In this document: one piece after another, positions 1-64,000 of the stretch
Position numbering within the stretch: position 1 is the first letter of the stretch
Layout of the letters: every line of letters begins with the position of its first letter
DNA from: a virus
Taxonomy: Duplodnaviria > Caudoviricetes
Length of the DNA: 64,000 nt
Virus record (IMG/VR): IMGVR_UViG_3300034096_000868
Span: 128-64,127 of that record
Direction: 5' to 3' (one strand)
The notes under the pieces: generated by a model
Told to the model about the DNA's origin: nothing
The model's database searches: none
The model's input: the letters and a program-made list of their open reading frames with translations, nothing else
Made by a program: the position numbers and the translations under genes

Positions 1-131
1 CTATTTTTATAATGTTTATCTTGTTTTTCAATTTATTGATAGCATCATTTTTGCTTTCAGCTTCTACTTCGTACTTCATCTTTTTGCCAAATATTTCAAA
101 GTAAATTTTATATATTTTCATTTTATATAAT

Positions 132-401
132 TTAAGCGTAAATACTACCGATTACTTCTATTTTACTCATTACTTTGCTATCTTCTACTATTATTTTATT
201 CATAACCTCATCTATCCCATATTCGCTCCATAAGTAGTGATACAAGTACTTTATAAATTCAATACTGCATTGACTATTATTCAATTTTAAATAAATTCTA
301 TCGTATGAGTTATAAATAGTACTTATCCCATTAAATAATTCAACTGAATCTACTTTGTTAAGAATCCCAGTTTTGAAGTATTTTATTTTTATAATTTTCA
401 C
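132..401 (-). CDS. hypothetical protein
   Basis: 89-aa ORF from the track; no recognisable motif. Confidence 0.4.
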   Translation of the reverse strand: MKIIKIKYFKTGILNKVDSVELFNGISTIYNSYDRIYLKLNNSQCSIEFIKYLYHYLWSEYGIDEVMNKIIVEDSKVMSKIEVIGSIYA

Positions 402-460
402 AAAGCAAATATAAATATTAATTATTATATTTACACGTTCATTTTTATTGTTTTGGTTTG

Positions 461-478
461 GGGAGTATTTATACTCCC
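461..478. terminator. hairpin, possible intrinsic terminator
   Basis: GGGAGTAT-TT-ATACTCCC perfect stem followed by a T-rich tract. Confidence 0.5.
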
Positions 479-481
479 TAT

Positions 482-511
482 TTTGTTTTTAATAAATAAT
501 GTTTATATTTG
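482..511 (+). promoter_or_regulatory. Bacteroidota sigma-A-type promoter
   Basis: TTTG (482-485) and TATATTTG (504-511) match the -33 TTTG / -7 TAnnTTTG consensus; implies the downstream gene starts at ATG 532. Confidence 0.65.
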
Positions 512-531
512 CGAAACCAATAGTCAAAAAA

Positions 532-1506
532 ATGACAAAAACAGATATATGTAGAAGTTATTTAAAGAAGTTCCCAAATTTCCCAAACGCTAAATTAGCA
601 AGGATTATAGTCAAAGATAATCCGTTAATGTTTGATAGCATAGAAGCTACTAGAAGCATAATTAGAGGAATAACAGGTAATATGGGTAAGCGAGTTGTAA
701 AAAAGGATGCTGAAAATAAAACTCCACCAAAACCAATGAATCCATACAATCTTCCTGCATCCGATGAAACAAGTTTTACTCCATTTGTTATCAAAGCTAG
801 TAAAGTATTAGTACTTTCAGATATTCACATACCATATCACTCTATTAGTGCATTAACTGCCGTATTTGACTACACAAAGAAAATGAAAATAGATGCTATT
901 TTACTTAATGGTGATGTACTAGATTTCTTTGGGTTAAGTAGGTATTGCAAAGACCCTAAGAAAAGAAATTTTGCAGAGGAATTAAAAGCATTTGAAGAAT
1001 TTATGGATATACTTAACAATATCTATAAATGCAAAATTTACTTAAAAATTGGGAACCATGAAGAAAGATATAATCATTTCCTTTGGCAAAAAGCAGGAGA
1101 AATAGCTGATGTGGAGGAGTTTCAACTTGAAGAAATAATTAAAAAAAGAGCCAAAAATGTTACAATAATTGGTGAAAAAAGAATTATAAAATTAGGACAT
1201 TTGAACGTATTGCATGGACATGAATTTGCAGGAGGTGTATTTAGTCCAGTAAACATTGCAAGGGGTTTGTTTTTAAAGGCTAAGGTTTCAGCTATGCAAG
1301 GACATAACCACCAAACAAGTGAACATTCGGAAAGTAATTTAGAAGGCAAATTGACAACAACATTTAGTTTAGGTTGTCTATGTGAATTGAATCCTGAATA
1401 TATGCCTATAAACAAATGGAATCATGGTTTTGCAATAGTAGATATAGATGCTAAAGGCAATTTTGAAGTTCAAAACAAAAGAATATTAAAAGGTAAAGTA
1501 CTATAA
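532..1506 (+). CDS. calcineurin-like metallophosphoesterase
   Basis: motifs SDIH, NGDVLD, GNHE, HGHE, GHNH; start moved to the in-frame ATG 532 because the promoter overlaps 499-511. Confidence 0.85.
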   Translation: MTKTDICRSYLKKFPNFPNAKLARIIVKDNPLMFDSIEATRSIIRGITGNMGKRVVKKDAENKTPPKPMNPYNLPASDETSFTPFVIKASKVLVLSDIHIPYHSISALTAVFDYTKKMKIDAILLNGDVLDFFGLSRYCKDPKKRNFAEELKAFEEFMDILNNIYKCKIYLKIGNHEERYNHFLWQKAGEIADVEEFQLEEIIKKRAKNVTIIGEKRIIKLGHLNVLHGHEFAGGVFSPVNIARGLFLKAKVSAMQGHNHQTSEHSESNLEGKLTTTFSLGCLCELNPEYMPINKWNHGFAIVDIDAKGNFEVQNKRILKGKVL

Positions 1507-1838
1507 TGATACTATCATTAATAATATTATCTATTTGGGTTTTAGGGCTAACTTACTTTATATTTACTAAAAAATATCAAGATGACGAGGTTATTGACGA
1601 AGAGTTGGAAGAAGATATAGATTTTGAATTTGAAGCTCCTACTCGAGCTGAAAATATGCAAGTAATATCACTTGCACATGAATTATTTGAGCAAAGCGAC
1701 CCCATGATTAAAAGCCAACAAGCTACTAAGGAACGCACAATTAAGAAGTGTAAGAAAATTGCAAAAAGATACGTAGATGAAATTTATGATGAAACATTTT
1801 ATGTAGAAAAAACAGAAGAAAATGGAACAGAAAGCTAA
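1506..1838 (+). CDS. membrane-anchored hypothetical protein
   Basis: N-terminal hydrophobic helix then an acidic region; start overlaps the upstream stop. Confidence 0.6.
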   Translation: MILSLIILSIWVLGLTYFIFTKKYQDDEVIDEELEEDIDFEFEAPTRAENMQVISLAHELFEQSDPMIKSQQATKERTIKKCKKIAKRYVDEIYDETFYVEKTEENGTES

Positions 1839-2184
1839 AACAAAAGAAAAAGAATTAATTGCTTTTAGGAAGCATAAATTGTTCGCAGGTAGGTTAATTT
1901 CATTTTCAAAGAGTGGATATAGAAAAGCATACCCAAATAATGAAGTGATATTTAACTCATTTATTTACACTCCTAAAGGTAGAATAGTATGGTATGGTGA
2001 TATAGACTTGACTAGGAGCTGGAAGCAAGTATGGAAAGCTATGCAAGATTTAGGACTTAAAGAATTGCACATACAGTATGAAAATAGCGGATATCAAAAA
2101 GAAGCATCAATGTACATAATACGTGATAATAAATTATTTAGATACGTACGAGTAGCAAGTAATTTTACATATAGAATATTTTAA
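1822..2184 (+). CDS. hypothetical protein
   Basis: 120-aa ORF overlapping the upstream gene. Confidence 0.6.
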   Translation: MEQKAKTKEKELIAFRKHKLFAGRLISFSKSGYRKAYPNNEVIFNSFIYTPKGRIVWYGDIDLTRSWKQVWKAMQDLGLKELHIQYENSGYQKEASMYIIRDNKLFRYVRVASNFTYRIF

Positions 2185-2185
2185 T

Positions 2186-2214
2186 TTTGATTTAAGAATA
2201 TTTTTGTATATTTG
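2186..2214 (+). promoter_or_regulatory. Bacteroidota-type promoter
   Basis: TTTG (2186-2189) ... TATATTTG (2207-2214). Confidence 0.55.
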
Positions 2215-2241
2215 CAGTTCCATATATTTATATTTTAGACT

Positions 2242-2273
2242 AAAGCACTGCAATTTATTGTGGTGCTTTTTTT
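2242..2273 (+). terminator. intrinsic terminator
   Basis: AAAGCAC...GTGCTTT stem followed by a T tract. Confidence 0.55.
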
Positions 2274-2307
2274 ATTTTTTACTATATTCGCACTAAGTTA
2301 TAGTATA

Positions 2308-2751
2308 GTGGGGTCAAAAAGAAATATTTTCATTCAGCATAGCGTGAACCAGGAAACTGGCGAAGTAACAGACAAAATGTGGGTTACTAAACAAGCTATG
2401 AAGTATGCTAAGTTCATTAAGTACTATGCAGAGGGTAGTGAATATTTAGAACTTCTTACTCATGGACAATATAGAGTATTATTTGAATTAGCTCAATATA
2501 CTGAATATAATACCAATGTAATATCCATAGACAAAAATAAAAAAGACATTATAGCAGCTAAATGTAATATGAAATATATTAATCAAGTTATATCTATTTT
2601 ATCAAGATCCAACATCCTTGTAAAGCTATCATCTAACTCCTTTATGATAAATCCTAGAATATTGTTTAATGGAGAAGAAACGGAAAGGTTTAAAATTTTA
2701 CAAAATAAAGGTATTGTTTTAGGAATAAATAAATTAATTTTGCATAGTTAA
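2308..2751 (+). CDS. RepL-like / winged-helix DNA-binding protein
   Basis: VNQETGEV N-terminus and L..L....IL......FMINP...F.G C-terminal pattern typical of RepL-like proteins; GTG 2308 preferred because 2260 lies in the terminator. Confidence 0.5.
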   Translation: MGSKRNIFIQHSVNQETGEVTDKMWVTKQAMKYAKFIKYYAEGSEYLELLTHGQYRVLFELAQYTEYNTNVISIDKNKKDIIAAKCNMKYINQVISILSRSNILVKLSSNSFMINPRILFNGEETERFKILQNKGIVLGINKLILHS

Positions 2752-2962
2752 ATAAAATTAGTAGTTTTGCCAACAAACGTAAGTGATAGTGAATTAAAGA
2801 AAAAAATTATAAAGTCTTCTATAAAGGCTAAAGTCAAAAGACATTTTAATCTTTATGAATACAAATATAATTTTATCTTATCTTGCATTGAATACGTTTT
2901 GTTCTACAGATTAGAGAGAATTAGAATTAATAATATATTTAAAAACAAAAATAAGTTAAAAC

Positions 2963-3583
2963 ATGGAAGAGTTAAAAAGTACAAAAGTAAAAGCAAAAGG
3001 AAAGGTAGTGGAAATGGGAAAAAGACAAAGTGAACCAACACAGGTTGATTTAATGGTCTTACCTAGAGATTTACTAGGAAGTATTAGAGAGAACATAATA
3101 GATTTCTCAAATATGAACCGAAGTATGAAATCTAGTACTGCAAGAAAATTGCAGAAAAACATTCAAATTCTTGAATTAAATGCAAATGCATACATCAAGA
3201 AAGAAAGAGAACTAGTGGATGAATTTATCGTAGTAGAAGACGAAACGCCAGTTTGGTGGAATCAAGTTACTACTGAAAAAGTATATGAGGGCGAGGGAGA
3301 AGAAAAAAGACTTGCAGGTGGTACATTTAGAGCAAAATCTACTCCACAAGGTATGATTTTAGTAAATGCTGATAGTGAGCAATACTTTCCAAAAGAGGGC
3401 GAAGTAATGAAATACTTGCAAAAAGACATCACAAGAGAGGATGAGTATGTAGAAAAAATGAAGTCACTTCAAGGAACTCCGATTGAAATAAAAGTTATTC
3501 TTTTCACTGATGAAGAACTTAGCGACTTGAATGTGCCAACAGATTTATCATTCTTAAATATTTTTGTAGATGGAAAACAATAA
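2963..3583 (+). CDS. hypothetical protein
   Basis: 206-aa ORF with coding-like composition. Confidence 0.65.
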   Translation: MEELKSTKVKAKGKVVEMGKRQSEPTQVDLMVLPRDLLGSIRENIIDFSNMNRSMKSSTARKLQKNIQILELNANAYIKKERELVDEFIVVEDETPVWWNQVTTEKVYEGEGEEKRLAGGTFRAKSTPQGMILVNADSEQYFPKEGEVMKYLQKDITREDEYVEKMKSLQGTPIEIKVILFTDEELSDLNVPTDLSFLNIFVDGKQ

Positions 3584-3821
3584 CGAATTTATAGAACTAA
3601 AGACTTTCCATAGGGATGCCAACAACATCTCTAAAGAAAAGCTATCAAATATTCCACTAGACCACGTTAGAGGTGGAACGTATCGTACCTATGAAGATTC
3701 AGGAAAGCAAGTAGAAAATAAGACTATGATAATATTTGGTACTCACAAATATTATATAGCTATGAGTATAAGTGATTTAAAAACTCACCTAAGCAATAAA
3801 CTAGGGTTTAAATTTCATTAA
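3570..3821 (+). CDS. hypothetical protein
   Basis: 83-aa ORF overlapping the upstream gene. Confidence 0.55.
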   Translation: MENNNEFIELKTFHRDANNISKEKLSNIPLDHVRGGTYRTYEDSGKQVENKTMIIFGTHKYYIAMSISDLKTHLSNKLGFKFH

Positions 3822-3975
3822 AATGCCAACATACGAACATCCAAAAAAAAATCACAAAGCACCCGTTGTTAAACTAAAAGACACTGGTAGTTCTTTAATG
3901 CCTAAAAAAGCAAAGATAAACTGCGCTTGTAGTGGCACAAAAGATGCTAGAGTTAATAGACCCGGTAGATAAACT

Positions 3976-4497
3976 ATGGTAATATTTGCTAAATTCAACA
4001 AAAGTAAGAAAAAATGGGAGGTAGATGAAGATACCTGCAATTACTATGTTGAATTTAGGAATATACTAGAAAAACATGGAGCAAATGCTATTGCATTTAT
4101 AATTCTATATGCAGACCCTACAAGTCCATTTGCTTATGAGGAATCTGAATCTGTGCGTAGGGATGAAGTTTACGCATCAGTATTTGGAAAGGAAAAATTT
4201 GATGTAGAAGTCCTTAAAAATGCAATAAAAAAGTATCAACAGATTTGCGATACACAAGAAAATAAACTCCGAAAATCATACCTTAAAGGCGGTAAATTGC
4301 TAAGTAGTTATATAGATGGAGAAGCGGTTGTAAGTAGTGACAATCTAAAGGATATTATTACAATAATGAAAGAACTACCGACCGTTATCACAACTGTTGG
4401 TGAAATAAATAAAAGTGCCGATACGTCTGCTAAAGATGTTGTTGGGAAAGTCAAGTCGAATCGTAGCCTCTCATTCATAGAGGAGAAAAATAGATAA
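3976..4497 (+). CDS. putative terminase small subunit
   Basis: directly upstream of the large terminase; helical, with a FIILYADPTSPF motif; called mainly on position. Confidence 0.5.
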   Translation: MVIFAKFNKSKKKWEVDEDTCNYYVEFRNILEKHGANAIAFIILYADPTSPFAYEESESVRRDEVYASVFGKEKFDVEVLKNAIKKYQQICDTQENKLRKSYLKGGKLLSSYIDGEAVVSSDNLKDIITIMKELPTVITTVGEINKSADTSAKDVVGKVKSNRSLSFIEEKNR

Positions 4498-4503
4498 AAA
4501 GTT

Positions 4504-6330
4504 TTGAGTGTAAATTACACCGACTTTTCGCCCGTTATAAAATATGGAATCCCTGATTATAAAAGGGATAGTCCACAATGGTTCTCATGGCTCGAAGAAC
4601 AATTACATTACATTCTTAACGGATATACGCATGGTGGCACTACTATCACTGGTAGGCTATATTTCAAACTAAATTTTTTCAAGATACTTCACTTAGAAGA
4701 TGGAGATAGTCGTGAAAAAATGATTAGTCCTTACTATGTAGATGCTCAAAAAGACTTATATGATTTACTTGATTACTGCTATGAAAATGAAAGAGATTTG
4801 ATAGTTGGTAAAGGTAGAGATAAAGGATTTAGTTACGATTTAGCAAATATTTCACTATACGAAACTCATTTTTTCAAGGATAATCATATCATAATGCTAT
4901 TTCCTAGTGGAACTTCTCCTGCAAAGCAACAATTCAAGAATAAGTACAAATTAGGTTGGCAACATTTACTAGATGATTTTAAGGTAGACCCTGGTCTTTC
5001 AAATAATGCTGATTTATTAAAATATGGTTGGGTTGAAACTGATGAAGAAACGGGTAGAAAAACAGAACGTGGCAATTTATCTTCACTCACTATGCTTGAA
5101 GTAGTAAATGCCGATGTAGGTAAATCTGGACGTTTTAAGGTTATGGGATTAGAGGAGTTTGGGGAGATTAAAGACCCATTAAAACTTATTCAAACATCAA
5201 GAGCGAATTTACAAAAAGGTGCTAAAAAGTTTGGTACTATCATAGCTGGAGGTACGTCAAATGCATTCAATCATGGATATAAAGATTTTAGAACTTTGTG
5301 GTTTAATCACAATGATTATGGATTTGAAAAACTATTTATCCCTGCAAATAAAGCTTTATGGGGATTTGTTAAAGAAAATGGAGATAGCGATATGGAGGGT
5401 GCTGAAAAGTGGGTACTTGATAGAAGAAAAGGACTAAAAGACGATATTCTCACCATTGAGATGCAAAATTACCCTTTAACTGAAAAGGAAATGTTTGTAT
5501 CAATCAATCAAAGTCCATTTAATACAAACTACATATCATCGCAAATAGCCGATATTATGACTAACAAGGCTATTGAAAGTCAAATTAAAACGGGAAATTT
5601 ATATAAAGATAACAAGGATGGTAGTATAAAATTTGCAGAGTGCCTAGATGGTAGATGGAAAATTTACTTGCATCCAAAGAAAGGACTTATTAATAAAGAT
5701 GTGGGTGCGGTAGATCCATACAATAAAGGCGATGGAGGACAATTTGCTACATCAAAAGGTGCAATAGTAATTTATAGACCATTTAATGGATTGAGCGAAA
5801 TCGGGAATTTGCCGATTTGCATTTATCATAATAGGCCCAAAACTAAGGATATGTTTTTTGAGGATTGCTTACTTACTGCAATGTACTATGATTGCCAATT
5901 ATTATTTGAACATCAATTTGACGATTGGGCTGATTATTTTATCAAACGTAATGCACAGAAGTATTTAAAAAATAGACCAAACTTAGTAGATAATATTTAT
6001 AGCAAAAATAACAATCAAAAATATGGAGTACCAGCAACGCATCAATCTAAAGGAACTGCAGTTGAGGTGGCTATTAGGGATTTCGATGCAAACTGGGAAA
6101 ATCATGTTTTTATTGAATTGTTAGATGAATTAAGTAACTTTGGAACGGAAAATGTGGATTTAGCTATGGCATATATTTGGGCTGTATTACACGCAGAGGA
6201 CAATATAAAAATGCTTCCAGAGTTTATGCCAAAGAAAAAAGCAAAGCCGTTTATTCCATATACAATACATAGTGGGAATAAGATGATAGTAATAAGTACA
6301 GTCGAGCAACAGAAAATGATGACACGATAA
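4504..6330 (+). CDS. terL: terminase large subunit (crAss-like type)
   Basis: Walker A-like GKGRDKGFSY, Walker B GLEEFGE, GGT coupling motif, nuclease-domain AVDPY and DLAMA; upstream of the portal. Confidence 0.85.
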   Translation: MSVNYTDFSPVIKYGIPDYKRDSPQWFSWLEEQLHYILNGYTHGGTTITGRLYFKLNFFKILHLEDGDSREKMISPYYVDAQKDLYDLLDYCYENERDLIVGKGRDKGFSYDLANISLYETHFFKDNHIIMLFPSGTSPAKQQFKNKYKLGWQHLLDDFKVDPGLSNNADLLKYGWVETDEETGRKTERGNLSSLTMLEVVNADVGKSGRFKVMGLEEFGEIKDPLKLIQTSRANLQKGAKKFGTIIAGGTSNAFNHGYKDFRTLWFNHNDYGFEKLFIPANKALWGFVKENGDSDMEGAEKWVLDRRKGLKDDILTIEMQNYPLTEKEMFVSINQSPFNTNYISSQIADIMTNKAIESQIKTGNLYKDNKDGSIKFAECLDGRWKIYLHPKKGLINKDVGAVDPYNKGDGGQFATSKGAIVIYRPFNGLSEIGNLPICIYHNRPKTKDMFFEDCLLTAMYYDCQLLFEHQFDDWADYFIKRNAQKYLKNRPNLVDNIYSKNNNQKYGVPATHQSKGTAVEVAIRDFDANWENHVFIELLDELSNFGTENVDLAMAYIWAVLHAEDNIKMLPEFMPKKKAKPFIPYTIHSGNKMIVISTVEQQKMMTR

Positions 6331-6331
6331 T

Positions 6332-8545
6332 ATGAGAAATTTTAGTAACGTAGTTCCTGCGAAAAAGGACGAACAATTACAATGGGCAAAACAAGCCATT
6401 GATGCAATAATTCTTAGTGGACAAAACTGCTATAATGAGCGAGATTTAGAAAATATCAATTACGCAAAAGGTACAGTGCCTGAAAGCGACTTTGATTATG
6501 TTACTAAATTGTACGTAAATCCTAATACTCCAGATAGAGTTTTACCAGGAAGAATCCGACAAGTAAACACTATTGCTCATTTATTGAATAAGGCTATTGG
6601 GAAATATACTAGTGAAGAACTAGACTATGTTGTTTCGGTTATCAATAAAGAGGGATATGAAGAAAAGATTGAAGAAGTTTCGAAGATTGGAGCAGAAAAA
6701 CTTGCAAGATTTGTAAGACAACAAAGTGGTATTAATGAAATTTTAGGCGCGCCTATTGACGTGCTAGATGTAATTCAGCCAGAGGATATTGAGAAAATAA
6801 AAGGTGTGGATTATTCTAAATACCAAACGGAAGCTGAAATAAATTTATCTAAAGCATTACGTTGGATATTGACTGATACCATGAAAGGTATGCAGTATAA
6901 ACTTACTAATCAATTACTTTGGAACTACTTTGTTACAGGAAAAATGGCAGTAGATATTTATAAGGGATTGGAAGACCCCGAACTAGATGTAATTCCTACT
7001 CAAAATTTAATTTATGATTTAGATAGCACAAGTCCATTTATCCATAAAGGTAGATATGCAGGATATTACTATTCAGCTACTCCACAAGAAATTATTGATA
7101 AGTGTCCAAATTTAAGCCAAGAAGATGTAGATTATCTTAATGGACTAATGGAGAACTTTGGTAATGTAGGAGCATCTGCAATGGCTAAAACGTGGAAAGA
7201 TGGATGTGATTGGTTTATTGAGCAAGATACTTTATACATTGATTGTTACAAGATTTATTTCAAAGCAATCAAATGGGTAAAATGCAAAATAACTCCTAAT
7301 AAATTAGACGAGGATAATCCTCACGTACATTTCGTTGGAGATGATGACAAGCTAAGCGCTAACGATAAGTATGAGCAAAGATGCACTAATACGGTTTGGG
7401 AGTGTACTAGAATTGCAAGTAAAATATACTACCAATGTAGAGAAATGCCTAATCAAATTGTTTCAGAAGATACTCCAAGTGAAAGAGAGTTGCCAATAAA
7501 AGGGATTATAGATGGGCTTCATCCTTGCCTTGTAGATTTATTGAAACCTTTGGAATCAATGAAGATGAATGCTTTCTTCTCTATTGATAGGCTAGTAGGT
7601 CAAGCAAAAGGTAAAATATTAATTATTGATGAAGCTACAGAGGATAACCCTTTGGATAATCACTACAATATGATGGCTTATGGAGTATACCGAGTAAATT
7701 CAGCAAAAGAGGGCGATATGCAACTTAATGGAGGGCAAATAATCCAGCCAAAAGAAATCGATATGGGATTAAGTCAGGCAGTGTCTGACTTAATGAGATT
7801 TATCCAATTCCTAGATACAAGTATGTTATTGGTAACGGGGTTAAATGAGGGATATATGGGTATTGTAAATTCAAACACTGGATTAGGCACACAACAAAAT
7901 GCCATTCAACAAGCACAAATGAGTTTATATCCATACATTTCTACATGGTATAGTGTAATTCAATCATCACTGCAAGAAGTATGTAATTTATTTCCTATTT
8001 GTTGGAAAGATTCAGATAAGGTAAAATACTACATTGGTGAGCGTGGACAAAACTTTTTCAACCTTTCAAAAGACACAAATTGGTATTTGAATAGATATGG
8101 ATTAGTAGTTCAAAATAAGCTAAAACAACAACAACAAAAGAATGTTGCGGTTCAAACTGCTCAAATGTTATTGCCAACTGTGAATGATCCAAACTTTGCA
8201 TTAGCGTTAATGAAGATGGTAAATAGCCAAAGTGCTGCGGAAGCGGAGGAAATTTTAGAGAAAGGAGTTGTGGCTATAAATAAATTGAAAGCTGAAAGTG
8301 AGAAAAACGCTATGGAGCAATCACGTATGCAACAACAAGCAAATGCTGAAAGACTGCAGATTGAATCTGAACTTGAACTCAAACGTATTAATATTCCATT
8401 AGAGGTTGAGAAATTAAAAGGAGAAAATGCTATGGCATTACAAGAGCAAAAATTACGTCATTCAGAGGATGCTCAAGATGTGAGATATAAGCAAAATATC
8501 AAGGAAAAGATTGTAGAAAAAGAATTAAATAATTCAAATATCTAA
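6332..8545 (+). CDS. portal protein
   Basis: 737 aa immediately after terL, with a C-terminal coiled-coil Q/E-rich region; size and layout as in crAss-like portals. Confidence 0.75.
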   Translation: MRNFSNVVPAKKDEQLQWAKQAIDAIILSGQNCYNERDLENINYAKGTVPESDFDYVTKLYVNPNTPDRVLPGRIRQVNTIAHLLNKAIGKYTSEELDYVVSVINKEGYEEKIEEVSKIGAEKLARFVRQQSGINEILGAPIDVLDVIQPEDIEKIKGVDYSKYQTEAEINLSKALRWILTDTMKGMQYKLTNQLLWNYFVTGKMAVDIYKGLEDPELDVIPTQNLIYDLDSTSPFIHKGRYAGYYYSATPQEIIDKCPNLSQEDVDYLNGLMENFGNVGASAMAKTWKDGCDWFIEQDTLYIDCYKIYFKAIKWVKCKITPNKLDEDNPHVHFVGDDDKLSANDKYEQRCTNTVWECTRIASKIYYQCREMPNQIVSEDTPSERELPIKGIIDGLHPCLVDLLKPLESMKMNAFFSIDRLVGQAKGKILIIDEATEDNPLDNHYNMMAYGVYRVNSAKEGDMQLNGGQIIQPKEIDMGLSQAVSDLMRFIQFLDTSMLLVTGLNEGYMGIVNSNTGLGTQQNAIQQAQMSLYPYISTWYSVIQSSLQEVCNLFPICWKDSDKVKYYIGERGQNFFNLSKDTNWYLNRYGLVVQNKLKQQQQKNVAVQTAQMLLPTVNDPNFALALMKMVNSQSAAEAEEILEKGVVAINKLKAESEKNAMEQSRMQQQANAERLQIESELELKRINIPLEVEKLKGENAMALQEQKLRHSEDAQDVRYKQNIKEKIVEKELNNSNI

Positions 8546-8572
8546 GTATTAAAATAGGTGTGTTTAGTAATT

Positions 8573-8596
8573 GGGAGCTATTAGCTCCCTTTTTTT
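8573..8596 (+). terminator. intrinsic terminator between convergent operons
   Basis: GGGAGCTA-T-TAGCTCCC followed by T7. Confidence 0.8.
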
Positions 8597-8641
8597 AGAC
8601 TGCTCAATACAGAATAATTTAGCAGATGAAATACTTAGCTA

Positions 8642-9538
8642 TTAAACTGAATAATATTGAATAACTGCTCTAGCTGACCTATAACCTGCTGAACCTCTAT
8701 AAATCTTAATTTCATAACCAGTACCTCCACTATTTATTTTTAATTCTGATATACCACCATTCACACTAGGCGACATTCCATCACCTACTACTGCTGTTGC
8801 TAATGTACCACTTCCGTTATATAAAGCAGACCCATTTGCAGTTGAACCAGAAGGTATCTCTGGAACAGGACAATCTGGTGGCAATCCACAAGTAACTGAT
8901 GTTACAGATACTCCTGCATTTGCATAAATTAATGTAAGTCTTAAAGTAACTAATTTACCTACTTGCGACCATCTATAAGAATGATTAGTTGCACCAGATG
9001 GAGCTGTTGTTGCAGTCCATGTTATTGAACCACTATATACTTGTTCTGCAATATCTTTAAATGTATTATCTGTAGCGTTTGCAGTTGTATTTGTATTATT
9101 AGCTCTAAATGAGTAAGCAGATAATGATGTGCTTTGATATATCGTATCAAAATAAGTCTTTAGAAAAGCCTTAATATTTGCCCATGTAGATTTTAATAAA
9201 CTACTTCCATCTATAATAGGTACTAATTGAGTATCTGATAATGTTGCAGTTCCACTATCATTTACTTGTTCAGCAATACTTTTTAGATTATTTTGCGCAG
9301 CTATTTGAGCTTCACGAATAAATAATTGCAAGTCCTCAAACGTAGCAAACGCACCACTATTTATTTTTGATAAGTTAGCTACTGCTAGTTTTAAAGTCTT
9401 ATTACAATCCGTAATAAGAAAAATGTCTTTAGTGTATTCTACCCTAATACTTAGTAAGTAGAAATCATTAAAAACATTATTCGTATTATCAGTAACGTTT
9501 AAAAACCCATTACCAGCAGTTATAGTATAATCTATCAT
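8642..9538 (-). CDS. tail fibre / receptor-binding protein
   Basis: TWANIKAFLKTYFDTIY fibre-neck motif and a beta-rich, G/S/T-rich C-terminal domain (YRWSQVGKLVTLRL). Confidence 0.6.
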   Translation of the reverse strand: MIDYTITAGNGFLNVTDNTNNVFNDFYLLSIRVEYTKDIFLITDCNKTLKLAVANLSKINSGAFATFEDLQLFIREAQIAAQNNLKSIAEQVNDSGTATLSDTQLVPIIDGSSLLKSTWANIKAFLKTYFDTIYQSTSLSAYSFRANNTNTTANATDNTFKDIAEQVYSGSITWTATTAPSGATNHSYRWSQVGKLVTLRLTLIYANAGVSVTSVTCGLPPDCPVPEIPSGSTANGSALYNGSGTLATAVVGDGMSPSVNGGISELKINSGGTGYEIKIYRGSAGYRSARAVIQYYSV

Positions 9539-9549
9539 TCTTTTTTAAC

Positions 9550-9726
9550 CTACTTACCAGAAACATTAAAATCTTTTGCAACTGCTCCTAATACAGCTAT
9601 AGCTACAGCTATAATTAATTGACCTATCTGCTCTTTACTTCCTGTAAATCCTTCCGAAATAAATGTTTGAGCTACTAATAAGCCTGACGCTATTGCTCCT
9701 ATTAATGTCGTTCTCCAATTTTTCAT
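9550..9726 (-). CDS. putative holin (58 aa, missing from the ORF track)
   Basis: translates to MKNWRTTLIGAIASGLLVAQTFISEGFTGSKEQIGQLIIAVAIAVLGAVAKDFNVSGK: two TM helices and the KNWxTT...AKD pattern of small phage holins. Confidence 0.65.
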   Translation of the reverse strand: MKNWRTTLIGAIASGLLVAQTFISEGFTGSKEQIGQLIIAVAIAVLGAVAKDFNVSGK

Positions 9727-10079
9727 GATAATTTTTTTTTGTTTTTATTAAATGATTTTAACCTTTTTTTATTTTCTTTTAAATTTTCAAATTCTCGATT
9801 GACAATATCTGTCAAATCCTCACCTATTGATAATTTATAATGTGCTATTATTTCATTTGGTTCATATCCATGCTTCAAATCTTTTCTAATTTCTCTAGAT
9901 AATAACTCATACTTTTTTTCTTTTTTTCTTATTGTATCATTTTCAGCTTCTTGTTCTTGTACTGGAGTGCGAATTTCTTGCTTTTTTTCTATAACTGGCA
10001 CTAATTCCTTAGTCGTGTCTGAAACGCTAGAAATTGACTTAAAAAACTGAATTATTAATTCAATAATTGATTGCCACAT
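9723..10079 (-). CDS. hypothetical protein (lysis-region)
   Basis: 118-aa ORF coupled to the holin gene. Confidence 0.55.
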   Translation of the reverse strand: MWQSIIELIIQFFKSISSVSDTTKELVPVIEKKQEIRTPVQEQEAENDTIRKKEKKYELLSREIRKDLKHGYEPNEIIAHYKLSIGEDLTDIVNREFENLKENKKRLKSFNKNKKKLS

Positions 10080-10324
10080 TTTTTTTCTTCTTTTAATTCA
10101 GGTTCTTCACTTTTATTTATGAAAAGATAGCTAAAAAAATTAATTGGATTAATGTCATCTTTTGCAATGCCAAGTTTATTATTTATTACTGCAACTTGAC
10201 TTTCTAGCTTATTTGTCTTTTCTACATATTTGTCAATTTTGAAATATGTTTGACTTGTAAAAAAGCAAACAATAGTAAACATTATTCCTGTTATTGTCTT
10301 ATAAAAAAAATCTTGGTTTTTCAT
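10055..10324 (-). CDS. membrane protein with coiled coil
   Basis: N-terminal TM segment followed by a heptad-like region. Confidence 0.55.
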   Translation of the reverse strand: MKNQDFFYKTITGIMFTIVCFFTSQTYFKIDKYVEKTNKLESQVAVINNKLGIAKDDINPINFFSYLFINKSEEPELKEEKKCGNQLLN

Positions 10325-10349
10325 ACAAAATTAAAAATATTTTATGGTT

Positions 10350-11336
10350 TTAAAGTTTATACCATTTAGCTCCGTCTGTTACAAATTCAAACGCTTTATC
10401 ATTTCCTGTATAATCATAATGAGTAGCACCATCAATATTGCTCCCAGATTGTGGATTAATTGTAATATTATGATTTGTTGATTTTCTTTTTATAATAATT
10501 CTTGCAGTCATGCCATTAAAAAACATTTCAGATGCAATTGGCAAAATTATAGTTTTGCTTGATGCAGAATTATCAACTATTATAATTGATGCACATGTAG
10601 AAGCATCTAATGTAGTATTAGAGTTTATAACCTCAATAGATGTTGCATAGAATCCATTTACTTGTAATTTTGCTTCATTTGTAGTAGTTTCAAAGTTATC
10701 TATTCCAATGGCAGTTTTACCGTTTTTAAGGATTGTGAAAGCATCTGATGCAGCCCCATTACCATTACCTACAACGATTAACCTATCTGTTGGCTCAAAT
10801 GCTATGTCTGATATTGGAGTATAATCTGTATTTTGAAATCCTAAAGAAGTTTCTACATAAGATTTTGCAGTTGTTTCATATCCAGTTGCCATTGAAGATT
10901 TGCCACTTGCAATATTTCCACTACCTATTGATATTGACACTTCTCCACTTGCAGTATTACCACCACCAATAGTAGTAGAATAATCACCACTAGCAGTATT
11001 TGCCACTCCAATAGATTCAGCATTTAATCCTGTAACTGTGCTAGGATAAAAACTTCCTGCATCATAGTTTTCACTATATAAATAGTAAGATGAACCACCA
11101 CCACTAGTTCTACGTGCATATTGTTTTAAATCATCATATAGGTCTTGTGCAGTAGTAAATCCGTTTATAGGTAGGTATTTGGCATCAAATACTATATCGT
11201 TATTTTCACTGAATACATAAACTTTCGATAAGTCATTGCTTAATTTTACGTATTGCAAAGGTTTAGGCATTGTTTGAGTTACATCACCTAATTTAAACTC
11301 AATAGAATCAGTATTTACGGTATATTCAAATATCAT
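10350..11336 (-). CDS. tail fibre with YadA-head-like repeats
   Basis: repeats NTASGDYSTTIGGG / NTASGEVSISIGSG / NIASGKSSMATG, then VGNG...SDAFTILKNG and a C-terminal FVTDGAKWY domain. Confidence 0.7.
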   Translation of the reverse strand: MIFEYTVNTDSIEFKLGDVTQTMPKPLQYVKLSNDLSKVYVFSENNDIVFDAKYLPINGFTTAQDLYDDLKQYARRTSGGGSSYYLYSENYDAGSFYPSTVTGLNAESIGVANTASGDYSTTIGGGNTASGEVSISIGSGNIASGKSSMATGYETTAKSYVETSLGFQNTDYTPISDIAFEPTDRLIVVGNGNGAASDAFTILKNGKTAIGIDNFETTTNEAKLQVNGFYATSIEVINSNTTLDASTCASIIIVDNSASSKTIILPIASEMFFNGMTARIIIKRKSTNHNITINPQSGSNIDGATHYDYTGNDKAFEFVTDGAKWYKL

Positions 11337-11337
11337 A

Positions 11338-11559
11338 TTACATTAGTGTTTTTAAGTTGTTATATAAGTCAGTCATTGTAGTAAATCCATTAATAGGCAA
11401 GTTTTTAGCTTCAAAAGTAATGTCCCCATTTTCTTTATTTACGTAAATTTTATTTGTAGTATTGTCAATTTTTACATACTTCAAAGGTCTAGGTATTGTT
11501 TCAACTACACTACCTATTGTAAACTCTACTGAATCTGCTGTTGTTGTATATCCTATCAT
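11338..11559 (-). CDS. stand-alone paralog of the N-terminal domain of the adjacent fibre
   Basis: aligns over its length with residues 1-72 of 10350..11336 (shared LPINGFTT..DLY..LK). Confidence 0.7.
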   Translation of the reverse strand: MIGYTTTADSVEFTIGSVVETIPRPLKYVKIDNTTNKIYVNKENGDITFEAKNLPINGFTTMTDLYNNLKTLM

Positions 11560-11564
11560 AGTTC

Positions 11565-12275
11565 TTAGTTTGTTGAGTAATTTGCATATCCACCTACTAA
11601 TATTTCAGTAACCGGGAATAATGTAGGTAAGTATGATGACACTCCCATTAATCCATTATCTTGAATATATAAGCTACACGTTTTATAAACAGAAGCATCT
11701 ATATACCTAACTGGTATTATTGTAGTGTAAACTGGTCTATAAGCAACTGGCAATACTACCAAAGGAATATCTAATGCATTTTTAGTTAAATCTAATCCAT
11801 TTAAGTTTATTTCCACATATCCGTCCCCTCTTTTTCTAATATAGAAATAAGACAGAGCTGATGCACCAGAACCTGCTATATAACCATTTATTATAGTTCC
11901 ATCAATTAATGGGTCGCTTGGAGTTGTGCCTCTAATTGTTTTCCAAGTTTCATTCGCAGGAAACGTATACAAATTTATCCATGATGGATGTCCTATTGGC
12001 CTCCATTGAATAGTATTTGTTATTGTATCAAAATTCATTTCAACTCCAACTCCATCAGTTCCGTTTGTTCCATTTACCCCCGCAACTCCAGGCAATCCTT
12101 GTGGCCCTCTAAGTACTGGACTAGTTATTGAACTATTATCTGTTAGCGTTATAGTTACGGTATTATTTACGTTCCATGTGATAGTTTTTACACCTATACA
12201 AGCGCATTCATCTGTTGGTATTGGCACTTCTACAGAAGAAACTATCCCTTTATTACAATCTGTTGGCATTAGCAA
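11565..12275 (-). CDS. tail fibre-like protein with a short collagen repeat
   Basis: GPQGLPGVAGVNGTNGTDG G-X-Y repeat and LPVAYRP fibre-tip motif. Confidence 0.65.
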   Translation of the reverse strand: MLMPTDCNKGIVSSVEVPIPTDECACIGVKTITWNVNNTVTITLTDNSSITSPVLRGPQGLPGVAGVNGTNGTDGVGVEMNFDTITNTIQWRPIGHPSWINLYTFPANETWKTIRGTTPSDPLIDGTIINGYIAGSGASALSYFYIRKRGDGYVEINLNGLDLTKNALDIPLVVLPVAYRPVYTTIIPVRYIDASVYKTCSLYIQDNGLMGVSSYLPTLFPVTEILVGGYANYSTN

Positions 12276-12466
12276 TTACAATTTTTGTTAATAAAACACT
12301 CTATATCACATTCTTGTGTACCACATCCTATAATCCAATCAGCTAACATAAGTTTCGCTAATTTTTCTTCAAGTTTTGCAGTAGGTTTACCTAGACATTT
12401 ATTGTCTTGAATATTGCAATAAGTATTACTTATGCAAGTTCTAATTTTATTACTAGTTACAACCAT
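12269..12466 (-). CDS. small Cys-rich structural protein
   Basis: 65 aa, overlaps both neighbouring genes. Confidence 0.5.
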   Translation of the reverse strand: MVVTSNKIRTCISNTYCNIQDNKCLGKPTAKLEEKLAKLMLADWIIGCGTQECDIECFINKNCNC

Positions 12467-13745
12467 TGCATCCTTTTAAGCAGTCAAACAATAAGTTTTC
12501 TATTACTTTTTTAAGACAAGATACATTATGTTGGCTAGTGATTAGTATTGCTTGGTAGTTCAATAGCATATTCAATACCTCTTGTGCATTATTTTTCTCA
12601 CAACTTTCACAATCTTCTTTCAATACTTCTATTGCTCTATTTTGTATGCAATTTTTTAATTGGCAGTGAAATAATACATCTTGCTCCATATAACCAATTC
12701 TACAAGCCAATGAAGTATATACAAAATATTCTATTTTTACTACTTGCGAAGTTATTACCTCTGGACTTGATGCAGTGCCATAGCCAATTTGATAACCATT
12801 GATTATTACGCTAGGTGTTAGTGCAGTAGGTATGAAATCTGTAATATCAAATACTAAGCCATCTGCTCTAGTAACCCTAATCAAAGTAGAGGTTATATCT
12901 GAATAATCATAGTTTGGTGTGCCATATCCACCAGTGTTTGTTAAAGAATAAACTCCACTTGTATCAGTAAACTCTATTGACTTGCAACCTAATTTTTCTA
13001 ATACTGAAAATTTTACTCGGTTGTTAGATAGGATAGATCCACCACAACAAGGTATTAATAATGGAGTAGATATACAAACTCCTTGATTACCTCTAATTGT
13101 GTTTATTCTATATTCTAGTGTATAAGTTTTATTTGGCTCAAATGTAACTAATCCAAAATTTATTGAATTTAAGTCTATATATGAAGTTCCTAATGCATTT
13201 GGTAAGTATGGGCTATTGAAAACTCCTACTAATGTAACGCCATCCCATAAAGCAAAGTCAATATTTTGAATATTTGCTATGCTAGACGGAGCAGTAACAC
13301 CATATCCATTTGGATTTGTAAGTGCATTATATTCTTTAGTCGTATCTTGGTATCTAAATATTTGAGTGTCGCAATCAAAATCTATATCTGCGGTTACAAT
13401 TAGACTTGGAGTACAAGCCACTCCTTTTGTACAAGCAGTTGATGTGAATACTTGTGTTGTAAGCACTCCTAATCCACCACTATTTATCTCAATTTCATCT
13501 ACTACTTCTTCTGTACAAACCGCCTTAATGTCAATAGTCCCTGGAGTTGGACTTGGTTCATTACCAAAAGTTATTGTTGGGAAAGGTACACTATTTAAAA
13601 CTACATTTAAGTCTGTAACTAGTGTTGGAGATGCTAAATCTATTGGTAGTGATGGTAAATTATACCATGTACCATTTATCTTCAACCTAGTGATAATTGT
13701 ATTTAAAGGACAAATGAAGTTTGTGCTATATTTATTATATGCCAA
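12453..13745 (-). CDS. virion structural protein (tail hub/fibre base candidate)
   Basis: first gene of the fibre operon; internal repeat DTTKEYNALTNPNGYG / DTSGVYSLTNTGGYG. Confidence 0.55.
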   Translation of the reverse strand: MAYNKYSTNFICPLNTIITRLKINGTWYNLPSLPIDLASPTLVTDLNVVLNSVPFPTITFGNEPSPTPGTIDIKAVCTEEVVDEIEINSGGLGVLTTQVFTSTACTKGVACTPSLIVTADIDFDCDTQIFRYQDTTKEYNALTNPNGYGVTAPSSIANIQNIDFALWDGVTLVGVFNSPYLPNALGTSYIDLNSINFGLVTFEPNKTYTLEYRINTIRGNQGVCISTPLLIPCCGGSILSNNRVKFSVLEKLGCKSIEFTDTSGVYSLTNTGGYGTPNYDYSDITSTLIRVTRADGLVFDITDFIPTALTPSVIINGYQIGYGTASSPEVITSQVVKIEYFVYTSLACRIGYMEQDVLFHCQLKNCIQNRAIEVLKEDCESCEKNNAQEVLNMLLNYQAILITSQHNVSCLKKVIENLLFDCLKGCNGCN

Positions 13746-13784
13746 TTTATGTAAATTTAATTACTCCACTTAACTTCCGATTGG

Positions 13785-13792
13785 CAAATATA
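13785..13792 (-). promoter_or_regulatory. -7 promoter element for the tail-fibre operon
   Basis: CAAATATA = TATATTTG on the minus strand, 40 bp upstream of the 13745 start. Confidence 0.55.
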
Positions 13793-13842
13793 ATATATTT
13801 TAAACAAAACAAAATTTATTTTTATTTAATAGTAAAAAATAA

Positions 13843-13873
13843 TTTGCAATAATAAAAAATAATGTTAGATTTG
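13843..13873 (+). promoter_or_regulatory. Bacteroidota-type promoter
   Basis: TTTG ... TAGATTTG. Confidence 0.65.
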
Positions 13874-13953
13874 CACGTCTAAAATAATAAATAATACTAG
13901 AAATAATACAGAAAAATTAACTCACTTTTTTAAATAAATAAATAAATCACAAA

Positions 13954-14316
13954 ATGGAAATCAAAGGTAAAATAATACTAATCGGAGCAACTGAAACACT
14001 TGGAAAAGACTTTAAAAAAAGAGAAGTAGTTATCGAAACTACCGAAGAACAATATCCTCAAAAATTAAAAGTAGAATTTATTAAGGATAAATGTAGCGCA
14101 CTTGATGGATATAAGGTAGGCGATAATGTAGTAATCGGAATCAACCTTAGAGGCAATGAATATAAAGGAAAGTTCTATGTGAGTATACAAGGTTGGAAAA
14201 TAAATAGAGTTGGTGCAAATACAACCACTAGTCAAAGTACTGCTAAGGTACAACCTAGTGCTAGTGCAAACACTACAAATGAGGACAATGACCCAAATAA
14301 TGACTTGCCTTTTTAG
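13954..14316 (+). CDS. DUF3127-family single-stranded DNA-binding protein
   Basis: MEIKGKI...FKKREVV...YPQ...G....GW pattern and an acidic C-terminal DLPF tail. Confidence 0.85.
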   Translation: MEIKGKIILIGATETLGKDFKKREVVIETTEEQYPQKLKVEFIKDKCSALDGYKVGDNVVIGINLRGNEYKGKFYVSIQGWKINRVGANTTTSQSTAKVQPSASANTTNEDNDPNNDLPF

Positions 14317-14333
14317 TTTTTTTCAAAAAAAAC

Positions 14334-14363
14334 TTGCATTTTAAATATTTATTTTTAACTTTG
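14334..14363 (+). promoter_or_regulatory. Bacteroidota-type promoter for the replication operon (upstream of array A)
   Basis: TTG ... TAACTTTG. Confidence 0.6.
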
Positions 14364-14462
14364 CAGTAAATCATGTACGAGATGAGAAAGTTTAACAATT
14401 TAACGCCTTTGTGTTTGAACGTAGCTCGTACCTACTAGTAAAACCAGAGGCTTTTTTATTTT

Positions 14463-15197
14463 ATGAAAGACCCAGCATTTTTATTTTATAGTTCAGACTT
14501 TTTAAGTGGAATTTCAGATTTAACTATGGAAGAGCGAGGTCAATTTATTACTTTGCTTTGCTTACAACATCAAAAAGGATTTTTAAATGAAAAAACCATT
14601 AGGTTATCTGTAGGTTCTGTTTCGGTTGATGTAATGAGTAAGTTTAAAAAAAATGATAACGGAGAATTTTATAATGAAAGATTAAAAATTGAAATTGAAA
14701 AAAGAAATAATTTTACTGAAAGTCGTAGAAACAATGGGCTTCTAGGTGGTAGACCTAAAGAAAATAAAAAACCTAAAGGTAAACCTAATAGTAAACCTAA
14801 AAATAACCATATGGATAACCATATGGGAAATGAAAATGAAAATGAAAATATAGATATAATTATAGATAAAAATAATAGTATTGCAAAAATTGAAAAAACT
14901 GAAATTGAATTACTTTTTGATGAATTTTTAAAAATGCGAGTTAAGATAAAAAAACCTGCTACTGAAAAAGCTATTCAATTACTAAAAAAGAAACTCAATG
15001 AATTATCTGGTGGAAACGAATATAAAGCTATAAAAATAATTGAGCAGTCAATAGTTGGTGGATGGCAGGATTTTTATGAATTAAAGCCAATACAAGGAAA
15101 AGAAGATAGCAAAACTGCTAAATTAGGAAATACTTATTATACACTTTTAAATGAAATAAAAAATGAATCAGGAGAAACTACAAGAGAAATTCAGTAA
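14463..15197 (+). CDS. phage replication initiator (DUF1376/YdaU-like N-terminus)
   Basis: MKDPAFLFYSSDFL...LTMEERGQFITLLC...NGLLGGRPK, a low-complexity linker, and a C-terminal IIEQSI..GWQ domain. Confidence 0.75.
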   Translation: MKDPAFLFYSSDFLSGISDLTMEERGQFITLLCLQHQKGFLNEKTIRLSVGSVSVDVMSKFKKNDNGEFYNERLKIEIEKRNNFTESRRNNGLLGGRPKENKKPKGKPNSKPKNNHMDNHMGNENENENIDIIIDKNNSIAKIEKTEIELLFDEFLKMRVKIKKPATEKAIQLLKKKLNELSGGNEYKAIKIIEQSIVGGWQDFYELKPIQGKEDSKTAKLGNTYYTLLNEIKNESGETTREIQ

Positions 15198-15906
15198 AGA
15201 GCAAATACTTGAGGTAATAACAAATAGCTATGCTTTTGTTGGCTATAAACAAGATGTAGATGATATTAGATTGTTGCTAGAATTAATGTTTGTTCATGCT
15301 AACAAATCATGGAAACGATATAATTTATCAGAGATAATTTACTTTATAAATCTAGGATTAAAAGGGATATTTGGTAATTTTGCAGGATTATCAATGGCTA
15401 CTTTTTGCCAATTTGAAACCAATTATCAAAAACATGAAAATAATTATTACCGAAAAGAATATTTAAGATTGAATCCATTGCCAGAGCTAGTAGCAGTACA
15501 ACAACATACAGAAAGTGGAAAAGATGAAATAGTTGCAGATTCTATTATAAGCCGATTAAGAAGTAAAAAAGCTACAAACGGGGATTATGTTGTATGGTTC
15601 TCATATCTTCAAGAAAAAGGATTAGTAAATGATAAATCATGGATAAAATTTGTTATAGATGAAGTTAATAAATCTGAACCAGCTAAAGAAAGATATAAAT
15701 CTGAATTATTAAAACGAAAAACAATCTGTATGAGTTTAGTTCAAGAACATTTAGTTTTAGAAATAAACAAAGAATTAGAAGCTATCGAAAAAGACAATCC
15801 AAAGTTTGCTGAAATAGAATATTGGGCTAAAGTATTGTTCTTTGAAAATACTTTTTGCACAGATGAAAATATTAATAAACTAGAAACTTTTTTAAAAAAT
15901 AAATAA
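15163..15906 (+). CDS. replication-associated protein (helicase loader-like by position)
   Basis: overlaps the initiator gene; no decisive motif. Confidence 0.45.
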   Translation: MNQEKLQEKFSKEQILEVITNSYAFVGYKQDVDDIRLLLELMFVHANKSWKRYNLSEIIYFINLGLKGIFGNFAGLSMATFCQFETNYQKHENNYYRKEYLRLNPLPELVAVQQHTESGKDEIVADSIISRLRSKKATNGDYVVWFSYLQEKGLVNDKSWIKFVIDEVNKSEPAKERYKSELLKRKTICMSLVQEHLVLEINKELEAIEKDNPKFAEIEYWAKVLFFENTFCTDENINKLETFLKNK

Positions 15907-15911
15907 ACTAA

Positions 15912-16088
15912 ATGGAAAAAGAACTTAAAGAACTTTTAAAACTCAAAGAAAACGTAGTGAGGTGGAATATGTGTGCTGAACTCGATGAAAGGCTAGGATT
16001 AGACCCAACAAAATCAAATGAAAGTGCATTGTTTTACGAAAATGAATTAAATAGTAAATTGAAAAAGATTGTTGAAGCTTATGGGTAA
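15912..16088 (+). CDS. 58-aa hypothetical protein whose stop codon forms the first TAAC of array A
   Basis: MEKELKELLKLKENVVRW...KKIVEAYG* read by hand; TAA at 16086-16088. Confidence 0.55.
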   Translation: MEKELKELLKLKENVVRWNMCAELDERLGLDPTKSNESALFYENELNSKLKKIVEAYG

Positions 16089-16159
16089 CGGTTTCGGGCT
16101 TGGCGAAGTTTGCGAAGCGTTGGCTTGTGCGGTCGGGCAAATTGCGCCAAACCCGTGTT
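16087..16159. repeat. attC-like hairpin A1
   Basis: AAC GGTTT CGGGcTTGGCG..TTTGC / GCAAA..CGCCAAaCCCG T GTT; outer arm GTTATAAGAAGTAGC pairs with GCTATTTCTTATAAC at 16468-16482. Confidence 0.85.
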
Positions 16160-16198
16160 ATAAGAAGTAGCGGTTTATTAACGATAAATTTAATTAAA

Positions 16199-16468
16199 AT
16201 GGAAATAGAAAAACAAATTGATGATTTAACCTTTGAAAGATGGAGGTTTACATTTATGTATGGAACAATATTCTTAGATGGATATTGCTTACTGCAAAAA
16301 GAAAGCAAAAGGCACAAAAATTTTAAAGTGCTGAAACAATACGATAGAATAATAGGAAGGAGTAATACAATAGTGGAAAGTGAAGTGCCTTTTACTGATG
16401 AATTAAAAGCAGAAGCATTAAATCAATTTGTTTCTACGATAAAAGTTCTTAAATGGAGCGAAAGGTAG
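16199..16468 (+). CDS. cassette A1 hypothetical protein
   Basis: ATG 16199 after an A-rich leader; the track start at 16100 lies inside the hairpin. Confidence 0.65.
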   Translation: MEIEKQIDDLTFERWRFTFMYGTIFLDGYCLLQKESKRHKNFKVLKQYDRIIGRSNTIVESEVPFTDELKAEALNQFVSTIKVLKWSER

Positions 16469-16479
16469 CTATTTCTTAT

Positions 16480-16604
16480 AACGGTAAAATAATAAAAGCA
16501 GTAGCGATATGAAAGAACAAATTGAAAATATATTGATAAAGGTTGATGAAGGCACGATGCCTGTTCAACAAGCACTAAGCGAGCTATTGCTTTTATTTAG
16601 TGTT
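16480..16604. repeat. attC-like hairpin A2
   Basis: AATAAAAGCAGTAGC / GCTATTGCTTTTATT stem; arm GTTAGCGGTTCGTTGCC vs GGCAATGACCGCTAAC (16746-16761). Confidence 0.8.
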
Positions 16605-16760
16605 AGCGGTTCGTTGCCATCTATTGACCCATTAGATGACGAGAATAGCGAAATACATAAAATAGGTAGAGAAATAGCTGAAATGTCCGATGAAGAGTTT
16701 GATAATAATTGTAAAGCAATAACAGATATGCTGTCAAGGTCGAAAGGCAATGACCGCTAA
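16509..16760 (+). CDS. cassette A2 hypothetical protein (starts in the hairpin loop)
   Basis: reads through GTTAGCGGT (VSG); stop TAA is part of the terminal TAAC. Confidence 0.6.
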   Translation: MKEQIENILIKVDEGTMPVQQALSELLLLFSVSGSLPSIDPLDDENSEIHKIGREIAEMSDEEFDNNCKAITDMLSRSKGNDR

Positions 16761-16882
16761 CGGTCAAGTGTTGCCGAAGTGGGGGATTGTTAGTACAAAA
16801 GCCCATTAAAAGCACTACTGCCGAACACAGTACAAATGTTCATTAAATGCACGTTTGCCCCCCATTTTGGCAACACTATGTT
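16759..16882. repeat. attC-like hairpin A3
   Basis: AGTGTTGCCGAAGTGGGGG / CCCCCATTTTGGCAACACT; arm GTTGGTGGTTAGTGCC vs GGCATTACCACCAAC. Confidence 0.85.
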
Positions 16883-16922
16883 GGTGGTTAGTGCCTTTGT
16901 TAAACTGATTAAATAGAAAAAA

Positions 16923-17399
16923 ATGTCAAATAGAAATTTCAGAGGTCGGGTATTTCACTACTCAAATGATTGTGGCTGGGTTTATGGCGACTTTCATAAA
17001 ATGTATGATGGTAGTTTATACCATTATATAACTACATTACCTGACTTAGACAAAGACTGGCAAACTTCATATTATAATGTAGTTGCTGATACTATTACCC
17101 AAAGTACAGGATTAAAAGACAAAGATGGTAAAGAAATATTTGAAGGTGATATTGTTAAACATAAATTTCGTAGAATATGGCAAACTAAAGAACATATTTC
17201 AACAGTTGTTTGGTGTCAAGAATATTGCTGTTATTACTTGTTTGACGGTATTTGTAACCATAGAATGAGAGATGATATGGTTTATGAAATAATTGGTAAT
17301 TTCTTTGATAATAAGGATTTGGTAAAGGGCTATCCTCCTTGTCCAAAAGTAGAGCCATCAATAACAAATAAAAACTCATCCGATGACTTGCCATTTTAG
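16923..17399 (+). CDS. cassette A3: YopX-family protein
   Basis: FRG...WVYG...QSTGLKDKDGKEIFEGDIV...YEIIGN signature. Confidence 0.85.
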   Translation: MSNRNFRGRVFHYSNDCGWVYGDFHKMYDGSLYHYITTLPDLDKDWQTSYYNVVADTITQSTGLKDKDGKEIFEGDIVKHKFRRIWQTKEHISTVVWCQEYCCYYLFDGICNHRMRDDMVYEIIGNFFDNKDLVKGYPPCPKVEPSITNKNSSDDLPF

Positions 17400-17421
17400 G
17401 GTGTCTCGTGGCATTACCACC

Positions 17422-17547
17422 AACGTTAAACGGCTTTGTGACTGTGGTGGCAATAGAATTACTACTGTTCGTTACAGCACAAATGCCAAATAGGATTACC
17501 AAAGCTGAATATCAGCACATCAGCCACCATAGCACAAAACCGATGTT
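17422..17547. repeat. attC-like hairpin A4
   Basis: CGGCTTTGTGACTGTGGTGGC / GCCACCATAGCACAAAACCG; arm GTTGGTGGCAGGTTT vs AAACTTGCCACCAAC. Confidence 0.85.
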
Positions 17548-17586
17548 GGTGGCAGGTTTTTTTCTCGGTTTACAAATTTTAAAATT

Positions 17587-18072
17587 ATGCAAGTAATAGA
17601 AGAAATAGTAAAGATTTATCAAGCCAAAGACGGCACAAAATTCAAAGACAAAGGCGAATGTCAAACCTACGAAAAAGGTATTCCGTATGGTAATTATTAT
17701 GCTAAACTTTCAAACCTTAAAACTTTTGAAGTTACTGAAAACCATTTAAAACTAATAAAAAGAAATGTTATTGAATGGGTTTTTCATAGAGACGATTATA
17801 ATGCTGGTCATTTTTACCAAGATACAAAACGACCTTATGGAAATTCTGATTGGGTTGGTGATATTGCTGAAATTTTAGGAATTGAACCCGATTGCTCAAA
17901 TCCAAATGACGAAGACGAAAAATGGTTTTCTGAAAGTTTAGAGTACTTTTTAGTTTGTCATCATATTGATATGAGAATTGTAATGGAAATACTTTGTCAA
18001 AATTTGTCAATTCACAAAGGTAAATATGAAAGAGAAAGCGTTTATTCTTCGGACTGGGTGGCGGTCGCTTAA
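17587..18072 (+). CDS. cassette A4 hypothetical protein
   Basis: 161 aa; YQAKDGTKF..K.EC..YE N-terminus and KRPYGNSD motif. Confidence 0.7.
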   Translation: MQVIEEIVKIYQAKDGTKFKDKGECQTYEKGIPYGNYYAKLSNLKTFEVTENHLKLIKRNVIEWVFHRDDYNAGHFYQDTKRPYGNSDWVGDIAEILGIEPDCSNPNDEDEKWFSESLEYFLVCHHIDMRIVMEILCQNLSIHKGKYERESVYSSDWVAVA

Positions 18073-18082
18073 ACTTGCCACC

Positions 18083-18205
18083 AACGGTTCGCAGCTATAT
18101 TTAGTTGCGGATTTAGAATCACAAATTATCAAATTAGTAATAACTTAAATAGAAAGAAAAATGTCAAAGAAACCACAGAAACCGCAATTGAATATAGCTG
18201 TTGTT
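18083..18205. repeat. attC-like hairpin A5
   Basis: CAGCTATATTTAGTTGCGG / CCGCAATTGAATATAGCTG; arm GTTAGCGGTAGTTT vs AAATTACCGCTAAC. Confidence 0.85.
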
Positions 18206-18367
18206 AGCGGTAGTTTTTATTGGGTTCGTCCGTTCCATAAAGACGAGTTTGAACCTGCTAAATGTAAAGAACTATACGGAACAGATAAGCTATATTTTTT
18301 TTTCACAAATGGAAGTCGAATGGAAGTTGAACGTGCTTGGGAAGTAGAGCCGTTAAATTACCGCTAA
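18161..18367 (+). CDS. cassette A5 hypothetical protein
   Basis: 68 aa, identical to 59758..59964; starts in the hairpin loop and stops in TAAC. Confidence 0.7.
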   Translation: MSKKPQKPQLNIAVVSGSFYWVRPFHKDEFEPAKCKELYGTDKLYFFFTNGSRMEVERAWEVEPLNYR

Positions 18368-18412
18368 CGTTTTGCGTATAAAAAATCGTTTTAATGTTTT
18401 TTATACGCTGTT
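18366..18412. repeat. attC-like hairpin A6 (shortest, 47 bp)
   Basis: AAC GTTTT GCGTATAAAAAA / TTTTTTATACGC T GTT; arm GTTAGCAGTAGTAC vs GTATTACTGCTAAC (19491-19504). Confidence 0.85.
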
Positions 18413-18507
18413 AGCAGTAGTACGGATTTAAACCGCAAATGCTCATTCGGAGAACTGAACCTTTTTATTTTCTTTTTTGAGCGAGGACAAAATATTAAAA
18501 TAAAATT

Positions 18508-19491
18508 ATGACAATAGATTTAAGATACGGAGATACAATAGAACAAATGAAATTGATACCTGATAAAAGTATTGACTTTATTTGCTGTGATTTACCTTAT
18601 GGGACAACCGCTTGTATTTGGGATATAATTATACCATTTGATAAACTTTGGAGGGAATATAAAAGGATAATCAAAGATAAAGGAGTAATTGTATTGTTTG
18701 GTAGCGAACCATTTTCATCATTATTAAGAACATCTAATTTAGAGTGGTATAAATATGATTGGATTTGGGAAAAGAATAACGCAGGGAATTTTCAATTAGT
18801 AAATTATCAACCATTAAAAATACACGAAACCATATCAGTTTTTTATAATGAAACACCTAATATGGAATTTGCTAATATTATGGTTGAAAATATGAAAAGA
18901 CTAAACTTAAAGCAAATTGATATTTCAAAATTAGAACTTTCAAGAACAGGTGGAATGACAGGTTGGGTTACAAATAAAATGAACGGTTCTCAATTACCAA
19001 CAGAACAACAATGGAGTAAAATATGTGATTTGTTTGGTATTGAAAATAAATATGACGAAATACTTTTAACTGTAAAAAAGATTACATATAACCTTGAACT
19101 TGATGATACCAAATTAGTATTATCAAATAAAGGGAAAGCTGGAACATTAGGACATCTATCAAGTGAAAGTAAAAGAGAAACATACATACAAGATAAAACA
19201 GGTTATCCAAAAAGTATATTGAAATACAATAGAGAGAATGGATTACATCCAACTCAAAAACCTATACCATTGATGGAATTTTTAATAAAGACATATTCCA
19301 ATGAAGGTGAAACTGTATTAGATAATACGATGGGTAGTTGTTCAACAGGAATTGGATGTATAAATTTGAACCGAAACTTTATTGGGATAGATAATACAAA
19401 AAAGTATTTTAATATTTCTTTAAAGAGGGTGGAAGAAAAAAGAAAAGAAAAAGATTTTAACGTAGTAACTTCATTCGGAGATGGAATGTAG
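18508..19491 (+). CDS. cassette A6: beta-class N6-adenine/N4-cytosine DNA methyltransferase with an inserted HTH-like segment
   Basis: DLPYG (motif IV), HPTQKP, VLDNTMGSCSTG (motif I). Confidence 0.9.
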   Translation: MTIDLRYGDTIEQMKLIPDKSIDFICCDLPYGTTACIWDIIIPFDKLWREYKRIIKDKGVIVLFGSEPFSSLLRTSNLEWYKYDWIWEKNNAGNFQLVNYQPLKIHETISVFYNETPNMEFANIMVENMKRLNLKQIDISKLELSRTGGMTGWVTNKMNGSQLPTEQQWSKICDLFGIENKYDEILLTVKKITYNLELDDTKLVLSNKGKAGTLGHLSSESKRETYIQDKTGYPKSILKYNRENGLHPTQKPIPLMEFLIKTYSNEGETVLDNTMGSCSTGIGCINLNRNFIGIDNTKKYFNISLKRVEEKRKEKDFNVVTSFGDGM

Positions 19492-19532
19492 TATTACTGC
19501 TAACTTCTTTATTTACGCAACAAAAACACAAG

Positions 19533-19775
19533 ATGCAATATTTACGTGACATACAAGATGAGGTTTTTATAATTGTGGACTTTGGAGTTAAGTTTACAAA
19601 TCTACTAATTACTGATATTGGATTACTAAATTCAGAAACTGGCAAAATTCAAAAGAGATGCTACAATGCGGGTAGTTATGGATATTATATTAACGGAAAA
19701 TTCAAGTCAGAAAGTAAACTACCTAAATATCCATTTACTAAAATTATTCATATAAAAGATAAATTACCTTTTTAA
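19533..19775 (+). CDS. hypothetical protein
   Basis: 80 aa, first gene after array A; ends in KLPF. Confidence 0.55.
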   Translation: MQYLRDIQDEVFIIVDFGVKFTNLLITDIGLLNSETGKIQKRCYNAGSYGYYINGKFKSESKLPKYPFTKIIHIKDKLPF

Positions 19776-19782
19776 AAATAAA

Positions 19783-19812
19783 TTTGCAATTCGCTATTTT
19801 TTTATATATTTG
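19783..19812 (+). promoter_or_regulatory. Bacteroidota-type promoter
   Basis: TTTG ... TATATTTG. Confidence 0.55.
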
Positions 19813-19856
19813 CATCTCTGTTTGTTATTTAGATCCATTATTATTATTATTTGAAG

Positions 19857-19882
19857 AACTCCTATTTTATAGGAGTTTTTTT
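19857..19882 (+). terminator. intrinsic terminator
   Basis: AACTCCTAT-TTT-ATAGGAGTT plus T tract. Confidence 0.75.
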
Positions 19883-19890
19883 ATTTTTAA

Positions 19891-19920
19891 TTTGCTTTTT
19901 TAAAATATTCATTATATTTG
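19891..19920 (+). promoter_or_regulatory. Bacteroidota-type promoter for the capsid operon
   Basis: TTTG (19891) ... TATATTTG (19913-19920). Confidence 0.65.
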
Positions 19921-19975
19921 CAATAGTAAAAGTTAGAGTTAGAGTATAGTTAAGTGGAATTTACAACTATATTAA

Positions 19976-20980
19976 ATGTCAGAAATAGATAATGAAGTTA
20001 AAGTAGAAGAAGTTAAACCTACCTTTAATCCAGATGATTTTACAACATCTGCAAATAAAAAAGTAGAAGCCGAGCCAAGTAAAGAAGAACCTAAAGTAGT
20101 AGACACTACAAAGCAAGATGCGCCAACAGTAGAAACTGATGATGAAGATGATACTTTTGAAGTGTTATTTGAAGATTTAGACCTACAAGCACAAGCAAAT
20201 CCAAACACAACAAAGAAAGATGTATTCGCATCTATTAAAGAACTTGACCCTGATATTGACGATGAAGATAAAGCCGTTGAAAGCTACAAGTCTTTAAAGG
20301 AAGCAAATAAAAAATTATCAATCATAGCTAAAGGTCGCTCATTAATAGACACAGACACTGATATTATCGAGTGGAACAAAATGTCTAAAATGTCTGACCA
20401 AGACAAAGCTAAAGCAAAACTATACTTCGAGTATAAAAACAAAGGATTTGACCACGAAAAAGCTATTCAAAGAGTTGAAAAAACTATTGAAGAACTTAAT
20501 GAGGTAAGTCCTGAAACAATAGAAGATTACGCTATTGAGTACAACTCATTGCTAAAAAGAAATATTGAAGCAAAAACTAAACATATTGAAGATTCTATTC
20601 TAGCTAACAACATTGACCTAGATGTAGAAGACGAAGTATTAAAAAATACAGAAACAGCCATTCTTGATACTAAAGAATTTCTAGGTATGAATTTACCTAA
20701 AGATGAAACGAAAAGAGCAAAAATCCTCAAAGATGCAGGAAAGTTTGCCAATTCAACAGAGTTTAAGAAAGCACTAAAAGACCCTCAAACACTTAGCAAA
20801 ATCGCCCTATTCCTCAAATATGAGGATAATTGGAAGAATAACATTAAGCAAAAAGGAGTTTCTAAAGTTGCTATGGTTGAAAAAATGGCTACTGCACCAG
20901 CAGTTACGCCGTCTGTTTCAAAACATATTACTGAAAAAGCAAAAGGGTTCAATCAATTTAACCCCGATGGATTCAAGTAG
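19976..20980 (+). CDS. putative scaffolding protein
   Basis: acidic, helical, directly upstream of the MCP, as in crAss-like gene order. Confidence 0.55.
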   Translation: MSEIDNEVKVEEVKPTFNPDDFTTSANKKVEAEPSKEEPKVVDTTKQDAPTVETDDEDDTFEVLFEDLDLQAQANPNTTKKDVFASIKELDPDIDDEDKAVESYKSLKEANKKLSIIAKGRSLIDTDTDIIEWNKMSKMSDQDKAKAKLYFEYKNKGFDHEKAIQRVEKTIEELNEVSPETIEDYAIEYNSLLKRNIEAKTKHIEDSILANNIDLDVEDEVLKNTETAILDTKEFLGMNLPKDETKRAKILKDAGKFANSTEFKKALKDPQTLSKIALFLKYEDNWKNNIKQKGVSKVAMVEKMATAPAVTPSVSKHITEKAKGFNQFNPDGFK

Positions 20981-21031
20981 TATTGTTTTACATGAGTGAA
21001 GCAAGTGGAATATTAAAAAATTAAAAATTAA

Positions 21032-22504
21032 ATGAAAATTTATACTGGCGGATTGCCAAACAAAAATCCCGTAGACGGTCAATGGTTAGGTGACGTATTG
21101 TTACTTTACCCACAAATCAAGAAACAATTAGTAAAAAAATATTGCGATGATAAAACATTATGTTTTCTTCGTGATTTAATTGGACTAGATGCATCAATAA
21201 ATGAAACTGAATTCCAAAACAGACTAAAGTCTGGACAAATGGGTCTTTCAGGAGATAATATCTCTTGGGCAGTTCAAACGAAAGTTAGACCAGCTTTGAC
21301 TATAACTACATTGCCTCCAATCGGTTCTTCAATAGCACTAAACAGTACATTCACTATTGCATTTGCAGAAGATTGGTTATCTCCAGGAATGGTTGTGACT
21401 ATCAATGATAGCGTGAATGGTGGACAAATCAACTTGTTGATTATGACTGCGGCTACTGGTGCGGGGCCTTATTCTTACACTGCAAAAGTTATTGCAACTG
21501 CTGCGGTAACAATCCCTGCTGGTATAGTAGGTATTGGAGATAGTTTACCATGGACTTGGGCTGCAACTAGTACTTGTACTGAAAGTTGCGTAAAAGCATC
21601 TGTAGTAGCACCTGATTGGTATAAAAACTATACTACACATATCTGTATATCAAGACAAGTATGTAAAACTGGTGTAATGAATAGTACTTGGATAGAGGGA
21701 GCTAATGGCTCAATGTGTTTCCACTCAACAGAAGATTTACAAGTATTTGACTTGTTCTTAGGAACTATGGAAGCTGCCGTATACTATGGTAGAACTAATA
21801 AAAACTCTGCTGGTGCATCTGTGATTACTGGCCCTGATGGAACATTGACTACTGGTGATGGTATCGAAGCTCAAATAGAAGGTGGTAACGTAACTAACTT
21901 CTCTGTGGCTACATATACCAACCCTACGAACTACGCTGCATTCTTAGACTTGATAGAAGTAACTATCGAAGAATGGGCAGCTGAAAGAAACATGGCTAGT
22001 ACAGAATTATTCGCTAGATGCGGCCCTGCTGCATTCTCTTTACTTCAAAAAGTATTAGAGAAAAAAGCATTTACTGCTGGTGGATGTTGTACTTTACATG
22101 ACTTTAAGTCTGGAGAAGCGTATGACTATGCATTAGGTATGAATATCTTGCAATACCATTTTGCAGGTAATATTCTTAACCTAGAAAAATGTATGCTTTT
22201 CGGAAATACATCATTCCAACACGTAAGAAGTGGTAGTGTAATACCTAATGAATCATACAAATTCTTGATACATCCAAAAACAACTTGCGATGGGAAACCA
22301 TTGTATGAAATTTATTTCAGAGAGGGTTGTGGTACATCAAGTGCATTTACTTACAAGTATGTTCCTGGAAAGATGGATCCTAAAGACCCAACTTCTCCAA
22401 AAGCGGCTAACTTGTATGATGGCTACACTGCTGCATACGATACTGAATTTGTTGTGATAGTAAACGAGCCTAGCTCAATGTTACTATTTAGACCAATAGC
22501 TTAG
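21032..22504 (+). CDS. major capsid protein
   Basis: 490 aa, follows the scaffold-like gene and is followed by a terminator; E....YG and TGDGI..QI pattern of HK97-fold crAss-like MCPs. Confidence 0.75.
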   Translation: MKIYTGGLPNKNPVDGQWLGDVLLLYPQIKKQLVKKYCDDKTLCFLRDLIGLDASINETEFQNRLKSGQMGLSGDNISWAVQTKVRPALTITTLPPIGSSIALNSTFTIAFAEDWLSPGMVVTINDSVNGGQINLLIMTAATGAGPYSYTAKVIATAAVTIPAGIVGIGDSLPWTWAATSTCTESCVKASVVAPDWYKNYTTHICISRQVCKTGVMNSTWIEGANGSMCFHSTEDLQVFDLFLGTMEAAVYYGRTNKNSAGASVITGPDGTLTTGDGIEAQIEGGNVTNFSVATYTNPTNYAAFLDLIEVTIEEWAAERNMASTELFARCGPAAFSLLQKVLEKKAFTAGGCCTLHDFKSGEAYDYALGMNILQYHFAGNILNLEKCMLFGNTSFQHVRSGSVIPNESYKFLIHPKTTCDGKPLYEIYFREGCGTSSAFTYKYVPGKMDPKDPTSPKAANLYDGYTAAYDTEFVVIVNEPSSMLLFRPIA

Positions 22505-22519
22505 TAATAACACTAATAG

Positions 22520-22548
22520 TAAGGGAGTTCCGTAAAACTCCCTTATTT
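22520..22548 (+). terminator. intrinsic terminator after the MCP gene
   Basis: TAAGGGAGTT...AACTCCCTTA stem. Confidence 0.7.
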
Positions 22549-22601
22549 ATATTTTACATTAGAAATAAATTTTATTAAATCAAAAAAAAGTAAACAAGTA
22601 A

Positions 22602-23336
22602 ATGAGTAAAATAGTAGAAATCCGTCCGAATCCAAATTTTAGCGGTAACATAGTAGGTTCTCTTAAGATTAGTGGAGATTTCAAAGACACTAAAGGGAAA
22701 GTAATTCTATCTACATTAGGTAGAGAATCTTTAAAGATAGATGGTAATGGGATGCTTTTACAACCCGACTTATATCCATTACACGCTGACATTATTAAGG
22801 CAGCAACAGAAAGTCCAACATTTAGTGCTATGTTATCTTATCCAAAAGAAGGACAAACGCTAAGTGCAAACCAAAGATTTTATTTGCATGACCAAGAACT
22901 ACATGAGCAAAAAGAACATGACGTACTTGTAGAATCTCACAGATTATCCGATGAAATTCTAAACATGGATGATGCAAGAGTTGTAAACTTTGCAAAGATA
23001 TTCGGTATCTATGGTAGTGCTAAGAAATGTAAGAATGAACTAGTTAAGTTTAGTTCAGACAAAGTAAAAGCAAAAGAAATTGCAGACTACTTCAATAATC
23101 CTGATAGGCTTATTTTAGAGGTTATCCATGCATCACTTGAAAAAGGTAACGCTAGCGAGAAAAAAGGTTTGTATGCTGAAAATGGGTACTATTCTTACAT
23201 GGGTAATGCTATTGGATATGGAATAGACAAAGTTGTATTGTGGTGCAAAGAAGAAAAAGATATTTATATACACTTGAAAGGAAACGTATATAAAGATGAG
23301 GTAATTTCAAGTAAAGTCGATAAGAAAAATAAATAA
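22602..23336 (+). CDS. hypothetical protein (post-MCP conserved gene)
   Basis: 244 aa; position matches the conserved gene after the MCP in crAss-like genomes. Confidence 0.55.
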   Translation: MSKIVEIRPNPNFSGNIVGSLKISGDFKDTKGKVILSTLGRESLKIDGNGMLLQPDLYPLHADIIKAATESPTFSAMLSYPKEGQTLSANQRFYLHDQELHEQKEHDVLVESHRLSDEILNMDDARVVNFAKIFGIYGSAKKCKNELVKFSSDKVKAKEIADYFNNPDRLILEVIHASLEKGNASEKKGLYAENGYYSYMGNAIGYGIDKVVLWCKEEKDIYIHLKGNVYKDEVISSKVDKKNK

Positions 23337-23342
23337 TTCTTT

Positions 23343-23969
23343 ATGACATTTGAACAAATGTTTAATTTATCAAACTCCCTTTTAGATAAAGTAGGTTCTC
23401 CTTACTTTACTGAATCGGAGTTTGATGATTTTTGTAATATAGCTTATAATGATTGGATTGAGCAAGAATATAATAAATTTGAAATCAACCACGAGCATTC
23501 AGTTAAGCTAGATAGATTACTAGTGCCTTATACTAAGATTGGCACAGAGATATTTCTTACTACAGATATTACTAATTTTAGGTATCTAGCTAGGATAAAT
23601 GGAGAGTTTAATGACACTTGTGATGGATTAGTCACTAGGAATATTAGACAAGCTAAAAACAACAATATTGATGTTTTGAAGCAAGACCCTTTTAATAGAC
23701 CAACAACAAAAGAGCCGTTATTCTTTATTACAGCAGGGCCAAAAATAGAAGTTTTACCAACTGCTAATAGAGTAAATATTGTTTACGTACGTGATCCACA
23801 GAAAATTAATTCAGATACCAACCCAACGGGAGTATTTGAACTGCCCGATTATCTTGCAGAAGAAATAGTTGAAATGGCAGTTAGGAAACAAGATGTAAAC
23901 ACAGAAAACTACAACCAAGCAAATGCAATTAACAACGAAATAGCACAAAGAAATGGAGTATTTGAGTAA
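23343..23969 (+). CDS. tail ring / head-tail connector protein
   Basis: MTFEQM...LDK...E.D.F.N.A N-terminus and Y.R.P....ELP....EIV..AV C-terminus. Confidence 0.6.
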   Translation: MTFEQMFNLSNSLLDKVGSPYFTESEFDDFCNIAYNDWIEQEYNKFEINHEHSVKLDRLLVPYTKIGTEIFLTTDITNFRYLARINGEFNDTCDGLVTRNIRQAKNNNIDVLKQDPFNRPTTKEPLFFITAGPKIEVLPTANRVNIVYVRDPQKINSDTNPTGVFELPDYLAEEIVEMAVRKQDVNTENYNQANAINNEIAQRNGVFE

Positions 23970-24216
23970 CCAAGAGGCATTTAATCAAATAAATGCAATG
24001 ACGGATGAAGAATTGATTGAGTTTATAGTTCAATCTGAATTAGATATACCACATGACGTTGTTGGTGGTAAGCTAATAAATAGAGAAATGATTATTCATA
24101 ATCTAACGGGGATTAATCCTAATCCTAATGTTAGAATAACTTATACATGGAAAGGTGAAAAAACCGAACAAAAAATCACAGGAACAACCAGTGGATGTAA
24201 AACCTGCGGTAGTTAA
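23953..24216 (+). CDS. hypothetical protein
   Basis: 87 aa ending in GCKTCGS. Confidence 0.5.
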   Translation: MEYLSNQEAFNQINAMTDEELIEFIVQSELDIPHDVVGGKLINREMIIHNLTGINPNPNVRITYTWKGEKTEQKITGTTSGCKTCGS

Positions 24217-24287
24217 AAAAAAGTTAAAGGCAGTCAAAGTTTTAAATAACTTCACTAGAAGTTATGAAATTAAATTTATAGAAGAAG

Positions 24288-24959
24288 ATGCCAACAGCTA
24301 ATGAAATAGTTTATAACGTAAGAAACCTTTATTCAGAGGGTGTATCTAATAGAGATTATAGCTTCTCTGATAGACAAATACTCTATTGGGCAAAATACGT
24401 TAGAAATGACCTATTGTATAAGGATTTAAAAAATTCAGATATAATCAACCCACAATACGAGCAAGATTTTGGTTGTATAAAATTGACTAAGGTAGACCAA
24501 GCGAATTGCACCGAAGTTAAATGGGGAGAAAATCTACTTATGGCAATAATCCCAAAAGTTTTAGACTTACCAGGCAATGCTGGACTTACATTTTTAGGAC
24601 TAGTAGATAAAGTTAGCTCAATTCCAATAGGGATTACAGATGCAATTTTAGATAAATACGCACCTTACAAAAGAAAAAATGGAGTATCTGCTCAAATAAT
24701 TGGCAATAAAGTTTACATATATGGGAACAATGACTTGTGTTATATTAATGTGAGAGGTGTTGCTGATGATCCAACAACAATTCAAACTTGCGGTATAGAC
24801 AATGTAGAAAAGTGTTTCGATTGGGATAAGGATTGTTACCCTATACCTAGTCATTTAGAAAAGGCAATGTATGATATGATTTTTGCTCATACAATGCCAA
24901 TTATATTAAGAAGTTTACCGGATAATAAAAACGATGGCAGCAACGAAAGTAAGGTATGA
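24288..24959 (+). CDS. tail ring protein
   Basis: T..EIVY...S.RQI..W....R and V.GV..DP...YPIP pattern resembling crAss-like ring proteins. Confidence 0.6.
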   Translation: MPTANEIVYNVRNLYSEGVSNRDYSFSDRQILYWAKYVRNDLLYKDLKNSDIINPQYEQDFGCIKLTKVDQANCTEVKWGENLLMAIIPKVLDLPGNAGLTFLGLVDKVSSIPIGITDAILDKYAPYKRKNGVSAQIIGNKVYIYGNNDLCYINVRGVADDPTTIQTCGIDNVEKCFDWDKDCYPIPSHLEKAMYDMIFAHTMPIILRSLPDNKNDGSNESKV

Positions 24960-25422
24960 GAAAAAAGGTTATAATAAAGTTATAACTAATGAAAATGAGC
25001 ATAAGAAATGGAATTTCCTAATGCCATTGTCATTGCAGGAACTAGGTAAACTAACTTTAAAAAGGTATGTAGATAGGAAACAAGATGACACTGGATTTGT
25101 TGTACCTAGAAGAAAGAAACCAAGTCCTATACTTTTAAAACAGATGATACTCAAATATCTTGAATTTGCTATTGAGGAACTTATAGAGAATGGAGAGGTT
25201 TATTTTTTAAAGAAAAGACTTTATATAAAAAAGATACCTAGCAGAAAAGGATATGAGCATGATAAGAAATGGAATGGACACGAATATGTAGTGTTTATGG
25301 ATTCTATAAAGAAACTAATAACAAAGGAAAAGGAAATACAAGTAGAGTTTACTTTGGGTAAAAAATACCGAGAGATGCTTTATGAAAAAGTAAAAAATAA
25401 TTGGAACTACTATGAAAAATAA
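24934..25422 (+). CDS. basic protein, IHF/HU-like by position
   Basis: Lys/Arg-rich; sits between ring genes where crAss-like phages encode an IHF-like protein. Confidence 0.4.
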   Translation: MAATKVRYEKKGYNKVITNENEHKKWNFLMPLSLQELGKLTLKRYVDRKQDDTGFVVPRRKKPSPILLKQMILKYLEFAIEELIENGEVYFLKKRLYIKKIPSRKGYEHDKKWNGHEYVVFMDSIKKLITKEKEIQVEFTLGKKYREMLYEKVKNNWNYYEK

Positions 25423-25687
25423 TCATTTCTTATTAGAAACACTAAAACTTAGATTTGTAGGTAAACCAATTTCTACAGAAAGAAGAAGTATTTGCGAAAC
25501 TTGTCCAATTAAAGATGGAGAGTTTTGTTCTAGTTCAACAAAAGGTACTGCAGTTAAGAATTTAGAGTATGATGGAGAACAAAGAATATTAGGCAATCAA
25601 TATCCAGGTTGTGGGTGCATTATAAAGTGGAAAACGTCATTGATTAACGAAAAATGCCCATTAGGTAAGTGGGATAAAGCACAATAA
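25412..25687 (+). CDS. small Cys-rich (Zn-binding) protein
   Basis: R..IC..CP...C...GCGC...K.......CPLGKW. Confidence 0.65.
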   Translation: MKNNHFLLETLKLRFVGKPISTERRSICETCPIKDGEFCSSSTKGTAVKNLEYDGEQRILGNQYPGCGCIIKWKTSLINEKCPLGKWDKAQ

Positions 25688-26317
25688 ATGGAAATAATAA
25701 AATACGTAAGCACATTTACTCCTATTAGAACTGCTTGTGGCGATTTAGGTATGAGTGGAGTTATGCAAACGCTTGAAGAAGATTTAGTTCGTTGGGCAGT
25801 TGAGGCACAAGACTTGATAGGAAAAGAAAATGCACTGCAAAATAAGTCGGGAGATTTCACAATAAAAAATAACAAGATAAGGTATTGTGCTGATATGAAA
25901 ATAATTGATTGTGTTTCAATCAATGGAGAATTATATGATTTTGAGCAAAGAAATGAGTGTAGCGATTTAGTTACTAACACTTGTCCTTGTAGCAATGCAA
26001 ATTCTAAAAAGATATTCACTGCTGATGGATGTTTTATTTCATTCAGTCCTGCGGTAGAGGATGGTACGATTGCCAAAATTAAATATATGGCTAGACCAAT
26101 GGATGACAATGGTTATCCGAAAGTTGCAGATGTGTGTGTTATTGCAATACAAGAATACATTAAATGGAAACTATGCTTTAGATATAGAGATAATAGAAGT
26201 GCAGAGTGTCAAAGAAGATGGTATGAATTGTGCCGACAAGCGCGCTCACAATATAACCAACTTACACAAAAACAAATTGAATACTTAGGATACGTATTTA
26301 GAAACCCAAGAATATAG
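25688..26317 (+). CDS. tail ring protein
   Basis: W..EA...IG ... Y...P.D..GYP.V pattern; precedes the muzzle gene. Confidence 0.6.
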   Translation: MEIIKYVSTFTPIRTACGDLGMSGVMQTLEEDLVRWAVEAQDLIGKENALQNKSGDFTIKNNKIRYCADMKIIDCVSINGELYDFEQRNECSDLVTNTCPCSNANSKKIFTADGCFISFSPAVEDGTIAKIKYMARPMDDNGYPKVADVCVIAIQEYIKWKLCFRYRDNRSAECQRRWYELCRQARSQYNQLTQKQIEYLGYVFRNPRI

Positions 26318-29300
26318 ATGAAGCACATAAATAGTTTTAATGGAGGTATGAAAAGAGATTATAATGAAAATTATACTCAAGCAAATACCTATTTAGAAAG
26401 CCTTAACGGGAGATTAGTATTCAATGAAAATAACAATACTTTAGCATGGACTTTTGCCAATGGGACTACATTTGTATTTAATCTAAATGCAAATGAAGAA
26501 ATAGTAGGTGGGTGCGAATCTAATAATAAGCTCATACTTTTAGTTACCAATGGAGTTACTAGTAGAATAGTAGGACTAAAAGAAGACCAATTTGGAGTAT
26601 ATGCAATTTATGAATTATTCAATGATGATTATGATCCATACAATGATAGATTAAATTTCAGAAACAGATGTAAAGTAAATTCTATTGTAGAAAATGATGG
26701 TATTGAGCGAATATATTGGAATGATGATAGAAACGACCCAAGAGTATTTAATCTTTTTGCATTAGGCGATTGGGGTGCAGCATACAACCCTCCATATCCA
26801 AACTACTATTCAGTGCATTCAATGGATAGAATGATAGACTTGCATTGGGGTAATATTAGATTTTATAGAAACATTAGTGGTACATTAACCGTAGCTAAAA
26901 GACAATATTTTTATAGATATATTCATAAAAACGGATATACAAGTCCATGGTCGCCTATTTCAGAAGCTATATTTATAACTAGTGACGAGCCTAACTTAAC
27001 AGATTGGAATGAGTATGAAATGGAAGTGAGTGGCACTTCAACAAAGAAAGGACACATGATTAGGCTTACTGATTTAGATGTTCGATTTAATGAAGTAGAA
27101 GTAGGTTGTGTTGTTTGGGAAACGGATGAAGCACCAAAAAGAGCTTATGTGTTTCAAAAACTAGACATTACGGCATCAACTATTGACGTTTCGCACATTT
27201 CAGATGTTGGTAACGGCATACTTTTAGAAGAAATTAACCAAAGATACTTTGATGTTAGCCACGCTAAAACACAAAATATCAAAAATAACTTTTTACATGA
27301 GGGCAATATAGTATTAAGAGAACAACCATTAATTGCAGATGAAGTTCTAAATGCAATAACCATTACTCCTATAATAAGAGAAATGCTTAGTGATGAAACA
27401 AACACTAAGTTTCAATTACCGCTCACAAATCAAGCACCTAAAACTACATTTGTAACAAAAGGAGTATTTGGAGCAGTAACAGAAACATTGCCTATTGTTC
27501 AAGATTACATAAACTACAAAGGTACACAATGGGAACATACGTTCAAAGGACACTTTAGAGGGGGACTATATCCTTATTCTATTGTGTTATTTGATAGAAA
27601 AGGGCAACCATGCTTTGCCCAATATATAGGAGATTTTCAGTTTCCAGAGCAGTATAATAACAGTTGGTCATTAAAAAGACCTAGTGGAACAACTGTTGGA
27701 ACAACTGGTTCTATTGGAGATTACACATTGACAATTTACGACCCGGTAACTGGTGCAACAGACCCAATAACAGACACAATATTTAGAGGTTCAAACCACG
27801 CTTTAAAAATATTAGGAGCAAAATTTAGTGGTATTGATTTAACAGATATAATTTATGATGCTGATGGTAAAATTCAATTAAGTGGATTTTCTATTATTAG
27901 AAGTGATAGAGTTCCTGACATTATTTGTCAAGGACTATTATTGAATTGTACAGTTGAAGTAAATGAAGTAAATAACGAAAGTCCGTTTCCTGATGCATTA
28001 GGATATGAAAGGAATATACCTAAAGTTCAACCATTACATAGTCATGGTTCTGTATATTTATACAAAAACACATTACCAAACACTAGGCCATTCTATTCGC
28101 AAGGGATAACTCCTGCAAATCCGGTTGTAACGGCATCTGATGACGACCATGGTTCAAATAAAAGTGGTGGTAGATACGTTGCACAACACACATTTACATT
28201 TGAAGCTCCTGATTTTCTTATTGATTCAAACGTGATAAATACACAGGGAACAAACAAATTTAAAATAGTAGGTAACTGCCAACTATCATTCAATAGTCCA
28301 AAATTTGATTTGCAACCAATAGTAAATACTAGAAGTTATGCAAGTTCATTTAATGGAAATAACAATCAATTTAACACAAAGCACTATTCTACATTAATGG
28401 GTGGAGTTCAGTGGGTTAATGATTTAGATGGGGCAGGTTCAGTAGGTATAGGAAATGTTCAACCATTTGCCTTATGGGGAACTGAAAAAAATGCAGATGA
28501 AATAAAAGCACCCGTATTCAAAGAAGAATTTTATACTATTGGAGATGGATATTACTTAATATCAAATTGGGAAACATTCTTAAATGGTTATCAAAATCTA
28601 CCGCCAACAGAAGATTGGCAGGCTAGAGGGCATCAAAATTCAATATACGTATCAGCTAAGTTCGGAAATCTATTGAGTTTCTATGTGCCTTGGATAAATC
28701 CTACTGACATGACCTCAAATAGAAGTTGTTATTTCATAGCAAATTATAGAACTGGATTAGATGGATATGTGCTAGACGATAATATTGTAAAAAATAGAGT
28801 TTACAAAAATATAGGCCATTTTATTCCTATAAATCCAACTACAATATCACAAGCTACTTCGGGCGGTAGAATTGTATTTGACGATGTTGAAGTATGGGGT
28901 GGCGATTGTTTCGTAGATTTCTTTGATTATTGTAGATTAGTTCCTTTATATGAAGAAGACCCTGAAAATAGACGAGATTATGGATTAGGATTAATATTCC
29001 CAACTGAAAGCAAATTTAACTTCACTATGAAAAAAGGAAGTAGATATGCTAGAGTAGGAAGTAGATCACAGGCAAACGATATTAGTGGTGTATTGGGTGG
29101 AGATATGAATGAGATGATGCAAGATGGAATATTTCAAAGCAGAGTTTCAGATTATTATAGATTAGAAGAATTTAACGTAAATAAAGTACTACAAACGCCT
29201 GATGAAAATTTGAGTGTAAATAAGTATTTTGTTAGAAACGATTGTGGCTTAGATAGAACTGATTTTCCATTGATGTATATTCACTCTGAATTGAAATATC

Positions 29301-30376
29301 TTGGGGAATGCAATGATAGCTTTAGAAAGTTCAAAGTAAATAATTTTGCTTATGCAGATGGTAAGCATGGTTCTATAACCGAAATCGTAGATTTGTTTGA
29401 TGCAAACTACATAATCCAGGAGGGTGCTTTATCTAAAATGAGGTTCAATGAAAGGACAATGCTACAAGCAGCGCAAAACCAATTAACGGTTGGAAGTGGC
29501 AAAGGATATGATGGACAAGAATATATCCATACCGATTACGGAAGTCAGCACCAATGGTCTGTTATAGCAAATGGTAGAAGTATCTATGGAGTTGATGCCA
29601 ATAAAGGTAAGCAATGGAGATTTGGGCAAGATGGATTTAACATAATATCTGATACCTTTGGGATGCATAATTTCTTTACAGAGCAGTCTAAGTATTATTG
29701 GAAAAAGCCTTATGTTGGAGCGGATATTTATGAGAGTTTAGTCAATGAGGGTAACTTTGATGATGCTAGAATATGGGGTGGCATCCACTCTATATTTGAC
29801 TTTAAGAATAATAGTTTGATAACTACTTTCTCAAATAGAAACGGATTAGTAAAAACTACTAATGGAGATAATGCAACCGAATATACTATTGAGTATAATG
29901 AGGAAAGTAACAAATACACTTCATTTCATTCATTTAAGCCATTTATATATTGCAACTTAAAAAGGTCGTTTTATAGCCAAAATAATCTGTCTTTATACAA
30001 GCATGATGAGGGAACTCCTTTGGTTATTTATGGAGTTGATGCTACTGCTGAATTAATATATAACACTACTCCAAATCCAAATACTCAAAAGATTTATGAC
30101 AATATTAGAATGAGTATAAATCCAGAAGGCATGAATAATTTATTTTCATGGGAAGGTATCACAGAGGAGAATGATAGCCATTTAATTTCATTAAATACAG
30201 ATAGTAGAGTTAGGTATAGAGAGGGATTTTTAACATTTCCAACAAGAGAATTGAAAAAACCTACAAGATTAAGAGGAAAATTTGCAAAAAACAAATTTAC
30301 TTTTATTAGATTTGCAAGTGATAGGGCAATTATACCTTTGAGTGAGTGTGAATTTAGAATATCAAATAAATATTAA
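26318..30376 (+). CDS. tail muzzle / stabilisation protein
   Basis: 1352 aa; NSF.GGM..D N-terminus, IYWND..N.PR, GGDCF, YGSQH.WS, RLRGK motifs of P22 gp10-like / crAss muzzle proteins. Confidence 0.75.
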   Translation: MKHINSFNGGMKRDYNENYTQANTYLESLNGRLVFNENNNTLAWTFANGTTFVFNLNANEEIVGGCESNNKLILLVTNGVTSRIVGLKEDQFGVYAIYELFNDDYDPYNDRLNFRNRCKVNSIVENDGIERIYWNDDRNDPRVFNLFALGDWGAAYNPPYPNYYSVHSMDRMIDLHWGNIRFYRNISGTLTVAKRQYFYRYIHKNGYTSPWSPISEAIFITSDEPNLTDWNEYEMEVSGTSTKKGHMIRLTDLDVRFNEVEVGCVVWETDEAPKRAYVFQKLDITASTIDVSHISDVGNGILLEEINQRYFDVSHAKTQNIKNNFLHEGNIVLREQPLIADEVLNAITITPIIREMLSDETNTKFQLPLTNQAPKTTFVTKGVFGAVTETLPIVQDYINYKGTQWEHTFKGHFRGGLYPYSIVLFDRKGQPCFAQYIGDFQFPEQYNNSWSLKRPSGTTVGTTGSIGDYTLTIYDPVTGATDPITDTIFRGSNHALKILGAKFSGIDLTDIIYDADGKIQLSGFSIIRSDRVPDIICQGLLLNCTVEVNEVNNESPFPDALGYERNIPKVQPLHSHGSVYLYKNTLPNTRPFYSQGITPANPVVTASDDDHGSNKSGGRYVAQHTFTFEAPDFLIDSNVINTQGTNKFKIVGNCQLSFNSPKFDLQPIVNTRSYASSFNGNNNQFNTKHYSTLMGGVQWVNDLDGAGSVGIGNVQPFALWGTEKNADEIKAPVFKEEFYTIGDGYYLISNWETFLNGYQNLPPTEDWQARGHQNSIYVSAKFGNLLSFYVPWINPTDMTSNRSCYFIANYRTGLDGYVLDDNIVKNRVYKNIGHFIPINPTTISQATSGGRIVFDDVEVWGGDCFVDFFDYCRLVPLYEEDPENRRDYGLGLIFPTESKFNFTMKKGSRYARVGSRSQANDISGVLGGDMNEMMQDGIFQSRVSDYYRLEEFNVNKVLQTPDENLSVNKYFVRNDCGLDRTDFPLMYIHSELKYLGECNDSFRKFKVNNFAYADGKHGSITEIVDLFDANYIIQEGALSKMRFNERTMLQAAQNQLTVGSGKGYDGQEYIHTDYGSQHQWSVIANGRSIYGVDANKGKQWRFGQDGFNIISDTFGMHNFFTEQSKYYWKKPYVGADIYESLVNEGNFDDARIWGGIHSIFDFKNNSLITTFSNRNGLVKTTNGDNATEYTIEYNEESNKYTSFHSFKPFIYCNLKRSFYSQNNLSLYKHDEGTPLVIYGVDATAELIYNTTPNPNTQKIYDNIRMSINPEGMNNLFSWEGITEENDSHLISLNTDSRVRYREGFLTFPTRELKKPTRLRGKFAKNKFTFIRFASDRAIIPLSECEFRISNKY

Positions 30377-30379
30377 ATC

Positions 30380-32320
30380 ATGTTATACAGTAGCAATACA
30401 CCTTACTCTTACACCGCACCGCCAACATACATTGATGCCTATGGTTATTCAGGAGGGTCTAGTGGATATAATAGAGCAGCTGCGAATAGTGTAGAGGGAG
30501 CAGTTAGTAGTACGGCAGGAGGCATATTAGGCAATATACCTATAATTAGCTCATTCTATAATATTGGTAGCAGTGCATACAAAGGACTAAAAAGTACCGA
30601 TAGTGTAGCTGGTGATGTGACTGCAAACTTATTTGCACCACACAATCAATATTTTGCTAATCTTGACAATAGCATAGACTTAAATAAAAGAAGGAAAAGA
30701 CTGCAGTTTGTTAAGGGAGCAGACGGGAAAATGACTTATGCAGGTAATCAATCACAAATAAGAAATTACGATAAAGCTAAACGTAAACAAGATATAAAAG
30801 GCACTCTAAGTATTTTAGATTTCATATTACCCGGCATTGGGTCTTCAATATCGGCTGGTATTGAGGGTAAACAAGATAGACAAGCCGAGCAAGAAAGAAT
30901 AGACTATAATAGAAAGTTACAAAATTACTACCAACAACAAACTGGTATGGCTATTCCTGCATATCAAACGCAAGATGCAACACCATATAATAGTGCTATT
31001 ACGCAAGGATTTATGAGTGGAGCAATGGGATTGTTTGATGCTTATGGTGGTAAGAAAGATAAAAAAGAAGAAACTGCACCACAAATGCAAGGTGGTAGTA
31101 TGCCAATGGACACTACAAAAATGGTTTATGACCCTGAAATAAAAGTAAACACACAAGGAGATAATTATAATTGGAGTTCTGGAACTTATGGTTTTACAGA
31201 TGGTGGTGTGGCGGTAGTTGGTGGTAAAGGAAACGATGATATAGCATTGGTAGATACTAATAGTGGAGAAGATACGGGAGTTCGTGTTGAAAAAGGCGAG
31301 ATGTTGGTTATTTCAAAAGATAATGTAGAAGCTATTGAGGATGCATTAGAAAAAGGAGATAAGGAATCAATTTATGATATTATTCGCAGACAATTCAAGG
31401 AAGAACCAACTGAAATGGAAGAAGGTAAGGAAGGATATAATGGTGGAGGATGGTTTGACTTAAACCAACAATTTGCACAAAGAAATTATCCTATGGATTT
31501 GGAAAACGGAAATCAAAATAGAGTTTTCAATCCCGAAATAGAATCTGCATTAGCTCAAAATTTCTTTGATGAATCAACTAGTGGGAAAGCATCCGATTTG
31601 ATATATGGAGAAGATGTAGAAGTGGAAACCGAATATCCATTACTTGCAGAAAGTGTATATACAAGCAATGTTCCTGCATCAAATGGGAAATTCTATGATA
31701 AATTAAAAGGTATTGACTTTGGAAATTTAGCAGGAAATGCCTATGATGGATATAGATTTGGACTAGGATTATCTAATTCTCAAAAAGAACTACCTAGATG
31801 GACATTACCTACTGAATATTTAGAGTATGGACAAAGATTAAGGTCAGAAGCTGATAGAGGTTTAACTCCAGAAGAATTGTCATTGCTCAATACAACTGCC
31901 GATGAAAATTCAAGATATGCAATGGCAAATGTATATAATTTGGCAGGTGGTAACGCAGGGTTAGCACTAGCAAATATTCAAAACGTAGGTGGCAACAGAA
32001 TGCAAGATGCAATTAAAATAAACGCATTGGATGCTGAAAGAGAAAGAGCAAATTTAGCTAACTATGGCTCATTTTTAGGTAAAATGAATGATTATGATAG
32101 ACAACAATTTGAAGATAGATTGTTGCAAGATGAAAGGACTAAAATGGCCGCTGCTAAATTAACACAAGATGCTTATAAAAATATGACTAATAGAGCAGAT
32201 TACAATAAGGCTTATGGAAACAATAGCTTGTATTCTCAATTAGAACAAGAGTATTTAAAACAAAGGGAGTTGGAAACACAACAAAAAGAGAATTATAAAA
32301 AATATTTATTATCATTATAA
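30380..32320 (+). CDS. virion cargo / ejection protein
   Basis: Gly/Ala/Gln-rich, VEKGE motif, first gene after the muzzle. Confidence 0.55.
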   Translation: MLYSSNTPYSYTAPPTYIDAYGYSGGSSGYNRAAANSVEGAVSSTAGGILGNIPIISSFYNIGSSAYKGLKSTDSVAGDVTANLFAPHNQYFANLDNSIDLNKRRKRLQFVKGADGKMTYAGNQSQIRNYDKAKRKQDIKGTLSILDFILPGIGSSISAGIEGKQDRQAEQERIDYNRKLQNYYQQQTGMAIPAYQTQDATPYNSAITQGFMSGAMGLFDAYGGKKDKKEETAPQMQGGSMPMDTTKMVYDPEIKVNTQGDNYNWSSGTYGFTDGGVAVVGGKGNDDIALVDTNSGEDTGVRVEKGEMLVISKDNVEAIEDALEKGDKESIYDIIRRQFKEEPTEMEEGKEGYNGGGWFDLNQQFAQRNYPMDLENGNQNRVFNPEIESALAQNFFDESTSGKASDLIYGEDVEVETEYPLLAESVYTSNVPASNGKFYDKLKGIDFGNLAGNAYDGYRFGLGLSNSQKELPRWTLPTEYLEYGQRLRSEADRGLTPEELSLLNTTADENSRYAMANVYNLAGGNAGLALANIQNVGGNRMQDAIKINALDAERERANLANYGSFLGKMNDYDRQQFEDRLLQDERTKMAAAKLTQDAYKNMTNRADYNKAYGNNSLYSQLEQEYLKQRELETQQKENYKKYLLSL

Positions 32321-32331
32321 AATAAAATACT

Positions 32332-33711
32332 ATGCCTATAACAGGAGGAGGTGGAAATGTTGTTGATTGGGGCTTGCTCACTGCCTTACAAGGGGTAGAT
32401 GATTGGCAACAGAAACGCCTTGATAGAAATGCTGAACTTAATCAAGCAAAACAATTACGTGACTTAGCCGAGCAACAAAAACAACAGCAACAAGAAGCTG
32501 GCGATAAAGTATTCAATATTTATAATGAAGTAGCTAAATTAAAAGTATTGCCTCCCGATACTGAAAAAATTAGAGTAAAAAACGAGGAATTGATAAATCC
32601 TATAATAAATGGTATCAAAAAATATGGCGGCGATGTGAATTTATATTTACAAAGTGGTGGGTACAATGATTTAGTAAAATACAATCAAGATTTACAAGGT
32701 AGCAATGAAGTTGTTTCAGCATTGCGTAGGGCAAAAGATAGTGCAGATTTACAAAATGATGTGAAAGCAGGTAAAATTATTAGACCTGTATACCAAGATG
32801 TGAATGGTTCAAAACAAAAACTTAATCCACAAGACGAACTATCGGCTTTTTTAGATGGCAAGAAAGATGATTTTCAGTATAGAGGTGGGTTTGATCCATT
32901 TAAGTTTGATTTTAGAGATGCATTTTCAAAAACTTATGCTAACAAGGAAAGAAAGTATGCAGAAGCAACAAGAGAAGATGTTGTTAATATGGGACTTACT
33001 GCTGCTAAAGAAAAAGGTATGAATAAGGATGATGCTCTTTATTATGCAGAAGTTGTTGCAGACATATATAAGGAAGGTATAGACAATGGCAATTTAACAC
33101 CTTATATATATAAGTTTGATAATCCATTGGATGACCAAGTTAAGCAAAGTATTCTTGATAAGAATAAAGCTACAACAAACTATACTAATGCTAGAACAAA
33201 TAAAATAAATAGTGGTGGTGGAGATGGTGGTGAAAATGACCCTTATTGGATAAGAAGCATAATGGGTGGTGGAGAAGTTGCAAAGTATGCAACTGGAGAA
33301 TTAATGAATGTAGATTCTGGATATGGTAAAGTTGTCAATACTGAATATATAGAAGCAAAACAAGGACTTCCTTATATAGAGGGAATTACTGGAACGCCTA
33401 AAAGAATTATAAAACTAACTTTTAATTCATCAGACAAAGGAGAAACTACTAAATCATTTGACCTTTCAGACCCAAAACAATTAGCTGAATTAAATTCACT
33501 ACACGCTTTTGGTAGAGTTTCAAAAACATATCCAGATAGAGAGCAAGAATATTTAGATGCTAGTGGGAATACTTCCGTAAAAACGTATAGAAAAGAAACT
33601 CAAACTACTAAAGAGCAGACATATACAATAAAAGGTAAAACTTATACATTGAAAGAGCTTAATGAATTAGGTTATAATGAAGAACAAGTAAAAAATTATC
33701 TAAACAAATAA
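32332..33711 (+). CDS. virion cargo / ejection protein
   Basis: 459 aa, coiled-coil N-terminus, in the cargo cluster. Confidence 0.5.
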   Translation: MPITGGGGNVVDWGLLTALQGVDDWQQKRLDRNAELNQAKQLRDLAEQQKQQQQEAGDKVFNIYNEVAKLKVLPPDTEKIRVKNEELINPIINGIKKYGGDVNLYLQSGGYNDLVKYNQDLQGSNEVVSALRRAKDSADLQNDVKAGKIIRPVYQDVNGSKQKLNPQDELSAFLDGKKDDFQYRGGFDPFKFDFRDAFSKTYANKERKYAEATREDVVNMGLTAAKEKGMNKDDALYYAEVVADIYKEGIDNGNLTPYIYKFDNPLDDQVKQSILDKNKATTNYTNARTNKINSGGGDGGENDPYWIRSIMGGGEVAKYATGELMNVDSGYGKVVNTEYIEAKQGLPYIEGITGTPKRIIKLTFNSSDKGETTKSFDLSDPKQLAELNSLHAFGRVSKTYPDREQEYLDASGNTSVKTYRKETQTTKEQTYTIKGKTYTLKELNELGYNEEQVKNYLNK

Positions 33712-36700
33712 TGGCAAATAACAAAGGACAACAAGACCCTCTAGGAATTTTAGATAATAGATCAACTCAATCAGACCCATTGGGTATTTTAGGGGATAAT
33801 TCTAACAAGCCAACTACAACCCAAACAAATACACCAAAAGTTGTTGAGCAAAAAGTTGTTGAAACTAAGCCTACAAATACTCCAATAAAAAATCCTTTTG
33901 AGCCAACTAGGTCTGTAAACCAAGTAGGACAAAATGTTACAGAGGGAATGTCTGGAGAGCCAACCCAAGCACCTTATTTTAGTAAAACTAATCAAAAGCT
34001 AAAAGAAGTAGAAGCGAAAAAAGCTAATATTGACAATATAGCAAAAGAGGAACTACTTAAAAAAGAATATATCCAATTAGGTACCGGTAACGCAAGATTG
34101 CAAGGTAAAGAATTTGTATTTAATAATGATGAATTTAATCAGTTCAAACAAGAACAAAGCAAACCTAAAAGCACAGTAGAAACAATTTTAGACCAAGCAT
34201 TTACTGGAGTAGGTAATTTGGTAGAAAATACAGTTACTGGACTAGCAGGATTTGTTGGTGCAAAAAGAGATGTGCCAATACAAGTGCAAGAGCAAGAAAC
34301 TATTATTGCTCCAATAATGAACGAAAAAAGCATGGTTGATAGCGAATACAATAAATTACAATCAACTTTAAAAGGTAATAATAAGGCACTAGAAGTTCAA
34401 AAAGCAACTGGAAAAAACATTGTAGATGTAACTCTTGATGAATTAATACCTAAAACAGAAAGTGATACTAAATTTGAATCAACTAAACTAGCTGAATTTA
34501 AAAAGAGTAGTGCCGATGCATTAAATACTATCTATGGTAGAATGAATTATGTCTATAATGAGAATGAAGATAAATTCAATGCATTAGATAATCTTGATGA
34601 AAAGATAAAAACTACACAAGATGAAACTGAAAGAAATACTTTAATAAATGAGTATAATACTATTGTAAATGAGCCAAGTATAAAAGAATACTTTGCACTA
34701 CAAAGTAAATATAAAGGATTTCAAGATGAAATTGGGAATCGATTAAAAACAGACTTTGCTTCTGCAACAAAAGATATTGAAGACAATAAATCAAATTTTT
34801 TATTTAATAAAATAGTTGAAAATACTGGTGGGAAATTAGCCGCAGGGATATTATCTGCTCCATATAGAACCATAATGGCACTCGGAGGAGATGAAGAAGA
34901 AGCTAAGAAACAATTTAGAGGCAGTTTAGATGTGTCACAAGGTATTCAAGATTACCTAGAACAAAATTCTAAATTCACTGACAAATACGATACTCCAAAC
35001 TTCTACAATCAAACTGATTACAAAGGATATAAGTTATTAGTAGATGAAAATGGTAATGCCTACTCATTGAGAGATGAAAATTTGAAAGAGGTAAATGACG
35101 AAAAAGGAATATTGTCTGAATGGAATAACCTGGAGAAAAAAACCAAAGTTGAAAATACATTCAATCCATATAGCACCTTGGCTACTACATCGCAAGTAGT
35201 TGCTGATATGGCCCCACTATTTGCAGGTGGTTATGTCACACAAGGTAGTAGAGCAGCTGCAACATTATTAGGTGGTGCAACTATTGTCGCACAAACTCAA
35301 AATGATATTTACGATAGTGTAAAAGATAGAACGGATCTAAATGAGCGTGAGAAAAACGCTTACGCTATGGCAGTTTCTACTGCATTGGCTGGACTAAATA
35401 TGGCAGTAACACCTAAATTTGAGTTAAACTTATTAGGAGCTACATCAAATGCAGAAAAAAGTGCATTGAAAAAAATAATTACTGATAATGCAGTCAAGTA
35501 TGCTAGTGGCGAGATAACTGCAATGCAAGTTGCTAAGGAATATGCTAAGTATTTTGTAAAAAATGCAAGTAAAGAAGCAGTACAAGAGGTTGCCGAGGAG
35601 TGGTTGTATGAGCCATTAGTTCAAAATACCGTAACCGATATTACCAATAAGGCAACAGGGAGTAATATTGAGATGCAGAAAATTGATGCAAATAGTATGA
35701 AAGACGTGCTTATCCCAACTGTTTTAGCAACTGGACTAATGAGTGGGCTAAGTTCTTATAGAGGTAAGAATGAACTGCAGTTAGAAGCGTTAAATGATGC
35801 AGTAAATAATGTAGATAGATTCAACTTAATAACTGACAATTTGGTTGCTAATGGTGGAATGGATGAAGTTAAGGCTACTGAAACCAAAAAGATTGTTTCT
35901 AAGATTGCAAATACTATTGAACAAGCTAATGTTACAGATGAAACTGATAAGCGAAATTTGACTAATTTATTGTTCCAAAATGAAACTATTAGAGTTAGGA
36001 TGGATGGAAACATCAGTGATGAATTAAAGTCTGTTTATAAGAAGCAAATAGCCGATAATCAAGCATTAGTTGATAAGATTATAAGTAACCAACCAATCCC
36101 TACTGAAACTTTACAAGAAGCTAAACTAGAAGTTGCACCAACTCCAACTACTACTGAAAATGCACAAGTTCAAGAACCTAATGTTGCAAGTCAAAAAGAT
36201 ATAACTATCCTAGAGAAGAAGATTGAATTAGCTAAGACTTTGGGAGAAGATACGAGTGATTTAGAAAAACAACTAAAACAAAAACAAGATGCCGTTCAAG
36301 AGCAAATCTCAAATGAAATTGTGTTACCAACTCAACAACTCGAATTGGGATTGTCAGAAGTGGAGCAAGGAAATGAAGAACCTAAAGTCGCTACCGAACA
36401 AAGTAGCCAAGCCGAAGAAGAAGTAAAGGTTGAAGAAGTAACTCAATCTGAAAGTAACCCTACATTAAGAGATGTAGAGAGTACAGCTAAGACGTTGGAG
36501 GATATAAACAAAAAAGAGCAAGAAGAATTAGCTAAAGTAAAACCTATTTTAGTTCCTAAATTACCTGAATTTCCCACTCCAAAAGATATAGAAATTGTTG
36601 AAGAAAAACAAAAATTAGCTGATGAAATAAATGCTAAACGTGAGGCAATTAAACAAGATTTTGCAGACAAAAGGAAAGCAGCAGAATCCCTACTCTCTAA

Positions 36701-39056
36701 AGAACAAGTATCCACAATGGACACTAAGGTGGACACTAAGGTTGAAAAAGTAACACCTACTGAACCTACTACTCCAAAAGTAAAACTCAATCCTAAGCAA
36801 TCATGGATGCGAAATGATAAAGTGATGAAAGTATTAAATACTTTTACAGAACCTATCAATTTAGAACATAGAATTGCAAACTACTTCATCAGTGGAGGAT
36901 TTGTCAATAAAGATAGTGTTATAAAAGAAGTTGGACTTAAAACTGCCGATATTAAAGGTATGCAAAGTGCATATAGAAATGATAAAGGTGGAACTATTGA
37001 GGAATTAGCCGAAATGTTACACGAGGAAGATATGAGCGCATCTGGTGGCGAACAATCTAATTATGGAGATATGCAAGAATATCGTGATGCAATAATTGAT
37101 TTTTTTAATACAAATACCTCATTGAAAGAAGCAGTAGCTAATTGGAGCGATAGAATTGATAAACTTACGCAACAAGAAGAACCCCCTATTATTGAAGAAG
37201 AAGATGCAAATTATTTTGAAAATTTACAAAAAGAGGTGGATATTTACGAAAATTACTTATCTTCGCTTTCTAAAGAACAAATAGATGAAATCTACAAAGA
37301 ATATGAAACTAGCGACAATACTAGCAACCAACAAGTTACAAGTGGACAAGATACTCCAACTTCCGCAGGAACAGAGAACGCAGGAACAGAACAAGACAGT
37401 GGAGGATTGGAACAATCTAAAGAGCAAACACAACCTACCTTAGAGCAAGTAAACTCCGAAATAGGAGTGCTTAATTCTTTGATTAGCAAAGCTGAAAAAG
37501 AACTTTCTAAACTCAAAGATGCACTATCCAACAACTTAAAAGAAAATCAAATTGATGCATTTGCAGGGGCAAAGGCACAATCTATGTTCAACGATAAAGG
37601 CGAACAACAAGCCATTGTTGATAGCAAAGAAAATGAACTAAAAACACTCAAAGACCAACTAGCTTCACTCAAAGAAACAAAGCAGAGATTAGAGGATAGT
37701 GTTAATCAAAATCCATTATTCCAAACAAAGAAAAAAGGTAAGTTCGAAACTATATCCAAAGAGAACTTTCAAAAATTAATAGGTAAACTCAAAAAAGCAT
37801 TCCCGAAAATTAATGTTAATTTGATTAGCAATGATAAAACTATCGAAGTGCTAAGTAAAGGTGGTGTAGATATTTTAAAAACTAAAACAGGCACTATATA
37901 TGGGTTTGTAAAAGATGGAGAAATCTACATAAATGAGGATGCTGGATTAAATGCCAATACTCCTATACACGAATTTTCTCACGTTTGGGTGCAAACTATG
38001 AAAGCGCAATTCCCTAATACGTACAAGAATATAATTGAGAAAATAAAACAAGAGAAATCTTTAATAGAGCAAAAACGAAAAGATCCAAATTATAGTAAAT
38101 TAAGCGATGATGCACTTGCTGATGAAGTCTTAGCCGAAATGGTAGGGAATAAAGGCGAAAAAGACTTTTTGGATGGATTAAAAGGGGCAAAGAAAACTTT
38201 GATACAACAAGTATTGAAGTCAGTAAGCGATGTATGGAAAAGGATAAAAGATATTTTCACAAGCCAAAGTCCAAACATTAAAAAATGGACTAATGAGCAG
38301 TTCCAAAATGCTACTATTGAAGATATAGTAAATAATGTTACGGCTGATTTGTTGGGCGGTAGAGAGGTAGGTAGAGAAGAAAAATTAGCTAAAGGAGTAA
38401 CGCTTATGACATTGCCTAATGGAGAAAAGGTAAAAGTGAAAAATGTGAACTCGGAAGTAGTAAATGGGTTCTACTCAAATACTGAAAATGCACTTGCACA
38501 AGTTAAGCAAGATAAAATGAGTGGAAACCAATGGGTTACACAATTGCTTTCAAGAGGTGCGAATAAAGAAGAAATGAAGTGGACTACACTATCCGATTTC
38601 TTAGAGCAAAATAAAGACAAATCTATTTCTAAAAAGGACATACAACAATATCTTAAAGATAATAGAATTGAAGTGGTGGAAGTTGTGAAGGGAGCAGAAG
38701 AAAAGCAAGTAAAGTATAAGCAATTATCAGATATGCCCAATGCAATATACGGTTTTGCTGAAAGGTTTATTGAAACGGGGGATAAAAAATTCTTAAAAGA
38801 AATAGAAAAAGAAGGTTACACTATTCATTATGATAATAATGGCGAAGTAGATTACTTTACAAAAGAAGGAAAAACATTTGTAACAGACCCAACCAAATTC
38901 TCTCAATACCAATTAGAAGGAGAAAAAGAAAACTATGCCGAAAAATTAGTTATATTACCAAACAAAGAAGTAAATATTTCAGAATTTGTTGATGCCAATG
39001 CGGATTATATTATTGAAACATACAAAAAAAGTGGTAAATTAGTAGTCGAATGTTAA
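33711..39056 (+). CDS. large polyvalent cargo protein, part 1, with a zincin-like metallopeptidase motif
   Basis: 1781 aa; YGFV..G.IY.N......TPIHEFSH...ADEVLA (HExxH) module; ends in VVEC. Confidence 0.7.
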   Translation: MANNKGQQDPLGILDNRSTQSDPLGILGDNSNKPTTTQTNTPKVVEQKVVETKPTNTPIKNPFEPTRSVNQVGQNVTEGMSGEPTQAPYFSKTNQKLKEVEAKKANIDNIAKEELLKKEYIQLGTGNARLQGKEFVFNNDEFNQFKQEQSKPKSTVETILDQAFTGVGNLVENTVTGLAGFVGAKRDVPIQVQEQETIIAPIMNEKSMVDSEYNKLQSTLKGNNKALEVQKATGKNIVDVTLDELIPKTESDTKFESTKLAEFKKSSADALNTIYGRMNYVYNENEDKFNALDNLDEKIKTTQDETERNTLINEYNTIVNEPSIKEYFALQSKYKGFQDEIGNRLKTDFASATKDIEDNKSNFLFNKIVENTGGKLAAGILSAPYRTIMALGGDEEEAKKQFRGSLDVSQGIQDYLEQNSKFTDKYDTPNFYNQTDYKGYKLLVDENGNAYSLRDENLKEVNDEKGILSEWNNLEKKTKVENTFNPYSTLATTSQVVADMAPLFAGGYVTQGSRAAATLLGGATIVAQTQNDIYDSVKDRTDLNEREKNAYAMAVSTALAGLNMAVTPKFELNLLGATSNAEKSALKKIITDNAVKYASGEITAMQVAKEYAKYFVKNASKEAVQEVAEEWLYEPLVQNTVTDITNKATGSNIEMQKIDANSMKDVLIPTVLATGLMSGLSSYRGKNELQLEALNDAVNNVDRFNLITDNLVANGGMDEVKATETKKIVSKIANTIEQANVTDETDKRNLTNLLFQNETIRVRMDGNISDELKSVYKKQIADNQALVDKIISNQPIPTETLQEAKLEVAPTPTTTENAQVQEPNVASQKDITILEKKIELAKTLGEDTSDLEKQLKQKQDAVQEQISNEIVLPTQQLELGLSEVEQGNEEPKVATEQSSQAEEEVKVEEVTQSESNPTLRDVESTAKTLEDINKKEQEELAKVKPILVPKLPEFPTPKDIEIVEEKQKLADEINAKREAIKQDFADKRKAAESLLSKEQVSTMDTKVDTKVEKVTPTEPTTPKVKLNPKQSWMRNDKVMKVLNTFTEPINLEHRIANYFISGGFVNKDSVIKEVGLKTADIKGMQSAYRNDKGGTIEELAEMLHEEDMSASGGEQSNYGDMQEYRDAIIDFFNTNTSLKEAVANWSDRIDKLTQQEEPPIIEEEDANYFENLQKEVDIYENYLSSLSKEQIDEIYKEYETSDNTSNQQVTSGQDTPTSAGTENAGTEQDSGGLEQSKEQTQPTLEQVNSEIGVLNSLISKAEKELSKLKDALSNNLKENQIDAFAGAKAQSMFNDKGEQQAIVDSKENELKTLKDQLASLKETKQRLEDSVNQNPLFQTKKKGKFETISKENFQKLIGKLKKAFPKINVNLISNDKTIEVLSKGGVDILKTKTGTIYGFVKDGEIYINEDAGLNANTPIHEFSHVWVQTMKAQFPNTYKNIIEKIKQEKSLIEQKRKDPNYSKLSDDALADEVLAEMVGNKGEKDFLDGLKGAKKTLIQQVLKSVSDVWKRIKDIFTSQSPNIKKWTNEQFQNATIEDIVNNVTADLLGGREVGREEKLAKGVTLMTLPNGEKVKVKNVNSEVVNGFYSNTENALAQVKQDKMSGNQWVTQLLSRGANKEEMKWTTLSDFLEQNKDKSISKKDIQQYLKDNRIEVVEVVKGAEEKQVKYKQLSDMPNAIYGFAERFIETGDKKFLKEIEKEGYTIHYDNNGEVDYFTKEGKTFVTDPTKFSQYQLEGEKENYAEKLVILPNKEVNISEFVDANADYIIETYKKSGKLVVEC

Positions 39057-39820
39057 GTAATAATTTTTATATATATCGCCACATACGACCTGATACCAAT
39101 GAAGTTTTCTATATTGGTAAAGGGAATAATATGGATAAGAGAAGAAGCGAATATCGTAGAGCTTACCAATTAAGCGGAAGAACTGAATTTTGGAGAAATA
39201 TAGTAGCTAAAAACAACGGTATTTTTAATGTAGAAATACTATGGAATTGTGAAACCGAACAAGAAGCCAATACTAAGGAGATTGAATTTATTGAACTGTA
39301 TGGCAGAAGGGATTTATGTAAAGGCACTCTTGTTAATTTAAGTAATGGCGGAGAGGGCGTAAAAGGAGTTATTTTTAGTAAGGATGTTATTACTAAAAGA
39401 AGTGGTAAAAATCATTACAATTACAAAGGTGGGTTAATGGATAAATACAAGCAAGAAAAAGAAATTAGAAAAAATAAAATATCTGTTATAAATACTGAAA
39501 CAAAAGAAATATTTAGAACTATTACTGATGCAGCAAAAAGTATTGGGATAAGGGTATCAAGCTTAGCAAGATACTTAAATGGCACAAAAACAAATAAAAC
39601 ATCACTTTGCTATTATTCAGATTATTTAGCGAATGATTATAAGGTATTGCAACCCAAAAAAGAAAACAAAGGAGTTTGGAGAAAAGTAATAGATATTGAA
39701 ACAGGAAATATTTATGATAGCATAAGAAAATCTTTATCGGCAACAACTTATAAAGAACAAACTATTAGGAAAATGTTAGACGGGAGAATGGTTAATAAAA
39801 CAAATTTAAGATACGCATAA
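39050..39820 (+). CDS. free-standing GIY-YIG-like homing endonuclease with NUMOD1-type repeats
   Basis: FYIYRH...FYIGKG...E...I......LVN...GGEG followed by two V.N.ET.EIF.TI..AA-type DNA-binding repeats. Confidence 0.8.
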   Translation: MLSNNFYIYRHIRPDTNEVFYIGKGNNMDKRRSEYRRAYQLSGRTEFWRNIVAKNNGIFNVEILWNCETEQEANTKEIEFIELYGRRDLCKGTLVNLSNGGEGVKGVIFSKDVITKRSGKNHYNYKGGLMDKYKQEKEIRKNKISVINTETKEIFRTITDAAKSIGIRVSSLARYLNGTKTNKTSLCYYSDYLANDYKVLQPKKENKGVWRKVIDIETGNIYDSIRKSLSATTYKEQTIRKMLDGRMVNKTNLRYA

Positions 39821-42800
39821 TGGCAGCACCTTGTAAATACTATATCAACGGCAAAACGCTTTCAAAAGAGCAGTTTTTAGACTATGTAAAAACATTATCG
39901 CAAGATGAAATTGCTAATGTAACGCCTCTTATGAAAAAGAAAGTTGGTGAATTTCGCAGTAGTCATTTTGACGAGAAAAATATTTTAGTGCATATTAGGC
40001 ACAATACCCGAACAGATGCAGAAGGTAACAAAGTATTGTTTTTGGAAGAAGTTCAAAGTGATTGGGGGCAAACAGGTAAGAGAGAGGGGTTCAAACAAAA
40101 CAACTTAGAACAATTAAAAAATCAACTTGTTGAAGCAGAAAATGAATATAATAAATTAGATTTCATTAATTTAAAACTTTCAGAAGTAATGAATACTCCT
40201 GAAGCAAAAAAAGTTGAAGAATTAAGAGAAAAAATAAATGCAGAAGAAAAAGTTATAGCTCCTGCTCCATTTGTAATGGACACAAATACTTGGACTAAAT
40301 TAGGTTTAAAAGTAGCCCTTAAAGAAGCGGTTAAACAAGGTGCTGATAAGATTGCTTGGACAACAGGGGAACAACAAAATGAAAGGTATGATTTAAGTAA
40401 GAGCGTAAAAAAAATTGAATGGAGAAGAGATGGGGATTCCTATACGTTAAGCATAACAGGGATTGACAATAATACGGGAAGACCAGAAAGCGTACTGAAA
40501 GCAAAAGACCTTAACGAATTAGAAGGTATAGTTGGAAAAGAAATTGCCCAAAAAATATTTGATGAGTCAGAAAAAAAGAATAAAAAAGTAAATTTAGCAA
40601 GCAAAATATTTCAAGAGGGATCTTGGAGAAAAGCATGGAGTTACGAAACACCAAGCGGGTATGTCAAAAAAGCAAAAGAGGATACAAAAGAAAGCGCATT
40701 AGAAGGCGCAAAAGAAGCGTGGGGAGCAACGTCTTCTAATGGTGTAGTAGAAGGGGAAAATCTTAAAGTAGGCGGCAAAGGCATGAAAGGCTTTTACGGT
40801 TCTCCAACAGAAAATAGTTTAGGAATTGTAGGTAATGTAGCTAAGAGTTTGTTTAAGCAAGAGCCGAAAACGGTTGAAATTAAAGGACAAGAAAAAGGTG
40901 TAAACAAAAAACAATTTGAGTTTTCGGAAAAAGATGGGATGGTTCACGTAAGAGATTCTGATGGTAATTATGTTGGAGATTATGCGACTAAAAAAGATGC
41001 AGATATAGCAATAAGTGAATATGTTAATACACAAAATACCTCCACTCAACACTCCATAGACATAACACCCGAACTAAAAGCACAGGTAGAGGAAGGACAA
41101 GCGTTATTTCAAATAGATTCAAGCAATGCTTCTCAAAACGACAAAGAAACTGCTATCAAAAACTTAGTAGAAAAATGGAAAGCAGATGGACTATCTGATA
41201 CTGAAATTAAAAATATCCTTTCTGAATCACAAACAGGCAAAACTTTCATAGATAAACTTTTTCCTAAAGAGCCAAAAGAACGCTCATTTAGTAGAACGCT
41301 AGAAGATATGCCTACACAAGTGCAAAATCTAGTAGAAAATAAGGATTATATACCTACAACCAATCCCGAGCAAGAAGCCGTTGCCGATAACTTCATTAAA
41401 GAAAATGGAATTGAAGAAGCTACTAAAATATTAATCGATAATAAGACAAGTGAATTATCAGATGCCGAAACTAACATAGTAGCCATGAAGTTGATTAAAA
41501 TTAACAACAAAAATGGTAATTATAAAGAAAGTGCTAGAATATTTGATGAAGTTGCTGAAAAACTTACCGAAGCTGGTAGATTAATTCAAACTGCTGCACT
41601 ATGGAACTTAATGACAGAGCAAGGAGCAGTTGAATACGCTATGAGGTTAAAATCAAAAGGCAGAGTAGCACAAAAAGAAGTAGTAGAACAAGAAGTAAAA
41701 ACTACCAAAGAAAAAATTATAGAAATCGCAAGAGAAATAAATGGATCAAAAGAAATTAAAGATGCCATTGCAAAAATCTACTCAAAAAGAGAGCGTATAT
41801 CTAAGACTAAAAGCCAAAAAGCTATTGATTGGTTGGAAAGTATTAAGGTTAAAGATATGGCATTTACTGCTTTGCCTGGAGTAAACTTACTTCCTGCTAC
41901 CTACAACACTGCAATTAACATTATCCAAACTGGTATCAAAGCAAATATTATGTTAAATACGGCGGTTGCACAAGCTGTAAAATATATTCGTGAAAATATC
42001 ACTGCTGATGAAAGTTTTGATGAAAGCAAGTTCAAGAAATTCATACTAGATAATTTACCTAAGATTGAAGATGATGCCATAAAGGTTGCTGAACAAGAAC
42101 TAGGTAAGAAAATATCCGATGTGGTAAATGCTCACTATGATATTAAGGAAGAATATAAGAAATCATTACTTGATAGCATATTGAGCAAAACTGACTTGAC
42201 GGAATTAGAAGCAAAGGTTATTGCAGATATAGTTGAAACCAAGTTTGCACAAGAAGCCGATAAAAAGCTAGATGCACTAGAAAAGAAACAAAAATCACAA
42301 GCTAAGAAAGTTGATGATAAAATTGCCAAGGTAGAATCTGAAATAAAAGCTATTGAGAATGGAACGTACAAGCAAGACAAAAAATATCCTACTACTAAGA
42401 GCGAGAAACAAAAAGAACTAGATGTTTTACGTAAGCAAAAGCGTGAATTACTAGGTACAGAGCAACCATACGTGAAAATTGTAGATAGAATCAATAAAGG
42501 GACAATTTCTAATACTGATATGAAAGAATTGCTTTATTCAGACATTGGATTATCTAATTTAGATGCAAATACCATAGCTAAAATTGAGGAAATGCATAGA
42601 AAAGTTAAGGATGCTCCACAAGGCTCGGCAGAACAAAGAGATAGATTAGCTGATTTACTAGATTTTATTGACAAAGAAATAAACGGAACAGATAATTGGG
42701 CCATTGCTAAAAGTTTAATGTATGCAAGTTTACTTTCGGCATCAAGTACGCAAGTAAAAAACTTTGTATCTAATACTATGCAAATGACTGCAGAAGCGTA

Positions 42801-44496
42801 CGTAAATTCTATGCTTATGTTAGCAAAAGGCGATGCAAAAGGAATATCTGGATTAGCTAAAGGATTGCTAGTTGGACTTGAAAGAGGTGGATTAGAAGCA
42901 ATAAAAGTGTTAAAGACTGGTTATGACCCAAATAAAAAGGTATTATTACTTGATAGCAACCCTAAAATATCTAGGAAAGATGTATTAGAATCATATACCG
43001 GTAATATTAAACCTATTTCGTGGGCAAAGTATGTTAGGAGATTAATGGTTGCAGCCGATACTTTATTCTACTATGGAGTTAAAGAAATGGAAAGCTATGT
43101 TTTAGCTAGACAAATTGCATTAAAAAGTGGATTGAAAGGCAAAGCATTGACTGATAAGATTAACGAAACCTTATTGAAAGGCGAATCGTACTACAATGAA
43201 TTTAAAAAACAAGCAATCCAGGAGGGATATTTAGATACTAAAACTCAAAAACGTAGGATATTTGAATTAATAGAAATGAATCGTGATAGGGCTATCACTG
43301 ATAAAGCCGATGTTTCAGCATTGAAAGCTACATATAACAATGACCCCGTTGGAGCATTAGGTACATTATCAAGAGGACTGCAGTCTTTGACTAATACCAT
43401 AACTAAAGCAAATAAACCATTAGGATTAGCTATTACTTCAATCATACCATTCACAAGAGTAATTTCAAACGTAGTAAATGAGCAATTAAATTGGACACCA
43501 CTAGGTTATGCAAGAGCATTGACTGAAAAAGGTAGTATATTTTCAAGTCCAGAGCAGATGAAGCTCACTGATGAAGAACGCTCTAAATTAGTTATCAAAG
43601 CAACTACCGGAATGTTACTTGCAATAGGATTTTTAGCTTATGCCTTAAAAGATGATGATGATGAAGATAAAATCTTTGATGTAACTGCTAATGGATATGG
43701 TAATAGTTACAAAAATACTGCATTATATCCACTAGGTTGGAAGCCTTATACTATTGGTATTAAAATGCCTAATGGTAAATGGATAAGATATAATTATCAA
43801 AATACTCCTTTTGGGCAATTACTTGGTATGATAGGAACTATTGCAGATAGCAAAAAGTACAATAAAGATGCCGATATGACCGATAGAGTAGGGTTGTTTG
43901 CATCTACTACTGCAAATCAAATGTTTAGCGCTAGTGCATTGCAAGGTGCATCCACTTTATTTGATGCACTAGGTAGTAAAGATAGCGAAAATATGAATAA
44001 GATATTAGAATTAGCTATATCTAAGGCGAAAATGCCAATACCTAACATTGCCAAAGAAGCCTACAACATATTCGATAACCAACTTTATGATAAATCGGAT
44101 ATAAAAGGAATGGTAATTAATAATGTGCCGGTATTCCAACTATTAGGCAGACCTAAATTGAATGTATTTGGCGAACCTATTAAGAAGTCAAGATATGGTG
44201 CATTGCTATTGTTACCTGAAACTGACAACACATTGAAATCATTGTATGAAGTAGGAGTTGTGCCAACTATTCCATTAAAAAACAAGAAAATCTATGGAGA
44301 GGAAATGACTAATGAGCAGTTCTATGATTATGTAGAAACTAGAGGTAAGTATTTAAGAAAAATCACAGAGGAAAATCTTGATTATATCACTAGTTTTACA
44401 GATAAGAGAGAGGCTAAATCAGCGTATAGTAATATTGAGCAACAAGCTACAAAAGAAGCAGAGGATATTATCTACAGCAGGTATTTCAAGAAATAA
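39820..44496 (+). CDS. large polyvalent cargo protein, part 2
   Basis: 1558 aa; SSHFDEKNILVH.R....G.KVLFLEEVQSDW near the N-terminus, then a long helical region; starts MAAPC. Confidence 0.7.
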   Translation: MAAPCKYYINGKTLSKEQFLDYVKTLSQDEIANVTPLMKKKVGEFRSSHFDEKNILVHIRHNTRTDAEGNKVLFLEEVQSDWGQTGKREGFKQNNLEQLKNQLVEAENEYNKLDFINLKLSEVMNTPEAKKVEELREKINAEEKVIAPAPFVMDTNTWTKLGLKVALKEAVKQGADKIAWTTGEQQNERYDLSKSVKKIEWRRDGDSYTLSITGIDNNTGRPESVLKAKDLNELEGIVGKEIAQKIFDESEKKNKKVNLASKIFQEGSWRKAWSYETPSGYVKKAKEDTKESALEGAKEAWGATSSNGVVEGENLKVGGKGMKGFYGSPTENSLGIVGNVAKSLFKQEPKTVEIKGQEKGVNKKQFEFSEKDGMVHVRDSDGNYVGDYATKKDADIAISEYVNTQNTSTQHSIDITPELKAQVEEGQALFQIDSSNASQNDKETAIKNLVEKWKADGLSDTEIKNILSESQTGKTFIDKLFPKEPKERSFSRTLEDMPTQVQNLVENKDYIPTTNPEQEAVADNFIKENGIEEATKILIDNKTSELSDAETNIVAMKLIKINNKNGNYKESARIFDEVAEKLTEAGRLIQTAALWNLMTEQGAVEYAMRLKSKGRVAQKEVVEQEVKTTKEKIIEIAREINGSKEIKDAIAKIYSKRERISKTKSQKAIDWLESIKVKDMAFTALPGVNLLPATYNTAINIIQTGIKANIMLNTAVAQAVKYIRENITADESFDESKFKKFILDNLPKIEDDAIKVAEQELGKKISDVVNAHYDIKEEYKKSLLDSILSKTDLTELEAKVIADIVETKFAQEADKKLDALEKKQKSQAKKVDDKIAKVESEIKAIENGTYKQDKKYPTTKSEKQKELDVLRKQKRELLGTEQPYVKIVDRINKGTISNTDMKELLYSDIGLSNLDANTIAKIEEMHRKVKDAPQGSAEQRDRLADLLDFIDKEINGTDNWAIAKSLMYASLLSASSTQVKNFVSNTMQMTAEAYVNSMLMLAKGDAKGISGLAKGLLVGLERGGLEAIKVLKTGYDPNKKVLLLDSNPKISRKDVLESYTGNIKPISWAKYVRRLMVAADTLFYYGVKEMESYVLARQIALKSGLKGKALTDKINETLLKGESYYNEFKKQAIQEGYLDTKTQKRRIFELIEMNRDRAITDKADVSALKATYNNDPVGALGTLSRGLQSLTNTITKANKPLGLAITSIIPFTRVISNVVNEQLNWTPLGYARALTEKGSIFSSPEQMKLTDEERSKLVIKATTGMLLAIGFLAYALKDDDDEDKIFDVTANGYGNSYKNTALYPLGWKPYTIGIKMPNGKWIRYNYQNTPFGQLLGMIGTIADSKKYNKDADMTDRVGLFASTTANQMFSASALQGASTLFDALGSKDSENMNKILELAISKAKMPIPNIAKEAYNIFDNQLYDKSDIKGMVINNVPVFQLLGRPKLNVFGEPIKKSRYGALLLLPETDNTLKSLYEVGVVPTIPLKNKKIYGEEMTNEQFYDYVETRGKYLRKITEENLDYITSFTDKREAKSAYSNIEQQATKEAEDIIYSRYFKK

Positions 44497-44521
44497 AAAA
44501 GCCACTCAATTAATGAGTGGC
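44495..44521 (-). terminator. intrinsic terminator between convergent operons
   Basis: GCCACTCA(A)TTAATGAGTGGC stem preceded by A6, which is a T tract on the minus strand. Confidence 0.7.
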
Positions 44522-44728
44522 ACATGTAGAATTTTAAATTTAATACGCAAATATAATGTTTTTTTATTAAAACAAAATATTAAAATCGCCAATTATTAAT
44601 TTTATTAGTATATATATCATACTTATTTTAATTACAATATCTAATATTGTAGAGTTCCATATTTTTTTTAATACGTCTATAAGTTTTTTCATTTTTTTTT
44701 ATTTAAAGTTAAAAATTATTTTAGATAC

Positions 44729-45142
44729 TTAAATCCCAAAAATTAATCCTACTGCATCTCTAGAATGCTCACTAGTTCTTTTATCCCATTTAGTCATTTT
44801 TGCGAATTGATCCGCCGAAACTTTTGTCTTGTTGTTCTTCGGGGCAACCATTTCAAAGTTATATCCTAAATCTTTGAGGAAATCCTCCCAAATAGTTGCA
44901 TCCCTTTTGATACTTCCTGCACCTTGTTGTTTTGCACTTGCATTACTCCCAAACCATTTACGTTGCCTTGCATCCTCAACACGAATTAGCGCTTCATTTT
45001 TGTCAAATTCTCGCACTTTATCCATTGCTTGATGTATTAGTATAGTTTCAACGACTTCAAGCCTTTTTTCAGCCTTATTCCAAACTGCAAAGCCAGTGTT
45101 TTTCCCAGTGTCAATTCCAATGTAGTATTTATAGTGCTTCAT
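44729..45142 (-). CDS. RuvC-like Holliday-junction resolvase
   Basis: YIGIDTGKNTGFA, VRVED and EHSRDA acidic RNase H-fold motifs. Confidence 0.75.
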   Translation of the reverse strand: MKHYKYYIGIDTGKNTGFAVWNKAEKRLEVVETILIHQAMDKVREFDKNEALIRVEDARQRKWFGSNASAKQQGAGSIKRDATIWEDFLKDLGYNFEMVAPKNNKTKVSADQFAKMTKWDKRTSEHSRDAVGLIFGI

Positions 45143-45157
45143 TATTCTATTTTCATA

Positions 45158-45421
45158 TTAATGAGGGCAATGTTCTGTTACATCTAAATAAGTGTCTTTG
45201 TTTGCACTTTTAAATAAGTTTGGATTATTTGCCATTATACAAACTCCAATAAGTTCATTTATGCTATACATAATTATATGTTCAACATAAAACTCTGTAA
45301 CAACTATTTCGTTATATGTTTTACTACTTTCTATTAATCGTAACATATCTTCTGAATACTTGTTACTTATACCACCATTGTACTTATCAAGTACTACCTG
45401 TATTTTGTCTTTTAGTGTCAT
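45158..45421 (-). CDS. hypothetical protein
   Basis: 87-aa ORF in the minus-strand operon. Confidence 0.5.
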   Translation of the reverse strand: MTLKDKIQVVLDKYNGGISNKYSEDMLRLIESSKTYNEIVVTEFYVEHIIMYSINELIGVCIMANNPNLFKSANKDTYLDVTEHCPH

Positions 45422-45577
45422 TAGTTTAGTTCTTTTAGTTTATTTTTAATAAAAAACCCAAACAAGGGCGGCTGTTTGGGTCTTTAGTACTATATAGAAA
45501 CCTCTTTTGAGGATTAATAGTTTATTTATGACTTATACCCGCCCGAGTAAGTGGAGCAAAGATAGTTATTTTTTTCA

Positions 45578-48451
45578 TTAATCAAAATTTATTTTCAAAT
45601 TTCTGATTATTTTTTCCAAACAAGCTACTACTATTGAGTTGCCACCTTGACGATACAACTGCGAATCAGATAAACTATTCTTAGGATTGGCCTCATTGTA
45701 TTTTTTCACATTATCCATAAAACTTTCCTCGAAGTCCATCAAACGGAATACTTCGGTTGGGGTTAATCGGCGTATTCTTTTGTTCTGATTTGTAGCTAAT
45801 CCACTTCTATCGCTTCTTAAAGCAGGAGAATATTTATCATAAACCCTTGTTTCTTCTCCAAAACTATTAGTTAAATCTAAAATAACAGGCTCTTGTGTTC
45901 CACCTTGAATAAAGTTTTGCTCAACTGCAATCTTAGGCTCTTGATTCCCACCACCCATAGTATGAATTGTTGGTGCAACACCATTTTTATCATAAACTCT
46001 ACCACTTTGCTCATGTGTTTTATCCCACTTGCCACCCGTTAGTTGATATTCTACTATCGGATTAGGTTCAGAACTAACCATAACTAAGTTATCTTTTTGA
46101 ACAGTTGTAATTGCATTGCTAGTGCTACTCTCATTTGGTTCAATATTCTGCTCAATAACTCCATCCTCATTATATCTGCCTCGCATAGCAACTATTGTAG
46201 GTTCGTCAAGTAATATATTTTTACTTCTAGCATCCGTATCTAAAGTAGTCATTACTCCATTTACATCATAAACCCTATTATGCTGAAATGGTTGTTTGCC
46301 TCCACTCTCTTTACTAGGATTTAATTGTCTTACTTCTGGAGTGTTATCTTCAATCACACCACTCTCCACATATCCATTGGCATAACCATGTGTTCTTGCA
46401 CACATATTTGGACTTACTCCATTATCTGAATAAACTTGACTTGCTTGTGTATCTTGATTGATAAATCCTACTTTGAGAATATTATCAGTAGGACATAAAG
46501 CTGCGTTAGCTCTTATTGTTACTGCTATTGAGTTTTCATCTTTATAATCTACTGCAAATCCTGTTCCTTTTTTATTATGCCTATCAGCATGACTTGTTAG
46601 CATATTTAACATACTATCACTCAAAAAATACTTTTCATCTACAATAGGTTCTAAAACATCTTTTAATCTTAGTTTTAAAACTTCTTTTATAGGGAATCTG
46701 AAACTATTATCTGCATCATCACGAATACCAACAATAAATATCCTTTCTCTATTTTGTGGCACTCCATGTTCTTTTGCATTTAGCACCTGGAAATAGATAT
46801 GATATGGCACACTATCCTCATAAGGAATAAAAGTTGCATTGCCATTAATTGATTTACCCCCTAGATAATTAATCCATTCGGAAAAAGTCTTACCATACTT
46901 AGCTTTTTTATCCGTTTTGTCATGTGAAAGCAAACCTTTGACATTTTCAAAAATGAAGTATTTGGGTTTATTTTCACGTATGAAGTCTAGTGAACTGAAA
47001 AACAAGACACCTCGTTTGTCATCTTTACCCTTTCTTTTACCAGCCAAAGAAAATGATTGGCAGTTATGTACTATTGCTTGATTAGCGGTATAAGAATGAT
47101 CGTTTTCAACCGTTATATCATAAACTTCTTCAACTTCTTCGGTTTGTTTAATGTATTTTATTGGATACCATATTTTATCGTCAATAACGACAGCGTTAGA
47201 TTGCTTACGCATTTCTTTTCTAAATTCTAATACATAATAATCTCTTTGATTAACTACTCTGCCTTGTATTATTGTTGTGTTTGGAGTTTTAACTATTCTT
47301 AAATTAGAATTTACATTGTGTATTTTAGCAATACAAAGTTGCAAACCCATCAATAATTCTTTACTAATAGAAGTTGCTCTAAATGCATCCTTATGAATAT
47401 GTCCATCTCCATCCATATATCCATTAACGAAATGTTTTAATATGTCAATAGGTAGGTTTATAATAGATTGAGGTATCCTTTTATTTATTGCTCCTTTACC
47501 TAAACCTATTTCTTTTATAAGATTTACTAATCCGTTTGAAAATATAAATAATTTGCGAACTCCATTTATTTCTTTACTAATATGATGTTTTACTTTTATT
47601 TTGGTAGATATTTCATCAACTTTATCTTTTCCTATTGCTAACATGACAGCGTCTCCTTTTGATTTGCCTTTATATTTCGACTCTCTTAACCATCCGTCAG
47701 CGACATATCTGCCTAATATGTAAGCTATTTCTTCTGTTATGCTATATTTATTTTCAATTAATTGAGGTATATTAATGCCAATAAAATGATTCTTAGTTAG
47801 ATTTTTAGCTTCTATCCATTTAGGTTCACTAAATACTCTTATTTGTGTTCTATTTTTATATACATAAGACTTTTCTCTAACATAATATTTATGATTCTCT
47901 GTGGTTTTAGTTTCTAATATTCCTTGAGCTTTTACATTTAATATTTTAGAGTATTTACTTCCTTTCGCTATTACCTTTTCGTACTTATTATTGTGAGTTA
48001 ATACCATATCTCCAATATTAATATCTTTAATTTGAACAAATCCTTCGCTTGTGTTTATTAAAGTATCTCCAGAAAAGCAAGGTACAGAGGACATATACAA
48101 GTCGATTGGATCTACCGGAACTTCTCTTTCATACATATTAAAAGGAAAATAGAATGAGAAAGTTTTAGCAAACTCATTGGCATCTACTAATATTTGCTTA
48201 TCTTCATCACATACTTCAATACTAGCATCCATTAGTGCAATCCTTTTTACTTCATCACAAAAGAACTTATGTTTTTTAGATTGTGCAATCTGAACATCTT
48301 TATCTGTTCCATATTGAATACAATAGTTTAGCCTAGCATAGTAATCAAAATCACACGCAAAACTTTCCTCATAGTCAATACCTAATCTTTTAACTGCTTG
48401 AATTAGAGAACCTACTCCACAGCAGTCCGAACCAACTTTAATTTTAGCCAT
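45578..48451 (-). CDS. C5-cytosine DNA methyltransferase containing an intein
   Basis: P-[intein]-CQSFS..GK (motif IV), FENVKGL (VI), PQNRERIF (VIII), RRLTP.E..RLM, YRQGGNSIVV (X). Confidence 0.9.
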   Translation of the reverse strand: MAKIKVGSDCCGVGSLIQAVKRLGIDYEESFACDFDYYARLNYCIQYGTDKDVQIAQSKKHKFFCDEVKRIALMDASIEVCDEDKQILVDANEFAKTFSFYFPFNMYEREVPVDPIDLYMSSVPCFSGDTLINTSEGFVQIKDINIGDMVLTHNNKYEKVIAKGSKYSKILNVKAQGILETKTTENHKYYVREKSYVYKNRTQIRVFSEPKWIEAKNLTKNHFIGINIPQLIENKYSITEEIAYILGRYVADGWLRESKYKGKSKGDAVMLAIGKDKVDEISTKIKVKHHISKEINGVRKLFIFSNGLVNLIKEIGLGKGAINKRIPQSIINLPIDILKHFVNGYMDGDGHIHKDAFRATSISKELLMGLQLCIAKIHNVNSNLRIVKTPNTTIIQGRVVNQRDYYVLEFRKEMRKQSNAVVIDDKIWYPIKYIKQTEEVEEVYDITVENDHSYTANQAIVHNCQSFSLAGKRKGKDDKRGVLFFSSLDFIRENKPKYFIFENVKGLLSHDKTDKKAKYGKTFSEWINYLGGKSINGNATFIPYEDSVPYHIYFQVLNAKEHGVPQNRERIFIVGIRDDADNSFRFPIKEVLKLRLKDVLEPIVDEKYFLSDSMLNMLTSHADRHNKKGTGFAVDYKDENSIAVTIRANAALCPTDNILKVGFINQDTQASQVYSDNGVSPNMCARTHGYANGYVESGVIEDNTPEVRQLNPSKESGGKQPFQHNRVYDVNGVMTTLDTDARSKNILLDEPTIVAMRGRYNEDGVIEQNIEPNESSTSNAITTVQKDNLVMVSSEPNPIVEYQLTGGKWDKTHEQSGRVYDKNGVAPTIHTMGGGNQEPKIAVEQNFIQGGTQEPVILDLTNSFGEETRVYDKYSPALRSDRSGLATNQNKRIRRLTPTEVFRLMDFEESFMDNVKKYNEANPKNSLSDSQLYRQGGNSIVVACLEKIIRNLKINFD
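47063..48079 (-). mobile_element. intein (339 aa) with a LAGLIDADG homing endonuclease
   Basis: starts CFSGDTLI, block B TTENHKY, LGRYVADG and FVNGYMDGDG motifs, ends VYDITVENDHSY...VHN, followed by Cys+1. Confidence 0.92.
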
Positions 48452-48460
48452 ATATGTATA

Positions 48461-48643
48461 TTATTTTAAGTATCTAAATAAGAAAAAAGGATTGAATGCA
48501 TTTTTTTCAGGTATAGTATCAATGCCATCATTTCTACTATTGCTTTCCTCACTGATATTGTGCAAGTAAATAGTGAAGTAATTGTAAATCACCAGGACAC
48601 CATAAAAGAATAGTATGATTATTAGTAGTAGTTCCATGTTCAT
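48461..48643 (-). CDS. small membrane protein
   Basis: hydrophobic N-terminus; lies just downstream of a -7 element at 48663-48670. Confidence 0.4.
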   Translation of the reverse strand: MNMELLLIIILFFYGVLVIYNYFTIYLHNISEESNSRNDGIDTIPEKNAFNPFFLFRYLK

Positions 48644-48662
48644 TATTTTAGTTTTAGAACTG

Positions 48663-48670
48663 CAAATATA
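48663..48670 (-). promoter_or_regulatory. -7 promoter element (minus strand)
   Basis: CAAATATA = TATATTTG on the minus strand. Confidence 0.55.
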
Positions 48671-48679
48671 TAAAATTAA

Positions 48680-50140
48680 ACCAATAACAAAAAATATTTC
48701 GCAATATTAAATAATCACTTATCCACATTTTCAACCATCCAAATATCCAAAATCGTAGTCCTACAACTACAAATCGTAGTCCTACGAATAACAATGTTAT
48801 TCCTACAACTATCATTTTCCTCTGAAACCCACGCCAGACAAGGAAACCCCTATCTTATCTTATATACTCTAAAATACAACCCAAGTTTATCCACATTTTT
48901 AAACAAGAAAATAATCCAATAAAAATAAACCCAACCATAAAACCAAAAATCAACCACCAAATAATATTGTTTTTTTTATCAAAATTTCTACCACAATTTT
49001 TCAACCACCAAAAAACCAAATAACAAAAACCCCAAGACCAATCTAAATTTATTCTAACAATCAAACCAACAAAGCAATAATCAAAATTAATGATACACAC
49101 TAACTTTTTAGGTATGTCCTTAACTACCCCTCCTACATATTTCAAAAACAAAACTACCCCCTATATGATTTGCAAAAAGTTTCAAAACAAATTCATTTTT
49201 ATTTGGCTGGTTTAAATTGTGATATTATTGTATGGATTGTAATAGCTTAATCTTAATTACACAGATGCTCAAATTAAAGACTTTATATACTTGCATGATA
49301 GTTTGTACATCTCTATCAAAGAAAGTTTAAATTTAGCACCTTAAAATCACAATACCAAAATAGCTTTATTTAGAATTAATCTAAATAGTATCACTGACTT
49401 AGTGACATATTCTATTTAACATAATATAATATTATAAGACACTGTACTATTTACTATACAAAATAGCTATTGTATAAAAAATGATCTATTTTATCAATTT
49501 GTTTGAAGCAAATATCTATAAAAATAAATTCAAAACCTCTGGAAGCCTTGTCTTTGTTACAAAATACCTCATCTAAAAAAAGTCTATTGTTTGAATTGGT
49601 ATGATTGGAATAGTTTATTTAGACAGATTCTAAATAAGGAACTATTGATTTTATTGGTTTTGATTGAGATATGGTTTTGTTATTTAGAATGATTCTAAAT
49701 AGTGGTATAATAATAAAATTTAGGTTAGCCTAAATATTTGTTTTTAGGTTGTTTGTTTGGATCATTGCTTTATATTTTTTATTGAGTAAATTATATACTA
49801 TTGTATTAAATAGGTATGTTTTTTTTATTTTTATATATTCGGATGATAAAAGAGTATATAAATAGGTTAAAGAGGTATTTTTTTTTATATATGGTGCTTC
49901 CTTTGGTCGCACTATGAGTGATTGTAATGTATAAATATGCTTTGTTGGTTGGTTGTATCCTGGTTAATGGTTTCAGATATTAGTGTAAAACTTGTATTTA
50001 TTGCAACTTTTAATAATTAAAATATATATTTTTTAAGTACATTTTTTATGCTATTTTATCAAATATTATCTAAATAGATGTTACAACATATAACTTTTTT
50101 AGTGCTTCAAAGCCTTATAAACATTGAAAAACTAAAAATA
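48680..50140. other. long non-coding region (candidate origin / genome-end / control region)
   Basis: about 1.5 kb without credible ORFs between divergent promoters; contains direct repeats, palindromes and a dif-like site. Confidence 0.6.
49414..49442 (-). other. dif-like XerC/XerD site
   Basis: ATTTAACATAA (reverse complement of the canonical XerD arm TTATGTTAAAT) + TATAATA + TTATAAGAC. Confidence 0.55.
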
Positions 50141-50152
50141 AATGCAAAATAT

Positions 50153-50185
50153 TTTGCATTAATAAAAAAAATATATTTATATTTG
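50153..50185 (+). promoter_or_regulatory. Bacteroidota-type promoter for the early-gene cluster
   Basis: TTTG (50153) ... TATATTTG (50178-50185). Confidence 0.7.
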
Positions 50186-50235
50186 CATCATCAAATTAAA
50201 CAAATATTTATTAATCAAATCAAAAATTAAAAAAA

Positions 50236-51171
50236 ATGAACAATCTAAATTTAACAACAGAAGTAAAAAAATCTAATTCACTAGTACATAGAATTGATAT
50301 TAATAATCAAAAAAATAATTGTATTATAAAAATTAAACTAAATGATGAATGTAAAAATGGACATCAAGACTTTTCAATTACTGCCACTTTTTGGGAAATT
50401 AATAAAGTGAGAAATGATAGAAATATGATTATGGGCGGTTGTTGTCATGATCAAATATTAAAAGTGCAACCAAATTTAAAAATGTTTGTTAATTTGCATT
50501 TATGTGATTATAACGGCGCTCCAATGTATCCAGAGGCTAATGGCTTTTATCATTTAATTAACGGTTTCAATAATACCAAACCACAAGACCCAAACTTTTT
50601 AACAGAATATTGCGACTATTATAGAATTTCAGCAGAACAATTTGCCGAACTTTCAAAAACTAAAGAACAGGATTATTTTGGCTATTTATTACATAAATTA
50701 GGCATATTAGACCAATGGAAAGAAGAAGCAAAAAAAGCTCTTATAGAGTTAGAAAAACTAACAAATACGACATTTGTAAACGATAGTACAAAGCAAAATT
50801 ATAAATTCACTGCGGAACAAATAAAAGAAATTGCAGAAAAAGAAAAAAATGGCTTCTATTCAGTTGAAAATATAGAGCAAAGAGAATCCAAAAAAATAGC
50901 AGATAAAAAAGCTAAATTATTACAAGACTTGAAAGATAATTTCGATAAAAAATATAATGAGGCTTTAATGGATTACGAAATTGATAAGATATTAATTGAA
51001 TTGTTTAATACAAAAGATAATGTAATATTCTACAATCATACTAATAAATGTGTGGTAAATTGGCAAAATAATTCATATACTAAAAAATATACTCTAACAG
51101 AATTTAAGCAATTTATTGACATAGCAAAAAAAAATACTTTGCTAAAACATATTGAATTTGAGTTAAAATAA
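50236..51171 (+). CDS. hypothetical protein (early region)
   Basis: 311 aa with L.DECKNGH..FSITA...GGCCH..I...P....V.LHL.D..G.PMY motif block. Confidence 0.75.
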   Translation: MNNLNLTTEVKKSNSLVHRIDINNQKNNCIIKIKLNDECKNGHQDFSITATFWEINKVRNDRNMIMGGCCHDQILKVQPNLKMFVNLHLCDYNGAPMYPEANGFYHLINGFNNTKPQDPNFLTEYCDYYRISAEQFAELSKTKEQDYFGYLLHKLGILDQWKEEAKKALIELEKLTNTTFVNDSTKQNYKFTAEQIKEIAEKEKNGFYSVENIEQRESKKIADKKAKLLQDLKDNFDKKYNEALMDYEIDKILIELFNTKDNVIFYNHTNKCVVNWQNNSYTKKYTLTEFKQFIDIAKKNTLLKHIEFELK

Positions 51172-51173
51172 AA

Positions 51174-51229
51174 GATTAACTGATGAGGATTAAATATCCG
51201 AAACGGCTTGAAATATAGCCGTATTAATC
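51174..51229 (+). ncRNA. type I hammerhead ribozyme
   Basis: stem I GATTAA/TTAATC, core CTGATGA, stem II GGAT-TAAAT-ATCC, GAAA, stem III CGGCT-TGAAATAT-AGCCG, cleavage triplet GTA (51221-51223). Confidence 0.9.
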
Positions 51230-51268
51230 AAAAGTCAGTCGCAGACTATAACAGGCGAACAAAACAAT

Positions 51269-51787
51269 ATGAAAAATATAAGAATAAAAGTGTACAAGTT
51301 TAACGAACTATCACAAGACGCACAAGACAAAGCTATTGAAAAATTAAATAGTATTAATGTAGATTTTGACTGGTGGGTATATATTTATGAGGATGCCAAA
51401 GAGATCGGATTGAAAATTACTAGTTTTGACTTAGATAGGAACAGACACGCAAAAGGAGAATTTATTTTAAGTGCTGCAGAAGTCTCACAAAATATAATCA
51501 ACAATCATGGAGAAAATTGCGAAACATACAAAACGGCTTCTAATTTTTTAGAGTATTGGCAACCTATATTTAATGCTTACACGGATGAAGAAAATGAAAA
51601 ATATGAAAGTAGAGAAGCAGAGGAAGAAATGCAAGAAATTGAAGAAGAATTTTTATATAGTTTATTAGAAGATTATAGCATAATGTTACAAAATGGATAT
51701 GAATATCTACAAAGTGACGAAGCAATTATTGAAACAATAGAGGCCAATGATTATCACTTTTTAGCAAACGGAGAGCTATTTAATTAA
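51269..51787 (+). CDS. acidic hypothetical protein
   Basis: VYKFNELS..AQ..AIE ... EYL.SDEAI.E.I.AN.Y.F..NG, a pattern common in phage early genes. Confidence 0.75.
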   Translation: MKNIRIKVYKFNELSQDAQDKAIEKLNSINVDFDWWVYIYEDAKEIGLKITSFDLDRNRHAKGEFILSAAEVSQNIINNHGENCETYKTASNFLEYWQPIFNAYTDEENEKYESREAEEEMQEIEEEFLYSLLEDYSIMLQNGYEYLQSDEAIIETIEANDYHFLANGELFN

Positions 51788-51818
51788 CCAATTCAAAACA
51801 CAATCTAAATTTATAAAT

Positions 51819-52055
51819 ATGAAAGACTTATTTGAAGATTACGAAAACCAACCACAAGAAATTGCCGATATAATACAAAGGTATGCCGATGATTTTGGAG
51901 GGGACGGCAACGAAATGGACTATAAAGACACAGCCAATATGTGCGAAGAAATGGAAGCTATAGGCTATACATTCGATTTTGGGCTAGATAACGAGCCGTT
52001 CGGACTTAGACCAATAGGAACAAAATTAGAAGAATTAGAGGGCTTTGAAGATTAA
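51819..52055 (+). CDS. small acidic protein
   Basis: DLFE...P...GYTFDFGLD.EP..L. Confidence 0.65.
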   Translation: MKDLFEDYENQPQEIADIIQRYADDFGGDGNEMDYKDTANMCEEMEAIGYTFDFGLDNEPFGLRPIGTKLEELEGFED

Positions 52056-52305
52056 TAAACACAAAACACATATCATGCAAAATCATCCAATAGCAGAACA
52101 ATACAGCATCCACCGAAAAATCAATATAAGGGCAAACGCTTTGTTTTATTTTGAGTATAAACAATATAAACAAATGCAAGAAAATAAACTAATTTTAGCA
52201 CCTTACTACAACGATAAGCTAATGAATCAAAGCAAATATGTAGCGTATATAAATTCAATACCTCAATACGTTAAAAATTTAGAAAAACATTAAAAATATA
52301 ATACA

Positions 52306-52545
52306 ATGAAACAAACAGAGATAAAACCAACTAATTTAAATTTTTTATTTATAGACCAAATTGCAAACTTTGCACATCTAGTCAAAACGGAAACACAAAG
52401 CAAAGATCAGTTTTTAGAAGCAATAAAAAATACTTATTGCTTATCTAATCCAAAAAATAACTTATTCTATATAGCCACAGAAAAAAGTATTTTTGATACC
52501 ATAAGGCTAAACAATACAAGAAGCTCAATTTTATTTAACCAATAA
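52306..52545 (+). CDS. hypothetical protein
   Basis: 79-aa ORF with an A-rich leader. Confidence 0.5.
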   Translation: MKQTEIKPTNLNFLFIDQIANFAHLVKTETQSKDQFLEAIKNTYCLSNPKNNLFYIATEKSIFDTIRLNNTRSSILFNQ

Positions 52546-52561
52546 CACAAAACACAGACTA

Positions 52562-52846
52562 ATGAACCATATAGTAATACAAGAAACTGGCAAACAAAAT
52601 TTACGCCAACTAGTAATAAAACACGAGATATTTAAACACAGAGAATTTGTCGCACTCCATGACATGGAAAAGCTAATCATACGTAAACCTTATCAAATGG
52701 AGGATAAAAAAACTTATGTGTTTTCAAATAACAAAAGTTATTGTTACGGAACTATTCAAAGCAATGTAGAACCAGGCAAGTACCTCATAGACGAGGAAGA
52801 AAGCAACGAAGACCAATTAATCATCTATTACGAAGATAAAATTTAA
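52562..52846 (+). CDS. hypothetical protein
   Basis: 94-aa ORF preceded by an AAAACACAGAC leader. Confidence 0.55.
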   Translation: MNHIVIQETGKQNLRQLVIKHEIFKHREFVALHDMEKLIIRKPYQMEDKKTYVFSNNKSYCYGTIQSNVEPGKYLIDEEESNEDQLIIYYEDKI

Positions 52847-52964
52847 TAATTAAAATCAAAACACAGACAATGGAAAAGGATATATATAAAGCATTTATTT
52901 ACGTTACGTTCTGCATAGGAGCAGTAGCAGTAATTTACAATCTATTCAATTAAAACACAAAACA

Positions 52965-53192
52965 ATGCACACAAAAATAAATCTAAAAGACTTAGGGCAA
53001 GATATGAAAGTACTTTTTATATCTTCTGATGGTGAAATTCTAAACACAGACCACAATGCTAAAGCCTTTATAGGCAAGTTTGTAGATACAAGTAAGCTAA
53101 ATGTAGGAGATAGCATAAGAATAGGTGCAATAGGCACAAAATACACGAAATATGAGGGATTAATAATCGAAAAAATAACACGAAACGCATAA
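52965..53192 (+). CDS. hypothetical protein
   Basis: 75-aa ORF preceded by AAAACACAAAAC. Confidence 0.55.
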   Translation: MHTKINLKDLGQDMKVLFISSDGEILNTDHNAKAFIGKFVDTSKLNVGDSIRIGAIGTKYTKYEGLIIEKITRNA

Positions 53193-53193
53193 T

Positions 53194-53595
53194 ATGACAA
53201 ACACAATACATAATAAGCTCAAAAAAATAGAATTGCTACAAATCGAATTGAATAGCATTCAAGAAAAAATTATGCAAATAAATAGATTTATGGCAGATAC
53301 TCACAATCTAAATATTCAAAACACAAATCTAACTTTGTCTTTCAAAAAAAAAGATGAAGAACATGGAGATAAAAACACAGAAACTTCATGGATAGATATT
53401 GAAAGACAAAAATTCTTAAAAAGTCATTTTTTGTTTATGTTTGATACTACTCCAGACAATACTTCAAAACACACACACTCCATAGACATTGAAATAAACA
53501 ACACGCTATTAGCAGTAATAATTGACACTATAAATGCCAATCTGCATGAACGTAAAAAATCTATATTATTTGAACTTAAAAACTTACTTAAATGA
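53194..53595 (+). CDS. hypothetical protein
   Basis: 133-aa ORF. Confidence 0.55.
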   Translation: MTNTIHNKLKKIELLQIELNSIQEKIMQINRFMADTHNLNIQNTNLTLSFKKKDEEHGDKNTETSWIDIERQKFLKSHFLFMFDTTPDNTSKHTHSIDIEINNTLLAVIIDTINANLHERKKSILFELKNLLK

Positions 53596-53804
53596 TTTTC
53601 ATGCCTAGAGTTATAGCAGAAAGTATTTGCGACACAAAAACAGAAGCAAATATCATAGAGCAACTAGATGCTAAAGCAGAAAGGATGCTACTAGATAAGA
53701 AAATATGGCAACAAATAATGGTGGATGATCCAACCGAAAACTTAAAAAAACTAATGCTACAATGGAAAATACAAATACAATTACGAAGCTCCCAGCCACA
53801 ATAG
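53592..53804 (+). CDS. hypothetical protein
   Basis: 70-aa ORF with ATGA overlap. Confidence 0.5.
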   Translation: MIFMPRVIAESICDTKTEANIIEQLDAKAERMLLDKKIWQQIMVDDPTENLKKLMLQWKIQIQLRSSQPQ

Positions 53805-53988
53805 GTAAACACAAAACACACACATTAAAGCTATATTTCAAACACATGGAGTTGAAAGCCAGTCTTAATGAAACCTTTGAACTAGAAGCTCTATATAAGT
53901 ACCTGAATGAACAAGAACAAGAGCAATCACTGAAATACCTCAATAAAAAAGGCTATAATTTAACTAATCAAACAATTTTAATAAATAA

Positions 53989-54258
53989 ATGCAAATGAAA
54001 ACAATTAAAATAGGCAGAATAGAAATTGAAGTAAAAGACGGTGATTATATAATGTTTAATGGTTCAGTTTATCAATTTGTTACTGGAGATATGAGAACAT
54101 TAAAACACGAAGGATTTAATATTTACACTAGTTTACGTATGCCAAATACATTGGTTAAAAAAATAAATTTTAGTGAATTAAAACAAGTAGATTTAATTTC
54201 TAATGGAATGGTAATCAAAAAATGGTTTTTTAACAATCAAAATAAAACATCATGCTAA
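53989..54258 (+). CDS. hypothetical protein
   Basis: 89-aa ORF. Confidence 0.55.
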   Translation: MQMKTIKIGRIEIEVKDGDYIMFNGSVYQFVTGDMRTLKHEGFNIYTSLRMPNTLVKKINFSELKQVDLISNGMVIKKWFFNNQNKTSC

Positions 54259-54584
54259 ACTATATATTATTTCAAAACCCAAAAGACACGTATTCTGGAC
54301 TGCCCCATGCAAGTTGTATGATTTACAAACCAGGACAACAGCTAATCAATTACAACCTAAGTAATTCTGATGTAAAAGATAAGCCATTTCTCAATACAGA
54401 ACTACTTGGTAGAATCATAAAAGCTAAAATTGATAAACTCAATTACTCTATTCAGTACGCATACTGGATGCACTCTAAGATTTACGGAGTAAAAAGAAAC
54501 TTTGAGGAATTTAGGATCAATAAAACTCACTATGAAAAAGTAATTCTAGCAAAGAAAATCAAAACACAAAATAAATTTTCTTAA
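54252..54584 (+). CDS. hypothetical protein
   Basis: 110-aa ORF. Confidence 0.5.
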   Translation: MLNYILFQNPKDTYSGLPHASCMIYKPGQQLINYNLSNSDVKDKPFLNTELLGRIIKAKIDKLNYSIQYAYWMHSKIYGVKRNFEEFRINKTHYEKVILAKKIKTQNKFS

Positions 54585-54602
54585 ATTATTAATGAAAAAT
54601 AT

Positions 54603-54632
54603 TTTGCATTTAATAAAATTTAATTATATTTG
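54603..54632 (+). promoter_or_regulatory. Bacteroidota-type promoter for the recombination operon (upstream of array B)
   Basis: TTTG ... TATATTTG; near-copy of the 50153 promoter. Confidence 0.7.
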
Positions 54633-54652
54633 CACTGCTAAAAAATAATATT

Positions 54653-54991
54653 ATGGACAAAAATAAATACAATCACTTAGACAACTTCATTAAACTAGAA
54701 GAAGAACTACAATCTATACTAGAACGCTATCCATACGTTGAAAAAATCAATTTAGTTTACGAACCTAATAGATTATCACAAAACAATCTAAATGCCTTAG
54801 AATTAGCTTATAGCAACTCTGATGCACAGATAGTAAACAACGAACATTCAGGAGAATTTGAAAGCTATTTTATGATGAAATCTAACAAGCTAGAAATGTG
54901 TACTTGGAATGGAATAGCTCCAATGAGTGATGCTGATAAAAAAGAGGAACTAGGGATTGAAAGACTAGAAGAAGAAAGACAATCAAATTAA
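54653..54991 (+). CDS. hypothetical protein
   Basis: 112-aa ORF directly after the promoter. Confidence 0.6.
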   Translation: MDKNKYNHLDNFIKLEEELQSILERYPYVEKINLVYEPNRLSQNNLNALELAYSNSDAQIVNNEHSGEFESYFMMKSNKLEMCTWNGIAPMSDADKKEELGIERLEEERQSN

Positions 54992-55016
54992 TTAATCAAA
55001 ACACAAATACTAAAAA

Positions 55017-55655
55017 ATGTCAGACAATAAACCACAAATATCACTTATTAAGAAAAGCGATTTAACTTTATGCGATTCTCAATTACTTTCTGAAAATCAA
55101 CTGCAATTCATATTAAGACCTACTCCAGAGAAATTCAAACGTAAAAGACCTGCTAAAGGTGGTGGAACGTGGGATTATGTTTCAGTAGGCTATATCCAAA
55201 AAGCACTTAACCTTATGTTTGGTTGGGATTGGGATTTTGAAGTTACAGAGCAAATTGTGAACATAGATGCTAAAGAGGTGATTTGCAAAGGTAGATTGAC
55301 TGTAAGAATAGTTAAGGACGGTCAAACTAGAACGATAACTAAAACTCAATTTGGCAATAAAGATATAATGTTTAGAAAAGATGGCAATATCCCATTATCT
55401 CTAGGAAATGATCTAAAATCTGCTGCATCCGATGCACTTAAAAAATGTGCATCCATGCTAGGGATTGCTCAAGATGTTTATAATGCTACTGAATTTAAAG
55501 AAGTAGTTATTGAAGAAACAATATTTAAAGACGTGGCACAAATGCTTACTAATTGCGAAAGTGCAGATGAAGTAGATGCTGTTTATTTCATGCTTAACGA
55601 GGAGGAGCAAGAGAAATATTTGCCACTTATAAATAGATTGAAAAATGGATTTTAA
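55017..55655 (+). CDS. Rad52/Rad22-family single-strand annealing protein
   Basis: YV....I...LN..FG..W.FEV ... K.AASDALKKCA..LGIA.DVY. Confidence 0.85.
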   Translation: MSDNKPQISLIKKSDLTLCDSQLLSENQLQFILRPTPEKFKRKRPAKGGGTWDYVSVGYIQKALNLMFGWDWDFEVTEQIVNIDAKEVICKGRLTVRIVKDGQTRTITKTQFGNKDIMFRKDGNIPLSLGNDLKSAASDALKKCASMLGIAQDVYNATEFKEVVIEETIFKDVAQMLTNCESADEVDAVYFMLNEEEQEKYLPLINRLKNGF

Positions 55656-56565
55656 CGATTACCTATTTAGAAGCCACATGGTTGGCAATATCATTTGTTC
55701 ATCAAATCCTTTAACCGAAAACCAAAAGGCTAAATTTGAGGAACTACATCAAAGATTTATAGGTAATGGAAAGCCATTAACTCCTAACCAAGACGCAGAG
55801 TACATATCTTTACGACACAAAGACAATGAATCTAAGATTATCAAATTCACAGATACTGCAAAGAACGCTCTAGCTGATATAGTTTTTTACGAAACTACTG
55901 GCCGAAAAAACTTACTAGATATTAAGAATTTCAAAAAAGGTATTATACGCGAAAAAGAATCAAGAGATTTGCTTTCTGCAGTTGCCGGAATACTTTTTAC
56001 AAAAGATGATGAAAGACGTTCTAATCAGTGGGTAACTGGGAAAAGAGATATTAAATTTGACATTATCCTAGATATTAAAAACTCATTTAGCCTAGAATCA
56101 TTTAGAAAACATTTACTAGAAAGCACCAATGCAATATACTTAAGTCAAATGGATTGCTATATGGAGCTATGGGATAGCAAAAATTCAATAATTTGCCATT
56201 GCTTGATAGATACTCCAATACAACTTGTAAACAACGAAATTAGAGCATTATCTTACAAAGTAGATTTATATAATCCTGGTGGAGATATTTATGATGATAG
56301 AATACCCGAAGTGAAGTCTGTAATACAAAATCATATCTTTACTCGTAAAGGACTAGAAGAATATTGTCAGCAGTCTACAAATATTTTTATAGAATGGTTT
56401 GATGATTTCAAAGAGATACCAAAAGAGCAAAGGGTTCACATGATTGAGCATCCATTTAGCCAAGATAGAATTGAACAAAGAAATGAGTGTATCATTAAAG
56501 CTAGGGAGTACATGAATACAATTAAACCTACTAATAAAATTATAAATTTAAAAGATTATTTATGA
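55645..56565 (+). CDS. PD-(D/E)xK (YqaJ/lambda-Exo-like) exonuclease
   Basis: FRSH..G, G...E, G..D....DIK.S, Y..Q...YM motifs; paired with the SSAP. Confidence 0.7.
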   Translation: MDFNDYLFRSHMVGNIICSSNPLTENQKAKFEELHQRFIGNGKPLTPNQDAEYISLRHKDNESKIIKFTDTAKNALADIVFYETTGRKNLLDIKNFKKGIIREKESRDLLSAVAGILFTKDDERRSNQWVTGKRDIKFDIILDIKNSFSLESFRKHLLESTNAIYLSQMDCYMELWDSKNSIICHCLIDTPIQLVNNEIRALSYKVDLYNPGGDIYDDRIPEVKSVIQNHIFTRKGLEEYCQQSTNIFIEWFDDFKEIPKEQRVHMIEHPFSQDRIEQRNECIIKAREYMNTIKPTNKIINLKDYL

Positions 56566-56864
56566 GAATAGAATCGCAAGGCACAAAAAACTTTAAGAAA
56601 TTCATGCTTAAAGCAAAAAAAATAAATTATAGCAAGAATTTGAAAAACTTAAAAAATGAATTTAAGCTAGATGACAGGCAGTATGATTTGCTATATAGAT
56701 ACTTAATTATGGTATTTTGCAAGCCTACAATTCAAGTTTATATTGGTGGATCAGAAATACCTCATATAAAGAAGAATATTGAGAAAGCAAATCAGATATA
56801 CTTGTACGCACAAGCATTTGTTAGTGAGAATAAAATATTGCTTAATCAAGAAATAATTGATTAA
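56562..56864 (+). CDS. hypothetical protein
   Basis: 100-aa ORF, last gene before array B. Confidence 0.5.
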   Translation: MRIESQGTKNFKKFMLKAKKINYSKNLKNLKNEFKLDDRQYDLLYRYLIMVFCKPTIQVYIGGSEIPHIKKNIEKANQIYLYAQAFVSENKILLNQEIID

Positions 56865-56880
56865 CGGAGCAATTTTGCTC

Positions 56881-56997
56881 AACGTCCGAGTGCTTGGCGA
56901 AGTTGCCGAACACAAAAGTTAAACTGAAAAACAAAAGTTGAAATTATGGATAAAGTTGAATTGAAAGACGAAACGGCAATTTTGCCAAACCCGTGTT
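56881..56997. repeat. attC-like hairpin B1
   Basis: TTGGCGAAGTTGCCG / CGGCAATTTTGCCAA; arm GTTATGTGCTGGGC vs GCCTTGCACATAAC. Confidence 0.8.
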
Positions 56998-57569
56998 ATG
57001 TGCTGGGCGGTTTAAAGAAGTATTCTGTTATTTACGCTGACCCTGCTTGGAGTTACGATTTTAAAGAGCCTACTGCATCCAAAGGTGGGGCGAAAGGAAG
57101 TGGTTATTCAGCAGGTGTTAATTACTACTATGGAACAATGACAACTAAACAGATACTTGAATTGCCTGTAAAAAACATTTGCGAAAAGGATTGTGTGCTT
57201 TTTCTATGGGCGACTAATCCGCTTTTACCCGAAGCCTTAGAAACGATGAAGGCTTGGGGGTTCAAATACAAAACGATGATTACTTGGCACAAAGAACGAT
57301 GCAAAGGAATGGGATATTGGTTTCGTGGGCATACCGAACATATTTTAGTAGGGGTAAAAGGGAATGTAAAAGCGTTTCGTTCTTTGGAACACAATATAAA
57401 AAAGTTGCCCGTAGAAAAGCATAGCAAAAAGCCTGATGAATTTAGGCAAATGATTGAAGCAGTTACAGGCAATTTAGGAAATAGAATAGAATTGTTTGCA
57501 AGGAATAACCACGAGGGATGGGATGCTTGGGGAAATGAAGTAGGTTCGTCTGTCGAAGTAGGATGGTAG
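56946..57569 (+). CDS. cassette B1: MT-A70-family N6-adenine methyltransferase
   Basis: YSVIYADPAW, LFLWAT, WGFKYKT..W.K, G.GYWFRG.TEH, HSKKP, IELFAR, GWDAWGNE. Confidence 0.9.
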   Translation: MDKVELKDETAILPNPCYVLGGLKKYSVIYADPAWSYDFKEPTASKGGAKGSGYSAGVNYYYGTMTTKQILELPVKNICEKDCVLFLWATNPLLPEALETMKAWGFKYKTMITWHKERCKGMGYWFRGHTEHILVGVKGNVKAFRSLEHNIKKLPVEKHSKKPDEFRQMIEAVTGNLGNRIELFARNNHEGWDAWGNEVGSSVEVGW

Positions 57570-57579
57570 CCTTGCACAT

Positions 57580-57702
57580 AACGGTCTAGGGCTTGACGCA
57601 GGTAGGAATAGAAAGCATAATTGCTTGTTTACTTACCAATGCTGAAAAGAGTGCTAAAGCCGAATAAAGCACCAAAGCCCTACTTGCGTTCAAACCCTTG
57701 TT
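57580..57702. repeat. attC-like hairpin B2
   Basis: AGGGCTTGACGCAGGTAGG / CCTACTTGCGTTCAAACCCT; arm GTTATATGCCGTTTT vs AAAATGGCATATAAC. Confidence 0.85.
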
Positions 57703-57751
57703 ATATGCCGTTTTTATCGGCTCAAATTTTTAACTTTTAAATAATAAATAT

Positions 57752-58087
57752 ATGTCTAAAATAACACAAGAAGATTATACAAAAGCACTTGAAACTATTA
57801 AAAAATTTCAATGTCAATGCTCAAAATGCGGAACACAATTTGGTGATAGGTGGGAATGGAATGCAAATTCATTCAAACTACAATTAAATATAGATTGCCA
57901 AAGTACAGACGCTTTATTTGGCGAAAAAGCAAATGAAATAGGGTTTAATCATCCTGCAATAGAAAAAGGTGCAGGGTATCAAAGATTAACGATTTCAAGC
58001 GGTAGAGAATTGCCTTATAGACTTTGTCCATCTTGTCATAGAAAGTTTTTTCGTCTTATAGGGGACTTTCTGCAAAATGGCATATAA
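57752..58087 (+). CDS. cassette B2: Zn-finger-like protein
   Basis: CSKCG ... LCPSCH; stop codon in TAAC. Confidence 0.7.
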   Translation: MSKITQEDYTKALETIKKFQCQCSKCGTQFGDRWEWNANSFKLQLNIDCQSTDALFGEKANEIGFNHPAIEKGAGYQRLTISSGRELPYRLCPSCHRKFFRLIGDFLQNGI

Positions 58088-58176
58088 CGTGATGCGGCTT
58101 TGTGTCTGTTTGCCCCTTGCTCAAAGTTTCAAGTTATCACAAATGTTGATGGGGCAAATAGCACAAAACCGCTGTT
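58086..58176. repeat. attC-like hairpin B3
   Basis: GCGGCTTTGTGTCTGTTTGCCCC / GGGGCAAATAGCACAAAACCGC; arm GTTATAGGCAGTAGGG. Confidence 0.85.
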
Positions 58177-58227
58177 ATAGGCAGTAGGGATTTTTAGCAG
58201 AATGTTTAATTTAAAAACAAATAAAAA

Positions 58228-58665
58228 ATGAACAACTTAAAAACAAAAGAAGATAGACAAGAAGCTATCAAACAAATTGAAAAAAGTTTTTTAACTACAA
58301 TCAAAAGTAATGGGCTTGAACTTTCAGAAGAAGCTGTTTGCAGAATAAACCAAAATAGTATTGAACTTGGTATTTGTGCAATAGGAAAGTATGCTGAAAA
58401 AGGTTATCAAATGGCTTTTGCATCGGCTATTGAATTGTATGCAAAAAGCTATGATGATGAACTTGGATTTGGAAGAAAAGAAAACGAAATAAACTTTGGT
58501 AGTTCTGGTTCTTTTAATCCATCTGAACGAGAAAGTTATTGGAGAACTATACACGCTGCATCTGTATTGAAAAATTGGGATATTGTTTCAGAAATTGTAA
58601 ATACCCATTGCAAAATGTATTGTGATTTGAGCAAGAAAATCTTTGAGGTAAATGTTCAATCGTAG
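58228..58665 (+). CDS. cassette B3 hypothetical protein
   Basis: 145-aa ORF filling the cassette. Confidence 0.7.
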   Translation: MNNLKTKEDRQEAIKQIEKSFLTTIKSNGLELSEEAVCRINQNSIELGICAIGKYAEKGYQMAFASAIELYAKSYDDELGFGRKENEINFGSSGSFNPSERESYWRTIHAASVLKNWDIVSEIVNTHCKMYCDLSKKIFEVNVQS

Positions 58666-58683
58666 CACGTCTGCCCTATTGCC

Positions 58684-58805
58684 TACGTTGAGCATATACG
58701 AAGGCAGGGCTTTGAAACTCAAATGCTCGTTTACTTCCGAAAGTTTAATCAACATATAAAAGCTGAAAGTTTGCACTTCTGCCCTGCTTTTGTATATGTA
58801 TTGTT
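58684..58805. repeat. attC-like hairpin B4 (junction AAC damaged)
   Basis: CATATACGAAGGCAGGGC / GCCCTGCTTTTGTATATG; arm GTTGGCAGTAGTGCT vs AGCATTACTGCCAAC. Confidence 0.8.
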
Positions 58806-58846
58806 GGCAGTAGTGCTTTTTGTCAAACTAGAATAAATTTAAGAAT

Positions 58847-59137
58847 ATGGAATTATGTAATTTTTCAAAGGCTTGGGTTGGTAATTGTAAAAATGAAAAA
58901 CCTTGCAAAGAACACGCTGAAATTAAATGCGGTTCTTGTGGTGAGCCTGCCACAAGAGAATGTGCTGAAACTGGTCAATTTGTTTGCGGTGTTCCTCTGT
59001 GTGATAATTGTGAGCATACTATCTACGAAGATGGTACAAATGGAGGTATTGGTTTTAATCAACAACGACCACACGAAGGAATGAAGTCACATTGTAAAAA
59101 GTCAGAACAAAAATTTAAAAGCTGGTATGAGCGGTAG
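58847..59137 (+). CDS. cassette B4: Cys-rich Zn-binding protein
   Basis: multiple CxxC / CxxH motifs in 96 aa. Confidence 0.7.
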   Translation: MELCNFSKAWVGNCKNEKPCKEHAEIKCGSCGEPATRECAETGQFVCGVPLCDNCEHTIYEDGTNGGIGFNQQRPHEGMKSHCKKSEQKFKSWYER

Positions 59138-59156
59138 TGTCGGTAGCATTACTGCC

Positions 59157-59237
59157 AACGTTTTGCAGATTGGCGAAGTTGCAAAATTGCGTTGGATTTG
59201 TGCGGTGGGATTTTGCAATTTTTGCCAATGTGCTGTT
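59157..59237. repeat. attC-like hairpin B5
   Basis: GCAgATTGGCGAAGTTGCAAAAT / ATTTTGCAATTTTTGCCAATgTGC; arm GTTATCAGCAGTTCT vs AGAATTGCTGATAAC. Confidence 0.85.
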
Positions 59238-59276
59238 ATCAGCAGTTCTTTTTTCACACTTAAATAATTATCAAAA

Positions 59277-59678
59277 ATGAATACATTAAAATTAACACTA
59301 AAAAAACAATGGTTTGACCTTATCAAAGAAGGTATCAAAACCGAAGAGTACAGAGAAATAAAGCCTTATTGGTTTGAAAGATTAGTTTTTCAATATGAAA
59401 AGGCTTTTAAATATTGCACTGGATATGATTACAAGCAACAACTTTATGTAAACGAAGGAATACAACATACTCTTTCTGAAAGTAAAAAATCAATGGTTGC
59501 AATGAAACCTTTTGACTTTGTAGAATTTACAAATGGATATAATTCTACAAGCCCAAAAATCACTTTAGAGTGTCAAAATATTATAATTGGGCAAGGATTA
59601 GAAGAATGGGGAGCAGTCAAGGGCGAAAGATATTTTATAATCAAACTCGGTCGTGAGGTTGGTCGGCAGAATTGCTGA
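59277..59678 (+). CDS. cassette B5: ASCH/PUA-like domain protein
   Basis: L.L.LKKQWFDLI..G.KTEEYRE.KPYW..RL ... F.NGY ... YF.I.LG. Confidence 0.8.
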   Translation: MNTLKLTLKKQWFDLIKEGIKTEEYREIKPYWFERLVFQYEKAFKYCTGYDYKQQLYVNEGIQHTLSESKKSMVAMKPFDFVEFTNGYNSTSPKITLECQNIIIGQGLEEWGAVKGERYFIIKLGREVGRQNC

Positions 59679-59679
59679 T

Positions 59680-59970
59680 AACGGTTCGCAGCTATATTTA
59701 GTTGCGGATTTAGAATCACAAATTATCAAATTAGTAATAACTTAAATAGAAAGAAAAATGTCAAAGAAACCACAGAAACCGCAATTGAATATAGCTGTTG
59801 TTAGCGGTAGTTTTTATTGGGTTCGTCCGTTCCATAAAGACGAGTTTGAACCTGCTAAATGTAAAGAACTATACGGAACAGATAAGCTATATTTTTTTTT
59901 CACAAATGGAAGTCGAATGGAAGTTGAACGTGCTTGGGAAGTAGAGCCGTTAAATTACCGCTAACGTTTT
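59680..59970 (+). repeat. exact dispersed repeat, copy 2 (cassette B6 = A5, including its hairpin 59680-59802)
   Basis: identical by eye to 18083..18373. Confidence 0.95.
59758..59964 (+). CDS. cassette B6 hypothetical protein
   Basis: identical 68-aa translation to 18161..18367. Confidence 0.7.
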   Translation: MSKKPQKPQLNIAVVSGSFYWVRPFHKDEFEPAKCKELYGTDKLYFFFTNGSRMEVERAWEVEPLNYR

Positions 59971-60084
59971 CGGGCTTTGCGTAGTAGGGGATTAAATGCA
60001 CTACGCTTGGTCTTAGCACAAATGTTTATTAGAAGCAGATAGTTTGGTTTAGCACTATCGCCCCTATTACGCAAAGCCCGTGTT
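59963..60084. repeat. attC-like hairpin B7
   Basis: CGGGCTTTGCGTAGTAGGGG / CCCCTATTACGCAAAGCCCG; arm GTTATATGAAGGTGGG vs CCCACTTTCATATAAC. Confidence 0.9.
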
Positions 60085-60180
60085 ATATGAAGGTGGGATT
60101 TTCACGCACTACACTTAAATAGAAGCACGTAAAAAGAAAAAGAAAAAATGAGCGTGGGAAACAATTTAATTTAAACAAAA

Positions 60181-60726
60181 ATGGGAACAAGAAATTTAAC
60201 AATGGTTATTAACCAAGAAGGAGAAAAGAAAGTAGCACAATACGGACAATGGGATGGTTATCCATCTGGAGTTGGGGTAGGTGTTCTTAAATTCCTTAAA
60301 GACAAAGAGGTGTTTGAAAAATTCAAAGTCAACTTATCTAAAGTGAGATTTTTAGATGAAGAAGGTGTTGATAAGGAATTTATTGAAAGCTACAATAAAA
60401 ATGCTCCACAATGGAGCAATGAACCAGACAACAGAACCGAAGAACAAAAACGTTGGTTTTCTACTTATTGCAATCGTGATTTAGCAGAAGAAGTTTTAAC
60501 CAATATCGCCAACTCTACTGACAAAGAAATTGTTTTAATGGATAGAGAAAACACCGCAAAAGGTGATGGATGGGTAGAATATTCGTATGTTATAAACTTG
60601 AAAGAAAATACGCTTGGCGTTTATGGACACATTGACCAAGAGCCAATGAAAGTTTACAAACTTGATGAACTACCTGAAGAAGATGTTTTCGTTTCTGAAT
60701 TGGAAGGAGTTGAAGAAGAAGATTAA
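60181..60726 (+). CDS. cassette B7 hypothetical protein
   Basis: MGTR......QY.QWDGYP.G.G ... EY.YVI.L motif pattern seen in phage hypothetical proteins. Confidence 0.75.
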   Translation: MGTRNLTMVINQEGEKKVAQYGQWDGYPSGVGVGVLKFLKDKEVFEKFKVNLSKVRFLDEEGVDKEFIESYNKNAPQWSNEPDNRTEEQKRWFSTYCNRDLAEEVLTNIANSTDKEIVLMDRENTAKGDGWVEYSYVINLKENTLGVYGHIDQEPMKVYKLDELPEEDVFVSELEGVEEED

Positions 60727-60800
60727 AAAGAGCGTGGGCGGATTTTTTCTTTTTCTTTCTCACGAAAGTTCAATCGAAGCACGTCTGCCCACTTTCATAT

Positions 60801-61033
60801 AACGGCATTGGGCTAAACGCAGTAGGGGTTTCCTACCTGTAAAGATGGAATGGCAGACAATTCAAGTTTAACTTTGTTCTTGATTGTTTGGACGACATCC
60901 CCCTATTGCGTTTTAACCCATGTTATAAGTCTGGTGGCGGGGCGTAGTGATTAAGGTAACAATAAGGGCAGAGTAAACTGCACAAACCCTAAATTAAATC
61001 CACTACCATTAATGCCCGCCACTTGCTTATAAC
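60801..61033 (+). other. cassette B8: ORF-less cassette with hairpin 60801-60924
   Basis: TGGGCTAAACGCAGTAGGGG / CCCCTATTGCGTTTTAACCCA; arm GTTATAAGTCTGGTGGCGGG vs CCCGCCACTTGCTTATAAC; no ATG-initiated + strand ORF over about 25 codons seen. Confidence 0.75.
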
Positions 61034-61116
61034 GGTTGGGTGTATGAGAAGGTTTGCTTGTAGAAACTTTCAAATTACAACTGAACTTAATAGCAAACTT
61101 TCTTATACACTTTGTT
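61031..61116. repeat. attC-like hairpin B9
   Basis: GTGTATGAGAAGGTTTGCT / AGCAAACTTTCTTATACAC; arm GTTATGTGTTGTTTT vs AAAATGACACATAAC. Confidence 0.85.
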
Positions 61117-61143
61117 ATGTGTTGTTTTTAAATTAAATAAAAT

Positions 61144-61371
61144 ATGGAAACAGGAAATTTAATTAAATCAACCAATTTCAACACAACACCATATTGGGTT
61201 GTAAAATGTGATAATTCAAATTTAATTGGTAATAGAAATGGTGAATTACCAATAGACCCTTTGAGTTTTAATTTTCATCCTTGGTCTATCTTAGAAAACA
61301 GAACGGTTAAATTTGAATTGGTTGAAATTGGTAGTGATGATAGATTGAAATGGTATGCTCGTCTAAAATGA
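61144..61371 (+). CDS. cassette B9 hypothetical protein
   Basis: 75-aa ORF whose stop lies in the terminal arm. Confidence 0.65.
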   Translation: METGNLIKSTNFNTTPYWVVKCDNSNLIGNRNGELPIDPLSFNFHPWSILENRTVKFELVEIGSDDRLKWYARLK

Positions 61372-61376
61372 CACAT

Positions 61377-61452
61377 AACGTTTTGCAGATAAGCGAAGGC
61401 ACAAATAGCGTTGGCTTTAGCGAGGAATTTGGGCTTTTGCTTATGTGCTGTT
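61377..61452. repeat. attC-like hairpin B10
   Basis: GCAgATAAGCGAAGGC.CAAAT / ATTTG.GCTTTTGCTTATgTGC; arm GTTAGCAGTAGGTTT vs AAACTTACTGCTAAC. Confidence 0.85.
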
Positions 61453-61497
61453 AGCAGTAGGTTTTTTAACTAATTATAAATTTAAAATAAATACAAA

Positions 61498-61731
61498 ATG
61501 GAAAATCAAGAAGTATTAAAATTCACTTGGAAAAAAGGAATTAAAGAAGTAAAACCTGCACACCCAATGGTTCAAAATTGGATGTTTACAGAAGAAACAG
61601 AAGAACAAGCAAGTTTAGCACATTATATGGCTGTTGTTGCTGAAAAGAATGGATTAACGGCAAATGATTTGCAACACTTATTCCCTGCTGTCCTTCGGAT
61701 GTTGAAAGATAGTTCAGCGTGGTCTAAGTAA
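61498..61731 (+). CDS. cassette B10 hypothetical protein
   Basis: 77-aa ORF filling the cassette. Confidence 0.65.
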   Translation: MENQEVLKFTWKKGIKEVKPAHPMVQNWMFTEETEEQASLAHYMAVVAEKNGLTANDLQHLFPAVLRMLKDSSAWSK

Positions 61732-61741
61732 ACTTACTGCT

Positions 61742-61795
61742 AACGTGTATATGTATTCAATACTCACAATTTATTAATAATCAAAAATATATATT
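61742..61795. other. candidate attI-like primary insertion site
   Basis: last AAC of array B, not followed by a hairpin, 51 bp before the integrase ATG. Confidence 0.55.
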
Positions 61796-62629
61796 ATGGA
61801 TTTTCTAAAGTATCAAAATAAATTTAGAATTGATTTAGATTTAAAATATTCTAATTCTTTGCAAACTAGAAATAATTATTTTTCTTGTGTTGTTAATTTT
61901 TTACAACATTTTAAAAATGAAAAAGAGCCTAAATCAATAAGTACTGATTCTATTAAATTATATTTGCTTTCTTTTAAAACTATAAATACTCGTAGAGCAA
62001 ACTTATGTGCAATAAAAGCATTTTACAAGCTAACTGTGAATATGCCTAATAAAATAGATAGAGTTCCTTTTCCTCAAAAAGAAAGAAGATTACCTATTAT
62101 TATAGATCAAATTGATGTACAGAAAATGTTTGATGTGTGTTCCAACTTGAAACACAAGTGTGTAATGGCAGTTCTCTATGGTACTGGAGTGAGAATATCC
62201 GAATTAATAGGCATTAAATTAAGTGATATTAGAAGAAATGAAAAGACTATTAGAATAATAGGCAAGGGGAATAAAGAAAGATTTGTGCCACTAAATGATA
62301 GCCTACTTCAATTAATAACAAATTATTGGAGAGAATATAAAACTAAAATATGGTTGTTTGAAAATGATTTATCACATACTCAATATAGCAAAAGAAGTGT
62401 TGGTTTGTTTTTAAAATCATTTAAAGAAAAAGCAAACATAAAAAGTCCAGTAAGTCCTCATAAATTCAGACACTCACACGCTACTGCATTATTAGAGCAA
62501 GGAACAGATTTAAGAATCATACAAAAGGAACTTGGACATAACTCAATAAAAACAACCCAATTATATACTCATGTATCTACAAATATTATAAGTAAAATAA
62601 ACTCACCATTAAACAATATAAACATATAA
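61796..62629 (+). CDS. tyrosine recombinase, integron-integrase-like
   Basis: catalytic R (YGTGVRISE), K (GKGNKER), HxxR (HKFRH), H (LGH), Y (TTQLYTHV); the YTHV....SPL ending resembles IntI. Confidence 0.92.
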   Translation: MDFLKYQNKFRIDLDLKYSNSLQTRNNYFSCVVNFLQHFKNEKEPKSISTDSIKLYLLSFKTINTRRANLCAIKAFYKLTVNMPNKIDRVPFPQKERRLPIIIDQIDVQKMFDVCSNLKHKCVMAVLYGTGVRISELIGIKLSDIRRNEKTIRIIGKGNKERFVPLNDSLLQLITNYWREYKTKIWLFENDLSHTQYSKRSVGLFLKSFKEKANIKSPVSPHKFRHSHATALLEQGTDLRIIQKELGHNSIKTTQLYTHVSTNIISKINSPLNNINI

Positions 62630-62631
62630 AA

Positions 62632-62928
62632 ATGAAACTAGCAAAACCAACAACTGCACTAACAGAGGTGCTTTATGAACTGCTCACAAAGAAAAGTATA
62701 AGCAATGCAGATTTGCCTTATATGTGGGGTTTCCGTTCAAGAATAAGCAATTTAACTACTAAGTATGGTATTCAGTTAAATTCTACTATGATAACTGCTA
62801 AAAATAAGCATGGTAGAGCTTATTCATACGTACAACATCAGTTAATGAAAAGAAAAGATGCTTTAAAAACCTATAATAAACTTATAGGAAATGAAAAAAA
62901 AGAAATTATCAAATATTTTAAAAAATAA
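62632..62928 (+). CDS. winged-HTH DNA-binding protein
   Basis: VLYELL...SIS.....FRSRISNL...GI.L pattern. Confidence 0.55.
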   Translation: MKLAKPTTALTEVLYELLTKKSISNADLPYMWGFRSRISNLTTKYGIQLNSTMITAKNKHGRAYSYVQHQLMKRKDALKTYNKLIGNEKKEIIKYFKK

Positions 62929-63000
62929 CCGATAGGGTATAAAATCGTACTAAATCATATAATTAACACCCTTTAGGGTACAAACTAAAACAAACAAACT

Positions 63001-63669
63001 ATGCAATATCAAAGCAAAATAAACAATATCTTAGCTGATGTTATAAGAGGAACTAGAAACGAAATACAATACACAATTACAGATGCTAATTATGATATTC
63101 ACAATATATTTAATGGTAAAGTAACCCCAGAAATACTAGAAAAAACAAGCACTATTGATTATTTAATCAATGAATCTTGTTCAGTATTTGGCATACAAGA
63201 TAGAGAAGAAATATTTAGTCCATCTAGGAAAAGAGCTAGGGTATTAGCTAGACAAACTTGTATGTATTTGCTAGACAAATATAGAGCTGGAACTTTAGAG
63301 CAAATAGGTAGAATGTTTGGAGGTCGAGACCATTCAACAGTTATTCATAGCAAAAATGCAATTCAAAATATAATTGATGTTGAAGATGCTTTTTATGATA
63401 AGGTTGCATTAGTAGAAGAGAGACTTGTTGAATACATGAACTCGTCTAATAAGGCAATAAATGTAACAGAATTAACGCCACCAAAACCACCTTTTAACAT
63501 ACATTTGCTTGTTGAAAAAATAAATCAAATTAGACATAAGCAATTATTTTCAGTAGACCCTGAATTAATAAAATCTAGTAAAATTGAAAAAGGTACGTGT
63601 GATATAATTTTGTCTTTAATAAAAGAAATAAGTAATGAACAAGAGGCAACTATACTATCAAGCAAATAA
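63001..63669 (+). CDS. protein with a DnaA C-terminal (domain IV) HTH
   Basis: SRKR..V.ARQ..MYL......TL..IG..FGGRDHSTV.HS; no AAA+ domain. Confidence 0.85.
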   Translation: MQYQSKINNILADVIRGTRNEIQYTITDANYDIHNIFNGKVTPEILEKTSTIDYLINESCSVFGIQDREEIFSPSRKRARVLARQTCMYLLDKYRAGTLEQIGRMFGGRDHSTVIHSKNAIQNIIDVEDAFYDKVALVEERLVEYMNSSNKAINVTELTPPKPPFNIHLLVEKINQIRHKQLFSVDPELIKSSKIEKGTCDIILSLIKEISNEQEATILSSK

Positions 63670-63898
63670 AGAACGAATAAAAGCAAAGCAAAGGGAATGG
63701 AGAGCTAAAAATCCAGACTTGGTATATGCAAGTAAAGTTCATTTTAGAGCAAAATATCAAAAAGAATTACATGATGTTTACATTAAGGAAGTGCTAGTGA
63801 ATAGAAAAGGATACAAACGCTCTGAAATAACTCCAGAACTTATCGAAATTCAAAGAAATATTATAAAACTAAGTAGATATGTTAAACGAACTAAATAA
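63635..63898 (+). CDS. basic hypothetical protein
   Basis: YYQANKERI...REW..KNP and L.D.YI..L.......I.PELIE..R patterns. Confidence 0.6.
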   Translation: MNKRQLYYQANKERIKAKQREWRAKNPDLVYASKVHFRAKYQKELHDVYIKEVLVNRKGYKRSEITPELIEIQRNIIKLSRYVKRTK

Positions 63899-64000
63899 AG
63901 CCTTATTAGGGCAAATAAAGAAAATTGAATCTGAAAAGAATTTAGATACAGAGGTGTTAAAATCAAAAGAAATTTGTAGATTGAGCAATCAAGTTATAAA

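Follow-up and report, generated by a model that had tools for sequence, protein, structure and literature searches.

What kind of system is formed by the ten hairpin-bounded genes in front of a tyrosine recombinase gene in this tailed phage, and is the neighboring enzyme its catalyst? We analyzed the whole stretch of DNA (the window, 64,000 nucleotides) together with related phage genomes, and the reading that we favor on the sequence evidence, with a probability of roughly 0.7, is an integron-like gene-cassette platform with the adjacent Xer-like recombinase as its likely catalyst.

Architecture and cargo of the two arrays

Array B contains ten AAC...GTT hairpin sites on the + strand (56881 to 61452), and its units follow one order: an AAC-closed imperfect hairpin, GTT, an arm, usually a single gene, and then the complementary arm with its AAC. 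The closing AAC occupies 61742 to 61744 and is separated by 51 bp from the recombinase ATG at 61796, confirming the preliminary description of a ten-unit array that ends at this distance from a complete tyrosine recombinase gene. The features are as follows.

56881-61744, + strand: array B, ten cassettes, bounded by the first AAC, which is the fixed border to the backbone, and by the terminal AAC
56884-57582, + strand: cassette B1, short hairpin (56884-56917) and MT-A70 DNA methyltransferase gene (56946-57569)
57583-58088, + strand: cassette B2, 117-nt hairpin and 111-aa Cys-rich ORF (57752-58087)
58089-58686, + strand: cassette B3, hairpin and 145-aa ORF (58228-58665), ending in TAC, not AAC
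58687-59159, + strand: cassette B4, hairpin and 96-aa Cys-rich ORF (58847-59137)
59160-59682, + strand: cassette B5, hairpin and 133-aa ORF (59277-59678), weakly ASCH-like
59683-59965, + strand: cassette B6, hairpin; 68-aa ORF (59758-59964) starting inside the hairpin loop
59966-60803, + strand: cassette B7, hairpin and 181-aa ORF (60181-60726), with long nested terminal inverted repeats
60804-61033, + strand: cassette B8, hairpin and 110-bp body
61034-61379, + strand: cassette B9, hairpin and 75-aa ORF (61144-61371)
61380-61744, + strand: cassette B10, recombinase proximal, hairpin and 77-aa ORF (61498-61731)
61742-61795, + strand: attI-like junction, terminal AAC, GTG-TATATGTA, and A+T-rich leader; no hairpin partner
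61796-62629, + strand: Xer-like tyrosine recombinase, 277 aa (PF00589, E 9e-41; PF13495)
16087-19504, + strand: array A, six cassettes built as in array B, with no adjoining recombinase
18086-18368, + strand: cassette A5, exact copy of cassette B6

At two sites, the next gene already begins inside the hairpin loop (start codons at 59758 and 16509). Assignment of each hairpin to its upstream gene was rejected; the hairpin moves with the downstream gene.

For each cassette, the arm after GTT was compared over 13 positions with the arm before the next AAC. Cassettes B1 to B10 gave 4, 11, 3, 11, 11, 10, 12, 7, 10, and 11 matches, at least 10/13 in seven of the ten, whereas the remaining 90 arm pairs averaged 5.1 matches and never exceeded 9; the observed sum was reached by none of 200,000 permutations. 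B7 has in addition a 17-nt perfect inverted repeat at 60133/60742. The + strand DNA folds were more stable than dinucleotide shuffles at nine of the ten sites (z from –1.8 to –4.9; –2.1 for B2, –3.4 for B4, and –3.0 for B9), and the 26 most stable of 2270 AAC...GTT-closed + strand candidates all fall within arrays A and B, which together occupy 8282 of the 64,000 bp. The first site and first cassette are poor, as the site (56881 to 56920) folds no better than its shuffles (z +0.52) and the B1 arms (4/13) are noncomplementary, and this counts against the integron-like reading. The uniform architecture described initially holds for most cassettes apart from this one, and AAC closure around a single gene holds mostly, the exceptions being B3, with TAC for AAC at 58684 and 3 nt missing from the expected arm, and B8, the body of which has no ORF of at least 40 aa on the + strand.

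Of the 16 sites originally counted, ten belong to array B, and the other six form array A, which falls outside the coordinates first given and is 42 kb away from the sole recombinase gene (the record has no PF00589 match other than that at 61796 to 62629). Cassettes A5 and B6 are 100% identical over their 283 bp, and are embedded in unrelated flanks; the identity runs from the AAC preceding the cassette to 5 nt past the closing AAC.

The cargo consists of phage accessory genes, namely, two DNA methyltransferases, YopX, and small unknown proteins. The B1 product matches PF05063 (E 1.2e-30) and PHROG 359 (DNA methyltransferase), while array A carries YopX (PF09643, 16923 to 17399) and an N6_N4 methyltransferase (PF01555, 18508 to 19491). 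The first description of the cargo stands for these three families; its ASCH protein, B5, is subthreshold (PF04266, E 0.009) and matches PHROG 625 (E 1.5e-20, function unknown), and its "Zn fingers" are Cys-rich ORFs without a family match (for B2, none above cut-off in the protein family and PHROG comparisons). The two methyltransferases plausibly protect against restriction. Because the leaders of the cassette genes are only ~30 to 50 nt long, these genes are probably cotranscribed toward the recombinase.

The coding strand gives the stabler fold at nine of ten window sites and in 140 of 147 units of other loci; of these 147 units, 129 have a G directly after AAC and 127 have a T directly before GTT, and the one-strand G.T bias of the hairpins lies on the coding strand, which an RNA function would fit equally well. 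A terminator-like T-run follows most GTT-arms, and hairpin-plus-leader modules are 72 to 96% identical between phages while their ORFs differ. The hairpins could on these grounds be primarily operon RNA elements (terminators, processing sites, or stabilizers), with homologous recombination swapping genes at the conserved hairpin modules. We regard this as highly improbable: the arms around one gene are mutually complementary, which a circular intermediate explains and RNA punctuation does not, the terminal half-site adjoins the recombinase, and the joints described below form at 3 to 4 nt of identity although longer identity is available. An RNA role of the hairpins could coexist with recombination.

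Cassette differences between related phages

AAC-bounded variable cassettes beside homologous recombinases, the outcome predicted by the preliminary description, were found in the sister contig L015 and among near-identical cultured isolates of the Polaribacter phages Danklef and Freya. In L015, the recombinase is 100% identical and the flanks are 94 to 99% identical; homology ends at window position 56884 and restarts at 61740, and the shared first and last AAC enclose a wholly different array built in the same way. The flanks are 100% identical between Danklef_1 and Danklef_3, which are told apart by one 778- to 781-bp block consisting of a hairpin, an MT-A70 gene, and arm'-TAAC. The joint lies within TAAC, although the 3' ends of the hairpins flanking the block are, as read by eye, identical over 18 nt, the stretch that homologous recombination would have picked. 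Freya_1 and Freya_10, again with 100% identical flanks, differ by a 4942-bp insertion of 12 genes at the point ...AAC/ACCCC (slash, joint), 50 bp upstream of the integrase, and in Freya_6 and Freya_10 the cassettes lying between CCAAC/ and AAC/ACCCC are not the same. In addition, the B3 hairpin is 83 to 91% identical to hairpins of Flavobacterium phage lillamy9-1 and two other viral loci (L045 and L048).

In the Danklef and Freya comparisons, the joint partners share just 3 to 4 nt; all five joints are on the AAC side and none is on the GTT side, and the 5 nt following AAC vary between sites. Comparison at the genome level shows that the cassettes are mobile and cut at AAC, with gain, loss, and duplication; the gene capture and shuffling platform first proposed for this locus is supported by five independent comparisons and by the 80-locus survey below.

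The pdif modules of Acinetobacter plasmids are discrete gene modules with inversely oriented flanking sites, attributed to a Xer-type recombinase; their sites are 28-bp duplex dif-like sequences on which host XerCD acts. Conventional double-stranded exchange of this kind, with arm'-AAC-spacer-stem as the duplex core and the hairpin symmetry incidental or serving another purpose, would suit a Xer-like enzyme without the I2 insertion as well as the inverted sites around each module. However, two-strand exchange normally requires an identical 6- to 8-bp overlap, whereas the joint partners here share AAC or TAAC only and differ in the following 5 nt. The confinement of five of five joints to the AAC side and the retention of hairpin pairing while sequences vary, with the strand bias given above (140/147 units), also disagree with it, and we consider such an exchange improbable. 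The phage sites differ further from pdif sites in being hairpins of 40 to 125 nt, and the element codes for its own recombinase.

The recombinase and the attI-like junction

The survey covered the 80 best IMG/VR loci (recombinase identity 41 to 100%), with 419,683 bp upstream and 579,268 bp downstream of the recombinase. Hairpin-plus-arm units on the recombinase strand numbered 145 upstream and 2 downstream, as counted by our own heuristic unit finder, which recovers ~10 of the 16 window units, and in loci that are not all independent (L018 is the L015 contig; L070/L071, L081/L082, and L084 to L086 look alike). Of the 57 loci whose upstream sequence exceeds 2 kb, 47 contain at least one unit. 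In a control set of 80 loci around bacterial homologues of greater distance, 9 units lay upstream and 3 downstream. The distance from the terminal AAC to the recombinase start codon is 51 to 53 bp in 21 of the 54 loci having an upstream unit, and AAC-NNN-TATATGTA is kept at the matching position in related loci. As judged from these loci, the arrays are tightly linked to this recombinase clade; it is this linkage that suggests a recombinase "dedicated" to the array.

By its profile and structure matches, the enzyme is Xer-like and does not have the I2 insertion that defines integron integrases. Its best NCBIfam match is XerA_Arch (194.5 bits; cut-off, 220); TIGR02249 scores 157 bits (cut-off, 265), split into two stretches, and chain residues ~219 to 252 of VchIntIA (2a3v) have no counterpart in the alignment with it. 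Foldseek ranks XerA (5hxy) first and 2a3v next. Residues R133, K157, H222, R225, H248, and Y257 are invariant across 22 homologues. In CTX-phi, XerCD, also without I2, integrates a folded single-stranded attP hairpin by single-strand exchange, so such chemistry is possible for Xer-like enzymes, although a whole phage genome enters a host dif site there and a cassette array is concerned here. The integron literature, in the available part of PMC7790495, holds I2 responsible for single-strand recombination, and its absence therefore counts against such recombination by the phage enzyme.

The cassettes could also be mobile at AAC while the adjacent recombinase is merely a lysogeny integrase and the mover is a host or coinfecting recombinase or a canonical IntI. 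The isolators of Freya and Danklef, in the part of PMC8776804 available, took the recombinase gene as a marker of a temperate lifestyle, and IntI1 is able to use a P12002L site (PMC9892861, available part). Array A is distant from the recombinase, and arrays are present in lillamy9-1 and P12002L with no PF00589 match in either genome. The Danklef recombinase gene is N-terminally truncated (a 173-aa open frame with a TGA), and the isolates are nonetheless one cassette apart; this and the arrays in genomes without a tyrosine recombinase count against the recombinase as mover. Against another enzyme stand the 145:2 excess of upstream units at this clade, the fixed spacing with a conserved box directly after the terminal AAC, and the Freya insertions exactly at the terminal AAC point. 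Moreover, homologues of at least 45% identity were found in viral contigs only, and the integron integrase model exceeded its cut-off in none of the 201 genomes from the G001 family, in a search without a positive control. We judge a different mover unlikely.

Under the favored integron-like reading, a + strand unit comprises G, the imperfect hairpin, (T)GTT, the arm, usually one gene, arm', and AAC. In a circular cassette, arm'-AAC would pair with GTT-arm beneath the hairpin, giving one long bulged stem-loop as the counterpart of the attC R and L boxes. The substrate would be folded single-stranded DNA, and strand exchange would take place at or within the AAC 5' of the hairpin on the best-folding strand, here the + (coding) strand, with the geometry of the recombined attC bottom strand; one strand would be exchanged, and replication would then resolve the product. 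New cassettes are predicted to enter at the hairpin-less site AAC-GTG-TATATGTA, 51 bp before the recombinase gene, and cassettes would also pass from array to array and from phage to phage. The catalyst is most likely the neighboring 277-aa recombinase, and arrays that lack a recombinase would be served by it in trans.

Relation to integrons and phage CALINs

This lake-water phage system is integron-like but has a different enzyme and phage accessory cargo. It shares with bacterial integrons (class 1 and Vibrio chromosomal) arrays of mostly single-gene cassettes, AAC...GTT-closed imperfect hairpins with an unpaired spacer, complementary cassette ends, crossover at the 5' AAC of whichever strand folds better, a primary site that has no hairpin and sits by a tyrosine recombinase gene pointing away from the array, and cassette content that varies between close relatives. 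Unlike integrons, it is carried by phages, its 277-aa recombinase is Xer-like without the IntI-specific insertion, and its genes all lie on the folding strand, directed toward the attI-like site and recombinase, the reverse of the classical arrangement. The arm complementarity is longer (about 10 to 15 nt), the hairpin has an asymmetric loop of 3 to 5 nt on the 5' side only, and genes or gene starts may sit within the hairpin loop.

The initial statement that tailed phages have no described equivalent overstated the case. Qi et al. 2023 (PMC9892861), in the part available, describe integrase-less attC clusters (CALINs) in phages, including Polaribacter phage P12002L, one attC-like site of which was recombined into attI1 by IntI1, on the bottom strand only. 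These clusters are viewed there as stray pieces of integrons that bacterial IntI can use, and that part gives no phage recombinase, attI-like site, or isolate comparison for the arrays; our literature search found no paper tying such sites to a phage recombinase. Array A and the lillamy9-1 array fit this CALIN description. The P12002L CALIN carries two methyltransferases and has the AAC/G...GTATATG...GTT build of the window, and we read its sites as being of the same type as those analyzed here; P12002L and Danklef have a cassette in common, at 76% identity.

Cassette arrays and their recombination sites

The preliminary description had claimed an array of ten sites followed by a tyrosine recombinase gene, and ten sites of one build are indeed read between 56881 and 61744. 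The relevant features of the window are as follows.

16087-19504 (+): array A, six cassettes, no adjoining recombinase gene
56881-61744 (+): array B, ten cassettes (B1 to B10)
61742-61744 (+): terminal AAC, attI-like site
61796-62629 (+): tyrosine recombinase gene (277 aa)

Each array B site consists of an arm (arm') ending in AAC, a G, an imperfect hairpin of ~35 to 120 nt, and a (T)GTT-arm, usually followed by one gene; the eleventh AAC has no hairpin and lies 51 bp upstream of the recombinase ATG. Across the gene, the GTT-arm pairs with the arm before the next AAC at 4, 11, 3, 11, 11, 10, 12, 7, 10, and 11 of 13 positions in the successive cassettes, whereas the 90 other pairings average 5.1 and do not exceed 9; the observed sum was reached in none of 200,000 permutations. 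These arm-match statistics and the permutation test rule out chance inverted repeats. Two of the low scores reflect indels: 3 nt were lost at 58684, where AAC has become TAC, and the ORF-less cassette shows a 1-nt shift. The third comes from cassette 1, the arms of which are genuinely noncomplementary. MITE-like or IS200/IS605-type hairpin transposons were also rejected, since no HUH transposase is present and the units are chained end to end at one shared trinucleotide.

Folded as single-stranded DNA, nine of the ten sites are more stable than their shuffles (z from -1.8 to -4.9), with the first folding no better than shuffled sequence (z +0.52), and the + strand is the stabler strand at nine of ten. 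In the common geometry, AAC(G) is base-paired to (T)GTT, the next 4 nt are left unpaired on the 5' side only, and a long bulged stem follows; the attC-type arrangement AAC-G-(3-5 nt loop)-stem...stem-T-GTT is kept across sites. Integron attC sites are imperfect hairpins with paired R''/R' (AAC/GTT) and L''/L' boxes and with unpaired features that set strand polarity; the array sites correspond to them by architecture only. When all 2270 AAC...GTT pairs on the + strand were scanned, the 26 most stable all fell in arrays A and B, which occupy 13% of the window; a constrained-fold scan combined with our own arm-complementarity rule recovered ~10 of the 16 known units and, at that sensitivity, no unit on the + strand outside the two arrays. 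Array A carries YopX and an N6_N4 DNA methyltransferase, and one of its cassettes is identical to one in array B; it has the form of a CALIN, with six sites and the record's only PF00589 match located at 61796-62629. All genes across the array B region are on the + strand, and the G+C content of array B is 35 to 41% versus 25 to 32% in its flanks.

A run of 5 to 7 T follows most GTT-arms by a few bases (~57715, 58190, 58817, 59250, 59815, 61125, and 61465), so that hairpin and T-run on the coding strand resemble an intrinsic terminator; as an A-rich complement precedes arm'-AAC, the T-run may just belong to a longer terminal inverted repeat. The coding-strand bias of the hairpins and the T-runs leave room for an added role in RNA, which the hairpins may have. 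Some cassette genes have their stop codon within arm' (TAA in ATATAAC, at 58085-58087 and at other cassette ends), and their coding sequence thus reaches the recombination core.

Cassette exchange between and within genomes

Variable cassette content bounded at AAC near homologous recombinases, as the preliminary description predicted, is seen in five comparisons. Within the window, the fifth cassette of array A (A5, 18086-18368) is 100% identical to B6 (59683-59965), from the preceding AAC to 5 nt beyond the closing AAC, and the flanks are unrelated. In the sister IMG/VR contig L015, the recombinase is 100% identical to that of the window and the flanks are 94 to 99% identical; homology is lost at window position 56884 and regained at 61740, i.e., at the first and last AAC of array B, between which L015 carries another array, built alike but shorter. 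The Polaribacter phages Danklef_1 and Danklef_3 show one difference of 778 to 781 bp with 100% identity on both sides; the block is exactly a hairpin, a GTT-arm, an MT-A70 gene, and arm'-TAAC, and the joint falls within TAAC. The neighboring hairpins have an identical 18-nt 3' end in common, which homologous recombination would have used and which is unused at the joint. Freya_1 and Freya_10 differ by a 4942-bp block of twelve genes in surroundings of 100% identity, inserted between AAC and ACCCC, 50 bp upstream of the integrase start, and in Freya_6 borders of this kind enclose other cassettes.

In all five comparisons the joints fall at the AAC that lies 5' of the hairpin, never on the GTT side, which means that the hairpin moves with the downstream gene. 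The exchange shown by these alignments is site-specific and takes place at AAC. In assembled lake-metagenome contigs of four runs (X2, X3, X5, and X6), the region is found in pieces, several of which begin, end, or turn unlike at the cassette borders 57585, 59680, 59965/59969, and 61376, and one 317-nt contig is cassette B6; in seven of the eight joints listed, the short side is under 30 nt, and these breaks were given no weight as evidence for excision or circular cassettes.

Several arrangements depart from the simple unit. The hairpin and leader up to the start codon are 76 to 92% identical among different phages (window 58077-58228, 56892-57003, and 61023-61156; viral loci L045, L048, L051, L052, and L088), and similarity ends near the start codon, so sites and ORFs may be exchanged separately. 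L015 (8300-8560) and the Freya_6 locus L009 (480-880) have entire small genes within the hairpin loop, the AAC...GTT segment, with the GTT...AAC segment empty or holding another gene; either kind of segment can therefore hold cargo. One cassette body of L015 is only 29 nt long, consisting of the arms alone, and the loop of its first hairpin (8165-8260) contains two GGTTCGA(N)TCC motifs resembling a tRNA T-arm, in which ARAGORN found no tRNA or tmRNA. In Danklef_1 (locus L002), a 79-bp stretch occurs twice with 96% identity (8148-8226 and 9952-10029), running from AAC followed by GTGCGATTG up to and including the first codons, ATGCAAGAT; within the array it precedes a small gene, and its second copy precedes an N-terminally truncated recombinase. 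This duplication looks like the footprint of an aberrant event at the putative attI-like site.

The recombinase and its linkage to the arrays

The recombinase has Phage_integrase and SAM_4 domains, and its best curated families are XerA_Arch, XerD, and XerC; XerA_Arch comes first at 194.5 bits (cut-off, 220). The integron integrase model TIGR02249 scores 156.9 bits in two stretches, below its cut-off of 265. The alignment to the Vibrio integron integrase VchIntIA (PDB 2a3v) likewise falls into two pieces: 2a3v residues ~219 to 252 (about 34 residues) have no counterpart, the query pieces overlap at 208 to 225 opposite this unmatched segment, and the C-terminal SPL motif aligns. The recombinase thus lacks the additional domain (I2 helix) of the IntI clade. 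It was classified by its HMM scores, by alignment to one PDB structure, and by a fold search, in which a structure model with a mean pLDDT of 85 matched XerA first and 2a3v second. Catalytic residues are unchanged in 22 homologues. The Freya integrase is only 28% identical to the recombinase of the window, yet it matches the same families in the same order.

Relatives are numerous, with 1936 of 2700 candidates at E ≤ 1e-20 (the best 120 are 272 to 318 aa long), and the viral collection that was scanned contains 443 of them. Among the viral and genome collections searched, homologues of at least 45% identity come from viral contigs only; the best match in species-representative bacterial genomes is 44% identical and lies on a MAG contig. 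Canonical IntI exceeded its cut-off in none of 201 genomes of the family of genome G001 and in none of 14 control genomes, which therefore give no positive control.

We surveyed the surroundings of the relatives with our own finder, which defines a unit as a hairpin of ≤ -9 kcal/mol closed by AAC/GTT whose arms match at no fewer than 10 of 12 positions. Counted on the recombinase strand, 145 units lie upstream of the recombinase in the best 80 viral loci, against 2 downstream, numbers that overstate independence because some of these loci are near-duplicates. More than 2 kb of sequence is available upstream in 57 loci, of which 47 have at least one unit and 37 at least two. In the control, 80 loci around more distant bacterial homologues, there are 9 units upstream and 3 downstream. 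The distance from the terminal AAC to the start codon is 51 to 53 bp in 21 of 54 unit-bearing loci. Of the 147 units, 129 have a G directly after AAC, 127 have a T directly before GTT, and 140 fold better on the coding strand. Common to the loci is an NNN-TATATGTA box directly 3' of the terminal AAC; TATATG, which also occurs in this box, starts many hairpin stems. The terminal AAC of array B is probably the equivalent of attI, to judge from its position 51 bp before the gene, the conserved AAC-NNN-TATATGTA box, and the Freya insertions at the equivalent point.

Arrays also occur apart from any such gene. Flavobacterium phage lillamy9-1, with at least eight units in a chain, and Polaribacter phage P12002L, whose sites are of the type seen in the window, both lack a tyrosine recombinase. 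If the recombinase is indeed the enzyme, these two phages and array A imply that it acts in trans.

Relation to integrons and the phage setting

The standard example of a tyrosine recombinase that works on single-stranded, folded DNA is the integron system, and this ability is attributed to an insertion found only in IntI. As in integrons, cassette content in the phage arrays varies among relatives with borders at the core site, and recombinase-bearing and recombinase-less phage arrays parallel integrons and CALINs. Read on the - strand, array B has the classical integron layout: a recombinase gene facing away, a primary site, and cassettes each ending in a hairpin site; the phage + strand, the better folder, corresponds to the recombined bottom strand of integron attC. 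The cassette genes are inverted relative to this layout. Integron ORFs point away from attI and are expressed from Pc at the integrase end, whereas all assigned cassette ORFs (nine in array B and six in array A) are on the + strand and point toward the attI-like site and the recombinase. That this phage carries an integron-like cassette platform is well supported; because of the gene orientation and the missing defining feature of the integrase, the platform is not an integron in the strict sense.

The alternative of two-strand exchange on duplex core sites is represented by pdif/Xer-dif modules, which have two binding arms and an identical overlap of 6 to 8 bp. In contrast, the 5 nt after AAC differ among 11 junctions, and the partners at the joints have only AAC or TAAC in common. 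The 3 to 4 nt shared by partners, the varying 5 nt after AAC, and the kept pairing with a G.T bias on one strand argue against two-strand exchange on duplex sites and for exchange on a folded single strand. We infer that the exchange would be of this integron type. The adjacent Xer-like enzyme would be its catalyst, as suggested by linkage, fixed spacing, and the conserved junction box. We consider the chances about even that a large phage clade of Xer-like recombinases without the I2 insertion carries out integron-type single-strand exchange on accessory-gene arrays. If it does, it would be a second lineage of integron-style gene capture outside IntI, independent or ancestral, and a general way for Bacteroidota phages to trade accessory genes, those for antidefense among them, both in cis and in trans.

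A screen of 10,705 phage genomes with integron tools (Qi et al. 2023; PMC9892861) yielded 17 integrase-less attC clusters, among them P12002L with two methyltransferases; one P12002L site was recombined into attI1 by IntI1, from the bottom strand only. The isolation paper for Freya and Danklef (PMC8776804) reads the integrase as a sign of a temperate lifestyle, and the words cassette, integron, and hairpin do not occur in the available part of its text. A search of the main texts of openly accessible papers retrieved none that ties phage attC-like arrays to a phage-encoded Xer-like recombinase. In the phage arrays, integron site logic and the traces left by cassette exchange go together with a shorter enzyme of the Xer-like type, and standard integron surveys keyed on IntI overlook such platforms. 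Confirmation of the enzyme would bear directly on the origin of integrons and would supply phage biology with a defined mechanism by which accessory genes of the early region, methyltransferases among them, turn over rapidly, including differences among isolates from one host and one season; the question would be testable in the cultured Polaribacter phages Freya and Danklef and in the Flavobacterium lillamy-group phages.

The record is a 64,127-base viral contig encoding a terminase large subunit, a portal, and virion proteins, and its DNA similarity points toward phages of Flavobacterium, Polaribacter, and Cellulophaga. Lake-water metagenomes carry the stretch, with at least half of its sampled words present in 4 of the 24 runs listed. 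On L015 (12142-20831), the end (63630-64000) and the start (3-7237) of the window are joined with ~1.1 kb between them, so the genome may be near-complete at ~65 kb, or circularly permuted, despite the record's completeness estimate of 61%. Outside both arrays, a 957-aa protein (45578-48451, -) is a third methyltransferase, its C-terminal half resembling DNA methyltransferase PHROGs and its N-terminal half nuclease- or reductase-like PHROGs. Two genes downstream of the recombinase, 63001-63669 encodes a protein with the DnaA C-terminal helix-turn-helix (PF08299; E value, 1e-19).

Follow-up and report, generated by a model that had tools for sequence, protein, structure and literature searches.

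The array of small genes at positions 56881-61795 of the window (the whole stretch of 64,000 nucleotides of the phage record IMGVR_UViG_3300034096_000868 that was analysed) is probably a phage-borne platform for gene cassettes, integron-like in its construction and a mirror image of an integron as far as its genes are concerned. Comparison of related sequences documents its anatomy, the borders of its cassettes, their shuffling between phages and the association with one family of recombinases.

Organization of the Two Arrays

Between 56881 and 61795 the + strand carries nine ORFs with attC-like imperfect hairpins (AACG, arm, loop, arm, TGTT) between them; all gap-filling ORFs of at least 60 aa in 56946-61731 lie on the strand of the recombinase gene. 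The features of this array (array 1) and of a second one, at 16087-18412, are the following, with the evidence in brackets.

56881-56925, +, left border of array 1, a short degenerate site after AAC (homology to the sister phage L002 ends here; weak fold)
56946-57569, +, gene of unit 0, MT-A70 DNA methyltransferase (Pfam MT-A70, 1.2e-30; phrog_359)
57580-57702, +, hairpin heading the cassette of ORF 57752-58087 (scanner, fold)
57752-58087, +, cassette ORF, 111 aa (ORF list)
58086-58176, +, hairpin heading the cassette of ORF 58228-58665 (its TAAC overlaps the stop codon of the preceding ORF)
58228-58665, +, cassette ORF, 145 aa (ORF list)
58685-58805, +, hairpin with damaged core, AC instead of AAC (fold)
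58847-59137, +, cassette ORF, 96 aa, Cys-rich (ORF list)
59157-59237, +, hairpin heading the cassette of ORF 59277-59678 (scanner, fold)
59277-59678, +, cassette ORF, 133 aa (phrog_625; weak ASCH match)
59680-59802, +, hairpin with the ATG of its own cassette (59758) inside the loop (scanner, duplicate comparison)
59758-59964, +, cassette ORF, 68 aa; the unit 59680-59970 is duplicated (copy at 18083-18373)
59963-60084, +, hairpin heading the cassette of ORF 60181-60726 (scanner, fold)
60181-60726, +, cassette ORF, 181 aa (ORF list)
60801-61030, +, ORF-less unit, hairpin 60801-60924 and a self-folding body of 106 nt (scanner, fold)
61031-61123, +, hairpin heading the cassette of ORF 61144-61371 (scanner, fold)
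61144-61371, +, cassette ORF, 75 aa (ORF list)
61377-61452, +, hairpin heading the last cassette (scanner, fold)
61498-61731, +, last cassette ORF, 77 aa (ORF list)
61742-61760, +, attI-like site, AAC followed by a conserved unstructured box of the GTGTATATGTA type (left side variable, right side conserved among sister phages)
61796-62629, +, Xer-like tyrosine recombinase, 277 aa (Pfam, NCBIfam, residue alignment, PDB matches)
16087, 16480, 16759, 17422, 18083 and 18366, +, six hairpins of array 2 (scanner)
16199-16468, 16509-16760, 16923-17399 (YopX), 17587-18072 and 18161-18367, +, five ORFs of array 2 (ORF list)

The hairpins were located with a polar scanner requiring AACG, two complementary arms and TGTT in this order, so that sites with other cores are missed. 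Eight were found in array 1 and six more in array 2; over the whole 64 kb, the 14 matches are all on the + strand (0 on the - strand) and confined to the two arrays, and since 20 dinucleotide shuffles gave a mean of 0.65 matches for both strands combined, the imperfect AAC...GTT inverted repeats expected of an integron are present well above chance. Folded as single-stranded DNA, the + strand gives z values between -2.4 and -5.3 for seven of the eight array-1 hairpins and -2.2 for the remaining one. A ninth hairpin, 58685-58805, folds well (z -3.4) and has probably lost the ability to recombine, judging from its damaged core; the fold of the leftmost site, 56881-56925, is at the level of shuffled sequence (z -0.18). 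Array 2, for which neither an adjoining recombinase gene nor an attI-like end was found, would match a CALIN structurally.

Much of what had been proposed in the sequence-only reading is borne out by this layout. The nine ORFs run in the same direction as the integrase gene; the limits given to the array are exact, 56881 coinciding with the first AAC and 61795 immediately preceding the ATG of the recombinase; the 3' junction beside the integrase (61742-61795) is indeed without a hairpin and unstructured (z +1.19). The arrangement is inverted as described, in that from attI outwards the gene 3' end, the gene 5' end and the hairpin are met in this order, the mirror of a classical cassette, and the recombinase gene begins beside attI and is directed off the array, as in classical integrons.

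The Recombinase, Its attI-Like Site and Their Relatives

The product of 61796-62629 matches Pfam Phage_integrase (PF00589; 8.6e-41, 140 bits against a cut-off of 27.1) and contains the R-K-H-R-H-Y catalytic set (R133, K157, H222, R225, H248, Y257), which is invariant across 28 homologues. Its best sequence matches are Xer proteins (XerA and XerD models; PDB 4a8e and 1a0p), and its score is below every NCBIfam cut-off: neither the Xer equivalog thresholds (XerA_Arch, 194.5 against 220; XerD, 182.7 against 329.6; XerC, 177.6 against 335.15) nor that of the IntI model TIGR02249 (156.9 bits against 265) are reached. The match to TIGR02249 falls into two stretches (model positions 14-187 and about 262-330), skipping the IntI-specific insertion, and that to IntI4 (PDB 2a3v) is likewise in two stretches. 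This adjacent 277-aa recombinase is the likely catalyst of cassette recombination; it could, additionally or instead, have a role in phage integration.

The attI-like site lies 52 nt upstream of the recombinase gene. At most related loci the integrase ATG is preceded, at a distance of 40-55 nt, by a conserved YAAC followed by TA(C/T)TATATGTA, and what lies left of this motif is variable. As in integrons, an unstructured attI-like site adjoins the start of the integrase gene, where the array begins; the break between variable and conserved sequence coincides with its AAC. Three cassettes occupy the attI-adjacent place in one phage and an inner place in another (L014/L016, L010/L057, L038/L013), which indirectly suggests that new cassettes may enter at this recombinase-proximal site. 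To this extent the earlier proposal of entry beside the integrase is upheld; its corollary, that the proximal end should be the most variable, is not, since the arrays of near-identical phages differ at both ends and no polarity of variation can be demonstrated.

A homologue search returned 1936 proteins at E<=1e-20, and 300 relatives on viral contigs were obtained; 80 loci were kept, several being repeat samplings of one phage. In these 80 loci the 360,241 nt preceding the integrase genes contain 167 hairpins on the + strand and the 552,712 nt following them 4; another 9 hairpins are on the opposite strand. Where at least 1 kb of upstream sequence was available, at least one hairpin was found in 53 of 61 loci, the other 8 having the integrase and the attI motif with zero hairpins; given these loci and the recombinase-less array 2, the link between enzyme and sites is a statistical one. 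Of 103 unique units, 100 have their longest ORF on the + strand.

The same site family occurs in Bacteroidota chromosomes carrying their own insertion-less IntI-like integrases (L096, L101 and L100). The chromosome of the flavobacterium Ichthyenterobacterium magnum (L096) encodes a 277-aa integrase, 37% identical, with the same sites and the same attI position; its ORFs are opposite to the polarity of the sites, which is the classical geometry as far as orientation goes, and integrase and genes diverge. In Flavobacterium (L101 and L100) the sites, AACG...TGTT with arms of the GTATATG type, and the attI-like box are again those of the phage, as they are in L096; the integrase ORF is of about 584 aa and, unlike in the phage, the genes have the classical orientation relative to the sites, with the integrase upstream and running in the same direction.

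Among virulent phages, CALINs with attC-like hairpins among small genes and methyltransferase genes have been reported, including one in Polaribacter phage P12002L (Qi et al. 2023, PMC9892861), in which the scanner finds four sites of the array type on the gene strand. There the phage sites are treated as IntI substrates without a cognate enzyme, and a foreign IntI1 recombines attC-like sites from virulent phages; unlike the present case, no phage Xer-like recombinase, attI-like site or reversed orientation is described in the portion of that article available to us.

It might be a host enzyme, for instance an integrase of the L096 type or the host Xer, that moves the hairpin units, the phage recombinase being devoted to lysogeny or genome resolution. 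This explanation draws on the chromosomal arrays with their own integrases, on the activity of IntI1 on phage sites (Qi et al. 2023, PMC9892861) and on array 2 and P12002L, which carry hairpins without any recombinase of this family; nevertheless we consider it unlikely, given that in those 53 of 61 loci the hairpins stand directly upstream of the phage integrase family and on its strand, that the attI-like box keeps its distance of 40-55 nt from the ATG with the variable/conserved break exactly at its AAC, and that the genes of the host arrays are oriented oppositely.

The Cassette Unit and Its Borders

That a hairpin precedes each gene, as had been claimed, is unreadable from one array, because ORFs and hairpins merely alternate; it is confirmed by three comparisons, which also place the crossover at AAC on the + strand. 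The unit 59680-59970 is repeated within the genome at 18083-18373 with 291 of 291 positions identical and unrelated flanks, the identity extending from the AAC of the upstream hairpin to the AACGTTTT of the next site. In the sister phage L002, whose integrase is 100% identical and whose flanks are 95-99% identical, homology stops at 56884 (GCTCAACG) and resumes from 61740 (CTAACGTG...); between the same two outer AAC borders L002 has a different array of 1.8 kb, as against 4.9 kb in the window, from which the MT-A70 methyltransferase gene (56946-57569) is absent. Finally, in an all-against-all comparison of the arrays of related phages, all seven relocated blocks of at least 95% identity run from AAC to AAC. 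L016 and L014 have four cassettes in common in a different order, so that the independent mobility of cassettes typical of integrons is seen here as reordering, relocation and, in L002, as a swapped array.

The AAC side does not account for every case. One of the eight relocated blocks overall begins on the GTT side (L029/L041, 852 nt, 92% identical, starting at TGTT), and among the 24 contig breaks listed of 102 from four lake metagenomes, 4 are on the AAC side, 4 on the GTT side and 16 elsewhere, so that GTT accounts for half of the eight site-adjacent breaks. The GTT-side breaks are at 59799 (two runs), 59804 and 61453; the contig broken at 61453 has a diverged look-alike hairpin, an explanation which does not extend to the breaks at 59799. 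No excised circle was seen, the comparison having covered assembled contigs.

Additional evidence comes from the flanks and the gene starts. The flanks on the two sides of a gene, one downstream of GTT and the other upstream of the next AAC, are complementary over at least 6 contiguous nt in 69 of 100 unique units; the adjacent flank lying across the hairpin gives 1% and randomly paired flanks 2%. Such complementarity implies, as far as sequence can tell, that cassettes pass through a circular form. The longest ORF starts inside the hairpin in 35 of 100 units: ORFs 59758 and 16509 have their start codons within the loops of their own hairpins, and in L002 ORF 8354-8524 lies entirely inside a loop and two further ORFs begin in loops. 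As genes are found inside the sites, the hairpin cannot belong to the preceding gene. Taken together, these observations show a mobile unit made up of a hairpin and the gene that follows it, with both borders at AAC.

The strand bias of the hairpins allows two readings. G.T pairs make up 420 of 3558 stem pairs on the + strand and 224 of 3331 on the - strand, and of 155 hairpins 101 fold more stably on the + strand and 37 less stably; a function of the hairpins in the mRNA would explain the G.T bias just as well. If the hairpins were regulatory or RNA elements (attenuators, processing or stabilising stem-loops), modules might be shuffled by homologous recombination between them. T4-type phages offer a parallel, with promoter-stem-loop cassettes before small accessory genes in variable regions whose modules shuffle, presumably by homologous recombination; these are not known to have a dedicated recombinase, a fixed trinucleotide border or flank complementarity. 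The position of the hairpins upstream of each gene on the coding strand, their G.T enrichment there, a T run 6-20 nt downstream in 56 of 155 of them and subfamilies alike enough for alignments to extend into the hairpins are all compatible with such a role. We find it quite improbable all the same, because the borders fall at one fixed trinucleotide rather than at variable points within the hairpins, homologous exchange does not predict complementary flanks in 69 of 100 units against 1-2% in controls, the association with a tyrosine recombinase gene and with an attI-like box is constant, and terminator-like sites are at shuffle level (as are the matches of a sigma-70 promoter scan).

Ordinary integron cassettes (gene then attC, G|TT crossover) derived from a host integron and left as a CALIN beside an unrelated phage integrase, suggested by the + strand order of gene, AAC...GTT hairpin and gene and by stop codons that abut or overlap AAC as in classical cassettes, are hardly credible and largely refuted by the AAC-to-AAC borders, since the duplicate and the seven near-identical relocations carry the upstream and not the downstream hairpin, the variable region is delimited by AAC at both ends, the integrase-side one lacking a hairpin, and genes begin inside the upstream hairpin.

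Comparison with Classical Integrons and Xer Systems

Several traits are shared with classical integrons: an unstructured attI-like site at the 5' end of a tyrosine recombinase gene, one-gene cassettes between imperfect AAC/GTT hairpins with occasional ORF-less units, flank complementarity implying circles, and the shuffling of cassettes among close relatives. Other traits differ. The phage recombinase is without the IntI-specific insertion, and its sites show conserved T.G mismatches and, beside the core, a 5-by-1 internal loop, possibly in place of the extrahelical bases and unpaired central spacer of attC. The phage genes may start or lie wholly in a hairpin loop, and the carrier is a crAss-like phage. 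The classical order (gene then attC, crossover G|TT at the 3' side, genes directed away from attI) was not found; indeed, the cassette gene is directed towards attI in 100 of 103 unique units, as would follow from a crossover on the side of the hairpin that precedes the gene. No published description of such a reversed phage array was found.

With respect to Xer systems (XerC/D and archaeal XerA), the phage array differs in having no dif-like 28-bp site, many sites and exchangeable cargo; Xer enzymes are known to use a folded single strand as substrate when CTX phage integrates (the attP hairpin).

Proposed Mechanism and Significance

Along the recombination site a T-AAC-G core comes first, then the 5-by-1 internal loop, an imperfect stem of 20-25 bp, a loop that measures between 10 and about 300 nt, and finally a T-GTT-A core; the stop codon of the cassette gene lies about 12 nt before the next AAC. 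On the reading we prefer, that of a phage-borne cassette platform, each cassette is one small gene preceded by a recombination site that folds. The + strand would fold as single-stranded DNA, and the recombinase would catalyse recombination on this coding strand at the 5' AAC of the hairpin; with the crossover at this position, excision would yield a circular cassette, whose 6-7 nt ahead of the terminal AAC may pair with the 6-7 nt that follow GTT and so complete the R box. The unstructured site 52 nt before the recombinase start codon would be the likely entry point, equivalent to attI, into which cassettes are inserted. The genes, being directed towards attI and the recombinase gene, are aligned with the long one-way gene block of the phage, and their expression would presumably depend on upstream phage promoters or on their own signals, and not on a promoter of the platform. 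As proposed in the sequence-only reading, the recombinase gene might be co-transcribed with the array, and the expression gradient might be reversed.

With confidence only a little above balance, we lean towards the further view that Bacteroidota phages, here a crAss-like lake phage, possess their own branch of integron-like gene capture, in which an insertion-less Xer/IntI-like recombinase acts on the coding strand; recombination on this strand would make the cassette "site first, gene second". If this is true, genes may begin inside the site, and captured genes would match the one-way transcription of the phage; the phage cassette pool would be kept separate from the mirror-image pool of the host arrays, and the phages would have a marketplace of their own for trading accessory genes, among them methyltransferase and perhaps counter-defence genes.

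The Phage and Its Cassette Arrays

The window comprises nearly the whole of a linear IMG/VR record of 64,127 nt (CheckV completeness 61%), the public runs that hold this stretch being lake-water metagenomes; the features relevant to the discussion are the following.

16087–18412, + strand: array 2, with six hairpins and five ORFs; no recombinase gene and no attI-like end
21032–22504: Crassvirus-type major capsid protein
26318–30376: crAss muzzle protein (E 3.3e-89)
56881–61795, + strand: array 1
56881–56925: leftmost site of array 1, degenerate
58685–58805: hairpin that folds well and has lost one A of the AAC core
61742–61760: attI-like site
61796–62629, + strand: recombinase gene (277 aa)

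Since the window encodes a Crassvirus-type capsid protein and a crAss muzzle protein together with a P22-like portal, it belongs to a crAss-like phage. Its GC content is about 30%, that of the array being 35–38% versus about 29% in the flanks, and all sizeable ORFs from about 50 kb to the window end lie on the + strand. Array 1 consists of nine + strand ORFs separated by long imperfect inverted repeats; a polar scanner (AACG, two complementary arms, TGTT) detected eight hairpins here and six in array 2, 14 on the + strand and 0 on the - strand, against a mean of 0.65 in 20 dinucleotide shuffles, while the same scanner found no AACG/TGTT hairpin elsewhere in the window on either strand. As single-stranded DNA, these hairpins have fold z-scores of -2.2 to -5.3; the 54 nt preceding the recombinase ATG are unstructured. 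The array bounds proposed in the sequence-only reading were borne out, 56881 being the first AAC and 61795 the base before the ATG.

Most cassette products have no match; those recognizable are an MT-A70 methyltransferase, a YopX-family protein, phrog_625 and, in the sister phage L002, a lipoprotein. A sigma-70 promoter scan returned 29 candidates versus 30.4 expected, and terminators numbered 4 versus 3.8. A 181-aa cassette ORF is flanked by an extra inverted repeat (60120–60180 and 60727–60770), an A/G run before the ORF and its complement after it, located within the cassette and separate from the recombination site. Elsewhere, the - strand at 45578–48451 encodes a 957-aa C5 cytosine methyltransferase split by an intein that contains a LAGLIDADG domain (Pfam matches DNA_methylase, Intein_splicing, Hint_2 and LAGLIDADG_3).

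Assignment of Hairpins to Genes

As genes and hairpins alternate, a single array is undecidable as to which gene owns which hairpin, and the assignment comes from comparison between copies. The segments 59680–59970 and 18083–18373 are the same at 291/291 positions and represent one cassette present twice in the window; the identity runs from the AAC of the upstream hairpin into AACGTTTT of the following site, with unrelated sequence on both sides. The sister phage L002, whose integrase is 100% identical, aligns with the window (95–99% identity) as far as 56884 and then from 61740 onwards, carrying between these breaks a different array of 1.8 kb versus 4.9 kb in the window; both breaks fall at AAC and neither at GTT. 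Two viral relatives, L016 and L014, show 98.8% identity in the surroundings of the integrase and have in common four cassettes (97.7–100% identity) in changed order, each block extending between the AAC of one hairpin and the following AAC. When all arrays were compared with one another, 7/7 unique relocated blocks with at least 95% identity were bounded AAC to AAC. Finally, ORFs may start within their own upstream hairpin, as do those at 59758 and 16509 in the window; in L002, one ORF is entirely contained in a loop and two others begin in loops, the 3' arm encoding in one of these a lipoprotein signal peptide. In 35/100 units the longest ATG-ORF starts inside the hairpin, an upper estimate given that the first ATG was taken.

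On the basis of these five comparisons, all of which tie the hairpin to the following gene, its assignment to the preceding gene was rejected, and the unit is the hairpin plus the gene that follows it. The array is a real feature, and the sequence-only reading, according to which the cassette genes are inverted relative to classical integrons, is correct as to polarity.

Unit Borders and Crossover Side

In 69/100 unique units, at least 6 contiguous nt after GTT pair with the nt before the next AAC, compared to 1% with the array flank on the other side of the hairpin and 2% in random pairs; this complementarity, which points to a circular intermediate, is expected whichever gene owns the hairpin and so does not discriminate between the two assignments. 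The median distance between stop codon and next AAC is 12 nt, the TAA overlapping the AAC in 18/100 units.

The expectation that crossovers would not map to the GTT side holds for the majority of cases, the AAC side being used in 7/7 relocated blocks and in L002, but a minority of GTT-side events was also found. In particular, a relocated block in the viral relatives L029 and L041 (92% identical) starts at TGTT. In Logan contigs from four lake runs, which are assemblies in which circles and rare junctions are not visible, 4 breaks were on AAC sides, 4 on GTT sides and 16 elsewhere, among the 24 listed of 102; the joints listed have short sides, of 21–42 nt. One of the contigs with a GTT-side break carries a diverged look-alike hairpin, and breaks at 59799 in two runs place the gene body found there in the window behind another hairpin. 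Some exchange on the GTT side therefore takes place, of the kind that minor top-strand events would produce.

The attI-Like Site and Cassette Turnover

In most loci, the motif YAAC followed by TA(C/T)TATATGTA is found 40–55 nt before the ATG, the window version being GTGTATATGTA; in one group of near-identical phages the sequences are identical to the right of the motif AAC and all different to its left. Past the attI-like site and ahead of the recombinase start codon, the window (61770–61795) and most loci have a conserved A-rich box of the AATAAAATCAA type, which might act as a promoter or translation signal, or else serve as an accessory binding site.

Entry of new cassettes beside the integrase had been suggested from array layout, and the corresponding check on the variability of the integrase-proximal end gave no directional signal: the arrays of sister phages differ throughout, at both ends, and neither end stands out as the most variable. 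Three of the 7 relocated blocks are adjacent to attI in one phage and internal in another; entry at attI is plausible.

Fold of the Site

In the usual + strand fold, the unpaired bases number 8 at the 5' end (AAC and five more) and 4 at the 3' end (one base and GTT), which amounts to a 5-by-1 internal loop beside the core. Conserved bases include a T at positions -8 (92%) and -1, an A at +1 and a G at both +5 and +8, from which a T.G opposition at R-box position 8 follows. G.T pairs are about twofold more frequent in stems on the + strand (420/3558) than on the - strand (224/3331), and the + strand is the more stable in 101/155 hairpins and the less stable in 37, as calculated with RNA parameters. 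In classical integrons, the folded bottom strand is the one carrying 5'-AA/C; both biases fit folding of the coding strand, which here carries 5'-AA/C, and fit equally well a role of the hairpins in RNA.

Array 2 and Small Units

Array 2 is bordered on one side by a 58-aa ORF and on the other by an N6/N4 methyltransferase gene (18508–19491); it ends with a 47-nt mini-hairpin followed by GTTAGCAGTAG, the closing AAC being absent. A tiny ORF-less unit, composed of GTTA, a few nt, TCGTTTTAATG, its complement and TAAC, recurs in L002 (8270–8305 and 8555–8590), beside attI in the viral relatives L013 and L025, and in the window (18375–18405); it resembles an "empty cassette" reduced to an R-box hairpin whose loop has a constant length of 11 nt. 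The loop of the first array hairpin of L002 (8150–8280) holds two stem-loops resembling tRNA T-arms (GGTTCGAnTCC type); these are not detectable as tRNA, ARAGORN calling no tRNA gene in L002, in the window or in the viral relatives L011, L014, L016 and L063.

The Recombinase and Its Distribution

The enzyme scores 140 bits in Pfam and is a complete tyrosine recombinase; its catalytic residues do not vary among 28 homologues. Of the NCBIfam models it fits archaeal XerA (194.5 bits; cut-off 220), XerD and XerC best, and it matches the integron-integrase model in two stretches, with the IntI insertion skipped; the nearest solved structures are XerA (4a8e), XerD (1a0p) and, again in two stretches, IntI4 (2a3v). 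There are 1936 homologues at E<=1e-20, mostly of 276–277 aa, the best match being 44% identical in cellular genomes and 32.5% in cultured phages; a scan of genome contigs with the single protein found no relative, and a profile scan gave matches. Relatives occur on at least 300 viral contigs.

In the 80 of these loci that were kept, which include repeat samplings of some phages, 167 + strand hairpins lie upstream of the integrase in 360,241 nt versus 4 downstream in 552,712 nt, nine being found on the other strand. At least one hairpin is present in 53/61 loci having at least 1 kb upstream, and the last hairpin never ends less than 177 nt from the ATG. Of 103 unique units, 100 have their longest ORF on the + strand and 2 on the - strand, and 1 lacks an ORF. 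Eight integrase loci have no hairpins; together with array 2, these indicate that sites and enzyme do not always occur together. A single viral contig of 87,793 nt (L006 and L037) carries two recombinase genes of this family, with 74% and 48% identity to the query; the former has an attI-like box and no detected hairpins.

Bacterial Arrays of Opposite Polarity

Among the more distant cellular matches, Ichthyenterobacterium magnum DSM 26283 (L096; NZ_RAQJ01000002.1, 1–3967) has a chromosomal array of four cassettes and encodes an insertion-less, IntI-like integrase of 277 aa, 37% identical to that of the window, whose best NCBIfam model is integron integrase, the match being split in two and its score under the cut-off. 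The integrase strand carries four sites of the window type and, some 110 nt ahead of the ATG, an attI-like box; four ORFs on the opposite strand start about 12 nt from AAC and end at the next hairpin; by orientation of ORFs and sites, this is the classical divergent integron geometry, with respect to which the phage arrays are reversed. In two Flavobacterium loci (L101, 8800–13646, and L100), an integrase ORF of about 584 aa lies upstream of, and co-directional with, at least 7 ORFs placed between sites opposite to them in polarity; an attI-like box is found just past the integrase stop codon. Since the sites oppose the genes in all three bacterial loci, the phage arrays are the reversed ones within one site family.

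Relation to Known Systems

Three features define integrons: an IntI with its special insertion, attC sites, and genes pointing away from attI, a direction that lets one platform promoter read the cassettes. The phage platform works alike in the capture and shuffling of cassettes; it differs in the enzyme, which is without the IntI insertion, in the shape of the folded site and in the reversed genes. The missing insertion and the reversed cassette polarity place it outside the integron family in its current definition.

Clusters of attC sites without integrase have been described in virulent phages, Polaribacter phage P12002L among them, and phage attC sites were shown to be recombined by IntI1 (Qi et al. 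2023, PMC9892861); the passages of that paper dealing with these clusters name neither a phage Xer-like recombinase nor the reversed polarity. The cultured virulent phage P12002L (L164) carries 4 sites of the present type on the gene strand:

32492–32694, gene strand: hairpin
39123–39244, gene strand: hairpin
39516–39709, gene strand: hairpin
40152–40554, gene strand: hairpin

No recombinase of the window family was found in P12002L at E<=1e-20. One of its hairpins is near methyltransferase genes (29–32 kb), such genes reportedly being part of the published CALIN. A paper on epsilon crAss-like phages mentions only the use of IntegronFinder, and literature searches for integron-like systems in phages gave no description of a reversed phage cassette platform; the supplementary tables of Qi et al. 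2023 may list more such CALINs.

The Polaribacter phages Freya_1 to Freya_10 were set aside: their integrase is 27.5% identical and lies 74 to 4171 nt from the record start, the 4.1 kb upstream in Freya_10 hold no AACG...TGTT hairpin, and looser AAC/GTT matches there are equal on both strands. Immediately upstream of this distant integrase, the isolates (L165, Freya_10; L166, Freya_1) vary in their content of small genes by as much as 4.1 kb, and the Freya_1 record begins exactly at the AAC that in Freya_10 comes after GTTGCT.

The cassette platform extends beyond bacteria alone to phages, on at least 300 viral contigs, and the occurrence of the same sites with opposite gene polarity in phage and flavobacterial arrays offers a direct handle on how and why cassette orientation is set. 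If the recombinase is active, the IntI insertion would be dispensable for recombination at folded hairpins, an entire class of cassette platforms would be overlooked or misinterpreted by tools requiring IntI and classical polarity, and phages would have a site-specific route to trade small accessory genes.

Follow-up and report, generated by a model that had tools for sequence, protein, structure and literature searches.

Recombination of folded, single-stranded attC sites is regarded as a special invention of the integron integrases that is tied to an extra helix of these enzymes, and acquisition of the I2 helix has been described as the step that gave integrases single-strand recombination (PMC7790495). 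On the bottom strand, the R' box of most attC sites carries a G after its AAC; classical attC top strands recombine at lower rates and with the crossover shifted to the other box (Bouvier 2009, PMC2727003). Clusters of attC sites devoid of an integrase (CALINs) were described in virulent phages, together with attC-like sites around DNA methylase genes in Flavobacteriia phages, including Polaribacter phage P12002L (Qi et al. 2023, PMC9892861). One of the P12002L sites was recombined by IntI1 as its predicted bottom strand, in the naming of that paper, and its top strand yielded no recombinants. The same study reports no recombinase beside these sites, treats them as bacterial integron components residing on phages and notes that their predicted directions diverge (PMC9892861).

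Our search of the literature returned no description of an Xer-like recombinase accompanied by hairpin cassette arrays in phages. Two other systems that rely on Xer-type enzymes bear on the comparison. XerCD integrates the folded single-stranded genome of the CTX phage at dif, and this reaction provides a precedent for the single-strand chemistry proposed below: it involves Xer-type enzymes without the IntI insertion, a folded single-stranded hairpin with an unpaired centre, exchange of one pair of strands and resolution by replication. It differs in that one site, a whole phage genome and host enzymes take part rather than a phage enzyme with cassette arrays. The Acinetobacter modules make use of short duplex dif-like sites for host XerC and XerD, unlike the 47-126-nt hairpins with AAC and GTT ends of the phage. 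On Acinetobacter plasmids, recognition sites of Xer-type recombinases flank individual genes, which are thought to be mobile as modules (PMC7399989).

The stretch of DNA analysed here (the window; 64,000 nucleotides) makes up nearly the whole of a 64,127-base virus record with a G+C content of about 31%. In contrast to integrons, the host element is a phage. A P22-like portal gene is present and very large structural genes occupy the + strand. The DNA relatives of the window are Flavobacteriia phages, and lake-water metagenome runs (22 coded studies) hold near-identical DNA; a nucleotide search with the terminase and portal region gave no match among cultured phages. Sixteen hairpins running from an AAC to a GTT, all on the + strand, were found in two clusters (16087-18412 and 56881-61452), 15 of them being distinct (sites A5 and B6 below are identical). 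The build of an attC site, i.e. an imperfect inverted repeat with AAC and GTT ends, an unpaired central spacer and a variable loop, is present in all 16, one of which has TAC in place of AAC, and recurs in 154 non-redundant sites from related loci; the phage sites have their size peak near 122-126 nt.

The arms of each window site were aligned against each other with G.T and A.C scored alike. The first-pass annotation of this DNA had drawn attention to a conserved asymmetric internal loop of about five by one nucleotides, and the asymmetry is found in every site: the 5' spacer is the longer one in 16 of 16, the spacer pairs (5' x 3') measuring 5x1 in eight sites, 5x2 in one, 6x2 in three, 6x3 in one, 6x4 in one and 8x4 in two. 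Each of the spacers that it listed (GGTTT, GTTTT, GGTCT, GTGAT and GGCAT) was recovered among the window sites, the stems that it put at 12-23 bp measured 12-24 bp, and its figure of 47 to 126 for the length from AAC to GTT, with about half of the sites at 122-126, agrees with the 47-126 nt that we measured (nine of 16 sites at 122-126 nt). Most stem mismatches are G.T on the + strand, as it had also claimed (23 G.T vs 6 A.C, the remaining stem cells of the 16 sites comprising 276 Watson-Crick pairs, four transversion mismatches and seven single-base gaps), but the mismatches turned out to be position-specific rather than scattered. G.T pairs fall at stem positions 8-14 with the G on the 5' arm; in the window they sit higher up the stem than the A.C mismatches, often as GAAG opposite TTTT, and all six A.C mismatches lie at stem positions 2-5, where a C of the 5' arm faces an A of the 3' arm. 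No conserved extrahelical bulge was found in the 16 sites, where the single-base gaps fall on either arm. Unlike integron sites with their conserved extrahelical bases, the phage sites have a lopsided 5x1 spacer, a mismatch at position 4-5 and G.T wobbles. The extrahelical bases of classical attC sites lie on the arm opposite to the one that holds the extra spacer bases here (PMC2727003).

The hairpins belong to two cassette arrays on the + strand. Array A (16087-19504) consists of A1 (16087-16159; 73 nt, 5x1, C.A at stem position 5), A2 (16480-16604; 125 nt, 8x4 as aligned), whose loop holds the ATG of an 83-aa ORF (16509-16760), A3 (16759-16882; 124 nt, 5x2, two G.T), A4 (17422-17547; 126 nt, 6x2), A5 (18083-18205; 123 nt), which forms the left end of a duplicated cassette (18083-18373), and A6 (18366-18412; 47 nt, 5x1), located 5' of an N6_N4 DNA methylase gene (18508-19491). 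It is closed by a terminal half-site, TGCTAAC (19498-19504), that is complementary to the right flank of A6 and is followed by neither a hairpin nor a recombinase gene. We note that array A, with six cassettes, lies 37 kb away from the recombinase gene and has the same terminal TGCTAAC as array B.

Array B (56881-61744) starts with B1 (56881-56997; 117 nt), in the loop of which lies the first ATG (56946) of an MT-A70 methylase ORF (56946-57569), and continues with B2 (57580-57702; 123 nt, 5x1, spacer GGTCT, C.A at position 5), B3 (58086-58176; 91 nt, 5x1, spacer GTGAT), to which hairpins in 37 Flavobacterium phage records are 83-87% identical, and B4 (58684-58805; 122 nt), the site in which TAC replaces AAC. 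The left flank of B4 (tgcc; 58676-58805 with the site) is complementary to its own right flank, and the flank expected from the preceding site, ctat, stands just 5' of it, which looks like a fused or degraded boundary. Next come B5 (59157-59237; 81 nt, 5x1) and B6 (59680-59802; 123 nt), which together with a 68-aa ORF (59758-59964) makes the second copy of the duplicated cassette (59680-59970). The site on which the first-pass annotation had centred, B7 (59963-60084; 122 nt), reads cgctAAC, spacer GTTTT, a 20-bp stem with one G.T as its sole mismatch, a loop of about 70 nt, a single T opposite the spacer (5x1) and GTTatat. It is followed by B8 (60801-60924; 124 nt, 5x1, spacer GGCAT, C.A at position 5), B9 (61031-61116; 86 nt) and B10 (61377-61452; 76 nt, 5x1), the final full hairpin 5' of the recombinase gene. 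A putative attI-like end (61738-61795) completes the array: its terminal TGCTAAC (61738-61744) complements the right flank of B10, and the AAC lies 54 nt before the recombinase ATG. Besides the two methylases, the cassettes carry a YopX-family protein (16923-17399). A Pfam scan of the 11 further cassette ORFs gave sub-threshold matches for two and none for the remaining nine. A Rad52/22-family protein is encoded just 5' of array B (55017-55655), and a protein with a DnaA C-terminal helix-turn-helix domain just 3' of the recombinase gene (63001-63669).

The enzyme encoded at the end of array B (61796-62629, + strand) is an Xer-like protein of 277 aa and the only tyrosine recombinase of the record. 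Xer families were its best-scoring models, all of them below their curated cutoffs (XerA_Arch, 194.5 vs 220 bits; XerD, 182.7 vs 329.6; XerC, 177.6 vs 335), and the integron integrase model TIGR02249 matched in two stretches with 156.9 bits, below the cutoff of 265. Against VchIntIA (2a3v), residues 25-225 and 208-274 of the query aligned to residues 23-218 and 253-319 of the chain, which leaves about 45 VchIntIA residues without a counterpart. An AF2 model (pLDDT 85) found its best alignment with XerA (5hxy) and took up 319-320 columns against 2a3v for the 277-residue query, with about 43 gap columns. As judged from this model the fold is Xer-like, and both alignments indicate that the IntI-specific insertion of about 43-45 residues (the I2 helix region), by which integron integrases differ from the phage enzyme, is missing. 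The C-terminal tail resembles that of integron integrases. A protein search of cultured phages gave 62 matches, all below 60% identity, with none above 36% among the 40 listed. It is the genomic context that argues for a role of this recombinase at the hairpin arrays.

Homologues of the recombinase numbered 1,936 at E below 1e-20, most of them 276-277 aa long, and 280 viral contigs were found to encode a relative; 80 of these contigs and the window (81 loci) were examined, 58 of which had at least one hairpin site upstream of the recombinase gene. A first site scan, which favoured G.T, detected within 6 kb of the gene 182 co-oriented sites upstream (290 kb) and 17 downstream (425 kb), and 16 and 19 sites, respectively, in the opposite orientation. 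Rescanning the 8 kb upstream in a strand-neutral way yielded 219 sites, 178 of them non-redundant; in these 178 the 5' spacer is longer in 154, equal in seven and shorter in 17. The analysis that follows was restricted to the 154 sites (51 loci); the 24 that were dropped show 30 G.T vs 23 A.C, compared with 242 vs 75 in the 154 and 272 vs 98 in all 178. G.T pairs peak at stem positions 11, 13 and 14 and have the G on the 5' arm in 205 of 242 cases, A.C mismatches peak at positions 4-5, and the base after AAC is G in 139 sites. Stem position 4-5 is mismatched in 59 of the 154 sites, for the most part with C facing A or G facing G; the 3' arm contributes a purine in 58 of 60 cases, and the mismatch may be a stand-in for the extrahelical G of attC. 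Control hairpins retrieved by the strand-neutral scan from 566 kb elsewhere in the same contigs were balanced in asymmetry (150 vs 162) and had 443 G.T vs 377 A.C, and the real sites differ from them in both respects (Fisher p = 7e-22 for asymmetry and p = 2e-12 for G.T/A.C). In the 47 strict 5x1 sites, several types of Watson-Crick pair occur at each stem position and the Watson-Crick fraction is 0.844, vs 0.426 with partners shuffled; pairing seems to be kept through sequence change, a statistic that is partly circular in that the site scans select for pairing.

Across the 154 sites, the AAC/GTT box extends outward, with ATTGCnnnT before AAC and AnnnG followed by a less conserved GCAGT-like stretch after GTT, and the extended box includes a conserved T opposite the G at position 8. 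A conserved run of T on the 3' arm was considered as a Bacteroidota -33 promoter element and dropped, the motif after GTT being better explained as the second half of this extended box. The same layout is found on contigs of Chitinophagales, Flavobacterium and Saccharimonadales genome bins. On one of them, a 428-kb contig from a Chitinophagales bin (L084), a recombinase 70% identical to that of the window has four sites of the 5x1 type upstream and is located inside a long bacterial contig, which hints at a host group or an integrated copy. Our scan of P12002L found chained lopsided sites flanking a methylase gene, with the longer spacer on the gene-sense strand, and Flavobacterium phage lillamy9-1 has one lopsided site between two methylase genes.

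The limits of the cassettes can be read from repeats and rearrangements. Along the chain of the window, the four nucleotides 3' of each GTT are complementary to the four nucleotides 5' of the next AAC, and cassette-specific complementary flanks are another property shared with integrons. A stretch of 291 bp is present twice in identical form (18083-18373 = 59680-59970): it opens with the A of a left AAC, spans a whole hairpin and the 68-aa ORF, and ends in the AAC and spacer of the next site; the sequences to its left and the next hairpins to its right are unrelated. These limits define the mobile unit as a hairpin together with its downstream gene, with the crossover at the left AAC. Four cassettes are reordered between two of the related loci (L020 and L022) and a third (L071) has triple tandem copies of one cassette; the bounds of all these cassettes fall at -4 to +5 of the left AAC. 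Among non-redundant boundaries of homology blocks, contig ends excluded, 29 coincide with the left AAC in both partners and six with the right GTT, 170 lie away from any site and the remainder are mixed. Five of the six right-end boundaries are ends of 93-134-nt blocks that stop at the right end of a hairpin and are about one hairpin long. Of 54 blocks that span a gene, six begin and end at a left AAC and none does so at right ends; the start of two such blocks was classed as right-end, one of these starts lying also 13-14 nt left of the next AAC.

Contigs from lake metagenomes diverge from the window at 57585, 59969, 61376, 61378 and 61747, i.e. at -1 to +6 of a left AAC; right-end divergence occurs at 59799 (two runs), where the contigs carry the 68-aa ORF behind another hairpin, and at 61453 (one contig, leaving the last hairpin). 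Among 24 loose ends listed (there are 127 more), six map to a left AAC, three to a right GTT, five within hairpins and ten elsewhere. Two of the related loci (L007 and L030) share a gene together with its 4-nt flank, but the hairpin in front of this gene differs between them. Joints in assembled lake contigs were considered as evidence of excision and dropped, their short sides being 20-42 letters long and the content between them unknown. As far as such sequence comparisons go, cassettes appear to travel as units whose limits lie at the conserved triplet on one side of the site; right-end boundaries are a minority. Downstream of the last site, 53 of 58 loci contain the complement of that site's flank followed by AAC. 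Over the same 58 loci, the distance from this terminal AAC to the recombinase start is 53-55 nt in 27 (the window included), about 70 nt in seven, 109-114 nt in five and greater in 14, with the terminal AAC absent in five. In one lake run, a contig matches the window up to 61747 and then shows what appears to be a further hairpin arm after the terminal AAC (window region 61741-61747), which would mean an extra cassette at the terminal site 5' of the recombinase gene.

Folding energy alone proved to be a weak guide to the folding strand. As DNA, B7 folds at -25.1 kcal/mol on the + strand and -24.9 on the - strand (z = -5.3 and -5.1 against shuffles, none of 200 of which was as good), and is a tie with respect to strand. 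Over the 16 window sites, the energies sum with DNA parameters to -266.6 kcal/mol for the + strands and -241.2 for the - strands, the + strand being better in 11, the - strand in three and neither in two, and with RNA parameters to -525.7 vs -454.4 (two sites one base too long). In the 154 related sites the + strand is the more stable DNA in 128, by a mean difference of 1.7 kcal/mol. Equal folding of the two strands, which had been named beforehand as an outcome that would speak against strand choice, is what the focal site displays; the window as a whole and the related loci favour the + strand. The first-pass annotation had taken the internal loop and the G.T bias to identify the folding strand: the pattern itself is there, yet this tie and the small difference across the family make it a weaker identifier than claimed.

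The proposal that the + strand is the folded substrate, in the manner of the bottom strand of attC, finds its main support in the cassette boundaries and the layout of the locus. When a tyrosine recombinase monomer occupies an AAC/GTT box, it cuts the strand leading from this box into the spacer, so that a crossover at the left AAC would designate the + strand as the strand that is cut. As in integrons, the array seems to end at a crossover site just 5' of the recombinase gene, whose sense strand would be the folding strand; the order cassettes, terminal site and recombinase gene on the + strand is that of the bottom strand of a classical integron and supports the + strand, as does the G after AAC, which is also that of the attC R' box. 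The orientation of the cargo is the inverse of the classical one: the cassette genes lie on the presumed folding strand, 3' of their hairpin, and run toward the recombinase gene on its strand, which is not the arrangement expected of an integron. The tie at the focal site, the right-end boundaries, the position of the extra spacer bases opposite the classical extrahelical arm and the lack of the IntI insertion all count against the + strand. On balance we think it probable, from the anatomy of the sites and by analogy with integrons, that the + strand, the coding strand for recombinase and cassette genes alike, folds and is cut within the 5' AAC as an attC-like substrate.

From what was observed, namely the conserved build of the sites, the limits of the cassettes and their association with the recombinase, one may envision the following course of events, in which single-stranded folding, the position of cleavage in the AAC and the features read by the enzyme are modelled on integrons. 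The + strand would fold into a hairpin in which the AAC/GTT pair and its flanks form the box for the active recombinase monomer, the lopsided spacer (about 5 nt from AAC, starting with G, and about 1 nt before GTT) makes up the central region, and the second binding box lies in the initial portion of the stem. The enzyme would then cut the + strand inside the 5' AAC and exchange it with another site or with the terminal site before the recombinase gene, and replication would resolve the product of this strand exchange. Three features may direct the choice of strand: the asymmetry of the spacer; the single mismatched pair often present at stem position 4-5, whose 3'-arm purine could replace the extrahelical G of attC; and G.T pairs at positions 8-14, which would stay paired in the + hairpin and become A.C in the - hairpin. 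Given the few boundaries at the 3' GTT, this choice looks biased rather than absolute.

Other readings of the asymmetry and of the G.T bias were weighed against this proposal. The hairpins may fold as mRNA, in which G.U is allowed, and serve in processing, stability or control of translation, recombination being indifferent to the DNA strand. All cassette genes and the recombinase gene have the + strand as their sense strand, so that the G.T bias does not distinguish between a function as DNA and one as mRNA, and with RNA parameters the + strand is the more stable by a mean of 3.2 kcal/mol (114 of 154 sites). In 52 of the 96 long sites (at least 110 nt), moreover, the loop contains an ATG whose frame continues for 90 nt or more beyond the GTT, compared with four of 58 short sites and four of 154 controls; such a hairpin would enclose the translation start. 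What makes a purely RNA-level function unlikely in our opinion is that it leaves unexplained the mobile units bounded by AAC, the flanks that are complementary from cassette to cassette and the 53-55 nt array end. RNA, too, leaves the conserved C.A or G.G at position 4-5 unpaired, terminator-like sites are as frequent as expected (four found vs 3.4), and nothing in Rfam matched 15500-64000 at E up to 1. Counts from a consensus promoter and terminator scan of 56000-62700 equalled those of shuffles. Loop start codons of the window are those at 56946, 59758, 18161 and 16509, the 3' arm being then coding, and such codons may explain why the hairpins come in two size classes. DNA and RNA roles could coexist, and RNA-level effects in addition to recombination are plausible.

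The enzyme may also use both strands, or a cruciform or duplex, with no real preference, in which case the spacer would reflect mere enzyme geometry and the predominance of left-end boundaries a sampling effect. Xer-type enzymes usually act on duplex sites, the energies of the two strands are nearly equal at many sites and right-end boundaries do occur; yet non-redundant boundaries are mostly at the left end (29 vs 6), gene-spanning blocks are delimited on both sides by a left AAC in some cases and by a right end in none, the duplex has no inverted-repeat arms 6-8 bp apart at the AAC, and the polarity of the asymmetry is fixed relative to the recombinase gene, all of which renders indifference to the strand quite improbable. 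Least credible of all is that the G.T excess is a functionless by-product of base composition or of strand-biased mutation on a G-rich + strand. GC skew is positive over both arrays and control hairpins are themselves slightly rich in G.T, but the excess amounts to 3.2 to 1 at real sites vs 1.2 to 1 in controls, is limited to stem positions 8-14 with the G largely on the 5' arm, and gives way at positions 4-5 to the opposite type, with C on the 5' arm and A on the 3' arm.

With folding of the + strand as the preferred reading, knowledge of the folding strand tells which oligonucleotide or transfer orientation to try first. We tentatively propose that small Xer-like recombinases devoid of the IntI insertion, which form a large family, may run complete single-strand cassette exchange in Bacteroidota phages and some candidate-phyla genomes, reading a lopsided spacer and a stem mismatch rather than extrahelical bases. 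The coding (non-template) strand would be the one recombined, such that transcription or replication could expose the substrate, and the loop of the 122-126-nt sites would also supply a start codon, making the recombination site a translation start. An attC-like site logic with fixed strand polarity is found here next to a simpler enzyme. If this enzyme acts on the folded + strand, the extra helix would not be needed for such chemistry, the attC-like sites reported in virulent phages would gain a cognate enzyme, and a widespread system of gene exchange among phages would be one that integron-finding tools overlook.

Follow-up and report, generated by a model that had tools for sequence, protein, structure and literature searches.

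The closest described counterparts of the phage locus analysed here are the integrons (IntI/attI/attC), comprising class 1 and sedentary chromosomal integrons. Their integrases carry an insertion, the additional domain with helix I2, which serves as their defining feature and as a means of detecting integrons. Within canonical attC, it is the better-folding strand, the one with the G:T mispairs, that is cut in 5'-AAC-3', according to the relevant passages of PMC5027507. The passages of Smyshlyaev et al. 2021 (PMC8138268) on the integron-like subgroup of simple tyrosine recombinases describe the insertion as 'not fully conserved'. Cassette arrays have been reported in phages as well. Qi et al. 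2023 (PMC9892861) retrieved 17 CALINs in phages by means of IntegronFinder and HattCI, including one in the virulent Polaribacter phage P12002L with methyltransferase cassettes, and IntI1 recombined one predicted attC site of this phage into attI1. In the article text of PMC9892861, the word Xer does not occur and no phage recombinase is named; its passages on these phages report no cognate integrase and interpret the arrays as pieces of integrons that are carried from one bacterium to another.

The window, i.e., the whole stretch of 64,000 nucleotides that was analysed, covers nearly all of a 64,127-nt IMG/VR record and represents a freshwater Flavobacteriia-type phage with a GC content of about 31%. 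DNA matches in phage collections were restricted to short pieces of Flavobacterium, Polaribacter, and Cellulophaga phages. Besides other large structural proteins, the window encodes the following proteins:

4504-6330: terminase large subunit
6332-8545: portal protein

The CheckV completeness estimate of the record was 61%. A closely related contig (L002; positions 10142-16831) bridges the window end (63630-64000) to its start (1-5237) across approximately 1.1 kb, indicating a circularly permuted genome of about 65 kb and a near-complete record. A non-coding stretch of 1.8 kb (48450-50230) lies between divergent gene blocks and contains short direct repeats (e.g., around 48750-48800) and an inverted repeat (49351-49387 and 49616-49652); this could be a replication origin or a regulatory region. 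Adjacent to it, a 956-aa protein (45578-48451, minus strand) displayed DNA methyltransferase matches together with nuclease, helicase, and primase-like PHROG matches.

The gene under study and the site preceding it are the following:

61796..62629, plus strand: tyrosine recombinase gene (277 aa, ATG start; core-binding and catalytic domains, without the IntI insertion)
61733..61765, plus strand: attI-like end site (variable half-box, TAAC with the AAC at 61742-61744, and GTGTATATGTA)

By Pfam, the recombinase has only two domains, the catalytic one (PF00589, 8.6e-41) and, N-terminal to it, a SAM-like core-binding one (PF13495, 3.4e-06), and no arm-binding domain is present in its 277 residues. 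R133, K157, H222, R225, H248, and Y257 were invariant among 27 aligned homologues, and the enzyme is, judged from its sequence, catalytically intact. Among the motifs quoted in the first-pass annotation of this DNA, GKGNKER (residues 156-162), TTQLYTHV...SPL, and the segment WLFENDLSHTQYSKRSV (residues 185-201) were retrieved in the open reading frame (ORF); the region quoted as LP..I...V was present as well, albeit one residue off, the actual sequence being LPIIIDQIDV. The same annotation had suggested that the I2 insertion is missing, and three lines of evidence agree with it. Firstly, in the genome search, the integron integrase profile TIGR02249 aligned with the recombinase as two separate segments (profile positions 14-187 and 246-314), leaving profile positions 188-245 without a counterpart in the protein. 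Secondly, the spacing between the motifs GKGxKxR and HxxRH was 66 residues in the window recombinase and 65-66 residues in the phage-clade proteins (21 of 27, where the pattern matched), compared with 70-73 residues in the XerD and XerC rows with a pattern match and 107-108 residues in bona fide IntI (four of six, where the pattern matched), the six IntI having been picked by TIGR02249 with 403-463 bits. Thirdly, the AlphaFold2 model of the recombinase (pLDDT 86.3) contained helices at residues 168-181 and 199-212, with short strands only at residues 182-198 and no extra helix between the two. The IntI insertion that is missing from the phage clade comprises roughly 40 residues. The 277-aa protein is a real and intact, though insert-less, relative of integron integrases.

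All curated NCBIfam profiles considered were matched below their cut-offs, namely XerA_Arch (NF040815; 194.5 bits, cut-off 220), XerD (182.7 bits, cut-off 329.6), XerC (177.6 bits, cut-off 335.15), integron integrase TIGR02249 (156.9 bits, cut-off 265, split in two stretches), and PRK15417 (96.4 bits, cut-off 435). As had been anticipated, IntI-specific profiles would miss this protein, TIGR02249 and PRK15417 both staying below cut-off and the former matching in two pieces; nor did it score as a bona fide IntI with I2, its 156.9 bits comparing with 403-463 bits for real IntI. A phylogenetic tree was built by a quick IQ-TREE search with SH-aLRT support only (71 rows, 280 columns), after dropping three rows that duplicated XerD rows and trimming five long proteins to their C-terminal 320 residues; XerA, XerH, and phage-integrase rows were not part of the set. 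A branch with SH-aLRT support of 100 parted the 15 XerC/XerD rows from the other 56, comprising 28 rows of the phage clade (support 98), six IntI rows (support 100), and 22 relatives from Bacteroidota that lack the insert. The proposal that the phage enzymes form a sister clade of IntI thus stands as to the side of the split from XerC/D on which they fall. As to the sister position itself, the tree is consistent with it but does not single it out, since IntI nests among the Bacteroidota relatives (supports 90-91), which intervene; the node between the phage clade and IntI had a support of 91.

Pairwise comparisons scored higher with XerD (119-138 bits) than with IntI (84-105 bits). Similarly, a search against sequences of solved structures returned XerA-like chains first and IntI4 (2a3v) fifth, and in the Foldseek search XerA (5hxy) held the first rank and IntI4 (2a3v) the sixth, the TM-scores lying near 0.5 and not separating Xer from IntI. 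This Xer-type fold and these Xer-type best matches (XerA, 5hxy and 4a8e; XerD, 1a0p) would suit a housekeeping enzyme, i.e., a lysogeny integrase or a Cre/Xer-like multimer resolvase with a double-stranded target site close to its gene, where cassettes would pile up or be moved by others, for instance by host integron integrases. Such genes are indeed taken as markers of a temperate lifestyle in passages of flavobacterial phage papers (PMC8776804). This explanation is nevertheless considered unlikely, one point against it being the size of the protein, 277 aa without an arm-binding domain, another being its distribution. A search with the alignment of the 27 homologues yielded 298 relatives on viral contigs, from which 80 loci were kept, whereas the best match in bacterial genomes (one genome per species, 185,579 species) was 44% identical and lay on a contig of a metagenome-assembled genome (MAG) with three upstream sites of its own. 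No homologue above 37% identity was found in cultured phages. The recombinase clade appears to be almost confined to viral contigs, and a role in lysogeny seems unlikely in view of these low identities to bacterial and cultured-phage proteins.

Bacterial relatives of about 580 aa with a long N-terminal extension occurred on three contigs (L101, L100, and L098). On the first of these, a Flavobacterium MAG contig (L101; 7080-13646), the ORFs after the recombinase gene lie on its strand, and behind each of them is a site of the window's hairpin family in opposite orientation; this layout corresponds to the canonical orientation of genes and sites, with the recombinase gene pointing into the array. 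Furthermore, one viral contig of 87.8 kb (L006 and L040) contained two recombinases of the clade, 74% and 48% identical to that of the window, with sites upstream of each.

Upstream of the recombinase gene, and also in a second region of the window, small plus-strand ORFs (56.9-61.7 kb and 16.1-19.5 kb) were parted by imperfect palindromes, which had z-scores from -1.9 to -4.9 when folded as single strands. The elements of these two regions, referred to as array 2 and array 1, respectively, are the following:

56881..61744, plus strand: cassette array 2, about 10 cassettes (first core AAC at 56881-56883, last AAC at 61742-61744)
56881..56997, plus strand: hairpin site t1 (scanner score 30), in or next to which the MT-A70 methyltransferase ORF starts
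56946..57569, plus strand: MT-A70 DNA methyltransferase, cassette cargo of array 2 (PF05063, 1.2e-30)
57580..57702, plus strand: hairpin site t2 (scanner score 37; identified by scanner and fold)
58086..58176, plus strand: hairpin site t3 (scanner score 45), with copies 83-91% identical in other phages
58684..58805, plus strand: hairpin site t4, with a TAC core replacing AAC, spotted by eye and missed by the scanner
59157..59237, plus strand: hairpin site t5 (scanner score 40)
59680..59802, plus strand: hairpin site t6 (scanner score 43), the loop of which holds the start codon of a 68-aa ORF
59680..59970, plus strand: 291-nt cassette, array 2 copy (68-aa ORF at 59758-59964)
59963..60084, plus strand: hairpin site t7 (scanner score 50)
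60801..60924, plus strand: hairpin site t8 (scanner score 39), followed by an ORF-less cassette at 60925-61033
61031..61116, plus strand: hairpin site t10 (scanner score 40)
61377..61452, plus strand: hairpin site t11 (scanner score 37)
16087..19504, plus strand: cassette array 1, six cassettes (terminal AAC at 19502-19504)
16087-16159, 16480-16604, 16759-16882, 17422-17547, 18083-18205, and 18366-18412, plus strand: hairpin sites of array 1
18083..18373, plus strand: 291-nt cassette, array 1 copy, 100% identical to 59680..59970
18508..19491, plus strand: N6_N4 DNA methyltransferase, cassette cargo of array 1

Neither a recombinase gene nor an attI-like motif was found beside array 1. The cassette ORFs were all co-directional with the recombinase gene, each with a hairpin upstream. 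The scanner used to find the sites, which was modelled on the sites of the window itself, looked for AACG followed by a bulge of 4 nt and an anchored stem, GTT being preceded by one or two bases, with a cut-off score of 26. At or above this score, 15 plus-strand sites were found in the window, all within the two arrays, compared with none in 20 strand-scans of Markov shuffles; the two minus-strand matches were palindromic echoes. An initial ungapped scanner had been too permissive (about 13 matches per strand in shuffles) and was replaced.

Several hairpins overlap with coding sequences. Start codons lie within the hairpin loops of several cassettes (18083-18205 in the window; 6354-6524, 6925-7049, and 7599-7722 in L002), and one cassette harbours an entire 56-aa ORF within its hairpin loop. 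In L002 at 6997-7266, the right arm of the hairpin codes for part of a lipoprotein-like signal peptide. The first array hairpin of that contig (6150-6275) contains two stretches resembling tRNA T-arms, although ARAGORN called no tRNA in this tRNA-like cassette.

The window and the 80 related viral loci together contained 211 distinct sites, which follow one plan: AAC-G, a bulge of 4 nt, a covarying stem of about 20 bp, a variable loop, and T-GTT. As AAC-G in the left arm and GTT in the right arm are imposed by the scanner, conservation was counted beyond these bases. A T preceded AAC in 85% of the 211 sites, a T preceded GTT in 96%, and an A followed GTT in 88%; the bulge after AACG was mostly (G/T)T(T)N, and the right arm displayed a conserved T at position -14 (93%) and A at position -6 (90%). 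The modal site length was 120-127 nt (114 of 211). RNAalifold, applied to 60 sites, predicted 13 stem pairs, all 13 with compensatory changes, and a G.T pair was kept in 47 of the 60. The sites are conserved in structure and not in sequence. In 185 of 212 sites, the plus strand gave the better fold of the two strands (mean energy of -17.2 kcal/mol, against -14.6 kcal/mol for the minus strand), which is partly an effect of site selection. That these hairpins follow another code than canonical attC had been suggested beforehand and is in line with their one-sided 4-nt bulge in the AAC arm and conserved G.T mispairs; in canonical attC, the passages of PMC5027507 place the extrahelical bases on the arm opposite to the bulge side seen here. 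Canonical attC sites beside real IntI genes were sought as a contrast, but yielded too few clear sites.

The unit delimited by these sites can be read from their boxes. The right box of one site and the left box of the next were complementary at a mean of 5.17 out of 7 positions, with at least six in 81 of 157 pairs, whereas the two boxes of one hairpin were complementary at a mean of 2.31 positions (at least six in 2 of 220) and random box pairs at a mean of 2.19. Since this complementarity spans the gene and not the hairpin, a cassette would consist of G, hairpin, gene, and a terminal AA, with exchange at the 5' AAC of the coding strand. It would thus begin with a structured site and end with a half-box complementary to its own right box. 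The cassette genes all lie on the strand bearing the exchanged AAC.

The same rule extends to the end of array 2, as the right box of the last cassette and the variable half-box of the attI-like site are complementary. The terminal AAC lies 54 nt upstream of the recombinase ATG in the window and 54-56 nt before the recombinase start in most of the 56 rows listed, within the motif nTAAC|TAYTATATGTA; the strict attI-like pattern was present in 57 of 75 loci. Across the 80 viral loci, 242 plus-strand sites precede the recombinase gene (0.657 per kb upstream) and five follow it (0.009 per kb downstream), a linkage that is about 70-fold one-sided. A same-strand site occurred within 1.5 kb of the recombinase start in 60 of the 62 loci with at least 1 kb upstream, some of these loci being near-duplicates, and 51 of the 62 contained two or more sites. 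These homologues, 41-100% identical to the window recombinase, therefore do adjoin hairpin arrays, contrary to the outcome that the first-pass annotation had named as fatal to its proposal. No conserved partner genes were found downstream of the recombinase (a 98-aa ORF in 3 and a DnaA_C-like ORF in 4 of 80 loci). Two of these features speak against a housekeeping enzyme with a site of its own nearby. On the one hand, the half-box at the conserved motif always matches the last cassette, which argues for exchange at that very site. On the other hand, the geometry of array, end site, and gene is retained down to 41% recombinase identity.

Comparison of near-identical phages indicated that the units that differ are cassettes. 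The recombinase encoded by L002 is identical to that of the window, and the flanks are 95% identical up to position 56884 and 99.4% identical from position 61740 onwards, whereas the stretch in between (56885-61739, an array of 4.9 kb) is without similarity to the corresponding 1.8-kb array of L002 (6154-7944); the break points are at AAC|G. Similarly, another contig (L188) is 98-99% identical to the window over 8.5-23.3 kb and differs solely in the last cassette of array 1, encoding an N6_N4 methyltransferase in the window (18370-19500) and an MT-A70-like one in L188 (10208-10919), with breaks at the AACs at 18366-18368 and 19502-19504. The core at the break points measures 3-4 nt and has unrelated sequence on both sides. 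In addition, the 291-nt cassette is duplicated across both arrays, 100% identical from core to core. Cassette pieces recur at 80-95% identity in contigs with recombinases that are just 41-50% identical, one of these matches stopping exactly at the core at 59159. Contigs of four lake-water runs gave no usable evidence of excision, the joints found being short-sided (20-42 letters). Some lake-water contig matches begin or end at cores (59680 and 59682). In one run (X4), window positions 56755-57005, 58010-58260, and 61022-61523 reached contig depths of 57-225x, compared with about 7x for the flanks (up to about 30-fold). These lake-water observations are taken to show no more than that the hairpin sequences are repeated in the community, being common to many of its other genomes.

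Gene swaps in T4-type phages have been proposed to occur via recombination at promoter stem-loops. Likewise, the present hairpins could act at the level of RNA or transcription, as terminators, sites of RNase processing, or controls of translation, with swaps resulting from homologous or illegitimate recombination at repeats and with the adjoining recombinase being coincidental. The hairpins do lie on the transcribed strand, conserve G.U-compatible wobbles, and often have a start codon in the loop; the coding-strand G.T mispairs fit an RNA-level role of the hairpins as well. Qi et al. also allow for off-target events at GTTRRRY-like repeats, whether by homologous or by illegitimate recombination (PMC9892861). 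This explanation is judged very unlikely here. Break points confined to a core of a few nucleotides amid unrelated sequence, cassette ends that are complementary to each other and not to the neighbour, and the one-sided linkage to a recombinase at a fixed distance all run counter to it, the complementarity of the ends in particular not being predicted by homologous recombination. Moreover, an Rfam search of the window returned no family at gathering score, with a single chance-level snoRNA match in array 2.

The anatomy of the locus, its conserved linkage, the missing insert, and the differences between near-identical phages, which match cassettes exactly, are direct observations, and the gene probably codes for the recombinase of an integron-like gene-cassette platform carried by the phage. 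The system is integron-like in its working, yet it is not an IntI integron, and the protein very probably serves as the recombinase of this phage analogue of integrons. As the catalyst of cassette exchange, the enzyme would recognize and cut the hairpins, presumably as folded single strands, and the strand used would be the coding one, with exchange at its 5' AAC. As the variable half-box always matches the last cassette, exchange is likely to take place at the attI-like site itself. Whole cassettes, hairpin plus gene, may thereby be excised, integrated, and exchanged, with co-infecting phages as the probable partners. DNA methyltransferases make up much of the cargo that could be identified, suggesting anti-restriction genes. 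The data lean towards a fuller proposal, namely that Bacteroidota phages possess an integron analogue of their own, in which an I2-less, Xer-like enzyme recombines folded coding-strand hairpins at an attI-like site and by which anti-defence genes such as methyltransferases are traded during co-infection.

Phages with arrays but without such a gene bear on this proposal. The complete genome of the cultured Flavobacterium phage lillamy9-1 contained eight sites of the window's family and no PF00589 match, and the scanner found eight such sites on the gene strand of Polaribacter phage P12002L, for which no tyrosine recombinase is annotated. An enzyme encoded in cis thus appears unnecessary for the upkeep of an array. 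The published recombination of a predicted P12002L attC into attI1 by IntI1 (PMC9892861), in a phage with sites of this family, lends support to the proposed cassette platform. That arrays persist in phages without any such gene, and that IntI1 is able to recombine a Polaribacter phage site (PMC9892861), are also points in favour of the housekeeping alternative described above. Since a canonical IntI1 recombined one P12002L site (PMC9892861), the code of the phage sites may differ less from the canonical one than their shape would imply, and these sites could be moved by integron integrases of the host. If the phage enzyme does recombine hairpins, the IntI insertion is not required for recombining folded sites. 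If the proposal holds, it would account for the differences in methyltransferase genes among closely related flavobacterial phages and for the existence of the CALINs reported in virulent phages. Many 'integrases' of flavobacterial phages would then not be signs of lysogeny, and an 'integrase' gene need not mean a temperate phage. A widespread phage clade with the layout of an integron minus the insertion would escape insertion-based integron searches.

Compared with XerC/XerD and archaeal XerA, the recombinase shares the two-domain architecture, the size, the lack of an insertion, and the best profile and structure matches. It differs from them in scoring below their curated cut-offs, in being parted from XerC/D by a branch with a support of 100, and in that its gene is phage-borne and adjoins arrays, instead of belonging to a chromosomal dif system. 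The integron-like subgroup treated by Smyshlyaev et al. resembles the insert-less relatives on the IntI side of the present tree, but its insert-less members are, in the passages concerned, without described cassette arrays or a phage platform (PMC8138268). With respect to the virulent-phage CALINs (PMC9892861), array 1 and the array of lillamy9-1 are of the same kind as those described in its passages on these phages, whereas array 2 differs, as a recombinase gene of the phage itself and an attI-like site complete the platform there. Since P12002L and lillamy9-1 carry sites of the window's family, the arrays are not wholly new, having been described in part as CALINs without a recombinase. 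Literature searches, which covered the article text of PMC9892861, returned no publication that connects phage cassette arrays with a non-IntI recombinase and no published description of a cognate insert-less recombinase, the attI-like site, or the reversed gene orientation.

With integrons proper, whether class 1 or sedentary chromosomal, the locus has in common a tyrosine recombinase gene, a fixed insertion site, and a row of cassettes, the latter being delimited by imperfect hairpins with nothing in common but AAC/GTT cores and structure. The modal site length of 120-127 nt is counted among the resemblances as well. Exchange at the 5'-AAC-3' of the better-folding, G.T-bearing strand, as described for canonical sites in passages of PMC5027507, would be a further likeness. 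Read on the minus strand, the locus even displays the canonical order, with the gene pointing away, an attI with G|TT, and then the cassettes. The phage enzyme differs in its lack of the IntI insertion and in its scores below the IntI cut-offs, the catalytic R-K-H-R-H-Y being shared. Similarly, the sites have a one-sided 4-nt bulge in the AAC arm, whereas canonical ones have a central bubble and extrahelical bases in the opposite arm, and both the site family and the attI motif are unlike the canonical ones, although the gene adjoins an attI-like site and an array. Canonical cassette genes read away from attI and have their attC downstream; the phage cassettes do not follow this arrangement, each gene lying on the strand that is left non-coding in canonical integrons. 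Being on the exchanged strand with the hairpin upstream, the phage cassette genes are read towards the recombinase and cannot use an attI promoter. Lastly, the replicon that carries the platform is, in this case, a phage genome.
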